A DNA stretch of 64,000 nucleotides, from NCBI GenBank assembly GCA_030167865.1, contig JALAGF010006287.1, positions 62,001 through 126,000 of the forward strand, written 5' to 3'. Position numbers and translations under genes: made by a program. The notes below the pieces were generated by a model, which was not told the DNA's origin, made no database searches, and saw nothing but the letters and a program-made list of their open reading frames with translations. The stretch comes from Craspedostauros australis (taxonomy: Eukaryota). Positions 1 to 64,000 of this stretch are shown piece by piece (within the stretch, counting starts at the first letter, position 1; every line of letters begins with the position of its first letter).

Positions 1-750
1 TATAGAGGCACCGCCCAAATCGGGTTCGTCCTGGACGATGTCCGCACCATCCTCGTAGTGCGGTTTCTGATTCTGAAGCCGATGCTGCTTGTGTGCATTG
101 GCGGTCTGGAATGCATGTTCGAAGTCCACCTCGAGGTCTTCATGCCAATTGTCCAACGCCTCGTCGGCTTGCTTCGCAGTCAACGTTGCTGCTTTCGGAG
201 CTGCCTGCTTGGTAGATGCTTGTTGTGACTGGCTTTGCAGTTGCTGCTGGTGTTGCTGTTGCTGGTGTTGCATCATCTGTTGATGCTGCATGCTTTGCAT
301 CTGCTGCATTTGCATCATCTGCATCTGCATCATTTGCTGCTGCTGCCGTTGCTGCTGCACGAGCATCATTGGATTGGGTTGTGGCATGGCAGCTGCAGCA
401 TGCATTTGAGGATGAAACCCAGCATGCTGCGGATGCATCATGGCTGGCATTGCAGATGGGTTGGCGTTGGCATTGATTGGAGCATTCCTGGTGGTGTTCC
501 ATGCAGCATCCATGCTCGGGTTCTGCATCTGCGCGGGCATCTGCGCGTGTGCGGATGGCAGCATCAGCTGATTCGGTGCCGACAGCGGCATCGCAGCAGC
601 GGTCGTGGCGGAAGCCGCAGAAGCATGATTGAACAAGTTCGCCACCTGCTTCGACATGGCCGCCTGTCCCTGGTTGCTGCCAGCAGCTCCGCCCAGGAAG
701 GCGCGGGCGGCCTGATCGATGGCCGTGCCGGATGCTCCACAGTCTGCCAT
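1..750 (-). CDS. Gln/Met-rich N-terminus of a protein running off the window; probable peroxisomal PTS1 receptor PEX5
   Basis: Frame not in the ORF track. ATG at 750 gives MADCGASGTAIDQAARAFLGG..., a Q/M-rich tract, then ...DNWHEDLEVDFEHAF..., open to position 1. The N-terminal Cys motif and disordered Q-rich region resemble PEX5, but TPR repeats would lie outside the window. Confidence 0.5.
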   Translation of the reverse strand, partial: MADCGASGTAIDQAARAFLGGAAGSNQGQAAMSKQVANLFNHASAASATTAAAMPLSAPNQLMLPSAHAQMPAQMQNPSMDAAWNTTRNAPINANANPSAMPAMMHPQHAGFHPQMHAAAAMPQPNPMMLVQQQRQQQQMMQMQMMQMQQMQSMQHQQMMQHQQQQHQQQLQSQSQQASTKQAAPKAATLTAKQADEALDNWHEDLEVDFEHAFQTANAHKQHRLQNQKPHYEDGADIVQDEPDLGGASI

Positions 751-1580
751 TGCGTCTGTATGGTACCACCTATACTTCAGAGTATTGTATTATATTTGGT
801 ATCAATGAGGATGCCAGCGTATGGGACGTCTATCCCCACGAGTGCTCCAGAGTGCGATGCCAGGTGAAGCAGAGAAGAAATGAGGAAAGCGAAGGTCGGC
901 GTCTGCGTCCGCACACGCACATCTCGTAGCGCCGAGAACAACAACAAGGGTTTGGTTGTGACATCCACCCACACACGATCGCGGTCGTTGTTGTTCGTGT
1001 TGTCTCATTCCATTTTCGCGGTCAAGGGATTCCATCTCGTGACTCAAATACGACCAACATGCGTCATCACAACACACAAACGACTGTCAGTCGTGGGAGT
1101 CAATTCGCGCCAAAAAACTAGATTGATTGCACAGAGATGGATTCAGTCTGACGCCTCCCTGTTGAAGAGGTCGGCGTGCTGTTGCTCGACGTGCCTCACA
1201 CAGAGTGAAACTCATTTACAACACATGATAGTAAGACACATAATAGAGTCCACTTTTATGTTATATAATAGATCTGAGGACTCTTCTGGATTTACTCGAT
1301 GAAACGCAATCGGTGTTGCACGGTCACTGCTTTAATGGTGGATGATCCTCGGGCTGCCGCTGGCTTGGCTGTCGTTGCGTTCTTCGGTCCTGTTCTCAAT
1401 GCTCCAAAAAAGAATGTGCATCTCAAAATTGAGCATGTGCGAGTGCATATGTGCACGAGAGTGCAGAGCCGTGTGTATGGATGTATGGATGTATGTATTG
1501 AATCAACTTGTATGTGCTTGAATCATCACGAGACAGACAAACGTGATGGTACCAGTATTCCCACGAGTGCGAGTGCCGCA

Positions 1581-4449
1581 TCATTTCTGCGCCACCGACA
1601 GATCCGGCAGAGGCACTCCCTTATTGCCAAGGGAGGATGTGCTCAGGCGCCGCATGTGGTCTCCCCAGATCGGCGTGGAGACGCAGGTGTCGTCGCCGAT
1701 GCTGCTGATCTCAGAGACGGATTCGATTTGTGGCATCGAACGCATTGCCGGCGCTTTCTTGCTGTGCAGTGGGTGCTGCGTCTCGCTCCATCCTCCTCCT
1801 CGAACGGGCGTGAACTTGATAACGGTGTGCAGCGGAACTTCAATACTCATCGCCTTGTCCACCGGCGAGTTGCGAAAGTACGCAATGAGCATCTGCAGCA
1901 CGCTCACATGGCTGACCACCAGCGTTGGTGTCACCTGTTGCTCGATCTCCACAATCATGGACTCCAATCGTTGAATGAGATCTCTGTACGATTCGCCGCC
2001 CGGAAATCTACGAAGATGCCGAGACAAAGATGGCACCGCACCGTACATTTGTGCGAAGGGTGAAAGTGGCGAAAGGTAGTCAGTCACAAGCCGCATGGAA
2101 GCAGCGCGGATGAATAAATGCATGATCGAATAGATCGATGGACAAGTGAGTGAATGGAACGTGGGTGCAAGATAAGGCCACAAACTGTGATACGACAAAG
2201 GATGTGATTCTTCACAACGCGTCGTATCGTCGCCATGCGATCTGTGCATGTACCATGCCATACTCACCTCGTGTAGAATGGATCCTGTTCCAGTTGGGCG
2301 TACCACTCCGGATCTAGATCCTTCACTTCTTCAAGTTCTTTGCCTGCAAAATCGCCCTTATCCAATGGGTTGAGACTGGACTTCTCTTCCGTTTGGAACT
2401 CGTCCGTGTCCTTCCATTGGATGGTCTCCAACGCGCGCGGCATCGTGCTGGTGTATATCTTGATGGGAATATTGTTGTCGTTGGCCATGCCGGAGACGAC
2501 GGCGGCGGTGTCTTTCTGCTTCTCCCACGGTCCTGGCGCCAGACCTGTGATGGAGGTTCCAGTGGGCGCCATGTCCATCGTGCTTTCACGTCGCATCATG
2601 AAATCCACGGCCTCCTCAAAGACGAAGGTGAAGAGGTCCTCTCTGAATTGCTTGCCCATGCGGCCCAAGCTATCGCCTCGCAGCACCCTTCGACGCACGC
2701 GGTCCGACATGGCCATGATCTTCGGATTGACGACCTCGACGCGCGAGACGTAATCCTCGCCATCCGTCGTGACGTCATGGATGGTCTGTCCTGGACGGCA
2801 CAGGAAGACGGGCCTCGTGCCGATGTTCCATGCCATCAACGCCGGGACGATGAGCTTGGCCATGCGGCCGTAAATGTGATTGACAAGGAGCTTGGTGGAG
2901 AGGTTGAAGATCTTGATGTAGGACAACGAATCTTCCTTGATGGTCTCGTACTGCTCCTCATACTTCTTGACGCGCTGCTGCAGATCCGAGATGGCATCCT
3001 CCTGCGTCATGCCAGCGTAATCGGGGCTGTTGGAAACCTTGAATTTGAAATTCTCCTGCAGGAGTTCCTTGTCGTCGCAGATGGATTCGACGAAGACCAT
3101 GCCCGTCGGCTTGCCTTGCCTCTTCTCGGGCGACGTGCACTGATGCAGCAACCAGTCGCGGCGCTTCTTGGTGGAATTGGTGGCATCGAAGATGGCGATC
3201 TTGTCGTGGAAGCACTCGAGGTGGGCGCGGTGTCGCTTCTGTGTGCTGGACATGGATGCGAGGCTCTTCGTGCTGCCGTCGTCTTTGTGCAGGCCGTTCT
3301 TTCCATTCTCGCCCTTGGTCTCATCTTTGCTCTCGTCGCTCTCGCTGTCAGAAGACGAGGGTGAAGCAGTGGAACCGCCGTGGGTGCCGTCCTCACCATC
3401 CAACCACCCGAGCATGTCGTTCAATGCAAGTTCCGCAACCTTCTCACGCAGTGCGGCTGCTTCTGTGTTCTTGGAATCGAAAAAGTTGGCATCGCACTGA
3501 CCCGACGATGCGGTGGCTGCCGCATGCGCCTGACGACGGTATCGTCCGACGTTGAATATCCTGCAATCCACTCCGTACCACTGCATGAAGTGCTGCATCT
3601 TGCGTGCCACGAAGGACTTTCCGCGTGCCGGCAATCCCACCAGCACAATCACCAATCGGACCGAGTTCATTGTCAGTTTGCGTCGCTGTAGTTGTCAAAG
3701 TGCATCGGAGTACGAGTACGACGGATGCGCCACGCAAGAGGAAGTGAATGAGGATACCGAAGTGATGGCGGGAGTCATTGTCATTGTCGTTGCAGATTCA
3801 GTTGCAATTGCATGGTTGAATGCAGGGACAAAAGGGTAAAGAGAAGAAAGAATGAGGGAAGAAAGATTGGGGGTGTCAGAATACTCGTACAAACGCGTCA
3901 GACGGAACTGTGAGGTTTTGCAATTTCGATCATTGATAGAAAATTATAGAATGAGATGTGATGGATCATCTCTTTGTTCTCTTCAACAAGAACAAGAACA
4001 AGAACAACGACGGCATCGGCAACAAAGTGAAGATACGGGGTATTGCATCCTTGCTGTACCAATCTCTTGGATGTGACCTTGTTGCAGCGAGGGTGCTGAT
4101 GGATCGTCTTCTCGTTGTTGTTAGTCATGACGATGATGGTGATGTTGGTGGTGCTGGTGATGCTGGTGATGCGCGTACGGTGTGGCAGCGCAAACAAACA
4201 CGACCTGTGCCACATACCAAGAAAGGCGGCAACCAGCAACCAAGAATCTGCGTCACATCACGGACGAGAGGCCGACAAGGGGAGTGTCGCGAATGAGAAG
4301 CGCAGAGTCGCAACAAACTGTAACGCAACACAGCGCAGCACGATGTAACGTACAGGCTCCAGTCGATTGATGGTGAGAGGCGTTTCTTGCGCCAGCTCCG
4401 TGGAGCCTTTGGCGTAGTAGTCGGGCTTCTTCGTTGGTGTTGATGGCAT
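1581..4449 (-). CDS. PFKFB: 6-phosphofructo-2-kinase/fructose-2,6-bisphosphatase family protein (3 exons)
   Basis: Kinase motifs: VLVGLPARGKS (P-loop), FNVGRYRR, IFDATNST, FVESIC. Phosphatase-domain motifs: R|FPGGESYRDL, VVSH. Exons 4449-4354 (less certain; donor GTACGT, acceptor CTACAG), 3685-2268 (donor GTGAGT) and 2007-1581 (acceptor TAG). Phases are compatible. Confidence 0.92.
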
Positions 4450-4607
4450 GGTTGATCAGGAATGTACGATCAATGGTATTGCTCTGCTCTGCTCTGCTCT
4501 CTCTCTGCTCTGTGTTGATGTTGATAGTGATGTTGGAGATGACGGGTGATAGATGCAGCGGTCGTACGAAATGATGATGGAGCGGAGTGTTCGTATCTCG
4601 CTCTTGC

Positions 4608-4611
<4 letters not shown>

Positions 4612-4638
<27 letters not shown>
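4612..4638. repeat. (CT)n microsatellite
   Basis: Perfect dinucleotide run upstream of the PFKFB exon 1. Confidence 0.9.
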
Positions 4639-4641
<3 letters not shown>

Positions 4642-6081
4642 AGTTTGTTGTTGCTCGTTTCTCGGTGATCAGGAGTTGCTTCTGTTTGTGGCTGTTGTGG
4701 TCAGGTTCGGGATGATTGTGGTTGTGCGGATGTGTGGTCTCGTGATGTCCTTGCAACGAAAATGCGCAGTCGATGCGCGTGTTTGTGTGGGCGGTACGAG
4801 AGGCGCAAGGGAGAGCCTCTCTGCCGCTTCTGTGGTGGGAAGATCCTTCGTCTTGTTGTACGCATCGTCATACACAACTCTGCTGACACCACAGGTATTG
4901 GTGGACAGCGTCACGCCTCCACTGCGCGAAGAGGCACCACAATCATGTTGTTCGCAGTGACGAGAACGGCGAAGAAATGCAAAGAGGGCAACGTTTGGAA
5001 CAACCATGTGACGTAATCGCAGCGGCGTTACCAACACGAGGAACCCGTACTTTGGGAACAACACCGACACAGGACGATGATTTGTCCAAAATCAGAACAC
5101 AGAGAGAACTTCAATCTTGACGCCTTCTTCCCGCACTTCGAGTTGTGAGGTGGTGGGAATCTTGAGGACACACGCTTCGCTCCTCCGATCGTTCCTCGCA
5201 TAATTAACTGTCGTGGTGCCATAAATGGGTCGTGTCGTGATGACTCATCGTCAGATTCGTTTCCGGGTTTGGGACATGCGAACGACGAATCAGCACAACC
5301 AAGTTGATGGCTTGTTGCTCTTTGGGTCTGTGTGCTTCGCGCACCACGACAGGCGCAGTCCTTCCCAACGCTCTCTCATGTCTTTCTCTCACAAAATCAG
5401 GAAACGGCAACCAACCTCCAGAGTTTGTCTCAGTGACGGTCGTACTTCTCATGTTCTTTCCGGGATGTCCAATCCACCACCAACAACCATGGCGCAATGA
5501 ATACGGCACATCTCCGGCTGCGTTTGATGGCAACTGAGCATGAGCAGAGTAGAATAGTAGCTCGTAGAGTCGTCGTAGAAACGATGGCTCCCTCCTCACA
5601 AGAGAGTGAGCGAGCGAAATAGAGAGGTTTTGCGGCATCTGCGCCTGCTGCTGGACATCAAACGAGGAGCCACGAGCGAGCCACGAGCCACCTCACGCAA
5701 CTGCAGTTTGGGCAGCACTGCTGATGTCGTCGAGGCGGAGACGCGACTCCCATTTCTTCGCTAACTTCGACGTCGTCACAAACTTCATGATGGCGATCTG
5801 CAACTATCTTTGCAAGCATACACGTAGAGCATTCACATCGTGTTCATTTTTGTGCGGGCTCGTGCTTTACAAGGAAGGAATGTTCTCGTACACAGCACAA
5901 CAGTCCATCGGATGCACTGGAATGGACTCTGGACTGGATTGGACTGAACATCGCAACAAAGCACGAGAAGCCTATTATAGATCGTACTTTTGCTATATCC
6001 GCTACGCTCGCTCTGCCACCTACATTCTAATCCTTGGCATTCACTGATTTCGCTGCATCGCGCAGTCGAGTTGCAGCTCCA

Positions 6082-8985
6082 CTACCAACTAACCAGTGTG
6101 TGCTCGTGCAACCGCACCAACCGTGCGACGATGTTCTGAAGCAGCACCTTCGTTTCCTCCACATCTTCCGACTTGACCTCCTTGTCCTTGTCCACTGCGG
6201 AGTACTGGGCGATGATATCGTTCAGCGTCAAGGTGCCGTCGCAGATGCCCAGAATCTCGGCTTCAAGCTCATCCACCAGCTCGAACCACCCGGTCTTGTC
6301 GTGATGCATGGGCCGGTCGGGCATCCGCACCTTCGTCGTGCTCGTAATGTTGTCGGGTTCCGTCTCTCCTTCCTCCAACTCGTACGACGTTTCGAACGAC
6401 ACCGCCCCGGTACGTTTGGGACACAGCGGTTCCACACGAATGTCGCCCCCCTTGGATATTGCGCCCAGCAACGACTGGATATCCGCCTGCTTGCGTCGTA
6501 TCACGTAGTCCCCCATCACCAGCACTTCGATAGTGCCCATGGAAGCCAGGAAGCTGAGGATGGCGTCCGTTGGCGTTTGCACGATCGGTTCGCCGGGCAG
6601 AGTATTGAACGATGTGTTGAGCACGAGCGGGATGCCGGACTTCTTGTGGAACTTCTTAATCAGCTTGTGATACAGGGGCTCGGCCTCCGGGGTCACTGTT
6701 TGCAACCGCGACGATCCATCGACATGCGTCACGGCAGGAATTCGCTCGCGTTTGCTCTCGCGCACCATCGCCGTGATGCTCATGTACGGACTCACGTTAG
6801 CGTCGTCGTGCACGTCGCCGAGGTCGAACCATTCTGCCGCATGCTCCACCAGAACACTGGGCGCGAATGGTCGGAAGCTCTCGCGCTTCTTCACGTGTTC
6901 GTTGATGAAACGGACGAGGCCCTTCTTGCGTGGATCCGCGAGGATGGAACGATGTCCCAAGGCGCGTGGCCCGAGTTCGGAGCGTCCCGTGTACCATGCG
7001 ACGACGGCACCTTCCGCGATGTCATCGACGATCATGTCCACACGACGGTCTTCGTTGCGAATGGCTTCCACCTCCAGCCACGGGGCGGCCTTGTCGATGG
7101 CGGCCTTGATCTCGGCCTCGTTGTAGTCGATGCCCAAGTACGGCGACAGCGGAGCGGACCAGACCGGAGGTCGCACCACCTGATGGGCCTCATCGTCATC
7201 GGCTTTGGCGGTGCCATCTTCTTCGTCGTCATCGTCATCGCCACCGCTGCTTTCGTTGATTTCGTTGATCGCCTGCTTCTTCGCCTTGTCCAACTCTTCG
7301 TTGCCGAATAGAGCGTATGCGCAACAGCCGACGGCGATGCCGTCGTCGCCTGGATAGGGCGAGATGTACGTGCGTTCAAATCCGAGCTCTCTGGACAGCC
7401 TGCCGTTGAGGACAGAGTTGAGGCCGACGCCACCGGCGATGCAAAGGTTCGTCTCGCCAGTCTCGTCCTTGAAGTGTCGCACGAAGTCCATCACGATGTC
7501 CTCCAAGTCCGTTTGGATGCGATGTCCAAGCGAGATGGCATCCAATGCCACCTTCGTTGGCAGCTGCTTCTCTCCTTCCTCCTCCTTGTATTCGCCGTCC
7601 TTGTTCTGCATCGCCACGATGTCGATATCGTCATCGTCGTCATCAAAGTCGTACCGTCGCTGACGAATCAGATTACCTTCGTGGTCGAACAAGTCGGAAT
7701 CCATGCGTGCAATGTGTGGCATGCCCGTCATGAAGGTGATGTCCTTTTGGAACTGTTCGCCTTCCTTCTCGGAATACAGCTTCCCCGTCATGATCCTGCC
7801 CTCGATCTTCTTTGGCACGATGGTCTGATCCTCCCAGCTGTGGACGATCCATGGCGCCATGCCCATGAGCTTGCCGCAGGCATTCCAGTCGCCAAACACG
7901 TGTGACGACGCGCGGGAGTACAGCGCCCCGACGCTGTCCATATTCTCGAACCCGTGGTTGTACAATGTGGGCGACGAATTCTCCGGCGTGAACCGTTTGA
8001 AGACGGGACGCAGCGACATGGTCGTTCCCTTCTTTTCGTAGACGTAGACACTCTCGGCCTCGCGGTGATCAAAGTAAGCGATCTCGTTGCGCTGGCGGAT
8101 GTCGCTGGGGATGCACTGGAAGGATCCATCCGCAAAGTCCAAATCACTGACGTAGGTCGCATCGTTGGTGACTTTGCCGCGCAGCATGGTCCTGTAGGTT
8201 TCGCCCATTCCGTCCATGACCACGACCATGCCACGATCAAAGGGACTTTGCGCGGCGGTCGAGTAGGCATGGGCGAGATGGTGCGACATCTCCATCTTCG
8301 GAATTCCCGACAGCAGGTTTTCGTCGTCTTCGTATCCGCTTTCCACTCCGCCGTTGATGCTGAGTCCGGCCTCCCATTCCATGTGCCCCGCGTTGGCCTC
8401 CAACGGCAGGATCCTGTGATGGTGATTGTTCATGACGACCTTCTTGATGGAGTCGTTGTCCAAATCCAGATAATCCAGGCAGGCCTCCACCAACGACGCC
8501 ACGTTGCCGGAATCGTGCTTCTTTCGCGTGATGCGCTCCTTGGACATGGCAAAGAGGACTTCGCCCGTCTTTCGGTTGGCCACGCAGATAGCCGTGTCAT
8601 GCGAGTACTTGTTGAGGCCGACGACCAGCTCCACGTCGGGCGGCTGGGCCATCGACGATACCTCCTGCACGAAGGGATTGTTGGCGTCGTCGTAGAAATC
8701 CACCTCGAACGGTGTGGAATAGATGCGGGGCGCTCTTCTGGCGGCGCTGTGCTGTCGGGCAATCCCCGCATGCGATGGCTGGGCGATCCAGGCGGATACT
8801 GTGCGCAGGGCACGCGGATTGGCACCAGCCACGATGGCCAACGCGCAGATGGATCTCATCGTTGGTTGGCGGGTGGCGATCTTCATCTTCATGGATGCAA
8901 AAAGATCTTTCGACCGTGACAACGATTGGTCGGATGCAAGTGGTGATGGTGAAAGCGATGGTGCCGTTGGTGATCGTTTGTGCAA
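6082..8985 (-). CDS. O-carbamoyltransferase, NodU/CmcH/TobZ family, intronless, probably plastid-targeted, with a C-terminal PqqD-like extension
   Basis: Kae1-like domain: SHDTA, ERITRKKH, HHLAHA, VMDGMGE, AGGVGLNSVLNG, PGDDGIAVG. YrdC-like domain: GRSELGPRALGHRSILADP, KKRESFRPFAPSVL, SPYM, PAVTHVDGSSRLQTV, LNTSFN..GEPIV. The true start may be a downstream Met (MKMKIATR or MRSICALAIV), followed by VSA-W as a possible cleavage site. Confidence 0.95.
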   Translation of the reverse strand: MHKRSPTAPSLSPSPLASDQSLSRSKDLFASMKMKIATRQPTMRSICALAIVAGANPRALRTVSAWIAQPSHAGIARQHSAARRAPRIYSTPFEVDFYDDANNPFVQEVSSMAQPPDVELVVGLNKYSHDTAICVANRKTGEVLFAMSKERITRKKHDSGNVASLVEACLDYLDLDNDSIKKVVMNNHHHRILPLEANAGHMEWEAGLSINGGVESGYEDDENLLSGIPKMEMSHHLAHAYSTAAQSPFDRGMVVVMDGMGETYRTMLRGKVTNDATYVSDLDFADGSFQCIPSDIRQRNEIAYFDHREAESVYVYEKKGTTMSLRPVFKRFTPENSSPTLYNHGFENMDSVGALYSRASSHVFGDWNACGKLMGMAPWIVHSWEDQTIVPKKIEGRIMTGKLYSEKEGEQFQKDITFMTGMPHIARMDSDLFDHEGNLIRQRRYDFDDDDDDIDIVAMQNKDGEYKEEEGEKQLPTKVALDAISLGHRIQTDLEDIVMDFVRHFKDETGETNLCIAGGVGLNSVLNGRLSRELGFERTYISPYPGDDGIAVGCCAYALFGNEELDKAKKQAINEINESSGGDDDDDEEDGTAKADDDEAHQVVRPPVWSAPLSPYLGIDYNEAEIKAAIDKAAPWLEVEAIRNEDRRVDMIVDDIAEGAVVAWYTGRSELGPRALGHRSILADPRKKGLVRFINEHVKKRESFRPFAPSVLVEHAAEWFDLGDVHDDANVSPYMSITAMVRESKRERIPAVTHVDGSSRLQTVTPEAEPLYHKLIKKFHKKSGIPLVLNTSFNTLPGEPIVQTPTDAILSFLASMGTIEVLVMGDYVIRRKQADIQSLLGAISKGGDIRVEPLCPKRTGAVSFETSYELEEGETEPDNITSTTKVRMPDRPMHHDKTGWFELVDELEAEILGICDGTLTLNDIIAQYSAVDKDKEVKSEDVEETKVLLQNIVARLVRLHEHTLVSW

Positions 8986-9719
8986 GTTGAATGTAAGTAT
9001 AATTTATAATGTAATGCTCTATTATGATCCCTGCTTGCTTTGCTCTTCTTTTCTGCCGATTGATGACCGATGGGTTGGTTGATGAATGGATCGGCCGGTG
9101 GATCCGTTGATGGATCTGTGGAGTGGAAGTTCATTGGCTGTTAAGTCGCGGTGTTGCTGTGTTGATGGTGTTGTCGCGTCGATGTTGTTGATGGGTGGTG
9201 GTGGCTTCTCGTTCGGCAACGATCTTTCCCCAAAGAGGAAGAATTGGTTGGAGGTTCTTGAGAGGGACTAAAGAAGTTCAACCACGATTTCGATTGGATT
9301 CTGATTAGTCGTTTGAATCCAATGTGCAACACGACTGGTGATTCCCGCGGCCGATTTGGGTTTTTCCCAAGTTGCGTTTGTGACCATGGCGCACCCAATT
9401 GAACGGCACGAAACAGCAGCAACAAGGCGGAACCCCTCCACGATCCTGACCATGGCCGTGCACAGATGGCATTGAGCACATCGGGAGGACGATACTCCAC
9501 TGTCCCCTGCAATACGTTGCACCATACCATACCTCTCTACGTTGCACTGACATCAGGACGTACTCCGTGATAGCGATTGCGCAACATCGAACCCTCGTTG
9601 ATCGTGGCAGCATCGGTACGAATAGCACACGTTGACACGTTGTTCGGGTCATTTTACGAACCAAACGAAAAGGAAAGATTCCAATCGAAACGATCGAAAC
9701 CATCGAAACAACTGCAAAC

Positions 9720-12043
9720 ATGTCGACCGCGCAATCCGAGATCTCGCTGAAGTCTTCGCAGCTGAAGGCCGTGTACCGGATGCTCGCCTTCAACGAGGAG
9801 GCTGGGACGTACGAGAACGAGTTCTCCCTGCCACCGGCCGGATCATCGCACAACCAGTGGAAGATCCTGATCTACGATGCCGCCTGCCGTTCCATCATCA
9901 GCCCGCTGCTGTCTGTGTCGCAGCTCAGGCGCAGGGGCGTCACGCTGCATCTGCTGCTCAACAGCGACCGCGAGCCCATCCCGGACGTCCCGGCCGTGTA
10001 CTTCTGCAAGCCCACGAAGGAGAACCTCGCCATCATCGCGAAGGACTGCGCCAAGGGCTTGTACGGACGCACGCACGTCAACTTCGTCACCAAGCTCGAG
10101 CGCAACCTCATGGAGGAGTTTGCCAAGCTGGTGGTGCAGACGGGGTCGTTGGAGAGCGTGGCGGGTCTGCACGATCAGTACCTAGACTTTGTGTGCCTCG
10201 AGAAGCATCTCTTCAGTCTGCACAAGAAGAATTCATACGCCTTGTACAACGGATCCGGAGCCAACGAGCACCAGATCGAGTCAGCCATGACGGAAATTGC
10301 GTACGGCCTCTTCAGCGTCATCGCCACCATGGGAAAGGTGCCCTTCATTCGCTGTCCAAAGGTATGTCGGGCTCTGGCGTGGAGTCAAGCCATCCATCGA
10401 ATTGCATTGCGTTGCACTGCGCTGCACTGCCTTGCTGTGTACTGTTGTGCAATGCGAAAGGAGCCAAAGTTGAAGCATTGTCAGTCTTCTCAATGCTGTT
10501 GCCACATCTGGATGTGAAGGCATGGCACAGACTGCCGGTGTTGTGGGTGCCTACTTGCTTACTGGCTTACTGGCTTACTGGCTTATTACTAGTATTTTGT
10601 CAAGTCAAGCACTCACAGCTTTGTTTTGCATTCCACACCGCTTTTGCACTCACACACGCATACACGTGTACAATCCATATTCACGCCCATGCACTACGTT
10701 ATGCCATGCTACGAACACCGCAGGGCGGAGCTCCAGAGATGGTTGCGCGCAAGCTCAACCGCATGATCGCCGAGCATCCAACTCTCCTGCGCAACAAATC
10801 CAGTCTGCACAGACCGCTGCTAGTCATCTTGGACCGCAATGCCGATCTCATCACCCCCGTGCAGCACACCTCGACGTACCAGGCGCTCATCGACGACATG
10901 CTCACGCACAATGCCAACCGCGTGGAGTTCAACATCACGGACGAAACATCCAAACGACCAAAGACGATGCTGAAGAAGTTCGACCTCGACCCTGATGCGG
11001 ACCCATTCTACGCGCGCCACAAATTCCACCCCTTCCCAGAGGCCATCGAGAGCAACGGTGTTGACTTGCAGGACGTCACGGAGAAGGAGCAGTCCATCCG
11101 AAGCAAGGCGGCTGGCAACGCGGGTGCAAATCCTGATCCGATGGCATCGTCCGCGACTGATCTGGCCAACGCCGTTGATTCGTTGCCAGCGCTCTTGGAC
11201 AGAAAGAAGCAGCTTGAGGTCCACACCAGCATCCTGCAGGCCGTCATGAATCAGGTTGCGGCGCGTGATGTGCCACAGTTCTACGAACTCGAAACTTCCC
11301 TGGCGTCGGGATCTTACAAGAACAATGTGGCGGGAGCGAAGAAGGAGGTGCTGGGGCTTGCATCCGACCCGAGCAAGGGAAATGTCGCCGACAAGCTTCG
11401 GTTGGTCGTCGTGTACGTGCTGACCACGAACGCGAAGTCGGCCGACGTGGAGGAAGTGACGGCCGCTGTGCAAACTGCAATGGACACACCCACGGATGCT
11501 GGCAAGCCACGCATGGACAAGGCCGACAAGGAGATCCTGGCCACTGGGCTGAAGGCGATCGGATACCTGAAACAGCTGAGGGCGATGCACATGCTGCCCA
11601 TGTCATCGACGTTCCAGGAGATGGAATCATCGGGTGGCAAGGCCAGCTCTGACATCCTGTCGAGCTTCATGGCGAAGGCGACCACGCAGGCCACCGGTCT
11701 TCTGGCGAAGGCGACCGACAAGGTCACATCGATGCTGGGCAAAATCCACAAGCACTATGCCACACGCGTGGTGGAAAATCTCTGCGAGATGAAGCCTGGC
11801 ACCGAGGACGACGACTTCCTCTATCTCGATCCCAAGGTGCGAGGCGACGTGGACGTAGTGAAGCTCCGCATGATGCAGAGGTCGCCCGTGCGAGAAGTCA
11901 TTGCCTTCGTGATCGGTGGAGGATGCTATGCGGAGTACCAGAATCTTCAAATGGCGGCAAACGAACGACGAAGCGTCAGCTACGGAAGCACGGAGCTCGT
12001 TGATGCCGGCGAGTTCCTTGCGCAGTTGGGTGCCCTTGGTTAA
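9720..12043 (+). CDS. SLY1: Sec1/Munc18 family protein SLY1/SCFD1 (2 exons)
   Basis: Motifs WKILIYD, IISPLLSVSQLRRRGVTLHLLL..DREPIPDVPAVYF, RPLLVILDRN.DL, TYQALI, SLPAL..RK...EVH, IAFVIGGG.Y.EYQNL, YGSTEL. Exons 9720-10361 (donor GTATGT) and 10724-12043 (acceptor CAG), phase 0. Confidence 0.95.
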
Positions 12044-12391
12044 ATTACAGCACAACACTACATACTCGTACATGTGCCCGTGCTCCAATCGCATCTTGTG
12101 TCAAAGGCAGCCAGGCGTTGATGCGATGCTACTATGCATCTACAACCTTGCAATCAAACTGGACGTACCAGTAGGAGTTGTGTATCACACAACTCCGAGG
12201 GGAGATGTCGCAGGAACATTGACAGCTGTGGTGCAAGTGGCACAATAACATAGATAACGATCACAGCCTGCACGACGATTGCACCCTCACGCCAAGAACA
12301 AGCGCAACTCTGGATGATGTGTTGCGCATAGTTGCTTGTTGTCTCACGACTGAGAATAGTACGGATACCACGAGCTACTAGTATGCTGCTT

Positions 12392-14296
12392 TTACAAAAT
12401 GAGCTCCTTCTTCATGCTCTGGCTGGCCTGCATGACGTGTTCGCGTGCCCACGCATCGCAGCTCAGGATGTCATCGAGAGTGACATCGGTCTTCTTGAGA
12501 TCGTCCTTGTGCGCCTCCATCGCGCCCTCGATGAGCTTTGGAATGTCGAGGAATCCCAAACCGACATCCTCGCGGAACATCTCGTTGGCGGCCTCGTTGG
12601 CTGCGTTGAGCACGGCGGTCATGGTACCTCCAGCGCGTCCGGCCTCGTAGGCGAGCGCGATGCAGGGGTACTTTTCGTGATCCGGCTTCATGAAGGTCAT
12701 TTTCGACACCTCGGCCAGATCCAGCGGCTTGTACGGCATCTTCAATCGGTGTGGCCATGACACGGAGTACACGAGCGGCAATCTCATGTCGGCCCATCCC
12801 ATCTGGGCTATGCAGGAGGTGTCCTGTGTCTCGACCATGGAATGCACGATGGATTGAGGGTGGATGACGACGTCGATGTCATCGTAGCTTGCACCGAACA
12901 AGTAGTGCGCCTCGATAACCTGTAGTATTTGTTGGTTGATGATGATGATTACGACGATTCATTGCGCGAGAAATGATGGGTGTTTGCCAAGCAAATGGAA
13001 ATATTTGACAAGGAATGACGATGGTCACAATCGCGGGTCAACAGTGTGAGATCAATATCAACTCAATATGGGTAGTGTCTTGCATGTCCATCATCAGTGT
13101 TGCTGTTGCTGTGGTCGTTGGTGTTGACATGGTTGTGGGATGAGGAAAGTCACACAAAGCCATGGGAAGATGGTGCGACGAGGGAAACATGGCACCATGG
13201 CCGCGGCATTCCATCTGCATTTCCATTTCAAGTGTGTTCCAGCCAGCCAGCCAGCCAACCCATTCATTCATTCATGCATTGCATCCGCAATTCATTTGAA
13301 GCAAACACTTCTCATCTGCAGAAAGACGATGATGACACTTGAATTGATGCAATTTGACGCAATGTGACACGATGTAATGCATACCTCCAGACCCTTGTTC
13401 ATCATGGTGGCACTGTCGAGGGTGATCTTGGCACCCATATCCCAGTTGGGATGCGTGGTGGCCTTGGCCTGGACGGCGCGTGGGTCCTCCTCACACATCT
13501 TGAAGAGCTCGTCCTTGGTGAGGTCACGGAAGGCACCGCCGGACGCCGTGAGAATGACACGTCGCAGGCCGCCTTCTGGTACGCCTTGCAGGCACTGGAA
13601 GATAGCGCTGTGCTCGCTGTCGGCCGGCAGCATGTTGACGCCGTACTCTTCCACGAGAGGGTTGATGACCGGTCCTCCGCTGATGAGGGTCTCCTTGTTG
13701 GCCAACGCGATGTCCTTCTTGAGCTTGATGGCCTCGATGGTTGGCTTCAATCCGGCCGCGCCCACGATGCCGGTGACGACTGTGTCGGCCGAATCGATGG
13801 TGGAGCATGCCAGGATGCCGTCATCGCCGTGCAGAATCTCCGGCATTTCCTTGCAGTTGGCGGCGACGAGACGTTCCTTCAATTCCGCCGCGGCTTCCGG
13901 TGTCGACAGCGACGCGACCTTTGGCTTGTACTTGAGGACCTGCTCGGCCATGAGCTCAGCGTTGGCACCGGCCGACAGAGCGTCGACGACGAAGTTGTCA
14001 GGGCAGGCATCCACGATGTCCAAGGTCTGCGTTCCGATGCTTCCCGTGGAACCCAGAAGGGAGAGTCGCTTTTGGAAGTTGGCGCCCTCCAGGGACTTGT
14101 TCAGGGTCTTTCGCAGCGACGCCTCGGAGTTGACTGGTGCGGACGGGTCGATCCATCCTTCGCCGGTGCCGAGGCTGCCGGAGACCATGGCGGACAGTGC
14201 GGAGGCGGCGGCATTGTTGTTGCTGTTGATGGATGATGGGGTGAACGCAGCAACATTTCCAGCCACGAGGCAGGCGATGGCGATGGATAGCTTCAT
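12392..14296 (-). CDS. DXR: 1-deoxy-D-xylulose-5-phosphate reductoisomerase, plastid MEP pathway (2 exons)
   Basis: Signal peptide plus AAF motif. Motifs [92 protein letters not shown]. Exons 14296-13385 and 12919-12392, phase 0. Confidence 0.98.
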
Positions 14297-15224
14297 GTTG
14301 ACAGATGGAATCGGATGTTATTCTTCACAAATGAGATGGTCTTTGTTGCTGTTCTTGTTGTTCTTGTGACTGTTCGTGGAGTTGAATTGGATGCTCTCGG
14401 GAACGACGGATGGGTTGAGTTGATTGCGTGTTGTTGGTTTTGATGGTGCGTAGTCGTGTCTTGTCTCGTCAACATCGAGGTGCGTGACGACGTTTGTTTG
14501 TGGCGGGCATTTTCTCGCCTCTCGACAAGAACAGAAAACGTCACGCAACAGAACAAAACAGGGCGAGATTCGCGTCTTGGTTGAACTTGTTCGATCGCTT
14601 GAATCGATGCAGTCGATCGTTTTAATCCATCGAGTCAGAAACAGAATACAGACAATTTGAGTACCTTCGCTGTTTCCGGAAAGTGGCCACGTTGTGACGA
14701 ACAACAGCACTTTGATACCGTTTGCGCCCACGATCAACAAGGAACGCCGACTCGGAATCATGGAAGATCATGTTTGTTCCTCCACGCCCTCGTTGCGGTA
14801 GTGAAGGAGACAACTTCCCCCTTCTCGTCTTTCGTTGCGGTTGGAGACAAACAAGGAACAAGAACACCATGGCGGACACATTCGACGCTCACAACACCAA
14901 CACAGAGGAAGACTGCTCGCACCCTGACCTGCAATGCGAGCAAAGCATGGGAACGCCATACATACAACCTACTCGCAGAGCAACAAGAGACCAAACGCGA
15001 AGCAATCAATCCCAACATATCGTAGCACTCGAATTGGGACAAAGTGTAGCGGAGTGTGGAGAGGCTGGAAGCATCTGTTGCTGTTGAAGGTGGCATTCCC
15101 CTCTCGGTGAAGGGAGGGTGCGAGTATAGTAGAGTGTGGGATCAGACACAAGTTCGGGAGAGACATTGGCGGCAACAGCAACAGCAACAGCTGAGGAGCA
15201 GCACAGCATCAACAGACAAACAAG

Positions 15225-17168
15225 ATGACGAAGGAACACAGGTACTCGGAACCTCCCAGGAGAGGCGCCACCACGAACATGTTTGCGACTGATGACGGCT
15301 GCGACGACTGTGAGGACCAAAGTGACAGAACAAAGCAGCGACCAAATGGAAACGAAAGAGAAAGACAGGCCTCTGTATCCACATCAACGAGCAACCGTCG
15401 GAGAAATGGGAATGCCAACATGAACAGGCGCGCAAACGAGAGGAGCGCAAAGAAGCAGAGCGGTCGCAGCACGGGCACAAGATCACAAGCCAAACCATCT
15501 GCAGCCAAGGAACACATCGCTTCCTACATCCCACAATACCTGCGCCGTTACATCACACCTCATCATGGAGACTTCTGCTACTCCGGGATGTTCCATCATC
15601 GCCTGATTGCTCAGTGCATGGCGGAGGGATTCCTTCCGATCGCGACGGAAAAGCTCCTGCTTCCCAAGCTGCACCAGCAAAGGTGCGTCATCCCGCTGCC
15701 GAATGCGTTGCATGTTTCGAAGTCCGTACGCAAGAAGAGCAAGCGATTCGCCATAACCATCAACCAGGAGTTCGGTCGTGTCGTTGAGGGGTGCAGACAA
15801 CGCCATGGTGGCCATTGTTGGCTCTATCCTCCATTGGTGGAGGCCTATCAGACTATCTTGGAACAAGGCAGCATTGACGCCGTCGTTTTGGATGATTCCA
15901 GTCCGCCGGCAACAACGGAACAGCAGCAGCAGCAGCCACAACCGCAGTCACAACCGCAGTCACAGTCACCGTCACATTCGACGCTATCATCGACGTCAAC
16001 GTCAATTTCAGCATTGTCAGGAAACATCAACGCAAGCGTTACATCACAGCAACCTCAAGTTCAGTCCCCATCGAAGGCAACAACGCGAAAAAGCAGGCTG
16101 TTGGCACTTTGGGACAGCACAACGTCGTCGTCGTCGTCATCATCATCGTCATCATCTCGCCGACAAGCCAGCGCCAGTCAACGCAAGCAGGAAAGTGCGC
16201 CCAGGCATCGGTGTCAAGCGGTTTGCCCTGTCAGAATGTATTCAATTGAGGTTTGGGATGTTACCACCGGTGCATTGGCAGGTGGTGAGCTCGGCTACAG
16301 CGTTGGTTCCATCTACACCTCGCTCACGGGGTTTTCCTTCCAGGATAGCGCCGGTTCGGTGCAGCTGGCGGCATTGGGACGCATGCTGTGTCGCCACGGG
16401 TTCACGCTGTGGGACTTGGGGATGGAGATGGATTACAAAACTGGCCTGGGATCTATCCTCATGCCGCGCAAGGACTTTGTCCAACATGTCCACGATGTGA
16501 GATGCGCCAACAGTGATCGTGTTCTGCCGAACTACTCGACGCCGATGAGTGCGAAGGAGCTCATTGATCTTGATCTCATCCAAAGCACTGAGAATGGATC
16601 GCAACAACACCAAGCAGACACGAGTGCGCAGTCGCAATCGCAATCGCTACATCATGGACAGAACCCAGGCCAGAACATAAAAGGCGATCAACCCATGAGC
16701 AAGAATCAGCTGAAGAAATTGCGAAAGCTACAAATGAAGCAACAAAATAAGGAGAAAAAGCAACAGGAGCGGAATGGATCGGCGACAACCACTACCTGCA
16801 GCAATGTTGCTGGTTCTGGCCCCACTGTCAACAAATTGGAAAACATCATGGCGCAATTTGGAAACGGAGGCGCGGATCAGCACGAAGACATCTCCGTCCA
16901 AACATCAACCGACCTTTCATCACAAGTGACGCAGACGGCTTCTCCTTCATCCAGCGCACCTTCCGGTCAGAGATTGTCCTCATCGTCGAAGCACAAACAC
17001 GACGACTGCAGCCGTTCGTCGATCAATCATTCCGAAGAATTCGACGTGGGCGTCGCCGATCGGGACAGCGTCCACGAGAACAAGAAGATGCGAAATTCAG
17101 AAACGTCCCTGGTGTCGTCCATCATGACCGTCCGTCTCTCCTTGCAGGAAGACCAGTTTGTCGAGTAA
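15225..17168 (+). CDS. Leucyl/phenylalanyl-tRNA--protein transferase (Aat/ATEL1-like) homologue with low-complexity extensions
   Basis: Motifs LLPKLHQQRC, HVSKSVRK, INQEF..VVEGC, CWLYPPL, SIEVW, LAGGELGY.VG..YTSLTGF, AGSVQLAAL, LWDLGM.MDYK. Confidence 0.85.
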   Translation: MTKEHRYSEPPRRGATTNMFATDDGCDDCEDQSDRTKQRPNGNERERQASVSTSTSNRRRNGNANMNRRANERSAKKQSGRSTGTRSQAKPSAAKEHIASYIPQYLRRYITPHHGDFCYSGMFHHRLIAQCMAEGFLPIATEKLLLPKLHQQRCVIPLPNALHVSKSVRKKSKRFAITINQEFGRVVEGCRQRHGGHCWLYPPLVEAYQTILEQGSIDAVVLDDSSPPATTEQQQQQPQPQSQPQSQSPSHSTLSSTSTSISALSGNINASVTSQQPQVQSPSKATTRKSRLLALWDSTTSSSSSSSSSSSRRQASASQRKQESAPRHRCQAVCPVRMYSIEVWDVTTGALAGGELGYSVGSIYTSLTGFSFQDSAGSVQLAALGRMLCRHGFTLWDLGMEMDYKTGLGSILMPRKDFVQHVHDVRCANSDRVLPNYSTPMSAKELIDLDLIQSTENGSQQHQADTSAQSQSQSLHHGQNPGQNIKGDQPMSKNQLKKLRKLQMKQQNKEKKQQERNGSATTTTCSNVAGSGPTVNKLENIMAQFGNGGADQHEDISVQTSTDLSSQVTQTASPSSSAPSGQRLSSSSKHKHDDCSRSSINHSEEFDVGVADRDSVHENKKMRNSETSLVSSIMTVRLSLQEDQFVE

Positions 17169-17977
17169 GCGTGCAGATTACTCCATTGGAAATTGAGTGC
17201 TTTAGAGTCTGGAGAGAGAGAGAGAGAGAGTAACGTAGCATGTGGTGGCATTGTACCCTACGACTACAAGTATAGTACGATTGTTGACGCGGCGGTCCCA
17301 TCGTCTCTATCCCTCCGAAACGTGAAAATACACGCTCTCTCAGTCTTGTCTGAAACTGGCGCCACGTTTGGATTCACTCACGAAACACGATCTATTCCAT
17401 TCATAGTTGACTCAGACGAATCATACGCGTCCCAGACTTGTCGCATGCGACATGCGCGTTTGAAGTGAAGATTTGTGTCGCAGTCGTGACATCAACCAGA
17501 TTGGTATCCTGTGTTCTTGTGCCAAAACCCCAAAATCTGTACGACAACGAAGTTCTCTTTGTGTCTGGGAAGACCAACGCATCGTGATGACACACAGCGT
17601 CGCCATCTCTGCCTGTTGACGCCGCGAGTGTGCATGTCATGGGACGAGCAGGCCGTAGGTTGTGCCCCACGAAGACACATTGCAGATCTCTCATTCAGTT
17701 TACTGCCACGAGTACGGTGTTGATAGTGTTGTTCACCACTTGGCCATTCGTTGCTTCTCTTCAGTACACTCTCTCGTGCCACATACCAGCATTGCACATC
17801 ATCACTATCGAGCGCTCGTAGGAGAGCAAAGGAGCACTGGACACATTCAAGGGAGCCAACGTCAAAATACAACGTTCGCATGTTGAAGATCCATCCAAGG
17901 AAATTGAGAACATGATCATGGGGCAGCCAAACCACACTTTGCGTTCTGCGAGCCTCGGGACCATTAGTGGATCACAG

Positions 17978-20189
17978 ATGCGCATGGCAATGATGGCACT
18001 TACGGCGCTGCTCATCGCCAATGCCACTCCGGCACTTGCGCTGTCACCAGGCTCATCATTGGCATCGATACCGACGACAGCGACAGCATCAGATGCATCA
18101 GAAGCGATGATGACGATGGGAGCGATGAAAGACCCGAAGTCCCCATCACAGAGATATCTCAGAACGCAAACCTCTGCCCTGTTCCAGAGTCCCGGTAGAA
18201 CACAACAAGATGCACACGCTCGCCGTTCCCTCTCTGCCTTATCGGCGAGGTATCGTCGTCCGTATGAAGACGAGGACGACCGATACGATGGATACTCGTC
18301 AGGGATGCAACGCCAACGACAAGTGCGCCCCGATCGCCCGACAGCCACCATGATGCACTTTGATAGGCCTCCCGTCAGTCCGGCCAAGCCGAAGATCGTG
18401 GTTTTGGGAGCCACCGGTAGAATTGGGCGTCTGATCGTCAAGCAGCTGCTGTCGATGGACATGGACATGACCATTGTGGCACTAGCACGCAACTACGACA
18501 AGGCCATCAAGGTGCTGTCGGATGATCTGCTGGTATCCAATCAGCGGCGGCGCGGTCCCAAGCTGCAGATCGTCCAGGGCGATTTGGTTCCGCCTGAGGA
18601 GCTGCCTGGCTACGCGGACTACGATCCAGAGGAGGAAGCCGCATGGATGGAGAATGCCGATTCGGCCTCCAAGTTCTACGGCACGCAACGCGCAGAATAC
18701 GACAACCGCGAGATGATGCCGGATGTCAACGAGGCGCTGGAGTTTGCCATTAAGGATTGCACCACGATCATCAGCTCCGTGGGAAGCTGCCGACCGACGA
18801 ACCTGTGGACCGACTACTTGGCGCGCCCATTCCTGAGGGTCTTTCGCAAGGACGTCAGCAAATGGTGCAAGGATGGTCGGCATCCGTACTACGTGCACTA
18901 CGCATCCACCCGCAAGGCGTTGGGATACGCCGAACGTGAGCAATTGCGTCGTGAGGCGGCAGCGGCAGTCATTGCGGAAGAAGATCATCTGGAAGTTGAT
19001 GAGTACACGGTGCCCAGGATACGCTTCATTCGAATCTCCGACCTTTCGGTCGCGCATCGACCATGGCACCTTGTTCCCTTGGTGACGAACATGGTGCAGT
19101 CCTTGTCCATTCGGTATCACGAGATGGCGGAACAGTTATTGGAGCAAAGCACTGTGCTGGAGACGGTGTTGCTGCGTGCTGGCGACATCGTGGATGATGA
19201 ACGAGTGAGTGTCGATCGCCATCGCGAGCCAGGCCACATATCATCACGATGTATGCTGTTAAGTGATGGTGTGATTGTCGCTTTTGTGAAAAGAAGTGTA
19301 ATTGAGCAAGGTGATGGCGGGGGTTGAAGTGACGAACGAGACCGCAGGTTGCGGCACAAAAGAAGCGCTGCTCTATCATGCAGACCATACACTACTGGTA
19401 CTTATGCTGATATGGTATGGAACACCACGCGGCACACGCAACTCTATGAAGGCTGACCAGACTGATGCTGACCAAATTCTCCACTCTATTCTCATCGCTT
19501 CTCCGCCAACTAACCCACTAATCAACCGACAGAATGTCAACACGACGTCAGTGCAGGTTTCTCATTCAGGCAAGGTCTCATCACCATCAAGAATAAGCCG
19601 AGAAGATGTCGCTTCGGTTGCCATTGCATCCGTATTGTTCCAGTCCTCCAACGAGACGCTACTGGACAAATTCGAGCCATTCCACTACATGTTCGGCGTG
19701 CGCTGGGTGGGCGAAGACCTGCATCCCTACCCAGCCCAAGGCAAACGGACGGACGGGACGAAAGACGCCAGGCTAGCATTTACGAAAGCGTTGCTACGAC
19801 TGCACAAGGAATCGCACCGCAACAACCGACGTGATACGCTCATGCGCAGAAGACGACAGCTGTACATGAACGCGCGCGACGACGATGACTACGATGCCTA
19901 CTTTTCCGATGTTATTCTTCGGCTCAAGAACAAAATGGAGGCCAGCAAACGGCAGCTGCAACCGCACGGCCTGTGCGCTTCCATCCCGATCTACATACTG
20001 TTCGCTATGTGCATGCATGCAGTGATGCGGCCGTTGCTGCAATTCGTTCCGGGTTATCAGACGCACGTGATACCGGCGTTGGGGCGGGCTGGTGACAGTT
20101 TGCTTTTGAGAATGACGACCTTGGCGCAAGGGCTTGTGCAACATCTGCCGAAGTTTGCAAGGCGCAAGTTGCATTACATCTCCATTTGA
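17978..20189 (+). CDS. Atypical SDR / NAD(P)-binding Rossmann protein (TIC62/NmrA-like), probably plastid-targeted (2 exons)
   Basis: Hydrophobic signal MRMAMMALTALLIANATPALA. Motifs IVVLGATGRIGRLIV, ALARN, IVQGDL, LRAG, ISREDVASV. Exons 17978 (or 17912)-19204 (donor GTGAGT) and 19533-20189 (acceptor CAG), phase 0. There is a C-terminal hydrophobic segment. Confidence 0.85.
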
Positions 20190-20702
20190 TTGGCGCGCTT
20201 TGCGTGCCGTTGTTGACAAAGACACTCTGTTATTCGCATTCTCTGATAATGAACATAGTGGCAGATATTGCAAAGAGTAACAATGCCAATGCTCAATTGG
20301 AGCGCACTGCGAGTATTTGTATTGCTGCAGTGTGTGCCACTAGCAGCGTGTCGGCTTGTTTAAGATTATTATTATTATGTCTTGTTCCAACCGGCGGACT
20401 ACGAATGCGAAAGAATGGGTGCATTGATGCACATACATCGATGCAGCATGCATCTGTCTCTCCATCTTTCCATTCTTTCTTCCCTTCCTCCATGTGCGCA
20501 CACCCTGTATTCCTTAGTCTGATGGCGGTGGTGGTTGTTGCTTATTGGTTGCAACATTGTTCCCCTGGCATTGAGAGAGGGCGGCGCTACAACAGCACTC
20601 GCGCAGTGAATGGACTTGATCGATGTCTTCATTCCCAAACAGTACAAGTCAAGCCACCGATGGCGGGATAGATGAGTTGGCTTGGCTGATTGGATGCTGA
20701 GT

Positions 20703-21371
20703 TTAACCACCGAACTGCTGGTTCATCGCCTGCATCTGTTGCTGCTGTTGTAACTGCGCTTCGTTGGCCTTTTGGAGGATGGCGCCCACCAACTGTTGGC
20801 TGTCCAAGTACTTTGCGACGCAACGATCTGCAAAAGGAGGAATAACAACAGAAAGTTGTTTGTTGTTTTCATGCCGCAAAAAGAAATATTGCAGAATTCA
20901 ATGGAATGGAAAGGGTGAGAGGTTGCGTTCCTGTTCATGTCATGTGAGAGGACGGCGGGAATCGGAAGATGCTCTGGTCTGCTTGTCTGTTGTGTTCTGT
21001 TGTCTTCTGTTCTGCAGAACTTCACGGCCACTGCCACATCAAGAACATATCCAGGACAACACAACACAACACAACGGAACACAACCAGACAGATCACTCG
21101 CATCAATCGATCAATATCTCATCGTTTGTCATGATCTCACACTTCCATGGAAGACGCTGCGACGTGATGAGCAACATTCCAACTCACCAGTGCAAGCCAT
21201 CTCCCCAAGCGTCAAGTCTTGATCACGGTGTCTTCGCGAGGAACATTTCTGGAAGCACGACGACGAGATCTTGTTGAACAGATCTGTGTACATTTCCACC
21301 TCCGTCTTCGCCGCAAAGATCGGGTCCGGTCCCTGCGGCTGCTGTGGCTGTCCTCCTCCGAAGAAACTCAT
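20703..21371 (-). CDS. TIM10: Mitochondrial intermembrane-space small TIM chaperone Tim10 (2 exons, about 102 aa)
   Basis: Spliced product MSFFGG...AAKTEVEMYTDLFNKISSSCFQKC...DLTLGEMACT|DRCVAKYLDSQQLVG...FGG* carries the twin CX3C motif. Exons 21371-21188 (donor GTGAGT) and 20827-20703 (acceptor CAG). Confidence 0.93.
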
Positions 21372-22113
21372 GGCTGCCGTCGCAATTGTGCTTGTGCAAT
21401 CGTATTTTGCAGGTTGTATGGAGCAGACTTGATTATCTGCGCGTCTTCTATTGGATCTCCTTGTTGGCTCTGGTGCTTGGACGATGGGATGCTCTGTCGT
21501 GATGTCAATGTTGACGATGGCAACTTCTTCAGCGGTGGTCGCGTCGCGTGGCGTCGTGCCACTTCGTGTGTTGTCGCCAGTGATGACAACGAGCGCGGTT
21601 GTGGTTTGCAACCTTTCTCGTTTGGTGTCTTCTTTGTCCACGATTTTGGTGGGAGGTTTGGCGGCAGAACCGTAATGATGGCCAGGCGGTCTTGATGATG
21701 GACTCATCGACTCGACTGACTCAAAACAGTTGCGTTCGACTAAGCCAATCGATCGGGTCAAATAACTCGTGGATCTTTTGTGTTCTTCCAAAAAATCCGC
21801 AGAGACATTCCTGTTGTGCACAAGCGCAAGCTTCGAGCGTGTTTGCTGTTTGTTCTTGTTGAGAATCATCGCGTTGCCACGAACGCCTGCCGTTTCGTCG
21901 GCCTTCGCCACCCAAGACGGCGAAGATCACGAGAGATGTCCATCGCGCGAACAAGGAGTGGGATTCCATGCGCACACGTATGGCAACTCGCACACAGTGG
22001 ACAACATTTGCGACCATCTCCAGCACCCGTGACATTCGCAATAAAGCATAATAGCACCAGTTGCATCAGCAATTGCGGTCCTTTGAACAGGCAAGCGAGT
22101 GAAGGAGACAACG

Positions 22114-24519
22114 ATGGAAGTGAAGACGGAATCGACGCAGGCGGAAGCCGATGTGGGTGCTGCCGTGCCAGCTCCGACGCCGCTGTCGTCCACGTCTGCC
22201 GAGGCGACGGTCACCACGAGCAACATGACTGAGGCTTCCAAGGCAGCTGATGAAGCGATGGGTGGTGATGCTATTGCGCCAGCAGCACCGACACCATCAC
22301 CGATGGAGGCAGGAGCGGGGGTGAGCGCCACCATCATCCCACCATCCATGTCCTCCACGATGCAGTACCAGCTGGCCATGCTGTCGACGATGCAAGAATT
22401 GACGATACGCAGCGAGGTGGAGACATGCGTGACTGAGATGCTGCTGGATGTGGAGGCCACGCACTACCTGCAGCAGCATCTGCGCGTCAAGACGGCGGAA
22501 GAGAAGGCGGACTTCTTGGAGCTGCAGCAGCAGTCTACCGTCGATGAAACCAATGCCATGCTGCAGGATCGGAAACAGACGCAGATGCAGCTGGCGGACG
22601 ATCTCGTCAAAGAAATGTGGCAATTCAATCGGGACATTCAATCGCTAGTGCTGTGGAAGCAGGCCAACGAAGAGAAGATTGCCTATTACGAGCAGCTGGA
22701 GACCGAGCTGGAGAACACCAAGGCGCAATTGAACAGGGCGCAGGAGGCGGGGGTGTCCACACCCGCAGCTGCGACAGCAGCAACAGTCAATGCGCAAGCG
22801 CAGTCAACAACCATCACAACCACGAGCGCCAACACTAGTGCAAGCCCGACGAAACAGGACATTGCCAAAATTGAGCAATCACCCTCCTCTCTTCTGGACA
22901 AGGGTGAAGGGAGCGCATCTAACGAACCTGCGGTCACGAGTCAACTGGTGGCGGCAGCTCCTGCTGCAAAACCGAGCGCTGACGGCGTTGCACGATCCCA
23001 GCCAGCGTCCCAAACCCAAACAACAGGCACAGACGAACCTGCCGGCGCGACTGTTGTCGATATACCACCATTGACAGCCTCAACTGCTGCTGCTGACGTT
23101 GTTGTTCCTGCTGACACTGACAGCGGTGCAGTCGTTGAAGAAGATTCCAAGCCGGCTGCTGTTGATACTGCGAAGAGCGAACAACCGGTTTCACTTGAGG
23201 ACGCCGCATCTCCAGCCACCTCAGCTCCGAATGCGGCAAAAACAGAGTCAAAGCCAGAGGCCAAAGTAGCAGATGGCAGTGCAAAGGCTGCGGAGCAAAA
23301 CCAACCAGAAGAGGTCGAGGATGAAGAAGCCGCAGTGACTCTTGTCGAAGATGAAGCAGAGACCAAAGTGCCAGGGCTTGTGGAGGTCGACGTTGAAATC
23401 CTCATGCGGATCTTTGGCTTTCTCAGCCCCATCGATATTCTCAATACCGCACAAATCAATCTGTCGATGTACACGCGCGTGGATGTGCTCTTCGATATCG
23501 CTGAGGATGGGCACACTGCTCCAGGCACCGTTCCACAAGTCACCGCGCCAACACCGGCACCCGCGGCAGCTCCAGCGGCAGCAAAGCCACCAGCGCCCGC
23601 GCCTGCGACGGCTACTACGAGACCTGGTACCGTCAAGCCACCGCCACCATCGTCGTCGAAAACCACGCAGGGTACGACCGTTTCTGCATCCACAAAACCA
23701 GCACCAAAGCCAGCGCCGAAGCCGGCACCAAAGCCAGCACCCAAACCCGCTCCTGCTGAATCCAACGCCGTCTCTGGCCTTGGCATAGGTCTGTTCTCGA
23801 TGCTCCAACCACGGGGCCTGGCAGGAAACGCATCTGCTCCGCCTGCATCCAAGCTCGCACCGGGTGGTGCGGCCGCAGGAAAGGCGCAGCCGCTCAACGC
23901 AAGCGTCGCGCAGTCCATGGCGTCCAAACTGTCGGACACGGAACTCGCCGCCATCATCTCCATGACGGAAAAGCTGTCCAAGATGGAGAGGCAGCTCATC
24001 ACGATCACGAACGAGAAGGAGGAGCTCCAGGCCAGGTTGTCCGGTACGGAAGCTGTCAAGCAATTCCTGATCGGCAAGGTCCGCGATGCAGAGAGCAAGC
24101 TGCAGAAGAATCAAGAAAATGAGATCAAGGTGACGCAGCAGATATCGAGCGATCAGGAAGTGATAGCCTTCCTCGATGGTCGCGTGCAAGAACTGGAGGG
24201 CACCATGCTGACCACCGTGGAGGACAAGTCTGCGACAGAAGCGGAACTCTCCAGCCTTAAGGCGTCGTCGTCCAACAAGATCACCGTCCTCACGGATATG
24301 CTGAAGTACGAGCGTGAGAAGCTCCGCGAGCAGGAATCGGAATGGAAGGCTACCAAGAAGGTCCTCGTCAAGGAGGTCAAGAGCTGCCGAGCGCAGATCG
24401 TGGCGTTGCAGGCGGAACGTGACGGATACAGAGAACAGAACGAGCTGCTCAAGCACGCCATCACGTCTCCATCAGGCGGAGGTTCCAAAGGAGATCCTTC
24501 GAACCGATTCAGAAGATGA
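22114..24519 (+). CDS. Coiled-coil protein with a central F-box-like motif and Ala/Pro-rich linkers
   Basis: About 800-aa ORF with coding-like composition. LVEVDVEILMRIFGFLSPIDILNTAQIN resembles the F-box consensus. Heptad-rich N- and C-terminal regions and a (PAPK)4 tract are present. Confidence 0.75.
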   Translation: MEVKTESTQAEADVGAAVPAPTPLSSTSAEATVTTSNMTEASKAADEAMGGDAIAPAAPTPSPMEAGAGVSATIIPPSMSSTMQYQLAMLSTMQELTIRSEVETCVTEMLLDVEATHYLQQHLRVKTAEEKADFLELQQQSTVDETNAMLQDRKQTQMQLADDLVKEMWQFNRDIQSLVLWKQANEEKIAYYEQLETELENTKAQLNRAQEAGVSTPAAATAATVNAQAQSTTITTTSANTSASPTKQDIAKIEQSPSSLLDKGEGSASNEPAVTSQLVAAAPAAKPSADGVARSQPASQTQTTGTDEPAGATVVDIPPLTASTAAADVVVPADTDSGAVVEEDSKPAAVDTAKSEQPVSLEDAASPATSAPNAAKTESKPEAKVADGSAKAAEQNQPEEVEDEEAAVTLVEDEAETKVPGLVEVDVEILMRIFGFLSPIDILNTAQINLSMYTRVDVLFDIAEDGHTAPGTVPQVTAPTPAPAAAPAAAKPPAPAPATATTRPGTVKPPPPSSSKTTQGTTVSASTKPAPKPAPKPAPKPAPKPAPAESNAVSGLGIGLFSMLQPRGLAGNASAPPASKLAPGGAAAGKAQPLNASVAQSMASKLSDTELAAIISMTEKLSKMERQLITITNEKEELQARLSGTEAVKQFLIGKVRDAESKLQKNQENEIKVTQQISSDQEVIAFLDGRVQELEGTMLTTVEDKSATEAELSSLKASSSNKITVLTDMLKYEREKLREQESEWKATKKVLVKEVKSCRAQIVALQAERDGYREQNELLKHAITSPSGGGSKGDPSNRFRR

Positions 24520-25421
24520 GACGCAGCCCAACACCGAACCGTCTCCATCCCCGTGTGATGGTCGTTCAACTTCAATGGATTACTATTCTGAAGTATTCTA
24601 ATGCGCAAGTAGAGTCATACTTGTCTTATCTGCGATTCTCCTCTACTCGAAAAGGATCTTGACTTTCATGCCCTCACTCCATGGTCGTACCTCGTACTCG
24701 TCCATCGCGGAGTTTACAATCGAACGCAATGCCCGTCTTGTTTTCGGTCTGTCATTCCCACCACTGATTGTGATCGAACAAAGACACGAACACAAGTCCA
24801 TGGCGGCACAGTAGCCACAACACAAACCACAAACTCGCGATTCCAAGTTGGGTTGCATCACCACTGTCTTCGGCACCTGCACCCTCATTCCTTTCTTTCA
24901 ACGATGACGTTTGATCAGGCGGAGGGAGTGTTGGTAAATCTCCTCATAGTACGCGTACCCTGCACCCAATCATGGGGATAGTACACTGGATGCACCAGAT
25001 GCGGGTGACAAAGCAGAGAGGCAACCACATGTCCTGCCGCGCGTTTCGAACTGCGCGACTTGACGTGTGTTTTCGTGGATGATCCAATCCCAAACACGCG
25101 CCGTCCGCGTGCACACAGATTGATGGCATGAGTACAGCACGTATCATACGACTATCTTCACCAATGAATCTCCCAAGGATGACACGTTTCTAAGATACCA
25201 TGCATTGCACACAAGAAGTATTGTGACGTACGTCGTTGCGAGGACGAAAGACGCGATCTTTCCTTGCAGACGACCCGCCGCACGGGGACGAGAATGATAT
25301 GCCGATGCCGCAGGCAAACCAAGCCAAGCTGATCGCGAGAACGATGAGCACTCCCATCCACGCTTCCATCACAATTCGCATCCAGCAAAGCACAGAAGCA
25401 ACGATTCCAAAAGACCTCAAG

Positions 25422-26862
25422 ATGATGTTCCGATTCGCCGCCCTCTCTGCTGTTGCTTTCGCAGCAACGGCTGATGCATTTACCGTGAGTCTCCTGCCTG
25501 TCTTTCTGCCGACAGAATTGTACTGGCGATCACATTCCACGAGAGAGCAACTCCCGACTGTGTTGGTGTTGGTATCGACACTTGATTGGGATACAACTAC
25601 ACATGCAAAGCACCGTGGCGCCTGAAGCCCAAACAATGCCAGCCAACGTTCTGTTGCCGAGAGGAACCGATACTCGGGAAGATGATGCTATGATCAGACT
25701 GGGCCCATCAAATGCACACCAACTTCGCCTTTCTCATCATGCCGTGTGATCACAATCTCTTTTCACCACCTCGTCACCATCGGAACATGCTTATCATTCT
25801 CGCAACATCCGATACCACAGATAAATAAAAACGCAGCCCGCTCATCGACAGCACTGAACCTGTACGGCGAACCTCGCAAGGTGCAGATCATCCCATCCGT
25901 CCTTCCGGCTGATTTCGGAAAGCTCGGCGCCGACTGCAAGACCTTGGAAGACGCTGGCTGCGACCGCATCCAATTCGATGTCATGGACGGAAACTTCGTT
26001 CCAAACTTGACGTACGTCTCACGATCACCACACCGAGCGATCTTATCTGCTGTTGATCCGACTTTGTGCGCAAACCTCCAGTCTCGTTGAAAACATATTG
26101 GATGTTGCACTTGTGCCATGCTACCTGCAGATGCCCAATCGAAACATACATTTGATGGAATGGAATAATGCCCGTCGCTGCCGCCATGCGTACATCCAAC
26201 ATCTCTAACGGGCTCTCCATCACAAACGCATGCGCACATACACACACTTTCTTCACCTCTGCCCCTTTTTCATTGCTCACGAATGCGTCAGGTTCGGGCC
26301 AGACACAATCAGGTGGTGTCGTCAATACACGACTTTGCCGTTCGAGACGCAACTCATGGTCAGCGAAAAGTGCACAGATGCCATGCTCGATCAATTCGTG
26401 GAAGTCACGAAGGGACCAAACGGAGAGCCAGGCGTCGTCATCGTCCACGTGGAGGCCTGCACCCACTTGCACCGCGCTCTTTCCAACATCCGCGCAGCCG
26501 GCGGATCGCCATCGGTTGCCCTCAACCCGCACACCCCTGCCGAGATGATCGAGAATGTCTTGGACTTGGTCGACCACGCTTTGGTCATGACTGTCAACCC
26601 AGGATTCGGCGGACAGGCCTATATCCCAACTATGACGGACAAGATCGAGAAGATTCGCAAGTGGATCGTAGACCGTGACCTGGATGTTGACATCGAGGTG
26701 GACGGAGGAATCAAGGCCACCAAGGAAACCATCGGCGAATGCGCCGCAGCTGGCGCCAACTGTTTCATCGCAGGATCCGGACTCTTTGCATACGATGACA
26801 TGTCGCAAGGTGTCAAGGAGCTCACAGCCCTCGCACTGGAAGGCCAGGGCATCACTGAATAG
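25422..26862 (+). CDS. RPE: Ribulose-5-phosphate 3-epimerase, plastid (3 exons)
   Basis: Presequence MMFRFAALSAVFAATADAFT-like (ADA-F). Motifs PSVLPADF, DVMDGNFVPNLT|FGP, VHVEA, ALNPHTP, LVMTVNPGFGGQ, IEVDGGI, AGANCFIAGS. Exons 25422-25484, 25821-26011 and 26292-26862; all introns GT-AG and in phase. Confidence 0.96.
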
Positions 26863-27534
26863 ACCAGCTATCGCATCGACTGCCCTCCTGAGTCCGTCGA
26901 GCAACGAAACACCACGCAGCTTCATGGAACAATATCCACGATCCTTACCGAAGGAAATGAAAGGAGGTTGTCAAACCCATCCGACATTTATTCGCAGATG
27001 CGACGAGATACATCAATGACTGTACTCGTGCATCTGTGATACCTCGCAACTGCAATGTAACACGCTAGAAAATTGCATTTGTTTTGGGAACGCTCTATTG
27101 GAACACTCACCCAAAGCTCAGCCCTGATGGCGGCGAGAGCGATTGATGGATTCGAGATGTGCGTGGGTTGGACAAGAATTGTTTGAGCACCAGGATACTG
27201 GCAACATCAAGCTGCGACCATCCGAAACCACCTTGGCGACTACTACAACGGTCAGTCACTTCACATCTTCACCAATAGTGTATAGATGCGAACTTGTGTC
27301 TATTGTTTTCCTTCGTTACCGTCCATTTTGTTGTTTTGTTCGTGTATTTGATCCGTCCACGTGTTGCATGATACGGCGGTCTCTGCATTCATTGGTTCAT
27401 GCATACATCCAGGCGAACTTCGTCGATTCGGCCGTGTACATCCACCTCCTCTTCAATCGATTCGTTGTGACTTTATGCTCCAAAAAGCTACATGCAACGG
27501 CTGCGACCTGCCTGTGCATTCAATTCAGTGCAGC

Positions 27535-28110
27535 TTAATGCATCTGACCACGAGCCGGGTAGTGGTTGGCACGGGCCCATGATAGACCACCAACCAACTC
27601 CTCAATGTTTGGACGGCTGAATGGTGCCGACTGTGTCACCTCGAAGAATAGGTTCTTGTTGCCGTCAACCACGAACAGACCTGGCTCTGAAAACACACTG
27701 GGCTCGGCAGTATCCGGGCGACCAGCCGACATGTACAGTCCCCATTCCTTGGCCTGCTCTGCAGTGAGGCCGTACGCCAATGGAAGCTTCAGCTCTGCAT
27801 CGCTCTTGTCGACAACCGCGTCCTTCATGGCGATCGCCTTCTCTTTCGTATCCATAGAGATGGCGACGATGCTCATGTTGGCCTTGAGGAGATCTGAGTA
27901 GTAGGCCTCGATCTGTTTGAGCTGGCCAACGCAGATGGGGCAGTGGATGCCACGGTAGAAGACAAGGAGGGTGTAGTTGTGTTTGGCGGTGTCAGAATCG
28001 GGCGTGACCTCGATGTTGTTCTTTACGATGGTGTCATGGAGGTTGAATGTGTCACCAGAGATGGTTGGGAGGACAAGGGCTGGGACGGTTTGGTTTGGGA
28101 AGACGGTCAT
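27535..28110 (-). CDS. AhpC/TSA-type peroxiredoxin-like redoxin (thioredoxin fold, CxxC), intronless
   Basis: Motifs LLVFYRGIHCPIC, VAISMD, YGLT...A..WGLY, EP..FSEPGLFVV, QSAPFSRP, YPARG. Confidence 0.88.
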   Translation of the reverse strand: MTVFPNQTVPALVLPTISGDTFNLHDTIVKNNIEVTPDSDTAKHNYTLLVFYRGIHCPICVGQLKQIEAYYSDLLKANMSIVAISMDTKEKAIAMKDAVVDKSDAELKLPLAYGLTAEQAKEWGLYMSAGRPDTAEPSVFSEPGLFVVDGNKNLFFEVTQSAPFSRPNIEELVGGLSWARANHYPARGQMH

Positions 28111-31100
28111 TTTGGAAGTGGGTCGTTGCTTGTTGTTGATGCGTTGCTTGTGGGTGGTTGTTTGTATTGTGTGTTGGTTTGAATGTGATTTGATTTTATG
28201 AGATTGATGGAATGGCTCCAATTCAAGTTCATCTCTCCATCACAGATCCAACGACAACCCATCCATCATTGATCATCCATCAAGTGTTGCACGTTGAGCA
28301 TCATTCCATGATGGTTGGCTGGGCAGATACGTCGACATTGCGAATGGCAGGATCCAACACTGCTGTTGATCCATGAAGTTCGAAGAAGGCGTCAACCAGA
28401 TGATGCCATGGAGATGGTGGACACGGATGGGCCATGCGGGGAAAGGAGCCAAGGCTGCAATTGCATGGTATGGTATGAAGACGGCTGTCACGATGATTCT
28501 GTTCGGCATACGAATGCGTTGGCTTGCTTCGGAGATGTTGATATCCTGCTCGGGAACTATCCATGCCATGGTGGTTTCGCTAGGAGATATTTGAGCTGTG
28601 AGTGCGTTTGTGTTCCATGACATTCGGGGAATAGACTGGAATGGCGGAAAAGAATGGAGAATCTGCGAAGATCAGTGATACCGCTCATTGGATCGGGAGA
28701 TGAGGGACACACTGACTCCAACAATCATTGACAACTCGATTGAATACTGTATAGGGACACCCTATTATGTGCAACAGCGCGCTGTTCACTCGTTGGACAA
28801 GAGTTGTCTCAACAAAGGACGACAAGTGGACATTGAGCCGAACAATACGGGACCAAACCACAAATGTGCGATATTTGTAGCTATTGCACTTAGTGAGATC
28901 ACTCGATTCAGTTCTTGATCTTGTTGCGCCTGTCGAATACAGTCACCAATCACAACACGCGAGCGTCGCACCCAGTCATTCCTGATGTCGAACAAAACCA
29001 ACACCACAAAATCAACACATCACATCACATGTTCTCTCCTGTGTGTGGCGTCACTCCCAGCACTCGTCTCATGGCCAATACTCAAACGATGTTGTTCATA
29101 CCAGTACCAACAATCGGCACCACTGGTACTATTAACACTATTATCACAACTAGCACTTGTTGGAAATCTGGGGTGGTGGTGATAGTAGAAAGCTAATCGT
29201 TTGTTAGAATCTACTTCTCTGAACTGTGAGCTCTTCATTGCTCTCAACTTCCAAAGTTCGATCTCCTCCTGAGACCTCCATGGGTTCATCTGTTGGTCTA
29301 GCATGCATCCACCTTGCATTCATCGCAGATTCATCATGGACATGCATGCCTGACCAATTTCCCCACATCCGTGCACTCATTGCGTTGTCTTGCCTCTGAT
29401 AGTTTTGTTGGCATAGGCATCGCTGAATCACAGGCATCACCTGACTCGTTCCATTCAATCGGATCACAGTCTCCATGTTTCACAAGAGCAGCTTGGATGC
29501 TTCTTCCTCTTGACTTCTCATCAGGGACAATTCCGATCCTTTCCGATCCTTCTCCGATCATTCACTGGTTCGTTATCAGAGACCCGTTCACAAGCCATCT
29601 CACACTTTGCGACGCTGGCCTGTCTCGAATACGCTTTTCTTGTTCGTTGCGACATACGGGCTGTAGTTGAGTGTATTGTGATGCTGGTCATGAATCCAAC
29701 ATCGCCGCCCCCTGCGACATACACATATGATTCCTATTCCTGCATTGAGGTCACGAACGTCACGGTCCGGTTCGCATTCGGCACGTGGCGCTCTCCACCA
29801 CAAAAACACGTGCAGCTCACAAGTTTGCTGTCACAAAAATCCAAAGCGGGAGGTGCGGCAATATACCGTTTCAAGACGCTCGACTACACACTCTTGGGAG
29901 GCGCGTCAATTTGGTGTTTCAGAACATCCGATTCCTGACAGGCACGAAGATATATGTCATCGACAACTGTTGTATGTTACAGACTGACGCATTGTCTTTC
30001 GGTTGAGTCTGACGAAGGTAGGAGTGCGCGATGAGCAGCAGGCTGTGTCTATCGATATGCTTATGTGTTTTAGTCTGCTTCGGCACAGTGGGCACACATA
30101 GGAGAGAAGGGGAGAACCCAATTCACTATCGAAGATAGACTGGCTGTGTGGGATGAGTTGGATGCTCTGTACAAATGGTATCACATGGGATCTACAGTAT
30201 CAGACCAAGGTACTCAGGATGTAGTGTGCATAGAGGAGGTCGAAGAGAGTTCAGATCTGGCGGAGATTGTAAGACGTGGCCAACAAAATGACCAGTTTTC
30301 AAGCTGTGACAGTCATCGGTCATTCACCAAAACAGTCCCAGCCATTCTAGATTCTTCTTTCTAATTTACCGCAGCTTACGCATGGACTGAATGGGTTTGA
30401 CAACGAACTGCGAGCGGTCAAGGCACTGCAATCTCTTGCGGACGGAGTAGTGGGTATGTTCGATCATTTCGCCCGCGAGAACAGAGATACACTTCTCCCC
30501 ATCTCGCCAAGAAATGTCTGAGACCGAAGTAACCGGTGGTTTATTGTAACGATATTTCAAGTACGAACATGCCTCGAGTATTCCCACGTGTGTACGAGTG
30601 TCTGGAGACGATGATTGGCTGTGCTTCTTCGTTGTCATTCGTGAAGTGAGCACGATGAATAATCACCCCAATCGAATCAAGAAGAATAAGGAGTCTTCGA
30701 GTGTCTACTACACGAGTACGAGACAAGGATCCCGCGTTGATGGAACAGCCGTACTCCTTTCACGAGGAAACACCTGACATCGCCTTCCACCCTTTGCCTC
30801 TCGTATCGTTCTTGCTCTTGCTCTTGCTCTTGGTCGTGAGATACGACTGCGAACAAAGGCATTGCGAAAGAGAGTGAAAGCTGTCATGGTCCACCATTCG
30901 TGGTTGTATACCTTGACCATGAGAATGAGTGTGATACACCACGATTTGCAGAAGTGTTTCGTGGGAGAGATCTTTTTCGTTCTGCTTCGGACTCTGTGGT
31001 GGTACGGAGCCGCATAAGTCTCCGCTCCTCCTTGTGCGTTATGTGCAGCATCGGCGGCCGAACTGTGTATGGAGTGGAACACCAAGAACGTCTTCTGTTG

Positions 31101-31768
31101 GGTTGCCCGAAGATCGCATGCATTTTTCCATATTTCTCATTTGAAAGAAACAATCAGAATTACCAAGAGCGCGCTTTCTCCTTCCCGGGTGTTGCGCGCC
31201 AAGGAATTGAACACACACACACCTTACAGAACCCTCAAGGACCAACGAAGATTGCTGCCTCTCGGCAACCAACATGGATGGGAGGCATGTCACCTATCAA
31301 GGACGTCTTGTGCAGAGCCATCGTCCTCTTCCTGTGCACCATACCATACTTCTCCACATGAAAGTACCCATGCTCGCTCCGAACGATCTTGGATCCCTTT
31401 TCACATCTCATAACATCTCATAAAAACAACCATCTCACAACACCAACAGCGACAACGACGATAACTTATAGAAGTCGTACAACACCTAACTGCAAGCAAA
31501 ACACAACCACAGCCATCTCGAAACACACCACCAACTGATCGAAAACCGAAACAGAACGGGGTCAACGGTACGTTCATTTGTGTGCATCATGGCCGTGGCC
31601 ATTGTCAACACCGTGGTACAAGGCAGCAGGTGCCCACGCGCCGCTGTGACCGGCGTGAAGAGTCGTTTCCCGGTCCAGTTTGCCAGCCACCTACACACTC
31701 TCGGAATCGTCCTCTGCTCTACCTGCGAGCTGTTCTCATGGTGGTCTACCGATGTCAGAATGTGTTCA

Positions 31769-31801
31769 TGCAATGCAATGCAATGCAATGCAATGCAATG
31801 C
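31769..31801. repeat. (CAATG)n pentanucleotide microsatellite
   Basis: About six tandem CAATG units. Confidence 0.9.
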
Positions 31802-32122
31802 CACTTTACTGCCACGTTCGGCAACAGCAGACTTCGTTCTCGTTCTCCCTCATTCTCAGATACTCGCTAATCACAGGCTCACCACATTGTCCACTTGTTC
31901 GTTCATCCAAAATCACGACGCTTCTCTCAACAAACAAATCGCTGGACGGATCGCACGTTGACTCCTGTCTGATCTGGCTACTGTCAATGATGTGGTTCGT
32001 TTCCACCTATTCTTCGCATTGTACAACACGTCTGCGACCCTTCTGCATCTGCGTGCGCACTGTTCCGTTCCATACCGATAATGACACACACTGACAAACC
32101 AACCAACCAACCAATAGCAACC

Positions 32123-33253
32123 ATGTTCAAGATCAAGACATCTATTATCGGCGCTCTCGTCTTTGCCAACATGGCAATGACGCTGGCTTTGGAGCCGACT
32201 CAGACTCCTGTACTACCTTCCATGGTCGTCGGTTGCCTCCGAACGCCAGGAGATGTCACCAGCAACTTCGACGTAAGAAGCCCTGCGTCCGAAGTTGTTT
32301 GCGACGAGGCTGGTGGTCTATGTGCCGGCTTTTTGGCGGCCATCGAGGCACTCCCGGACATTAAGGACAGGCTCGTCAAGAGCATCTTCGGATGCAACAA
32401 AAACAACCTGGCAAACACGCCAGCCAACTCCCAAAAACTCTTTGATCGTGTGAAGAATGATGGCAACGCTATCGCTACCATCTTGAATGCTGTCCAAGGC
32501 AACGGGATCATCATGACCGGACGAGGCGACGCACTCACCACAGCATGCAGTGCCGAAGGATACTCTTGCTGTCCACCCGGAGGTTGCTCACTCGACGGTG
32601 ATTCGTTCACCATCACTCCAGATTCCTGCACATCACTTGGCTCTTGCATCAACGTCGCTCCCAAAGCCATGATCTTCGATAGCTGCATTGAGCAGAACTC
32701 CTGCAACAGCTTTGGACAATTCGACCCAAATCACCCGGACGGTAGTGTTGCTATCGGCAGCAAGATCATTGGACCAAATGCATGCACCGCTCGTGCCAGC
32801 TGCCAGAAACTTGGCATGAACATCTACGGTTCTATCGATGTTCAGAGTGGAGCATGCAGTGGGTTGCGCAGCTGCAGGGGTCTCGGACGTCGTCAAAACC
32901 AGGGAGAGGACGTGTCCTCGCCCATCATCGCCGACATCATCATCGGAGAGAATGCATGTCAAGAACAAGCTGCATGCATGAATGCCCACAGAGGTGATTC
33001 CAAGATTTTTGGAAACCTTTTTATTGGGGACGGTGCGTGCGCGTCGACAAGTAGCTGCAAGAGTGTTGCTCACAGCAACGCTGCCGTTGATGATCTTGTC
33101 ATTGCTCCAGATACCTGCATTTGGGCCAACAGCTGCCAAGGCTGTGTCATGACGGATATGTGTACTGGACCCAGCAACTTTACCTATGCTACCTACACCA
33201 TCGACGATCCAAGCACGGACTGCCCAAATCCAAACCAAGCTGCCTGCTCTTGA
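32123..33253 (+). CDS. Secreted cysteine-rich repeat protein, function unknown
   Basis: Signal peptide MFKIKTSIIGALVFANMAMTLA. About seven repeats of [IV]xxx[SAT]Cxxxx[SA]C in the C-terminal half. Intronless. Confidence 0.85.
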   Translation: MFKIKTSIIGALVFANMAMTLALEPTQTPVLPSMVVGCLRTPGDVTSNFDVRSPASEVVCDEAGGLCAGFLAAIEALPDIKDRLVKSIFGCNKNNLANTPANSQKLFDRVKNDGNAIATILNAVQGNGIIMTGRGDALTTACSAEGYSCCPPGGCSLDGDSFTITPDSCTSLGSCINVAPKAMIFDSCIEQNSCNSFGQFDPNHPDGSVAIGSKIIGPNACTARASCQKLGMNIYGSIDVQSGACSGLRSCRGLGRRQNQGEDVSSPIIADIIIGENACQEQAACMNAHRGDSKIFGNLFIGDGACASTSSCKSVAHSNAAVDDLVIAPDTCIWANSCQGCVMTDMCTGPSNFTYATYTIDDPSTDCPNPNQAACS

Positions 33254-35532
33254 GGCGTTCACGGTTAAGGCGTGGGCAGGAAGAGACGTCCAGCAATGGC
33301 TCGAATGGAACACCATCTCGAATGCTCAGTCGTTGAGAGGATCGTGATCTGATGGTTGATCACCCCGCTTGAGATTGATGGTCTCCCCAATCATTCTCAT
33401 CGCACATTTGCTATTGATGAATGGATTGATAACCGAAACGAGTGGATGGTACGGATGGTACATGGAGATGCTACGTGCGCGTCTATCCCCATCACCATCA
33501 CCTGCCTCGGAAGGTCTCTATTCTTCGACCAGAACATAGCAAGCACTTGCAGGGTCTAACATATACATAAACAGCATTACCACACTAATTACTTGACCAT
33601 ACCAGAGTATGCGACACTAGTTTTATGTGTACCCTTTCGTTGTTCACCTCCGACTACTTGTGCGATAGGAGCCCGATCAGTGAGTCGACTATTAGCTCAA
33701 ACTAGCATTCTCATTAGTTGTCGAAATTCCCCGTAGTCCTAAAAGTAACGTGCTCCTGTAACGCTCAGGAGTGATCGATCATGCGCTTGCCACGTTAACG
33801 GTAGGGGGGTATTTGTTGTTTCTGTACTCTATTCTGGTTTAGTCCCGTACAATCGGGAATTACTGATGTCACACATTTCGACAATTAGTCGTGTTAAAAT
33901 TTAGTCTAGTTAGTCAACTGCCCAGCTGCTCAGAATGTTTGAGCGGGATTGAAGCGTGACTAGATGTCGGTGGGATGGGGTGCCACGGGGTCCACCCCAC
34001 GAATCATGCTCGACTTAGGACGAAATCGCTCGTCTGACCAATTTGGGGATTGAGCGATCGTGCCATCCCACACCACTTATGAGTGTTATTAGTATTATGC
34101 TGTATTCCGCACAGCTCTCTCTCGTGTTCCACCTTAGTTGTGCATATGAACTGTATCCTGAACCAACACGAACCATGAAATGGTCACATTACGAGCGAAT
34201 AGCTCGACGAGGAACGAAAATGAAGATGTACCAAGGTATTGGGTACCAGATACAAGGTACCATGAAACAAGAACGATACTGTGAGATAGCTACTGATCCA
34301 AACAAGTTGAACCTGAAGAGATGTAAAGATCCTATCCGATGCATGCAGAACAGAGGAATGCAAGAGCAGAGGCTTGGACATGAACAGAGGTCAGAGAGTA
34401 AGCTCACAACTCTTAAGTTTGTAATAACATTCGAGTTCCCAACAGACTTCCAGTGAACGCCACCTTCTCGACCTGATCAATTGCAGAAGGACGCGTTCTC
34501 CCCTATGTTACCACCAATTCCTCAAGTCTAACAGGAGAGGTTTCAGAGAGAAACGAAAGATGATCAGAGGAGAGGAATGGAGATTGTCCCAAGATGAGAA
34601 GACTGGGAGCAATCGTCCGAGCTCTTGTGTGAAACATGGAGATGGCGATCTGACCGAATGAAGCGAGTCGGGATTGCCTGTGAACCAACGCTGTCTACGC
34701 CAATGAAACTATTGGTAGAAGGCAGGAGATGAAATATCTGAGATGCATGATGAGATGCATGATGAGATGAACCAATACTGCAAGATGAGATGTACATGGA
34801 GTACATGCTGCATGACATGATGAAGCAGGAGGACAGCACTGCATGCGCAAGGGCAAGACTGTGTGCTACTGTGGATTATGTATGCTTTGGCAAATGGAAT
34901 TGAAAGAGATGAAGATGTTGTACTCACAGTTCCAACAATGCAATAACATGAATAGGTAGCCAGATACTACTACTAGAGACTGGGATACCCCGGATTTCCA
35001 ACATGCCTGTGCTGCCTTCGCAGGATCATTCGGATTGGTATCCATGCCGCTTCTTCTGAAGCTGTCCTCATTCTTTCTCTCTCTCTCTTTGCGCATTGCT
35101 GCATCTGCTCTCATCGTTGTTGGGGATCTGCGCAGTGCATTGCATTCTGCTGTGAAGTATGACAGTGTACGTAATTAGCATGGTGATAATGGTATATCTA
35201 GTGGTATCAGTATTCGTATGTAGAGTACATAGTATTGTGACATCGTTCCGCTTGTCTCTGCAGTTTGCTGAGAGTGGCAAAATGGACGTGCGCCTGTGCC
35301 TTGCTTTTGCTTTGCATTGGCGAGGATTGGTTGGCAAGGATTGGTTGACAGTTGGCTGGAATTCTGCGTTGCGGTTTTGTACTTGCCTTGGCTTTGCCTC
35401 GGATGCATGATGACGAAGCCGTCGTCACTCTTTGCCAAGGTTACACCCTCCCTCTCTCCCTTCCTTTCTGTTTTGTCCAGGCATTGCACTTCAGACTCAT
35501 CGATGGATCTGTGCGCCGCACCATGTGCGGAA

Positions 35533-36105
35533 TCATGGCATGACGAAGACGGTGAGCAACTGATCCCAGATGGACATTCCCGTCACCATCTCGCCGATGA
35601 AGAACGCCATAGCCGCAAGGATCGCCATGCGTCCCAGATTCAATTCCATTTCCAAATACGATGTCATCAGTGATTTTCTGTTGATGTTGCTTTGGGAGCT
35701 CTTCATCGGCAGATCCATCAACAGGACGGATGCCATCATAGTATGACTGTCTGTCGTGGTTGCGGTCTGCAAGATGTCTCGTGCGTACTCCTGCCGCGGG
35801 GCTTGCGCCGTGACTGCACCTGTGCTCGCACTGCTGCTGCTGAACGACGATGGCGGGTTGTTGAAATTGGGTGTGATTGGTGCGATGGCAACGGCAGGTA
35901 GCGCATTGGAGGTGCTGCTACTGCTCATGCTGTCGTCAATGATCTGAGGACGCTGGTTGCGACGCAATGCTCGTCCCAGCCGCCTTCGAATGCCGAAGGA
36001 TGGTCGGAACGCCGCAGCTGTGTTGTGCGATGGCATGACCGTGATGGCGATGATGATCAAGGAGCAGACGGAGAGGAGGGAGACGGTTGGCGTGCGGGTC
36101 ATCAT
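35533..36105 (-). CDS. LHC-like one-helix (OHP/HLIP/SEP-type) plastid protein
   Basis: Signal peptide plus AAAF-RP motif. C-terminal EMELNLGRMAILAAMAFFIGEMVTGMSIWDQL resembles the HLIP/OHP helix (E-x-x-N-G-R-x-A-M...E-x-x-T-G...Q). Confidence 0.75.
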   Translation of the reverse strand: MMTRTPTVSLLSVCSLIIIAITVMPSHNTAAAFRPSFGIRRRLGRALRRNQRPQIIDDSMSSSSTSNALPAVAIAPITPNFNNPPSSFSSSSASTGAVTAQAPRQEYARDILQTATTTDSHTMMASVLLMDLPMKSSQSNINRKSLMTSYLEMELNLGRMAILAAMAFFIGEMVTGMSIWDQLLTVFVMP

Positions 36106-39100
36106 GTTGCTTGCGTGAGTTGATGTGATGTGATGATGTTTGGTTGACGTTGATGTTGACGTTGATGTTGTGAAGTGGAGTGGAATGCAGTGCTTCAGCT
36201 TGATTTTATGACCTGATCGGCGATGCTCTGTTTGTTGTTCTTGTTGGTGATGTGATGTTGCGTGTGCGTTTGTGTGTGCGCATTGGGTGATGTGGTGATG
36301 CGACCAGCATCGTCGGCGATGCCAGACAGAACGTCGCCGTTGTGATGTGCTGTTCACACAGAGGGAGAAGGAAGGAAAAGACCCAAGACGCATCGTGCAC
36401 GAGCAACAAAGACCGTGATCGTGCGAAAAGTGCCCAAACAGAAAAGAAGAAGGAACGGATGAGAACCGAACAGAGATCTCATCTGTGACTTGTGTCAGTC
36501 ACCAGTTATTTTGATGGCACGAGGAACGCATCGTTGAGTGAAAAGGCTCCGCAACTTGTGTCCACCCTCCCTTACCGCAATTTGTGCCCACCAATGCTGT
36601 CCAGTAACAACACTTAGTCTCACAGCACAGGATGAATGTATCGAGGAATGGCCAGAGAGAAAATTGTGGATCAATGGATGTTGCGCTCTGTGTGGCACGG
36701 CGGAGAGATGAACAAGGGAGGGCAGACATGCGAGTGTGATGGAGAGAATGTTTGCGGTGATGGCCATGGGCGTTGAAGATACAGAATGATCATGACATAC
36801 GAGCCGAGCAGAGAAAAGGTTGCTGCCAACACGAATAGAGTCGAACACAGTGTCCTACTAGCGCATGTATTGTACATCGATAGCCATTGAGTTGTGGCAA
36901 ATCAAGCATGACTATGAAGCGCTCCGCGATGAAAGGGGAGATCCTGATACTGGTAGCTTGTTTATTTTAATATCCATGATACAAGTAGTGATGGGGGATG
37001 TGGGTATTGTGTGTGGGGGGAGTTGGATGGGGGTGGTAGACAGTCAAGGCGGTGTGTGAAATGCCAGGACCATCCTTGGAGAGATGTTGTGCAAGCACAA
37101 GGGATCCTCCCCGTGTCAAAAAGAAGTTAACAAGTGTGGGGCGATGCCCGACAATACTTTGTTACAAGTATTAGAACAGTTACTACACAAGATCAAAGCC
37201 AATAGGCGAAGAGAGATGGGTGTTGGAATGGTGCGCACGCACACATGCGAGGAGAGGAGTTGGTTGTTTGATGCGTTGCCAAAATTTGGAGCCAAAAAAC
37301 AGCTCACTCCCATCATCATCCTCCCAGATGTCTTTTCATTCTTTCTCTGTTCTCGCCAAACCAAGTCAACTTGTCCTTCTCGGAAACGCAATTGTGAGCA
37401 ATCTTCAGCCTCGCGATATCCGTGCTGGAAATGATCATCATGGTGATGTTAACGAAAGCAGCAATACTGATCGATTAGATGTACTAATACATAGGCATGT
37501 AGCAGCTCTCATGCGTGCGTCTGTGCTGCTGCGCTATGTTTCACGTGAGAGGAACACACACCAACACTCGAACGTCTGCACAGCTGAAACGCAATCACTC
37601 GACAGAGTCATCGACGTTCCTTGAGAAATCATGGACAGACGGAGCAGATGGCAAGGCCATGGCTGGATTGTGGAGAATGATGAACGATTCCACTCTACTC
37701 TACTCTCCAACAATGTCCAGTCCCCGTGGAGGGATGGGGAAGGAGGGAGTGGGTGTATGTGTGGGGGGTGGAGGGGGCCTGTTCAAAATGCACAGATGGT
37801 GGTCAAGAGTGAATGATACTCTCGTCCTGGCTCTTCGCCACGCCATCCTCACAAAGAGAGTGAAGGACAGCGATCTTCTCGCGGAATCCATCCGTGCTTC
37901 TACTTGTCATCACAGGTGATGGTGGTTGCTAATTTGAGTTGATCAAATTAGGATAGTACATATATAGAGATTCTATAAAAGTACAGTCATGGGTGTAGTA
38001 ATCACGCACACACACGAGGAGGATCGAGTTGCTTGGATCAGGGTTTCCACATGCTCTTTTCCAAAAAGTGACCAATCACAGAAACGTCCCATGCATCGCC
38101 CACATCTCAACTGCGTACAATTGTGCTTGAGTTGCGACTTTGCCGATCATTCCTTGGACCATGCACGTTGCCCATGTATCATAACATGCAAGACACATCA
38201 TGCATGACAACTGATACGCTATTCTATACAGTTTGAGTGCGCTATGTACTCACATAATATGCAGAATATGCGCGGTAGGGGACATGCCGTGACATGGAGA
38301 TGCGTTCCGACTTTCGGATTTCCAAGTGTGGGACCATGATGTTGTGTGGCATCGCATGGCAGGAGCTCATGGTACTATACAAGTAGAATGCCCAATTGAA
38401 TGATGAATGGTGGGATGGTGTTGAGCGATGCAGTTTGATTGGACTGAAGTGAACTGAACTGAACTTTCGGATTGTCTGACTTCATGCGCAGATCAAGGTG
38501 ATATGACCGACACAGCTAACGCAGTCCCATGGGTGTGGATCCTTCGGCTCCTGATTGTTCTGAATGCGTGACGCTATGGCACTATACTGTGCCCAACCCT
38601 TGCAGATGGCGTTGCAGAAAAAGCACTATCAGCGGCACAGCGCAATGATTGCGCCACCCTATTCGATTGTACTGCGGATCTCGACTCCATCTGCTCTTCT
38701 CTTCTATACTTCATGCTTGAATGAACAGGTGCGCCATCCTCCTTCATCATGTATCGAACATGTATGTAATACTGATCAACATGGACCTGAAGACCTTCTA
38801 TGTTGATTGCGCGCACGGACGATCCCATCCACAAGAACCCAGAGATGCTGGCGCGCACCAAAAAAGGGATAGCCTCGCACAAACCGGCTGGTTGGTTCAT
38901 GCAATACACGTCCATCGAACACAGTCGCCGCTCATCGCTATGGCTTGAGAAGGACACGGGGAGTGTGGAGTGGAGTGGTTCTATTACAAGTATTCTACAT
39001 GATACCAATACTGTTATGCTATTCTGGTACAAGCTATTGTGAGCATGGAGGTGTTGATTGGTCCGCGCCGCACACGATGAACAGCCATCCATGCAGCCAT

Positions 39101-39315
39101 CGATCCATCAGCCCAGTCAAACATCCGAACGCTGGCCATGATGGTCTCACGTGCTACGACAAGTGTTGTCGCTTCGTGGAGATCAGCATATGTTTGGCGT
39201 TCTAATGATTGGCTTGCTTCGGACGGTCGTCGATGTTGTGGGATGCTGTGGCATGTGGAAGGAGCAACCGCGTGCGCGTCGTTGGTCTTTGATCATGCAA
39301 GATTGCGGTTCACAA

Positions 39316-40191
39316 TCACTGTGCGGAGCCCGCCTTGGCGATGTATGATAGCTTGGGGTACGACTCCTCCAGGTAGGCGTTGCCCTTCTTCTGGATCAGC
39401 GCCTGGTTGGGGCCGCGACCCTGCGGTGCGCCCTCTCCGTACCCAGCGTACAGCGTGTCGACGATGTCCATGCCCTCGATGACTTGACCGATGGGGGAGA
39501 AGCCCTGTCGGTCGAGGAAGGCGTTGCCTTGATCGCGCGTGTTGATGAAGATCTGGCTCGTGCGCGTGTTGGGGCCTGCGGTGGCAAAGACCACGGTTCC
39601 TCGTGCGTTGGTGACCTTGACCGGATCATCGGGAAGGCTGGCCGATCGCCACTTGGCTTGCACGTTGGGATCGCCGTTGATGCCGAACTGGGCGATGAAG
39701 CCTGGCAGGACGCGGAAGAATCGACATCCGTCCCAGAAGCCTTGATCCGTCAGATCGGTGAATCGCTGCACGCCGCGTGGTGCCCAGTCGGGTCGCATTT
39801 GGATCTTGACGCTTCCCGTCTTGCCGACTTCGCCATCCAGGTTGGCGATTTGGAACTCGATGATGCGGGCGCCCTCGATGCCTTCATCTGCTGCCAGCGT
39901 GGGTGACGCCAACGTCGTGGCGGCAGTGGCTCCGAACAAAACGCGTCTGACGCCACGGAAGAATTCGCGACGTCGCGATCCTCTTGCTGCCGACAGTGCT
40001 GTTGACGATGTTGACGAAGACGTCGATGTTGAGGATGATGATGGTTTCTGCGTGATCTGGATTGACCTTATTCTCGTTGCTGATGTGCTGGTGGCTGTGA
40101 ATGCAGTTGCGCTGTGCGATGCGAGGGTGATGAATGCCACGCACAGCAGGCATGCAGCGATGAAGCGGTTCGATCGGGATGCAGAGGTCAT
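39316..40191 (-). CDS. Cyclophilin-type peptidyl-prolyl isomerase, probably thylakoid lumen
   Basis: Motifs [63 protein letters not shown]. Presequence: signal, ATAF, Ser/Thr-rich transit, RR motif, hydrophobic stretch. Confidence 0.95.
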
Positions 40192-41545
40192 GTTGATTGA
40201 GCGGGCTGTTGTAGTATTCAGTGTGATGGCTGCGGGTTGTGCTTGGTTTCTGTTTCGAATGCGGGTGGAGTGGAGTGGAGCGGAGCAGAGCAAGAATAGT
40301 ACGTCGTGTGTGCGTGAAAGAACAACAAGATTCGGGATGAGATTGTGAGTGCGGAGGATGCGTGCTAATACTCGACGAGAAACGTGTGTTCGTTGGCAGT
40401 AGATCTCAGCACGACAGATCGTCCCAACGTTCCTCTTTTTCTCAACTGCATCTTCCTCCCTGCCGGATGCGACCTCAGAAGATCCGGCGCATCATCGACA
40501 CCATCGGTGGTTGCAGTGACACCTCGTTCGGATGGAACAAAAGTGGCCATTGGACGAGTACTTTGCGGCAGAGTATGGCATTGGCACACGCTTCTGACAC
40601 CAGATTTCGTGTGACACAGTTCTGATTCTTCGCATTCTCGAAGCGAGGAAGAGACAGAGAAAGATGTGTGGCTCAGCAACATCCGTCAGCTTCTGTGGCT
40701 GACACCATTCCGAAGATTCACTCACCTCCTCTCGTTGATGCGGTCTGCTCATTTGTGTGCGTTGTGGCCATTTTGTTGGCAGCGCGGCTGTGTGTCATTC
40801 GTTCGCGAAACAGTTCATCACAATCACTCGCGCAGAAGCTCGAATCGCCGTCTCTGCGTCAGCGTGATCGCCGCTTGGCGTGTTGCTTTGTGATGTCTGT
40901 TCAAATGGCGATCATTGTTTTCTGGCGATGTTCGCTGGATGGGACAAGATGATTGGCTGAGATCCAGCGGGGCCATACCATTTTCTGTCGCAAATCCGGG
41001 ACGTATCGACCCATACGACCAAACAATGAGAAATACCAGCATGCACGACTTGGATTCATCACGAGATAGAGGTTATATTGACGTTAACTATATTCTTATT
41101 GTGATATTTGTTTCTCCGAAGTTCTCTTTGCTACTGCGATGACGGTGTTGTCTGTCTTCTCTCGCGGTTGTGCCTGGCTGCGTCCAAGCTCTGCTTGTTT
41201 CGGTCGGAAAGTCGCATGTGTTGGAGGCCACGAAGGAAAGCAAGAACAGGAACAGCGCAGATGTGTTGGAAGCAACTGCAGAAACACACACAAACCAAAA
41301 GGGAAGGTGGCAGAAAGGGACAGAAGCTGAGAGAAAAGCGGAACCGATTGATTCGTTGCGACGGACACCACTCCTATACTCTGGAGAGAGAGAGTCAACG
41401 GCAAAAGGTTGTTGAGAACCGAAAATTGGAGAAAGGAGCTGCTCTGCTGAACGCAGTATTGTCGGAGCGCTCCACGAGTGTACGTACGGTCACGGCAGAG
41501 AGTGGAGAGTCGAGAGTGCAAAGCGTGGGGCAGTCGAAGCAGTTG

Positions 41546-43942
41546 ATGATGGCAGCCTTCCAAAGGCGCGTAATCAGGCGAGGGAAGCGGCGGTGGTGGA
41601 TCAGAAGCACATTGCTGGTGGCTGCGCTGGGGGCAGTGCATTTGTTGGTGGATTCCTACTCTGCCACTCGGCACGCCACCACGCTAGCCGAATACGGTCA
41701 GCATTCCGTCGCGGCATCATCAGCTTCGTCGACTGAGACGGTACCATCAGCAACACAAATCCATGCGGATTTGTTGGGAGCTCGTGAGGCGTTGGAGGGT
41801 GAGAGAGTACAGCAGGATGATCATGCGCACATTCGCAACCCGTCATCGCAGAGCTCGTTGACGCAGAGCGCATCGGCGCAGACCCACCCTCCTCCGACAG
41901 TTCAGGCCAAGAGGACGCCCACCACCGCGAGGGTCTTTGGGAACACACCGGGCAAGGACTGGCCGAAGATCATTGATGACTTCATCGACATCTATCGCAA
42001 ATCCGCGAACTCATCTATCCACGTTCACACGCAATCGTGGAATAGGTTCGTTGCGCATGAAATGGACACGAGGCCCGATGATCAAGTCAATTCTGATCAG
42101 GAGGAGGCCAACATGCTCGAGAGATTTCCGTATCTGCAGCAGCTCCTTCAAGCCACATCTCAGCCGACCAACGGGACGAACACAGCCAGGTCGATAGAAC
42201 CATTGATCTGGGACAAGGAGGAGGCCATCGATGACTACTTCCAAACCATCGCCGACCGATGTTCGCGGTCGTTCAACGCTCTCGAGGATGAAACCTTCAT
42301 GAAGAAATGTTGGGGGACGATCGCGGAGTTGGTCCATGGACCTCGTTGCACCCTGCGGTTGGATTCGCGGTATGTCTGCGATGGTCCGCGCGGTGGGGAG
42401 CAATCCGAAGGAAATTCCGCTTCAGGCACCTCCGAAGAAGCAGCATCATCAGCCTCAGCTGCGTCTGCATCTGGTGCCGAGCCAATCCGGCAGTATACGG
42501 CCGAGCAAATCATTCAGCAGCACTTCACCGAAGCCACTTTGAACGTCGTCATCATCGGCGCCGGACCTGTCGGATTGCAGCTTGCAAACATCCTCAACCA
42601 TGCCAAGACGAGGAATTCCATTCGCATCCTCGTCTTCGAGAACCGGGTGGAGCACCCCGGTCGCAAGATGCCGTACTCGCGAGATTGGTGCACCTACATT
42701 TCGTTCGAAGCCTTCCATAGAGGCGACCGACGGATCGTGAGGTACTTCGATCAGATCATCCGACGCCAAAACGAGAAGGAGACGACCGATAATGTGACAT
42801 TCACCAGGTTTCTCCCGACGACGGACAGCATTTTTCGGGACGGAGGTGCTCGACATGTCAACCTCCCACTCATGATCATTGAGACGGTCTTGCTCATGTC
42901 GAATCGTGACCTGGGCGTCAAGTTCCTGTACGAAGACATCAGGACGCACCGTCATCTTCTGGAAGCAGTGCCCAATCTCGTGGTATTCGACGCATCGGGC
43001 CACCGGCTCGCGAAGCTGGAAAGGAGCAACGTCCATCCCGACACGCCCGTCTCATCATTCACTCCTGGTCCGATGATTCCGAACGGGGAAACCCCACCCC
43101 TCACTGTGACCGATTGGTCGCCGGACGAAGCTGTCGTGGAGATTCCCGAAGACGGATATCCGTGGTACTTCATAGACTGGTCCGAGTATGATCCTCTCAA
43201 GGACCTCAATTTCTTGACGAAGGTGGCGACGAAAACAACAGCGCAGGGCACAGTCATGTACCCTGTGACACCGCAAGGTGCAGCATTCAGGCTTCGGATG
43301 ATGGAGTTCGAGGACTTCAGATACGCGAGGCGGCTGAGAGGGATGTTCAGCGGGTGGCATACGTACATGAAAGAGTTGATGCAGTCGTCGCATCCCCTTT
43401 GCAGTGAGAAGTTTTGTGACCAAGTGCAAGGGATCAACTGTGATGATTACTGTGCTCTATCCTACGGGTGGGATTCATCCGTCGGCTACCGTCCGGACAT
43501 CTTCAAGGCTATCAAAGATACCTGGCCGTACTTCTCCACGATGCTCGTCACGCTCTCACTCAGCGCCGACCAGCATGATATCCTTGATTTCATATACCGA
43601 GCGTTCAGCACCAAGAGCATGGCAGTCCGGAATTTGCCGATCGCTTCCATGCTCCCCAAGAAAGCATTCCGGAGGAACAACATGATCTACACGCTGATAT
43701 TCCTCGGAAGCCACGCCGGCCTCACTTTCCCCGCGGCCAGCCTGTTCACCTACACCCCATACATCTACGCTGATGTGGTCGTGCCGCTTACAGCGGAGAC
43801 AGGCGCTCGCATTGGGACTGCGCCCTTGCTGAGGATCGGCGACTCGTTGTCCACGGGTCACTCGAATCTTGGTTCTGGCTTGACCCAGCACATAGCGATC
43901 ATGGAGAAACTCGCCAGGGCGTTGGAGACGTTCAAGATCTGA
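41546..43942 (+). CDS. Membrane-anchored FAD-dependent oxidoreductase/monooxygenase-like protein
   Basis: Long intronless ORF (open from 41108; first plausible Met at 41546). Basic stretch plus hydrophobic anchor, Rossmann VVIIGAGPVGL...VFE, FDASG (DG-like) and RIGDS...LGSG (GD-like). Confidence 0.75.
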   Translation: MMAAFQRRVIRRGKRRWWIRSTLLVAALGAVHLLVDSYSATRHATTLAEYGQHSVAASSASSTETVPSATQIHADLLGAREALEGERVQQDDHAHIRNPSSQSSLTQSASAQTHPPPTVQAKRTPTTARVFGNTPGKDWPKIIDDFIDIYRKSANSSIHVHTQSWNRFVAHEMDTRPDDQVNSDQEEANMLERFPYLQQLLQATSQPTNGTNTARSIEPLIWDKEEAIDDYFQTIADRCSRSFNALEDETFMKKCWGTIAELVHGPRCTLRLDSRYVCDGPRGGEQSEGNSASGTSEEAASSASAASASGAEPIRQYTAEQIIQQHFTEATLNVVIIGAGPVGLQLANILNHAKTRNSIRILVFENRVEHPGRKMPYSRDWCTYISFEAFHRGDRRIVRYFDQIIRRQNEKETTDNVTFTRFLPTTDSIFRDGGARHVNLPLMIIETVLLMSNRDLGVKFLYEDIRTHRHLLEAVPNLVVFDASGHRLAKLERSNVHPDTPVSSFTPGPMIPNGETPPLTVTDWSPDEAVVEIPEDGYPWYFIDWSEYDPLKDLNFLTKVATKTTAQGTVMYPVTPQGAAFRLRMMEFEDFRYARRLRGMFSGWHTYMKELMQSSHPLCSEKFCDQVQGINCDDYCALSYGWDSSVGYRPDIFKAIKDTWPYFSTMLVTLSLSADQHDILDFIYRAFSTKSMAVRNLPIASMLPKKAFRRNNMIYTLIFLGSHAGLTFPAASLFTYTPYIYADVVVPLTAETGARIGTAPLLRIGDSLSTGHSNLGSGLTQHIAIMEKLARALETFKI

Positions 43943-44392
43943 TCGAACGGCAGTGGTGCATGGTATTGCATGCCATGATGGCTTACTATATTGGCGCCCC
44001 TGGATGAGCGAGTCTTGTCAACTGGTACGATCCCGATCGATGATACGATGCCAGGTCATAGTGCAGCCCAAATTCGACAGCAACTTTTCCATCGAAAGAG
44101 AAAGACGATGAGTCGAGCCAGACCATCTATGGTTTTGATTCGTGGGCCGCTCGTGATGTCGAATCCTTGTTCTTCTGTTATCATTAAGCCATAGAGTGTG
44201 ATAGAGCAATCGTGCGCTCTTAAGGTGCATGTGCATGTCACTGCGAGTGCGCAAAAGATGATTCGGCAGCACACGAGTGAGTTTTGATAATAGAATAGAT
44301 CTCGCGATGCCTCCCTCTGTCGTTATCGATATGTGTGAGCGACATTGACACTTGTGATCGCACGGCTCCATGCAAAGGCCGTTGCGGCGAGG

Positions 44393-45676
44393 CTAGCTTC
44401 CAAGCCGGATGCGAGCATACTTGAGCTGCCGCTCCAAATTGGCTACCTCCAATGCCATCTTCTGAGTCTCTTGTTTGGACGTCTGCAACGCCTCGAATAC
44501 TTGGACATGTTGAGAGATGAAATCGAACCAGATGTCACGATTCTTGCAAATGTGTTGCTGTCCGATCATCAACGAAATGAGTTTAGTATCACCATCCAGT
44601 GCCAGCTTCTTGAGGATGCGCATACTCTTATTTTGCTTCGTCGCTGCTGCGATTGGATCGCGTCCCATCGCATTAATGTCATAGTAATCATCATATCGAA
44701 CAACATGGTTGACGGTGGCAAACGGCAGTTCCAATTTCTCCAGTTTGCCCGTGTATTTCAGCGAGTCGACAATCTTCGACACTCCGGTCTGGCCAATGTC
44801 CTGACTAGCGTGCTTGATTTTGAATGATAGCGACCTCAAGGACGGATTTGAGAGGATGAGGAGTAAGTTGCTCAGCCATGGTTCCCACTGGACGTCGGAA
44901 TTGACAGATACTTCTCGGATATGTTTGGCTTTCGACAGTGCCAACACCAAACTGGTGAATTCTGATTCGGCGACGCCTGTGGATGCTGTTGCTGGGAGGG
45001 TTAGCTTCGTCAGCCGAAGCGAAGACTGGAGAATCTTTGTCGCCAAAACGATGCCACCCCTTTCTGTCTTCACGACCATCTTTTTGAATTGGAATTCCTT
45101 GGTCGCACCATGATCTGGCAAGAGTAGCGATGAACTGACTGTGATGGTCGACCCATCAGTTTCCGTTGCCATGGAATACTCCACTGGCATCATGTGGCCG
45201 CAGCACGCGGCGAGCAAGAAGAATTCAGCCGTGGTCGATTTCAATTCAATGGTCTTTGTTTGTTCGAAAGTCATGAGCTGCATTAGACCAACGAGACATG
45301 CGACGTCTCTAGATGGTATGTCCGCGATGGGTTTTGTCGTCAACACTTGGACTTCGTCCACTTCGTACAGCACGTCAGAACTGAATTTCTTGGCGACTCT
45401 GTTGTAATTCCCATTGACGAGAATCAAAGATCCAACGGCGACCGAGTCATGCCGGCGAAGGAAGGCGCACACGTCGCTCCAGTAGCACTGGGCTTGCACG
45501 AGCTCCGCCCAATCCTTCGCCTCCAACGCCCACACGAAAGGAGGCTTCAGCTTTTGGCGCAGCATGATCGGATCCACCGCACCTTTGTTCCATTTCTTGG
45601 ATTCAGCCTTGAGGAACATGATCACGTCATTGATATCATTTGGCTCAGCCTTGAGGGCCGCATCTTCGCTAGTCAT
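44393..45676 (-). CDS. Hypothetical protein with degenerate leucine-rich (RNI-like) repeats and a C-terminal coiled coil
   Basis: 427-aa ORF with LxxLxL-like units: LTKLTL, IREVSV, LRSLSF, LEKLEL. Confidence 0.65.
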   Translation of the reverse strand: MTSEDAALKAEPNDINDVIMFLKAESKKWNKGAVDPIMLRQKLKPPFVWALEAKDWAELVQAQCYWSDVCAFLRRHDSVAVGSLILVNGNYNRVAKKFSSDVLYEVDEVQVLTTKPIADIPSRDVACLVGLMQLMTFEQTKTIELKSTTAEFFLLAACCGHMMPVEYSMATETDGSTITVSSSLLLPDHGATKEFQFKKMVVKTERGGIVLATKILQSSLRLTKLTLPATASTGVAESEFTSLVLALSKAKHIREVSVNSDVQWEPWLSNLLLILSNPSLRSLSFKIKHASQDIGQTGVSKIVDSLKYTGKLEKLELPFATVNHVVRYDDYYDINAMGRDPIAAATKQNKSMRILKKLALDGDTKLISLMIGQQHICKNRDIWFDFISQHVQVFEALQTSKQETQKMALEVANLERQLKYARIRLGS

Positions 45677-45730
45677 GACAGGTTCTGGGTTGAGCGCGGT
45701 CGAGTGCGGTCCAGTGCGGTTGCGTGCGGT

Positions 45731-45783
45731 TGTGTGCTTGAATGTGTGCTTGAATGTGTGCGTGAATGTGTGCGTGAATGTGT
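45731..45783. repeat. 12-bp tandem repeat (TGAATGTGTGC[G/T]) x about 4
   Basis: Directly visible, starting about 55 bp upstream of the ATG at 45676. Confidence 0.9.
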
Positions 45784-46719
45784 CTTCCCTTCAGCGTCCG
45801 CCTCTGTGTTTGCTTCGCTCCCGTGCTTCGAAGTGTGCCGGGTTTGCGGTGGGTGCGAAGCTCGCACCCCTCGTTTCCTCACGGGTGCGACGTCTCGGAA
45901 CACCATGAAGCAGTGAGGTGTTTGGTCGCAAAACGAGAACGCTTCATGAGATGATGGGCGGAATTCTGTGGAGTTACGGTGAAATATACATTGAATGACT
46001 ATATCGCATAGTTTGTCTTTTTCTTCTACTTCTTTGTCCAATAGAATTCGCCGTTCACTTCGCCTCATGTTCTCCTTTCCCGTTGCCCCTCCACGATTGT
46101 GGATTGCAAGAGGAACACCAAGCACAGGTGGATCAGATGTCAGGGGTCAACAAGAGGATGAGTACCTACTCCACCCTTTGTGTAAGAGTGCACTCACCCA
46201 TCAGCACTACGTCTTCGCCGCCAAAGAGGAGCAGCAGGATGCAACGAACGGCGGTGGTCGACCACGCATTTCCTGCGTGTTCTTCTTCAACCCACCGAAC
46301 TACGGCAAGGAGTACGAGATCACTCGCATGGGGAAGTTCTGGGGTGCGATCGAAAATATCCTGACTTGAGCGTCGTTCGTAGGTCTTCGGGCTATCTCAG
46401 AGCTGCCGATGGCAGAGCAATATGGGTCTTCTGCAGCAAAGAAGAAGAGGGTGGACGATGACAGCGCTCTCATGAACGGTATTCGCGTGGTCTTGGTGCC
46501 TCCATTCAGCTTGGGGGCGGGAATGGCCACGCAGCTCAGAGAGGACATGCCGATACATGGTGGTGATCGTCCAAAGTAGGTGTGTAGAAAAGGCATCGCG
46601 AGGTGTTCATCTTGACATATGTACCATACTTGCAGCAATTTATTGTGGAGTAAAGCAAACCACTCTACATTACTCATACCACATGCTGCATATGATGCGT
46701 ACCAGTAGCATGCCGCACA

Positions 46720-47307
46720 CTACAGAGCATCCAGCACGAATGCTGTCTCACCAGTGAATACCCGCGACACGCACTCTTTCTCGGTTCCTGCCCGCGCCCG
46801 TTCGCGCACACCGGCATCGCGGCAGCCTGACATCGCACGGCGCTTCTGAGATGCGCTGCTTTCGTCCCCCTCCTTCAAATTTGTGTTGCCTGCCCCTCGG
46901 GCTGCCGCAAAGATCTCGTCTCTGTTCATGGATTGCGCCTTGTCCGCTCGCTGTCTCCAGGCCGTTTGCCAGTCCACGTCTTCCACCTCCACGTAGTCAC
47001 CGGTCTCGTCATCCAGGACATAGCGAGCCTGGGCCGGCTCCGGCATGAGGGACGCGGTGGTGACGGCAGCGCCAAAGATGAGCCTCATGCCTCCCGCCAA
47101 TGCATCACGGCGTGTATCCAAACCGGAGCTCGCGCCATCGTCAGCATGGCTGTCGTTGGTTCCTGAAAGTCCAGTCACAGGTCTGTTGGCTGATGCCGCA
47201 TGCAACGACCGACCGGATCCGCCGGCAGCCGTCCACGCATCGCATGTCTGCGCGATGCTGGTGCAGAGAAAGCCGATGATCAGGCTCTTTCCCAGGTATG
47301 CCTTCAT
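46720..47307 (-). CDS. Unknown protein with tripartite plastid/thylakoid-lumen presequence
   Basis: MKAYLGKSLIIGFLCTSIAQTCDA-W signal, then TRRDAL, a hydrophobic stretch and an AQA cleavage site. The mature part starts RYVLDDETGDY and has two Cys. Confidence 0.8.
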   Translation of the reverse strand: MKAYLGKSLIIGFLCTSIAQTCDAWTAAGGSGRSLHAASANRPVTGLSGTNDSHADDGASSGLDTRRDALAGGMRLIFGAAVTTASLMPEPAQARYVLDDETGDYVEVEDVDWQTAWRQRADKAQSMNRDEIFAAARGAGNTNLKEGDESSASQKRRAMSGCRDAGVRERARAGTEKECVSRVFTGETAFVLDAL

Positions 47308-48209
47308 GTCTGATGGGCTGTTGTGATTGCGGAAAACGGGCAGGTACGAGCTATAACCGTGGCTTTGTCGTACTCGTGCAGTGCGAAGATGTAGCGTGTA
47401 TCCGCGCTCCTCAACTCTCTTGTGAAGTAGAGTACTGTGTTTCGTTGTTGCCTCGTTTCCTTTTGTGCCGCCTCTCGCAGTTGTGGCGGATCTTGCGGAG
47501 TTTGGGGAGGACCGAGTGTGACTTCTCCCACTGACGTCGCTTGTGTGGTGTTGTGCGTTGTTGGGATTGTGCGTTGGCATGCGTCGGATCTTTCCTCTTT
47601 CGCCATCACCAACCTTGTTGCGTCAGGGAGGCGATACCAACATGATGGTTTTCGAAATCGTTTCAGCCACAACCTGTGGTCGATCCAGTCGAAGTGCGCT
47701 GGCTTGACTACACGGACCGAATCAACTTCAGGGCATGCACGTCTCTTCAGATCCGCCGCCAACACGACGGAGTCGAACACAGAGAACGCGGCAAAAACAA
47801 GAACGACAGACAGATCCAGAAACCGCAACACAAGCAAACGCCAAAGAACGTGGCTGGGGCACAAGCCAGACAAAGACACCATTGCCCACAGGCGAGGAAT
47901 GAGAATCCTCACTGAGCTTCCTTGTCACCATCGAACCGTTGCTGCGTGAGCACTCCTCCTTCTGCTGTGTCTGCCACAACAGCACCGACGCAAGTGTCAG
48001 CATTCTCCTTGAATTCTGAAGGTTCAAGAACAATTACGAGTAGAGTCCCGACGCTAAATCCACTAAAACGAGATCAGAACAGACGGACAAGAAACGAAGA
48101 CGCAAAGAGCAGCACCTCCATGCATGATACTCGCAGAGACGCCAGAAATAGAAGCGTCATGCCACAGCACGTTGAAGATCCCACCAGCCCAGGTTCCTTC
48201 TCCCTCACA

Positions 48210-50349
48210 ATGATAGTGCGTCTCATCTTTCTTGTGGCTTCGTTTGTCGAAGTCTTCGGTGGGAATGCGTCAGCGCTGGCGCCACTCGCGCTTTCGTTAA
48301 TACCTTTCGCCAGTGCGCTGGGCATCACGAAGCCAGGGAAAGGCTCTGCGTGGAACACAAAGCTCACTCGCACATCGGCAGCCAGCAGTGTCGATGCACC
48401 AAACCATCCCCATTCCTTCCCAAGTTCGCACGTGCATCCGCATCCGCACTTCCAGCCTGGCACAGTTCAAGACCCCCCTCAAGAAGGCAAACAGACCAGC
48501 CGTCGTCAATGGCTATCGCTGTGTTCAAAAGTGGCGACGGTTGCATCGCTCGGTGTTACTTCGAAGCCTGTTGCATCGAATGCCGAAGTTGGCGATGAGG
48601 GCAAACTAGCGCCGCGTCTGTCAGGGGAGTGGTACGACAACATTCCCGTCACAGGCACAGCGGAAGGCCTGAGCCGATCATTCTTCCCGTCCCTGACCCC
48701 TCCATTCCAGAACCGAGCCACTTTTCGATACGAGGTACGCCGCGATGATTGTCGTACTGCGGCGCAATGTTCCACAGCTGAACCTATGTACTATACTCTA
48801 TGCAAGTTCTTGGCTTGGGCGCCGGCTTCAAGTCTTGGCGAATTGTACTGACGACGGTGTACCGACGTGCATCTGCGCCTGTCTCTGTCTGTGTCGGCAG
48901 ATTCTGGGTCACACTATTTGTTGACTTTGACCAACGACCGAAAGAACGAATGGAACAAAGACATGAATGAGGGAATCAACGAAAGAATGGATCACCCTTG
49001 TTCTTTGCCCACAGACTGCGAGGATGAGACAAGAGAATCAACCCAAGGCCACACATCATGCCCCCAGGCAATGCCGACGCCGCCACCTTGCCAGCAACTG
49101 TCGCCTCGTTCCTCAATTCTCCCCCCTCATCTTGTTCTTCTGATTCTTGCTGGCTCTCCCTGGAACAAGTATTGCTCTCCTCTTAATCCACTCTACTTTG
49201 TCGTTATCCACGGATCAGCTTGGTCGGAACGCTTGGGCATTCGAGCAACTCCTGACATTCGCCAACGTAACAGCAACCATTCGAACGAATGTGATTCGGC
49301 TGGAGTCCACCGGAGGTCTTTGGGTTCATTCGCCGCTGTATCCCACTTCTGAATTCTGCAGCCTCTTGGAAGAAATCGGGAACGTCGAACACATCGTGCT
49401 GCCATGCAACGCCTTCGAGCACAAGGCACCGCTTGCTGCATTCTGCAGACGCTACCCGCGAGCATCTGTCTGGATTGCTCCTGGGCAGTACCAGCCACTT
49501 GGCCAGTGTGGAACGACGCTCTCCGCAGCAAATGGCAACCAACGATGTCGAATGGGAGCGAGAATTGACGGGATCTTTCCAACCCGTGATCGTGACGCAC
49601 ATCAGCCTCAATCAAAACCGCTGTCATCGCCACAGCAAACGGTCGATCCTCTGATTCCTCGCCCACCGTGGGCGGACGAATTCGAATACACCACCCTGTA
49701 CGTCAACTTGCCAGAGAATGCGGGTCCTGTGTCTGAGGTGGCATTTCTCCACAAACCGACCAAAACTTTAATCGCGACTGATGCTGTGGCATACATTCCC
49801 AAGACTCTGACCAAACAAGCTCCCATCTTTCGAACCTACTTCAAAGAGGAAGAGGTGCAAGAGCCGACGTTCTGGGCAAGGACGGTCCTGCAGAGTGTCT
49901 TCCTGCCATTGAGGGCAGCCGATGAAGGCGCACAGCAAACTATTCGAGGAGGAGCAACCTCCAACAACGAGAACGGCGAGGTGTCGCAGTATCCAGGTTT
50001 TGATGCCATTCAAGAGAGGTTGCTGCGAGCACCGATCTTGCGCGGGTTCAACGACGCAAGGGCACCAGAGGAAGCCAGGGCCTTTGTTGACGAAATTTCG
50101 AGATGGGACTTTGACCGTATCATCACAAGCCACTTTGCATCGCCGATCATGGCGCAGCCGAATGATGTCCGAAAGGCCTTCGCATATCTGTACAGCAACA
50201 GCCCATCTACTGACAGTGTGGACACGTCGTTCTTGCCGCCGATCACATGTCGTGACTGGGAACTGCTGGACAATCTCAACGCGATCATTGCGGATTACAA
50301 GATTGGGGCTCCGGCGACATTCGACTATCGAAGTGGGTGCATCCAATAA
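48210..50349 (+). CDS. DUF4336-family protein (metallo-beta-lactamase-like fold), plastid-targeted (2 exons)
   Basis: Motifs WAFEQ, GGLWVHSP, HIVLP..AFEHK, VWIAPGQY, PPWADEF, EVAFLHKPTKTLIATDA, WDFDRIITSHF. Exons 48210-48734 (donor GTACGC) and 49219-50349 (acceptor CAG), phase 0. Confidence 0.88.
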
Positions 50350-51299
50350 CTTGCAAGTCATCCGTTGCAAGTGAGTCATCCATCGCTGGGCGTCATGCCA
50401 TGGACCACCCAATCTTTGCATCCCACCGACAACCCCCCGCCAACCCCCCGCACATACCGCGGACAGCGGGTGGAGCAAGAGCAAAGCACATCGAGCGTCA
50501 TCGACCAAGTCACGCTTCAAGGAACCTGAAGCCTGAAGTCTGCCGCAAGCGCTCACGTATCTCTCGAGAGAAGCACGGAGGCTGGCCTGGTCACTCTTGA
50601 CACCTGACATGTGCGCGTATTGGAACACACCGGAAGGAGTCGACCCAGTGATAATCCAATCTTGCGAGATTTGTAAGTACGTTCCTCTACTTGGTTGTGC
50701 CACCAATCATCCGTTGAGACCTGTGTCTGATGGTCTTGGTATCTCGCCCGCTCTGTTCTCACTCATCTTGGCCTGATCGTGGAAGCTGCATTCATATCGC
50801 AGAACATGTGGAGGGGCATTCAAAGCCGACCGTGGCGTGAGACACTGACCTACATACGACTACTCTGCTCTGCCCCGCTTCTCACCAGATCACATCGCAC
50901 CAAAGCCCTTCTCGCTGTCGCTATTGGTCTTTTCCATCTACCCACAGAGCTCTTGCTGCCATGGGTCGCTTCACCTCCACGTTGTCTGTTATTTGTTTCC
51001 GGGTCAAGTGGGACTCCAGCCTGACGGAGTGCACGATGGCATGGCCTTGCGCATGTGCGAATGCGCGAATGCCTGAATCGACGAAGACAGACATACATTT
51101 GTTGGAAGTATTGGTAGCATAAAACCCAACGGCATGGTCGCAAGCAAAACCCCCAACACGGTGTCTGAAACAACAATTATGGGTGAAGACGCGGCCACAA
51201 TGCTGACATGGTTTGTGTCGGAGGCAAGACCAAGACCTGAGATTGGCCCACGGAGCCGGTCCATGGAGGATTTCCGCCTGCCTGCAGCTGGTCACAGAT

Positions 51300-51484
51300 N
51301 NNNNNNNNNNNNNNNNNNNNNNNNNNNNNNNNNNNNNNNNNNNNNNNNNNNNNNNNNNNNNNNNNNNNNNNNNNNNNNNNNNNNNNNNNNNNNNNNNNNN
51401 NNNNNNNNNNNNNNNNNNNNNNNNNNNNNNNNNNNNNNNNNNNNNNNNNNNNNNNNNNNNNNNNNNNNNNNNNNNNNNNNNNNN
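51300..51484. other. Assembly gap (185 N)
   Basis: Run of N. Confidence 1.
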
Positions 51485-54400
51485 CAAGACCAAAGGATGA
51501 TGCATCATATTCTAGTATACAATATAAACAGTGTGAGCTAACAGGAATAGTCTACTCTACCGAGCTTCCACCGGAACAAAATACGCTTTTGCGTGTGCAG
51601 CGCAGATGTTTCAGTGAACTTCACGTGGAGTATGCAGGGCGTCGTGACGCTGATGATGTGCCTCTTCTGTGTTCTCTGGACACTGCGAGGAAGCTCCGTG
51701 TCCGAACACACATGCGGTGCGAGTAGCTCGTATGACGGCCAGGTTGACAAAAGCCATCGTGTTCGCAGTGCTTTCCTTCCCTCCTTTATTTGGAATTTGT
51801 CCCTTGGGATGGATGCACATGATGAATTTGGAATGCCCGCTCCTCGTGCATCCTGGCCAGGTTGAAGCCAACACCGTGCCCATCAAGAGGCGTCACAAGA
51901 GCGGCACCAGGCTGAAGCGACATCAAGCGGCTCCCCCTCCTTTGTGGTCTTTGCGGCGGTGATTGCCAGTAATACTCGTTTCTAACCACCCCCGACAGAG
52001 TCGTGCGAGATAGAGCGCAGCTCGCAGGTGCTAAATGGTGTTGTTGATGTTGGATTGGCGGCCGTGGTGTGTAGTCCCATGCGGAGCAGTGGGCCGCGCG
52101 CTGGCTGTTCGTGGTATCAATCGTGCAACATGTTGCATGGTTCTCACGGGCGGGGTGTTCACTCGAGGACTCGCATCGCGACTGGGCATGAGACGATTGG
52201 GCTCCACTCGTCTGTCCTTCTGCGTCATTCATGGTGCCGCTCATTTTCGTTCGAGGTGCCATGGGAGTTCGCTCCCGACATTTTCGCCATTGAAGTGATG
52301 TTCCCCAAACACAGTTGGCATTTCTCACAGGCGACTCTCCCGGAAGACGGCTTCACAAAGGAAGGAGAGACAGCAGGGAGCACTTGTATTAGTACCAGCT
52401 CTCGAGGCGCACATTCCTTCATTAATCAGTTGCGCTTGGTGGCGGTATGGAAGAGGGAAGGGTGTTTGCCTCTTGTTGTTGGGTCCTGTTTGCTCGATTT
52501 CTCCTTTGGTTGCATTCCGTCTTCGTCCCTTTGTGTTCTTTTTGTCGTTGCCTGGCTGTCTCGCCTTCCTCAACCAACAAAGACATTGGTTGGACATCTC
52601 TATCACGAACGACATTTTCACTTTCTTGATGAAAACACGTTGGGGATGGCGACTACATTCGAGAGACAGCGCAGCGGTCTTCCGCAATGAACCGGTCAAG
52701 CGCTATGATCCTCTCTTTGTCCTTCGGCAACGCACGGGATGTGATGAGCCACACAATTGCCATTGGATGGTCTTGATGGACAATGGTGACTTGCAATGTG
52801 GTTTGCGCGCTTCCTTTGCGTTGCTCACTCTTGGAATCCACCCACCCATGATGGTGTTGGACACACCTTGGACGTTGGAAACGCGTCCAGAACCGTGGGA
52901 TCGCATGGCCCAAAGTAAGATGGGTAGACAGAGAACGCACCATGAGGTACTGCAGCCACGCCAATCATCGCTCTGGCATGAACAAAGCCCAAAGAATTGG
53001 AAAGGCATGTCAGCGATCGCGGCGAACGAGGACGGAATGTTGGAATAGCCAAAGCAACGCCGCATTCTCGTTAGATCGACACGATCCATTGCGATGCGCC
53101 CAGAGTGAGGACAGTGGGAAATCGAAACAATGTTGAACAGTGTACATGACGCTCAACGGGAAGGAATGCCAGGGCACGGTACTGCTCGGCGCAAATGGTG
53201 AGAAACTGCCTATTCATGAGAGGAACCGTCGTCGATTGGAGGCTGGTCATGGATGCAGCGATATCAGGGCTGCCCACCACTCCAAGATACTCGTGGTCAA
53301 CTATTATTGAGTATTAGCTTGTCGTGGTCGTACTCCGCACATGCTTGTCATGCTGGCGAACGTCGCTTCTCTGATTAGGACCTTGGTGCTCACCAACATG
53401 TGAGTTGCTGGAGACGTGCGGTGCTGGGATTGCCACAACATGGGCGAGGAATCATGTTCTTTGGTTCTTTGCATGCGAAAAGATTGAAGGCATCGAACAC
53501 TATTTAACATGGTTTTGATGAAGTTACCTCTGGGGCATCACAAACAGCTCAGGAGTCTGCTGAACGAAAATGAAGATGTTCCTGATTCCTTGTGGAGTCC
53601 GATCTAGTCCATGGCATGCAATACTCTCAACCACGGGTACTCTCTCTACGCACAGAGAGTAGAGCAGCACATGTGCGGCGGCAGTAATAGTCGTAGTCGT
53701 TCGTGATGGTCATCAATCTCCGCTCAACATCATTTCGGCATTTGGAAACATATTGCTCTGTTGGGGTGTCTTGACCTGCCTTGTTGCTGGTGATCAGGAC
53801 TCTTCTCAACTCTTTGCTCCCGAATGAAGAACGTGGCCGCAAGCCGCGAGAGCGACCACGTGGACTCGCATGTCTGCAGTGGCTTGCGAGCTACGACTAC
53901 CTAGCTCGTGTCTCGAATCGCAAAGCAAGAGGCAGTCATTTTACGACCGAGGCTCATCAAAACCTGTGTCCACCACAAGCGTACAACACCATCCTGGTGC
54001 CGTGCACATGCTCTGTACTGCTGGTGGAGGCAGAGGCAGATAGAGCGAGAGAGATTCTTCGTTGTGTTGCTGAAGGATGCACCGCGAGATTTGTCCGGTC
54101 AGACTAGCACGGCGGTTCGCACCTTCTCCACATACTCGCATGTACGATCAGTACTGTTGTGATACATCGCGACGTTCATCAAACGTCGGTCAGGGTGGAA
54201 TTGGTTGTCGCCTTGCTCCGCGTCCTGGCTCGCGCAAACATAATAGGTAAGTGCATCTGTTGATTACGGTCACAGGTGTATCCGCAGCAAGACCTGTGAT
54301 TGGATTGTGCCTTGCAATGCCTGGGCGCGAGGTAGCACAGAATCCCCGCAGGGGAGATGTGGCGGCGACGGCGACAGGCCAGCGCGGAAGGGACAGGACG

Positions 54401-55100
54401 GGAGATTTGCGCCGCTGTCACCAGTTGTATCTTTGCGTACGTTGCTTGGGTCGGTTTTGGTGGCCCAATTGTCGCTGTCTGGAATGTCACAAGACACAAA
54501 CAAGGGAAAGGGAACCGTGCTGCGCAAACTCCCACGGAGCTTCGTGTTGGTACAAGAATGCCGCTTGCCCCAGTCCTGGGATTGACGTGCGGAGACGAGT
54601 CATCGTACAGAGCTGCGTGGAGTACAATAATTGTTCCTCCCTCGCCATCGGGTTCAGGTACTTTGGAGGGGACTGTGGAGTGCAATTACGAAGATCACAG
54701 AAACCATCCACGGCGATGACAACACCAACAGTGCCAAACTGCCAAACAGCCAAAGTTGACGACTAGAAAGGTCGGAGTTGCGAACAGTTCAACCTCGTCA
54801 TAAAATTACGATTCAGCCAAAGCACCACTTAGATCAAACAACGTAAGAGCGAAGGCAACATCATCCAACGCAGCGCATTCCTGTACCAGCCCCTCAATCA
54901 ACTCACCACAGCACGTCACCACCACCACAGCACCCACAACAGCAACAACAACACCAGCACCACCACAGTGCCCACAACACAAACACATCGACACATCGAC
55001 GCGTGACACAAACCATAACACCAGCATTTACGTCTCGATCCTACTTCCTCTCAACCAACGCACACCCAACACGCCGCAGTCCTCGTGCCGTCTGTGCTAA

Positions 55101-56522
55101 ATGATGATGGAAACCATGGACCCGCCGCCACTACAGTGCGTCACACCAAACTCAAGTCCTGCCTCTGGCTCCCACAAGATAGTAGACAAAGATGCAACAG
55201 ACAACAACAACACCGATGCCAACACCAACGACACCAGCAACAGCAACATCGTCAGCAGCAAATGCGATACGGGCGATGGCACCAAGTCCAAGAGGACCGC
55301 ATTTCCCATGATCTTGCATCAGATGCTCGACGATGCCAATGCGCAAGACTTCGCCTCAATCGTTTCGTGGTACCCACTGAGGGGGTCGACGTTCTTTCGC
55401 GTGCACAATCAGAAGGTGTTCGTGAACGACATCTTGCCACGGTACTTCTCGCACAACAAGTACAAGAGCTTCCAACGACAGCTCAATCTGTGGGGATTCG
55501 AACGAGTCACGCAGGGCAAGAGCAAGGGGGCGTACGGTCATCGCTTCTTCGTCCAGGGTGAGCCAGACCTATGCAAGAAGATGTCCCGAAGGAAGTTTGG
55601 ATCTTCTTCGCCCAATGCCAACCCGACGACGCCGTCTTGCAGCTCCGCCTCAATCTGCGTCAACCCAACCTCTGCATCCAGAACTGAGCTGGATGATTCG
55701 ATGACCTCCAACGACTCTCGAAGATCGTCGGTCATGGACTACGCTCTTCCGACGATGTCCAACAGACGCGGAGAGCTGGAGAAAATGTCGCTCAGTGAGG
55801 ATCTGCCATCATTCGTGGACAAACGGAGGATGTCGCCCAACGCATCCACCGAGGTTCTCGGACGCCTTTCGCGGTCCTCCGGGGCGACGAATCAGACTCA
55901 CGCTGACCCTGCCAACGCGACCCTCCAGTCGCAGTGGGATCAACTCTCTCTTCAACAGCCACCCACAGGAGGTTTGTCATTCGCCGGCGGCTATCCTCAA
56001 CAGCAGGCAGAACCGTGCATGTCCGCACCAAGCGTGGCATTGCGACCAGCGACAGCATCTCCCCAAATGCAGCCCCAAGGACAAGCACAACAGCATCCCA
56101 TGATGAGTGGAGTTGGTGCAAGGAATGGTCAACGCCTCGTTGACTATGGTTGGGTAAGATCGTCAGCATCGCCATCGCCATCGCCATCAATGTCGATGGC
56201 GATGGCAACTGCAACGCACGCATCTACACCATCCATGCCATTCAGAAGCGTTGCACAGCATCCACCGCAATCGAAGCTAAGGCCTCAATTTACACACATA
56301 AACACTGCCATTGCCAAGGCTCACGAAAAAGGCGGCGAACTGGTGCCCTTCGAAGGGAAGCAGTTCTACTTCGTGGATGGTGCGCTGGCAAGCAGCTCCG
56401 AGCATAGCACTGGGTCTTTCCTTGGCGCTGTCGCCGCCTTGGATTCAAATCTGTTGCCATCGCACTTTCCAGCAGCAAAGAACGGCGATCAGCAATCAAG
56501 TCATAGCAATATGCCGCTCTAA
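55101..56522 (+). CDS. Heat-shock transcription factor (HSF-type DNA-binding domain)
   Basis: Motifs FPMILHQML, IVSW, F.VH....F...ILPRYF.HNKYKSFQRQLNLWGFERV, Y.H..F..G.PDLC..M.R. Late FEGKQFYFV motif. Confidence 0.95.
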   Translation: MMMETMDPPPLQCVTPNSSPASGSHKIVDKDATDNNNTDANTNDTSNSNIVSSKCDTGDGTKSKRTAFPMILHQMLDDANAQDFASIVSWYPLRGSTFFRVHNQKVFVNDILPRYFSHNKYKSFQRQLNLWGFERVTQGKSKGAYGHRFFVQGEPDLCKKMSRRKFGSSSPNANPTTPSCSSASICVNPTSASRTELDDSMTSNDSRRSSVMDYALPTMSNRRGELEKMSLSEDLPSFVDKRRMSPNASTEVLGRLSRSSGATNQTHADPANATLQSQWDQLSLQQPPTGGLSFAGGYPQQQAEPCMSAPSVALRPATASPQMQPQGQAQQHPMMSGVGARNGQRLVDYGWVRSSASPSPSPSMSMAMATATHASTPSMPFRSVAQHPPQSKLRPQFTHINTAIAKAHEKGGELVPFEGKQFYFVDGALASSSEHSTGSFLGAVAALDSNLLPSHFPAAKNGDQQSSHSNMPL

Positions 56523-59500
56523 AGGGTCTACCCTCATCAAATGATGCTTGGAGTGCATGGTATAGTATACAACAATACTTGGCAATGCTCTTCAATGATA
56601 CGAAGCTCAACGAAGAAAGTCGTCGCAACGATCGTGACCATGGGGGCGAGGGGCAGGCATACATGGTTTGCTTGCTTGTACATCATAATTCGAGTCAGAG
56701 GCGTCGTGGTCACTGCAACACAGACAATGGCACTGGCCATCGCATCGGAGCTAGCAAGCTAGTCTACACTGTCTGTCATGTCTTCCACTGGCGGACGCAG
56801 AACACCATCCGGATCTCTCAGCTCGTCGTACCTTGTCAGTCAACTAGCCTGCGGACTTGACGACCATCGACTTACGAGTATGTATGGTGCAGAGCTTCTC
56901 CGCAGCATAGCTAACGGATCATCATCGGCGACCTTGCATCATGCTATCACTAATATACTATTCTAGTATTATATAATACATACAACATGAAAGTTTGAAC
57001 AAGCACTTGTGCGAGTCAATATCAGCAGAGATCACGGTGCAGTCACGTGCGTGGTGTTCGGTGGAATGCTGGTTCTTATCTGGCGCACAAACATACGATG
57101 GGGCACAGAGACTAGAATGGTGACCGGCCCTTCCGTCATCAACAACCATAGCAAGAGCGTCGCAACACCAACAGCAAGAGCAGCAGCAGTAGTAGTAGTA
57201 GCAGCAGCAGCAGCAGCAGCAGCAACGACCCCAAAGATCTGTTCATATGATATGTCTGGAGCTACTCTACAGAATCAGTTTTTCATGTCGTATCTGTGAA
57301 AACACAAAGACCGATGTTGCGATAGGCTCCGTCATCTTCTGGCTCCCCGTGCTTTGCACAATCATCCCTGCTCCGCCGAAAGGACCAGCTTTGCTATGGT
57401 CGTCTCCCGGTTGAGGTGCGCCAGGAGCGAGATGTAGTTGCAGACTCAATGTCTTATCAGGAGTTCCCAGACCAGGAGGAACTTGCCTTCGCCAGGTACG
57501 CACAGCACAGAACAAGCGTCAGAGGGATGACAAACATAGAGTGCGACTACTTGTACTACTGCGAGCGCCACACACACCAGCATCATGGCTGACATTTCGT
57601 CTTTCATGCATCACATTCCGCGCTGCGATTCCGCTTCAACACATTCAGACGCACTGCTTTTTGGCGCGTGAACACCAATACCTCAATCCTCGCTCTTCAA
57701 CCACGGACACTGTTTTTGCTGATCGGTTCGTACCGAACATAGATTGGATTCTCGTCCCTTCCTGTCGCCACCACTCAGTGCGTGACTCTTGGCTGTTTGT
57801 GAGTGCACCTCATCGTTCTGCCAACCGACAGGATGCGGTTAATCGTCAAACCCGGCGCGAATGCTGCGGAGTTCGTTGGCGGTCGTGCAACCTTTGCTGT
57901 GCCCGATACCCAGCCATTCTTCGGAACTGGGCACGCGAGTCCAAATGAACATGCCTTTTGACGCAGATCTGGACCAAGGGCATGTTCCCGTGCCCGCCCA
58001 CATCTTGTGCCTCGTACTGTATTGGTGGCGAGCGGTGCATTTCTTGTGAGCAGACGCAAACAGTCACCGAGAGATGGCGGCCCCACATGCCCGGATGTCC
58101 TCCCTCTCCGATCGGGAGCAGTAGATAGCCGCGAAGGCGGGCATTACTATGTATGTATGAATGAATGACCAACGACTAACCTTCCCATCGCTGTTTTCAA
58201 TTATTCCAGCATAGAATATTAGTCTATTCTCTACGGAGTTTTCTACTCAATTGCATATTATTCGTGAATGCACGAATATAACTGCGAGTATTGGTAGACA
58301 GAGTGGAAGTATGATAGGAGTATGCAGGAGCACCAACCGATCTCCGGCGGCCGAAGCATCTGTTGCTCCTTCATATTCTAAAATAGTATATTCACACGAA
58401 CAGAAGAGTAAACCGAACCAGCATCTCACACAGGATCACCGAGGAGCAAAAAGGAAACGCAAACAATGCAAGACAATGCAAACAATTGGATGGTGTGCGC
58501 TGCGAAAACACCAGCAGTGTCTGTGGGAATTGTTGTCATCGTTGTCATTGTCATCACCACCGTCATCGTCATTGTGATGTGCCCCCAGACAAGATTGAAC
58601 CTTCCGAGAGGTTATCTTTGATGTTGAAATTGGGACATTGTTGGTGTCATTCGTGATTCGGACAAGATAGCGACGACATTGTTGTGGGACTTCGTTGGTC
58701 GTCAAGTCGCGAACAATTCCGAACCTTCTGGGTTGAGCATCTTCGTCAGATCGCGTCAGATCGTGTCAGAGTCCCCTGGCTGCCACGCTGGTCATGGATT
58801 TGGGTAAAGTTCTCTGGCTTGGTGCTTCTTATCCTGCCGATGCCAAAGTCCATGTCCATGTCCATGTCCATGTTCGCAGGTTCATCTGTGTATCCTGACT
58901 CTTGCCCCAAGGACGCATGAGTATGACTGATAAATGTGAGCAAATATGCAACCAGTTGGAGTAGTGCGTCCCATTTCGGGTGCCTTGGCGGAGTTATTGA
59001 TCAGGTAGTGGACACGGACTCGGCAAGATCACCACAATCCTCAGTGACATTCGTGTGTTCTGCCTTTGATCCTTGAAGCGGACAGAAAGCTGTGATGACC
59101 AAAGCGTTCGACAAACAACAATTCAAAACGGACATGTACTGTGTCAAGAACAGCACTTGCAGACCCATCCTGTCCTTCTGCACCACCCTCATTCGAACTA
59201 GAACATCGGCCAAGACCAGATAGATGTTCGGAAGTGTCTCCCACACAATCCTACTTGTACGAAGCAAGAGAGAGAGAGAGAGAGACAAGCACTGTTCACA
59301 TCGAGGAATTGGAGACATGACAATGAAGAACATGACGACGATCCTGTGGTGAAGCGAGGAGAGCGTAGCGGGCAGCAAGTGTATTGGAGGACACGCCACT
59401 GTGGTTCCGATGAAATGAACAAGGAAGGAATAGATCGCAAGCATTGAGCTTGGGGACACTCATCACGACGCGTGGACGTCGTCGAAAACAGTTGGGGCGC

Positions 59501-59931
59501 TCTCGCGTTTCGTTTGTCTCTGTCTCATTCCTTTGTTTCTGACAAATGCGAACATTGCATTCGCTGGATCGTGCGCCTCCTGGATCTTCCTCGCACCACC
59601 CTTGGCTACGAAGGCCTAACGAAGCATTTCTGCGGAACGTGTTGGAGACACGCAGACACAAAACGGGGCATTGTGTCAGGAGCCATGCGTCACATTTATC
59701 GGAAGTGGTTGGAGGGGACTGAAAGGAGACCTCTGGGCAGCAGGTTTCTGGATGGGCGAGGTGAGGATGTCGCTGCGAGGAAGGCACAGGATCACCGATG
59801 ATTGGGAACAAAGTGCAGGCGCAAAACAGAATCCCTCTTCTGTCGCCATCCGACCCATGAAGCTGTCGTTTCCAAGTCGTGCAATACGAAGAGCATCATC
59901 GCCAACACATCGACCCATCATCGACATCATC

Positions 59932-60122
59932 TGTCAATAAGACGAGTAGTGTGTGAATCAATGTTGTTCGCTAATATTATGAGATATTACATTGTTGAGC
60001 TGAGAAGTTGCGGTCTTGGCTCCTGCTAGTGTCTTGATCTGCTCTGGGAGGAAAGTGGGCGCGAGGTGCGCACTTTGCGTACGGTGGTCAGTCGGGTCAC
60101 GTGCGGGACTGGAATCAATACA
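59932..60122 (-). repeat. Putative 3' LTR (about 191 bp, TGT...ACA) preceded by a polypurine tract
   Basis: On the minus strand GCGAGGG is followed directly by TGTATTGATT (60122). A candidate end TTATTGACA lies at 59932. The second LTR is not in the window, so the distal boundary is inferred. Confidence 0.6.
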
Positions 60123-63100
60123 CCCTCGCGTAACTCCCAACATGCTCTGTCTTGCTGATTTGCCGCTGTCAGGGGTAGGCTTGAGGTACACTTCTCTCAT
60201 TTTTCTGTGGTGGGCCGTCGGATGATGCTTCGTGAAGTAGTCGGCGAGATTGTCTGCTCCGGGGGCCCAGTAGACAATGAATTGTCCTTGCTGGATCCGG
60301 TCGCGCACCCAGTAGAAGCGCATGTCCATTGCTCGGGTGCGTCGCTGCTTCATGGTGTTGTTGACGATGCCGGATGCGGTGGAATTGTCCGTTTTGATTG
60401 GCGTGGGTGGTTGGGCGTGGCCCAGCTCGTTGAGGGTGGTGCGTAGCGCTGACGCTGCTGTGCAGTTCAGGTACAGCGCGCCGACCTCGGCCTCGGCTGC
60501 CGAGCTCATGACGTTCTGAATTTTGTTGCATACTGTGTGTATGGCTCCGTTGTTAGGAGGTGGTTGGATGGGCGCCTTGTTGTTGTCGGGCGAGCTGTTG
60601 CTGAGGTACATGTGCCCGCCTGCGCGACTTCTGGCCTTCGGTAGGCTCAGGTACGATGCGTCGCTGTCGACATGCAGTATCATGTCGCTGGCGTGGTAGA
60701 CGATGGTCGCGCTGGGATGGGTGGCGCAGTAGTCGAGTAGTTGCATGACTCGGTTTGCCGTGTTGTGCGTGGCATGCGCCTGCTGGGTGGCGATGTCGCT
60801 GACTGCTGGAAGGATGGTGGGGTCGACGGCTCTTGCGTAGTATAGTAGGGTCCCTACTATCTGTCGAATGCGGATGATCTCTTCTGCGGGCAGTTCCGGT
60901 GCGGTGTCCTCCAGTTTGGGTTCTTGTGTTCTTGCGCCGTAGACTGGCGCTTCGCACGGGGCTGGCGCGTGTTGTGGTTTGGTGGGGATCGGATGTTGGA
61001 ATTTGTGAAGCGCCTTTTTCACGTACCCTGGCATGGACAGTTCCACTGTTTGTGCGTCGTAGTCCCATTTGAGACTGACGCCGCAGTAGAGATCGCCGTC
61101 CCACTCGATGGTGCACTTGTATATCGTTTGAAGCGCTCCGATGAGGTGCTGCGCGTGTTCTTTGCCCACATATTTGACGCCAAAGTCGTCTACCACGAGA
61201 GTGAATGTGATGGGCCTGCAGTCGTGCTTCCACAATCCTGGAGTGTGTGGGACTGGCCTGTAACCGAACTTCGCGAGGTGTTTTTGGAGCTTCACATTTG
61301 CGATTTTGCCCGCTTGTGGCAGCCCGTACATGCCCTTTCGCACTTCGACGTAGACGTTGCCGTTGTGTTCTAAGTTCTGGAGCTTGTATTGCTCAACGAC
61401 TTCCGGTGGTATCATTGCCATCGGCATTCGCATGTATTCGTATCTGTCCATTTCGGTGTTCAGATAAAAATCTTTGATGTCGATGGTCATGAATCTTGCA
61501 TTCGGTGTGGAGATGACGCTGTTGAACAAACACTTCGCAGTGGTGAGTTCTGCGGTGGGTGTGTGCACGTCGAATGGGTAATCGATGAGATTACCTCCCA
61601 CGGTGAGGCGCGTGCGATGTGTTTCCGCTTTTTGTGGTCGTACGGCGCAGACGATGCGGCCGTATGTGACGGTGCGATCTCGTGGTACGGCCGATCGTGG
61701 GACGAAGAAGATGGTGTTGGTTGCCGCCGATGCTGGGATGCGGGTTCCGATGCCTTGTGCGAGACGTCCGATTTCGTTCGCGAAGGATGTGTACCATTGT
61801 TGCGGGGTATGTCCGTGTACCTTGCCAGCGATGAGGTGTCGGTATTCGTATGCCGTGCCCGTGCGTTCGTCGATGACTGCGTTTGCGGTGGTGGCTCCGC
61901 GCGCCCATTGCTTGCGTTGGATGGTGCCGGTTCGTAGTCGTGTGCGTGGCGCCGTTGTGGCATGGCCTGTGGGAGGTGCTCCTGTGTTGGCGTTGTCGTC
62001 GTCGTCGTCGTCGTCGTCGTCGTCCGATTCTGGTTCGGAGTCGGCTTCGTCGTCTGTGACCTGCGGTGTGATTTGGGGCACCCTCGGAGGTGTGCGCGCC
62101 GGCGTCGTGGAGGTGACGCGTTTGTTGTTGGTGCGGCTGCTTGCGGTGGTGAGCACCCTCGGAGGTGGCTCGGTGTGCACCCTCGGAAGTGGCGCTGCGG
62201 GTGTCTCGGGGAGCGCCTGCTGGAAGATGTCGCTGAGCTGCTGGAGTGCTCCGAGCTGCTCGTCGCCGATCGACTGGAGTGGTGCGCACGGCTTGGTGAG
62301 TGCTGTGGCGAGGTCACCTGCTGCTTTGATGGCCATCTCTGCGTTGGTCGGCGTGGGCATGGCGCACTTGCTTGGCATCAGTTCGATGGTGTCGGTGATT
62401 CGGACCTTCCTTGTCTTGTTGCAGTACACCTTGTAGCACCGGTAGTGTTCGAGTGCTGGTGCTACGTACCATCCGGCGGATCCGTGTGGTGCCCATGTGG
62501 CTCGTTTGCTGGGCTTGTCATGGATGACTGCCTTTGTCCCTGGTGGTGCCATTGGCGTTGCATTGAAGTCGAAGTTGCCGTGGAGGGCATGATGTGCCGA
62601 GATGTGCGGGTTGACTCGCGACGGTCGCATCAGGTTGAGTGTGATGTCGCATTGGGGGAGGAGTTGACACCACAGATGGAGTGGAAATGCCTCGTCGGCC
62701 GTGGCTAGTCCTGCGATGAAGTGGTCTTTCCAAGTGGAGATGGCTCTCTCTGCTGCGTTGCGTCGGTGAATGCCTGGCGGCACAAGCTGGTATTGGATAC
62801 CTTTGGATTCGATGAGGTGCTTGAGTTCTTTCGGCGCCTCGTTGTCGAGTCGGTGAAATCGCGGTGTCATTCCGCTTCGAAGGAGAACCGTCAAAAGTTC
62901 GTCACACGCTCGCGTGAGCTCCGTTGCGTGCCGACTGCGCATCGGTCGCGAAAGAATTGCGTTGGAGTCGTGATCGTACAACACCATGATGTACTGGTAT
63001 CCGCGGCTTGACGTCACAGGGAAGCGCCCAGTTTGATCGGTGAAGATTTTACCCGTTGGCCGATAAACGTCCATGAAGATTTCGCGTTGTTCCGTGGGAT

Positions 63101-63803
63101 TCTTGGTGGATTGGGTGACGTGGTTACAGTGCTTGCGCGTGGACTGCGTGTTTTGGTACTGTTGTCGGAGGTGCCCAGCGGCGGTAGCGGTGGAAGGTGG
63201 AAGGAATTTTCGCACCAATTGTTCGGTCAGTCCGGGCCACGACGAAAAGAATCCTTTCTTGATGGCTGCTGTGAACGTGGATACCGCGGGGCTGAAGCAG
63301 CACTGGTGGTAATATTTGGCCAGTTCCATCTTGGTTGACGTGTGATGGACGTGATTGGCCATTTTTGGCGATGTGGGCTTCGGCGGTTGGATGTCGATGC
63401 GATACATGCCGTCAACTTGATGCCGACAACCGGTGTGAATCGTGTTTCCGTTTTTTCGAATTCTCACGGATTCTTGGTCGAAGTCAACCGTCATGCCGTG
63501 GTCACACAGTTGCCCCACAGACACAAGCGCCGCGCTGGAAAGTTGTGGAAAAACTCGTGCGGTGCACGCGTGCTGCGGTACATTGGCAATGCTGACCGTG
63601 GCTCGGTGGGAAGATTGGATGTTGGATCCGTCGGGCAACGACACCGACAACGGGTTATCGTCGGGTGTTTGGCCAGTGCAAGGATCTTCAGGTCGCAGGA
63701 AATGACTAGTGCAACCAGAGTCAACTATGGCGAGGGCAGGAGCACAGGATGGTGAAGTAGTAACAGAGAGTGCTACTTGCTTACTGTGGCCCTGCCGTGC
63801 TTG
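59958..63803 (-). CDS. pol: Pol polyprotein frame (PR-IN-RT-RH) with no ATG upstream of the protease
   Basis: PR: AIVDSGCTSHFL (DSG at 63722-63714). IN: TDQTG, LDNE, NAAERAI. RT: IDIKDFYL, GMYGLPQAG, LVVDDFG. RH: DSDASY, SSAAEAE, TDN, NLADYFTKHH. Confidence 0.95.
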   Translation of the reverse strand, partial: QARQGHSKQVALSVTTSPSCAPALAIVDSGCTSHFLRPEDPCTGQTPDDNPLSVSLPDGSNIQSSHRATVSIANVPQHACTARVFPQLSSAALVSVGQLCDHGMTVDFDQESVRIRKNGNTIHTGCRHQVDGMYRIDIQPPKPTSPKMANHVHHTSTKMELAKYYHQCCFSPAVSTFTAAIKKGFFSSWPGLTEQLVRKFLPPSTATAAGHLRQQYQNTQSTRKHCNHVTQSTKNPTEQREIFMDVYRPTGKIFTDQTGRFPVTSSRGYQYIMVLYDHDSNAILSRPMRSRHATELTRACDELLTVLLRSGMTPRFHRLDNEAPKELKHLIESKGIQYQLVPPGIHRRNAAERAISTWKDHFIAGLATADEAFPLHLWCQLLPQCDITLNLMRPSRVNPHISAHHALHGNFDFNATPMAPPGTKAVIHDKPSKRATWAPHGSAGWYVAPALEHYRCYKVYCNKTRKVRITDTIELMPSKCAMPTPTNAEMAIKAAGDLATALTKPCAPLQSIGDEQLGALQQLSDIFQQALPETPAAPLPRVHTEPPPRVLTTASSRTNNKRVTSTTPARTPPRVPQITPQVTDDEADSEPESDDDDDDDDDDNANTGAPPTGHATTAPRTRLRTGTIQRKQWARGATTANAVIDERTGTAYEYRHLIAGKVHGHTPQQWYTSFANEIGRLAQGIGTRIPASAATNTIFFVPRSAVPRDRTVTYGRIVCAVRPQKAETHRTRLTVGGNLIDYPFDVHTPTAELTTAKCLFNSVISTPNARFMTIDIKDFYLNTEMDRYEYMRMPMAMIPPEVVEQYKLQNLEHNGNVYVEVRKGMYGLPQAGKIANVKLQKHLAKFGYRPVPHTPGLWKHDCRPITFTLVVDDFGVKYVGKEHAQHLIGALQTIYKCTIEWDGDLYCGVSLKWDYDAQTVELSMPGYVKKALHKFQHPIPTKPQHAPAPCEAPVYGARTQEPKLEDTAPELPAEEIIRIRQIVGTLLYYARAVDPTILPAVSDIATQQAHATHNTANRVMQLLDYCATHPSATIVYHASDMILHVDSDASYLSLPKARSRAGGHMYLSNSSPDNNKAPIQPPPNNGAIHTVCNKIQNVMSSAAEAEVGALYLNCTAASALRTTLNELGHAQPPTPIKTDNSTASGIVNNTMKQRRTRAMDMRFYWVRDRIQQGQFIVYWAPGADNLADYFTKHHPTAHHRKMREVYLKPTPDSGKSARQSMLGVTRGCIDSSPARDPTDHRTQSAHLAPTFLPEQIKTLAGAKTATSQLNNVISHNISEQH

Positions 63804-63998
63804 TCATGCGTTTGCCGGGGCGCCTTCGGTGGATCCTCCCATCGTGTTGCTGCGAGTGGCCTCCTTCTTGTGCCCTGGCGCTGGGTTCATGCACGTCGCG
63901 CTGGTGTGCGTGATGCCCACCTTGTACCCGTGTGTCCAGCAGTAGGAGTCGTGCTTGTGCTTGCGTCCTCCCTTCTTGCCTCCAGTGCCGCTGCTCGT
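63804..63998 (-). CDS. gag: 3' end of Gag (Cys/His nucleocapsid-like motif), partial
   Basis: ...YCWTHGYKVGITHTSATCMNPAPGHKKEATRSNTMGGSTEGAPANA*, with the stop TGA at 63806-63804. Confidence 0.88.
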   Translation of the reverse strand, partial: TSSGTGGKKGGRKHKHDSYCWTHGYKVGITHTSATCMNPAPGHKKEATRSNTMGGSTEGAPANA

Positions 63999-64000
63999 GG

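Follow-up and report, generated by a model that had tools for sequence, protein, structure and literature searches.

Is the in-frame UGA that separates gag from pol in this element a programmed, leaky terminator, or a mutation in one copy? Retroelements need much more Gag than Pol, and to our knowledge the control of the Gag:Pol ratio in Copia elements outside yeast and plants is poorly documented. The window, that is, the whole 64-kb stretch of DNA analysed here, contains a single copy of the element, which is truncated inside gag by the window end. The first-pass annotation proposed that Gag-Pol is made by structure-stimulated readthrough of this stop, and that reading gains support from the conservation of the stop, the nucleotide motif behind it and a covarying stem, all of which are sequence features. 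The element is a Copia-type LTR retrotransposon, and we consider it probable that the UGA at 63806-63804, which terminates its gag, is a programmed leaky stop.

Organisation of the element and its reading frames

The visible part of gag comprises the C-terminal 64 codons (63807..64000, minus strand, from the translation), and it is cut by the end of the window at 64000, beyond which the 5' end of the element is located. The tail reads ...GGSTEGAPANA before the stop and contains a knuckle-like motif, CWTHGYKVGITHTSATC, at 63941-63891 on the minus strand. Its GGS motif is common to the window copy and the relatives. In 48 metagenome loci, the stop is preceded by a C.[ST]HG...H...C motif, and the same motif is present in the gag of the window. 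A Pfam search of the 64-aa gag tail gave no match.

The pol frame (59958..63803, minus strand) was translated into 1281 codons followed by a terminal TGA at 59960-59958, in agreement with the approximately 1280 open codons first reported for it. It has the order protease, integrase-like region, RT and RNase H, and it ends with ADYFTK. The codons of the protease active site, GAC TCT GGT (D-S-G), encode residues 28-30 after the stop (63714..63722, minus strand, from the translation); a D[ST]G motif lies downstream of the stop in the relatives too. Pfam RVT_2 (PF07727) matches pol residues 730-936 with 31.3 bits, just below the cut-off of 31.6. The same domain is carried by the pol relatives, among which 45 proteins were found, and the nearest clusters in the protein atlas are RVT_2 'hypothetical proteins'. 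No integrase match was returned by the Pfam search of pol, and an integrase region between PR and RT is presumed from the alignment with relatives. The C-terminal ADYFTK fits ADxxTK, which is given as the end motif of RNase H in PMC5445492. The type of RT and the order PR, IN, RT, RH assign the element, on the evidence of its predicted protein, to the Ty1/Copia (Pseudoviridae-type) LTR retrotransposons.

The end of pol reads TGA-T. Apart from the junction, there is no other stop among the 1345 visible codons. The tRNA scan of the window found none. A pattern search of viral contigs returned 30 matches, with 0 relatives among them.

The stop codon and the stem-loop of the window copy

The junction reads UGA-CAA-GCA-CGG, with the in-frame UGA at 63804..63806 (minus strand, from sequence and translation) followed by C. 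Inspection of the minus strand confirmed that gag ends GCA-TGA at 63806-63804 and that the frame continues CAA GCA CGG; the earlier statement that no in-frame ATG occurs from the stop to the protease Asp of DSG (63722-63714) was correct as well. A 7-nt spacer, CAAGCAC (63797..63803, minus strand, from sequence and fold), separates the stop from a stem on the same strand. The 5' arm of this stem, GGCAGGGCCACAG, occupies 63784..63796 (fold and duplex table), and the first GG of the arm (+8, +9) coincides with the G-rich positions +7 to +9 of the whole family. The arm is followed by a 36-nt loop region with an inner hairpin (63748..63783, minus strand, from the fold) and by the 3' arm, CUGUGCUCCUGCC, at 63735..63747 (minus strand, from the fold and duplex energy), which ends 13 nt before the protease DSG codons.

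The GGCAGGGCCACAG/CUGUGCUCCUGCC stem has the 12 pairs over 13 positions ascribed to it, including one G-U, and the remaining position is a C.C mismatch. When the junction was folded with RNAfold, the outer helix of the minimum-energy structure (-24.4 kcal/mol) was this stem. The inner AGUAGCA/UGUUACU helix, also proposed in the first-pass annotation, can be formed on paper, but the minimum-energy fold contains AAGUAG/CUACUU in its place.

Taken alone, the window stem is only moderately unusual and is weak evidence. The fold of the 93-nt window junction has z = -1.10, and 22/200 shuffles fold at least as well. The arm-to-arm duplex of the window (-21.0 kcal/mol) is equalled at 33 of 3812 other anchor positions of the same element (0.9%), and 2/34 of the GGG-anchored controls match or beat it. 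Against all non-cognate regions, the window duplex is the best of 58. It is because of the relatives that the window stem acquires its significance.

Conservation of the stop among relatives

The relatives are 79 metagenome loci with a pol alignment. Both the gag tail and the protease are present in 64/79 (48 + 16 in two sets), and these loci, at 37-59% pol identity, could be evaluated. It had been asked at the outset whether related copies carry a sense codon at the junction; in 64/64 evaluable metagenome loci, gag and pol share one frame and exactly one stop is kept between them. A stop after the gag tail was also found in 2 partial loci. Of 58 lineages, 49 have TGA as the stop, 9 have TAG and none uses TAA. 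The flanking frames of the relatives are long, with about 400-450 codons for gag and up to about 1370 for pol. Since dozens of distant relatives have the same layout, the stop looks like a built-in leaky stop and not like a mutation. A long continuation in the same frame and a stop conserved among diverged relatives are what a readthrough signal is expected to display, and both were found in the sequences compared.

The stop could be a one-off nonsense mutation in a copy of a single-ORF Copia element, with the stem as chance complementarity. Many Copia lineages, e.g., GalEa, do have one large ORF (as described in the relevant part of PMC5445492), and the single-sequence fold of the window is weak (z = -1.1). 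Moreover, 2/45 protein relatives, P0002 and P0005, which are available as protein sequences only, have Cys at the aligned position and are continuous across the junction, and a Cys codon is one base from TGA. A mutation of this kind is contradicted by the relatives, which keep the same junction stop at the divergence given above, by the absence of any second stop in the visible codons of the window copy, and by the conserved GGG motif and covarying stem after the stop. The explanation was rejected and has a very slim chance of being correct.

Removal of the stop by splicing was considered as well, with Gag-Pol made from spliced RNA as in Drosophila copia, for which regulated splicing is said to set the Gag:Pol ratio (in the passage of PMC2194720 dealing with that element). 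In the present family, both sides of the stop are in frame and without further stops in 64/64 loci, which an intron would not maintain, and the positions just behind the stop are conserved at fixed distances from it. On these two grounds splice removal was rejected, and we regard it as highly improbable.

A UGA with a stem nearby resembles some selenocysteine contexts (mentioned in PMC3159437), and the codon might be read as sense, either as selenocysteine or as a codon reassigned in the host code. In the database protein P0011, W stands where its DNA relative has TGA; this is most simply explained by gene calling with a TGA=W table. Several observations speak against a sense codon: TAG is used by 9/58 lineages; no other TGA is present among the 1345 visible codons, pol itself ends with TGA, and a further in-frame TGA lies 8 codons beyond; and with the standard code, other genes of the window give open frames of 470-970 codons. 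An Rfam search of 59000-64000 gave no match at E <= 1, SECIS included. Selenocysteine decoding implies UGA only together with a SECIS; TAG lineages exist, and no SECIS was found within 59000-64000. Both selenocysteine and a variant code were rejected, and their probability is very small.

The nucleotide motif after the stop

In 35/58 lineages, the stop and the next base read TGA-C, and the window copy is also UGA-C. In the TAG lineages, the corresponding form is TAG-G (8 of 9). Further downstream, G is present at +7 in 42/58, at +8 in 47/58 and at +9 in 48/58 lineages. Position +9 is a third codon position, and G is far less frequent at the other third positions examined (+15, +18, +21, +24, +27, +30), with 4-11 of 58. 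As codon +3, GGG is used by 34, CGG by 6, GGA by 4 and TGG by 1 of the 58 lineages; therefore, the same GG is retained under different amino acids. These sequence data indicate that the motif after the stop is under selection at the RNA level.

Pairing and covariation of the stem in relatives

In most lineages the stem begins at +5 to +8; its loop, of 14-135 nt, is conserved neither in sequence nor in length. In the minimum-energy folds, a long-range helix starting 4-9 nt past the stop was observed at 23/58 junctions vs 101/994 in-frame controls (Fisher p = 2e-8). The mean energy of the 5' arm was -16.1 kcal/mol with its own downstream region and -12.8 kcal/mol with those of other lineages. 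Cognate pairs ranked in the top 5% in 16/58 lineages (p = 2e-8) and in 16/43 in another run. The cognate duplex lies outside the top 10% in 35/58 lineages, so that a specific stem is not demonstrable everywhere. As judged from these pairings, the stem is lineage-specific.

With RNAalifold on plain MAFFT alignments, the stem was recovered in two subgroups, as 10 bp and as 11 bp with 7 compensatory pairs. In one of the subgroups, 90.9% of the cells are paired vs 75.6% in shuffles, and 0/500 shuffles were as high. The values for the other subgroup, whose alignment was fitted to the model, are 89.6% vs 73.0%, again with 0/500. When the partner was slid by 1-3 columns, pairing fell to 26-56%.

Two covariance models were built, R1 from 6 seeds and R2 from 19 matches; a 16-sequence MAFFT alignment and trials with 8 and 7 sequences were used for seed picking only. 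R1 gave 13 further matches in 12 non-seed loci (L079 was matched twice). Those compared with a mapped stop all began exactly at the gag stop. Both models come from subgroups other than that of the window, and both picked up other loci precisely at the stop. R1 with filters off gave no match at the window junction within 59900-64000, and R2 with default filters did not find the window junction stem.

The stem of the window copy was followed instead in a stop-anchored duplex table made sequence by sequence. It spans +8 to +20, and stems at the same positions are present in four relatives whose arm has the GGCAG motif of the window. Within this group, pair types change at +12, +13, +16, +17 and +18, and the changes are compensatory. 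When the window was included in the MAFFT alignments, its shorter loop led to misaligned 3' arms, and RNAalifold then predicted just 5 invariant pairs, which carry no information. Covariation of the stem is present in the two subgroups and in the window's own. All structure predictions (ViennaRNA, RNAalifold) are of nested structures only.

Proposed mechanism

Comparison of the sequences places a conserved in-frame stop, a nucleotide-level motif and a covarying stem together at this position. From them we infer a bypass of the stop by translational readthrough, its stimulation by the stem, and its level. Most ribosomes would terminate at the UGA and release Gag. In a minority, a near-cognate tRNA would decode the UGA and translation would go on in frame, yielding Gag-Pol, and the leakage at the UGA would fix the Gag:Pol ratio. 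The putative signal would combine the stop context, UGA then C, with the long-range stem-loop, the G-rich 5' arm of which begins 7 nt past the stop (63796-63784 paired with 63747-63735). This distance would put the stem at the mRNA entrance of the ribosome while the stop occupies the A site.

A conserved stop might also be compatible with Pol made without readthrough, from an internal initiation site or an internal promoter RNA, by reinitiation or by another non-canonical bypass, with the stem acting in packaging, dimerisation or RNA stability. There is a precedent in Tca2, where, according to the section of PMC2194720 on its junction, a minor promoter was found, the local sequence gave no readthrough in S. 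cerevisiae, and a non-canonical bypass was concluded. An in-frame ATG lies between the stop and the protease Asp in 16/47 lineages. In 31/47, the window copy among them, there is no such ATG. In 64/64 loci the frame is already open at the codon that follows the stop, which a separate initiation further downstream would not need, and gag never differs in frame from pol. In addition, the C at +1, the GGG at +7 to +9 and the stem, all fixed relative to the stop, have the geometry of known readthrough stimulators, as set out in PMC3159437. We therefore regard synthesis of Pol without readthrough as unlikely, and programmed readthrough remains the preferred reading.

Comparison with known recoding signals

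In-frame stops are a known strategy for Gag-Pol expression in retroviruses and retrotransposons (noted in PMC10085805 and PMC2194720). In alphaviruses and several plant virus genera, UGA-C with a stem 7-9 nt downstream stimulates readthrough, and a G at +9 is conserved (Firth et al. 2011, PMC3159437, in its account of these viruses). The Type II cassettes described there, all with an extended stem-loop on the 3' side, are UGA-C at nsP3/nsP4 of alphaviruses and UGA-CGG in tobra-, furo-, peclu- and pomovirus. Their stems have 10-14 bp, and the distance from stop to stem is 7-9 nt, or 12 nt in Sindbis/Aura virus. The retrotransposon family has, like these viruses, a UGA-C, a stem that closes a long and poorly conserved loop and contains compensatory changes, and a G at +9 that is conserved despite differing amino acids. 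The favourable context and a covarying 3' structure about 8 nt downstream of the stop, which define the Type II class, are thus both found here at the sequence level. The two differ in their setting, since the viral cassettes serve the replicase or coat extension of RNA viruses and the present one lies at the gag/pol junction of a DNA-integrated LTR retrotransposon. The +1 to +3 triplet is CAA, CAG, CAT or CGA in the family and CGG or CUA in Type II. The spacer, with 5-8 nt, is slightly shorter than in Type II. The best reading is that programmed readthrough of the kind used by alphaviruses and tobraviruses may now be recognised in a retrotransposon family.

Among retrotransposons, Tca2 (pCal), a Ty1/Copia element of Candida albicans, also has one frame divided by UGA, with a structure predicted a few nt downstream (Forbes et al. 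2007, PMC2194720, in its description of the junction). In Tca2, the structure is a compact pseudoknot after an 8-nt purine-rich spacer, whereas here it is a long-range stem-loop beginning with GGG. The Tca2 junction with its predicted pseudoknot gave no readthrough in the S. cerevisiae reporters reported in that paper; for the present family, the function is predicted from conservation across dozens of lineages. The gag-pol junction of MuLV (Type III: UAG-G, 8-nt spacer, pseudoknot) resembles it in having an in-frame stop and a G-rich structure about 8 nt downstream (the comparison draws on the relevant passages of PMC3159437 and PMC2194720), and the MuLV-like UAG-G is the very form found in all TAG lineages of this family except one. 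MuLV has a compact H-type pseudoknot, unlike the window copy, which has UGA-C and for which the predicted structures are nested only.

The fission yeast Ty3/Gypsy elements Tj1, Tcry1 and Tosmo1-3 are LTR retrotransposons with an in-frame gag-pol TGA and a conserved C after it, and the stop is reported to be essential for the transposition of Tj1 (PMC10085805, in the part devoted to these elements). They belong to the Gypsy superfamily and have an 8-nt signal, GAA-TGA-CT, for which that part of the paper describes no downstream stem. The CoDi-like diatom Copia elements share with the window element the Copia order of pol domains, and their polyprotein ORF2 is preceded by an ORF1 (Maumus et al. 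2009, PMC2806351, in the portion that covers their structure). Unlike here, no readthrough signal, motif or structure is described for them in that portion.

Novelty and significance

A full-text literature search, which did not cover Gao et al. 2003 or the supplementary material of Maumus et al. 2009, found no description of the signal; both sources may bear on priority. We give about even chances to the claim that a large and deeply diverged Copia family, mostly from marine/aquatic metagenomes, kept a Type II cassette throughout its history and is the first retrotransposon family with that design. If this is true, more than 50 natural variants would form a covariation series from which to learn how misreading of a stop by eukaryotic ribosomes is brought about by a downstream stem. 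For work on recoding, the family supplies dozens of naturally occurring versions of the stem, with a constant distance to the stop. The C at +1 and G at +9 parallel the context of RNA-virus signals, and a general rule of eukaryotic termination becomes testable.

As far as the sequences can tell, the whole family would meet the need for Gag in excess over Pol with one in-frame stop and a conserved RNA signal. There is also a practical side for annotation. Gene callers split such elements into two genes or misread the stop, and copies that are intact but contain the stop ought not to be counted as dead. To judge by how the contigs of its metagenome relatives are named, the family is probably abundant in marine protists.

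Organization of the Gag-Pol Junction

The window holds one copy of the element, which is cut off by the window end. In translation, 64 codons of gag are visible on the minus strand, with the tail ...TMGGSTEGAPANA, and the rest lies beyond the window end. The gag frame is closed by TGA (63806-63804, minus strand), past which the same frame reads CAA GCA CGG and remains open for 1281 codons, up to a TGA at 59960-59958. It contains a protease DSG motif (63722-63714, minus strand), an integrase-like region, a Copia-type reverse transcriptase, and the RNase H end motif ADYFTK; its match to Pfam RVT_2 reached 31.3 bits, slightly below the cut-off of 31.6. No in-frame ATG was found between the gag stop and the protease Asp of this copy. 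The first-pass annotation had placed the stop, the frame, and the stem correctly throughout, as judged by the sequence, its translation, and the fold.

Conservation of the Stop Codon

The first 320 pol residues, used as the query of a protein search, gave 45 relatives, with identity of at most 52% over the 320-residue region and at most 65% over the whole protein. Most of them are about 1200 aa long and start shortly before the protease motif. Twenty-two of these proteins were aligned and used to retrieve 79 metagenome loci. A gag knuckle (C.[ST]HG...H...C) is found at most 600 nt from a protease motif in 48 loci; in every one of these, the two motifs share a frame that is interrupted between them by a single stop. 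When the other 31 loci were analyzed by tblastn, 16 were evaluable and all 16 had the same arrangement; a stop also follows the gag tail in the partial loci L051 and L053, and the junction is absent from 13 of the 79 loci. Exactly one in-frame stop in 64 of 64 evaluable relatives indicates that the stop is conserved and is not a one-off nonsense mutation. Neither a fused gag-pol frame nor a frameshift was found among these 64 loci. The flanking frames comprise about 400-450 codons for gag and up to about 1370 for pol.

Grouping the junctions, including that of the window, by an ungapped identity of at least 55% across 130 nt gave 58 lineages. The stop is TGA in 49, TAG in 9, and TAA in none; 35 lineages have TGA-C, and 8 of the 9 with TAG have TAG-G. 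Exceptions to the stop were seen among database proteins only, in three that look like gag-pol fusions. P0002 and P0005, whose DNA is not among the loci, read across the junction with Cys at the aligned stop position. P0011 has W where L003, a DNA relative of 82% identity, has TGA; most simply, this W probably comes from a gene caller using a table with TGA as W.

These data bear on three other explanations, each of which we consider weaker than readthrough. Against separate initiation of Pol, no ATG precedes the protease Asp in 31 of 47 lineages and the frame is open from the first post-stop codon in all 64 loci. Splicing could take out the stop, but both its flanks are kept in frame without further stops. 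Finally, UGA could be read as selenocysteine or as a sense codon of a variant code. Against these readings stand the 9 lineages with TAG and the rest of the 1345 codons, which contain no further TGA, as well as the TGA that terminates pol; in addition, the standard code gives frames of up to 973 codons for genes elsewhere in the window, and an Rfam search of 59000-64000 returned no match at E <= 1.

Nucleotide Motif after the Stop

Position +1, the first nucleotide downstream of the stop, is C in 35 of 58 lineages, and G occupies +7 in 42, +8 in 47, and +9 in 48 of them. Position +9 is a third codon position; at the third positions +15, +18, +21, +24, +27, and +30, G is present in only 4-11 of 58 lineages. 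Codon +3 is GGG in 34 lineages, CGG in 6 (as in the window), GGA in 4, TGG in 1, and other codons in the remainder. Since several amino acids share the same GG at this codon, the comparison points to selection acting on RNA rather than on protein.

Stem of the Window Copy

The 5′ arm GGCAGGGCCACAG (63796-63784), 7 nt past the stop, is complementary to the 3′ arm CUGUGCUCCUGCC (63747-63735). The claimed stem with 12 of 13 positions paired is present there, including one G-U pair and one C.C mismatch, and is the outer helix of the predicted minimum-energy fold (-24.4 kcal/mol). The whole 93-nt fold is unexceptional alone (z = -1.10; 22 of 200 dinucleotide shuffles fold equally well or better). 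Within the element, 33 of 3812 other anchors (0.9%), and 11 of 1270 that are in frame, equalled the arm-to-arm duplex (-21.0 kcal/mol), and 2 of 34 GGG-anchored controls matched or beat it. Considered alone, the window stem is only moderately beyond chance. Two covariance models of the stem built from other subgroups (R1, 6 seeds; R2, 19 matches) did not detect the window junction, and RNAalifold gave no informative result on alignments including the window, since MAFFT had misaligned the 3′ arms.

The GGCAG arm motif of the window is shared with L018, L028, L031, and L032, which have only 37-41% identity to it over the first 300 pol residues. In each of these four loci, the best duplex uses the same 5′ positions, +8 (or +7) to +20. 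The pairs observed in this subgroup were G-C, A-U, and G-U at +12; G-C and A-U at +13; C-G and U-A at +16; A-U and C-G at +17; and C-G, G-C, and U-A at +18, all taken from the best duplex of each sequence, so that pairing is true by construction. The informative part of this comparison is that homologous 5′ positions vary and their predicted partners follow.

Conservation of the Stem across the Family

The stop with the following 87 nt was folded for 49 junctions; z averaged -1.29 and fell below -2 in 39% of them. In 105-nt folds, a long-range helix (at least 6 bp, span at least 40 nt) beginning 4-9 nt past the stop was found in 23 of 58 junctions and in 101 of 994 in-frame control windows of the same loci (Fisher p = 1.7e-8). 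Duplexes of the 5′ arm (+5 to +22) with the downstream region of the same junction averaged -15.8 kcal/mol, compared with -12.4 for GGG-anchored control arms elsewhere (Mann-Whitney p = 1e-8). When downstream regions were swapped between lineages, the means were -16.1 kcal/mol for cognate and -12.8 for non-cognate pairs; cognate pairs ranked in the top 5% in 16 of 58 lineages (binomial p = 1.6e-8) and in the top 10% in 23, the cognate duplex not being distinguishable by this test in the other 35. The cognate test on a smaller set gave 16/43, and swapping arms against fixed 3′ regions placed 8 of 58 in the top 5%. The stem starts at +5 to +8 in most lineages, with 8-16 pairs and loops of 14-135 nt.

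For six loci aligned with plain MAFFT, RNAalifold predicted a stem of 10 bp, in which columns 10-19 pair with columns 71-82. The covariance model built from it matched 13 more sites, spread over 12 loci outside the seed set (two in L079); every site that was compared with a mapped stop began exactly at the gag stop. The alignment fitted to this model has 18 distinct rows. Of its cells, 89.6% were paired, a count biased by the fit; the value in shuffles was 73.0%, and none of 500 reached the observed one. Double changes occurred in 8 of 10 pairs (3 of 500 shuffles), and sliding the partner reduced pairing to 26-56%. Eight loci of a second subgroup, one of them with TAG, were aligned by MAFFT only; their predicted stem has 11 bp, 7 of them compensatory, and 90.9% of cells were paired. 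In shuffles this share was 75.6%, with none of 500 reaching 90.9%, and with a slid partner it was 44-55%. Covariation in the stem was thus seen in two subgroups. From these alignments, the predicted stem in the post-stop position is conserved and covaries.

The second-subgroup alignment (L033, L044, L035, L037, L069, L064, L040, and L047) has the arms GGGRAGCC and GGUCCYCCC with loops of about 65-85 nt. The arms encode the conserved peptides G-E-P and G-P-P; therefore, the same bases are constrained by both coding and pairing.

Comparison with Known Readthrough Systems

Programmed translational readthrough at the gag UGA is the most economical reading of these data, and we consider it likely. 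Most ribosomes would stop at UGA and yield Gag, and a few percent would insert an amino acid and yield Gag-Pol. The comparative evidence favors the structure-stimulated readthrough proposed in the first-pass annotation; we infer readthrough as the bypass route, its level, and the role of the stem as its stimulator.

In-frame gag/pol stops are already known from MuLV, Tca2, fission-yeast Tj1, Tcry1, and Tosmo, according to the available text of PMC10085805 and PMC2194720. The latter portion describes the Copia element Tca2 as gag-UGA-pol with a predicted pseudoknot, the junction alone giving no readthrough in S. cerevisiae reporters, and its authors inferred a non-canonical bypass. Tca2 is thus a warning for the readthrough reading of the window element. 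In design, the signal is nearest to the Type II cassettes as redefined by Firth et al. in the available text of PMC3159437, with UGA-C(GG/UA), a spacer of 7-9 nt (12 nt in Sindbis and Aura viruses), a 10-14 bp stem that closes a long loop, and a G at +9 that is conserved although the amino acids vary. The main text of the diatom Copia paper PMC2806351, as available, describes no such signal, and readthrough is unmentioned in the available parts of Llorens et al. 2009, Donnart et al. 2017, and the 2021 diatom genome re-examination. A full-text literature search, with Gao et al. 2003 outside its scope, found no description of this signal. In kind, the feature would probably be a known one, programmed gag-pol stop-codon readthrough with a 3′ RNA structure; what is notable is its family-wide conservation and a design otherwise described for RNA viruses.

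Other Features of the Element and the Window

At the pol stop (59934-59960, minus strand), TGA is followed by T, not C, and a second in-frame TGA lies 8 codons on; by its sequence, this terminator is a tandem stop in a putatively non-leaky context, unlike the gag stop. A purine run AGAAGAGGGA (about 59826-59838, minus strand) has TG a few bases further on; the two may mark the polypurine tract and the beginning of the 3′ LTR. The 5′ LTR lies beyond the window. A run of about nine Asp (DDDDDDDDD) occupies pol residues ~610-625 (about 61900-62000, minus strand) in a Pro/Thr-rich linker between the integrase and reverse transcriptase regions; it produced a weak PBP1_TM Pfam match, which was rejected as spurious.

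Among the metagenome loci, L079 carries the junction twice (432-503 and 5838-5909), 5406 nt apart in a 6145-nt contig, which is either a tandem or circular assembled form or an assembly wrap-around. In L051 (5707-6400), the gag tail and TAG are directly followed by integrase-like sequence with no recognizable protease motif, and it looks like a protease-deleted derivative. The R2 match in L015 (8-76) is at the very start of the contig, just 5′ of its protease, and this contig probably starts a few bases before a gag stop.

Positions 1-57000 of the window, which has 185 N, contain host genes in long, apparently intron-poor frames, and it looks like part of a compact, intron-poor eukaryotic genome. 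The genes encode 6PF2K (2264-3694, minus strand), a carbamoyltransferase (6082-9003, minus), Sec1 (9626-12043, plus), a Leu/Phe-tRNA protein transferase (15195-17168, plus), a cyclophilin (39316-40491, minus), a DUF4336 protein (49144-50349, plus), and an HSF-type DNA-binding protein (55101-56522, plus).
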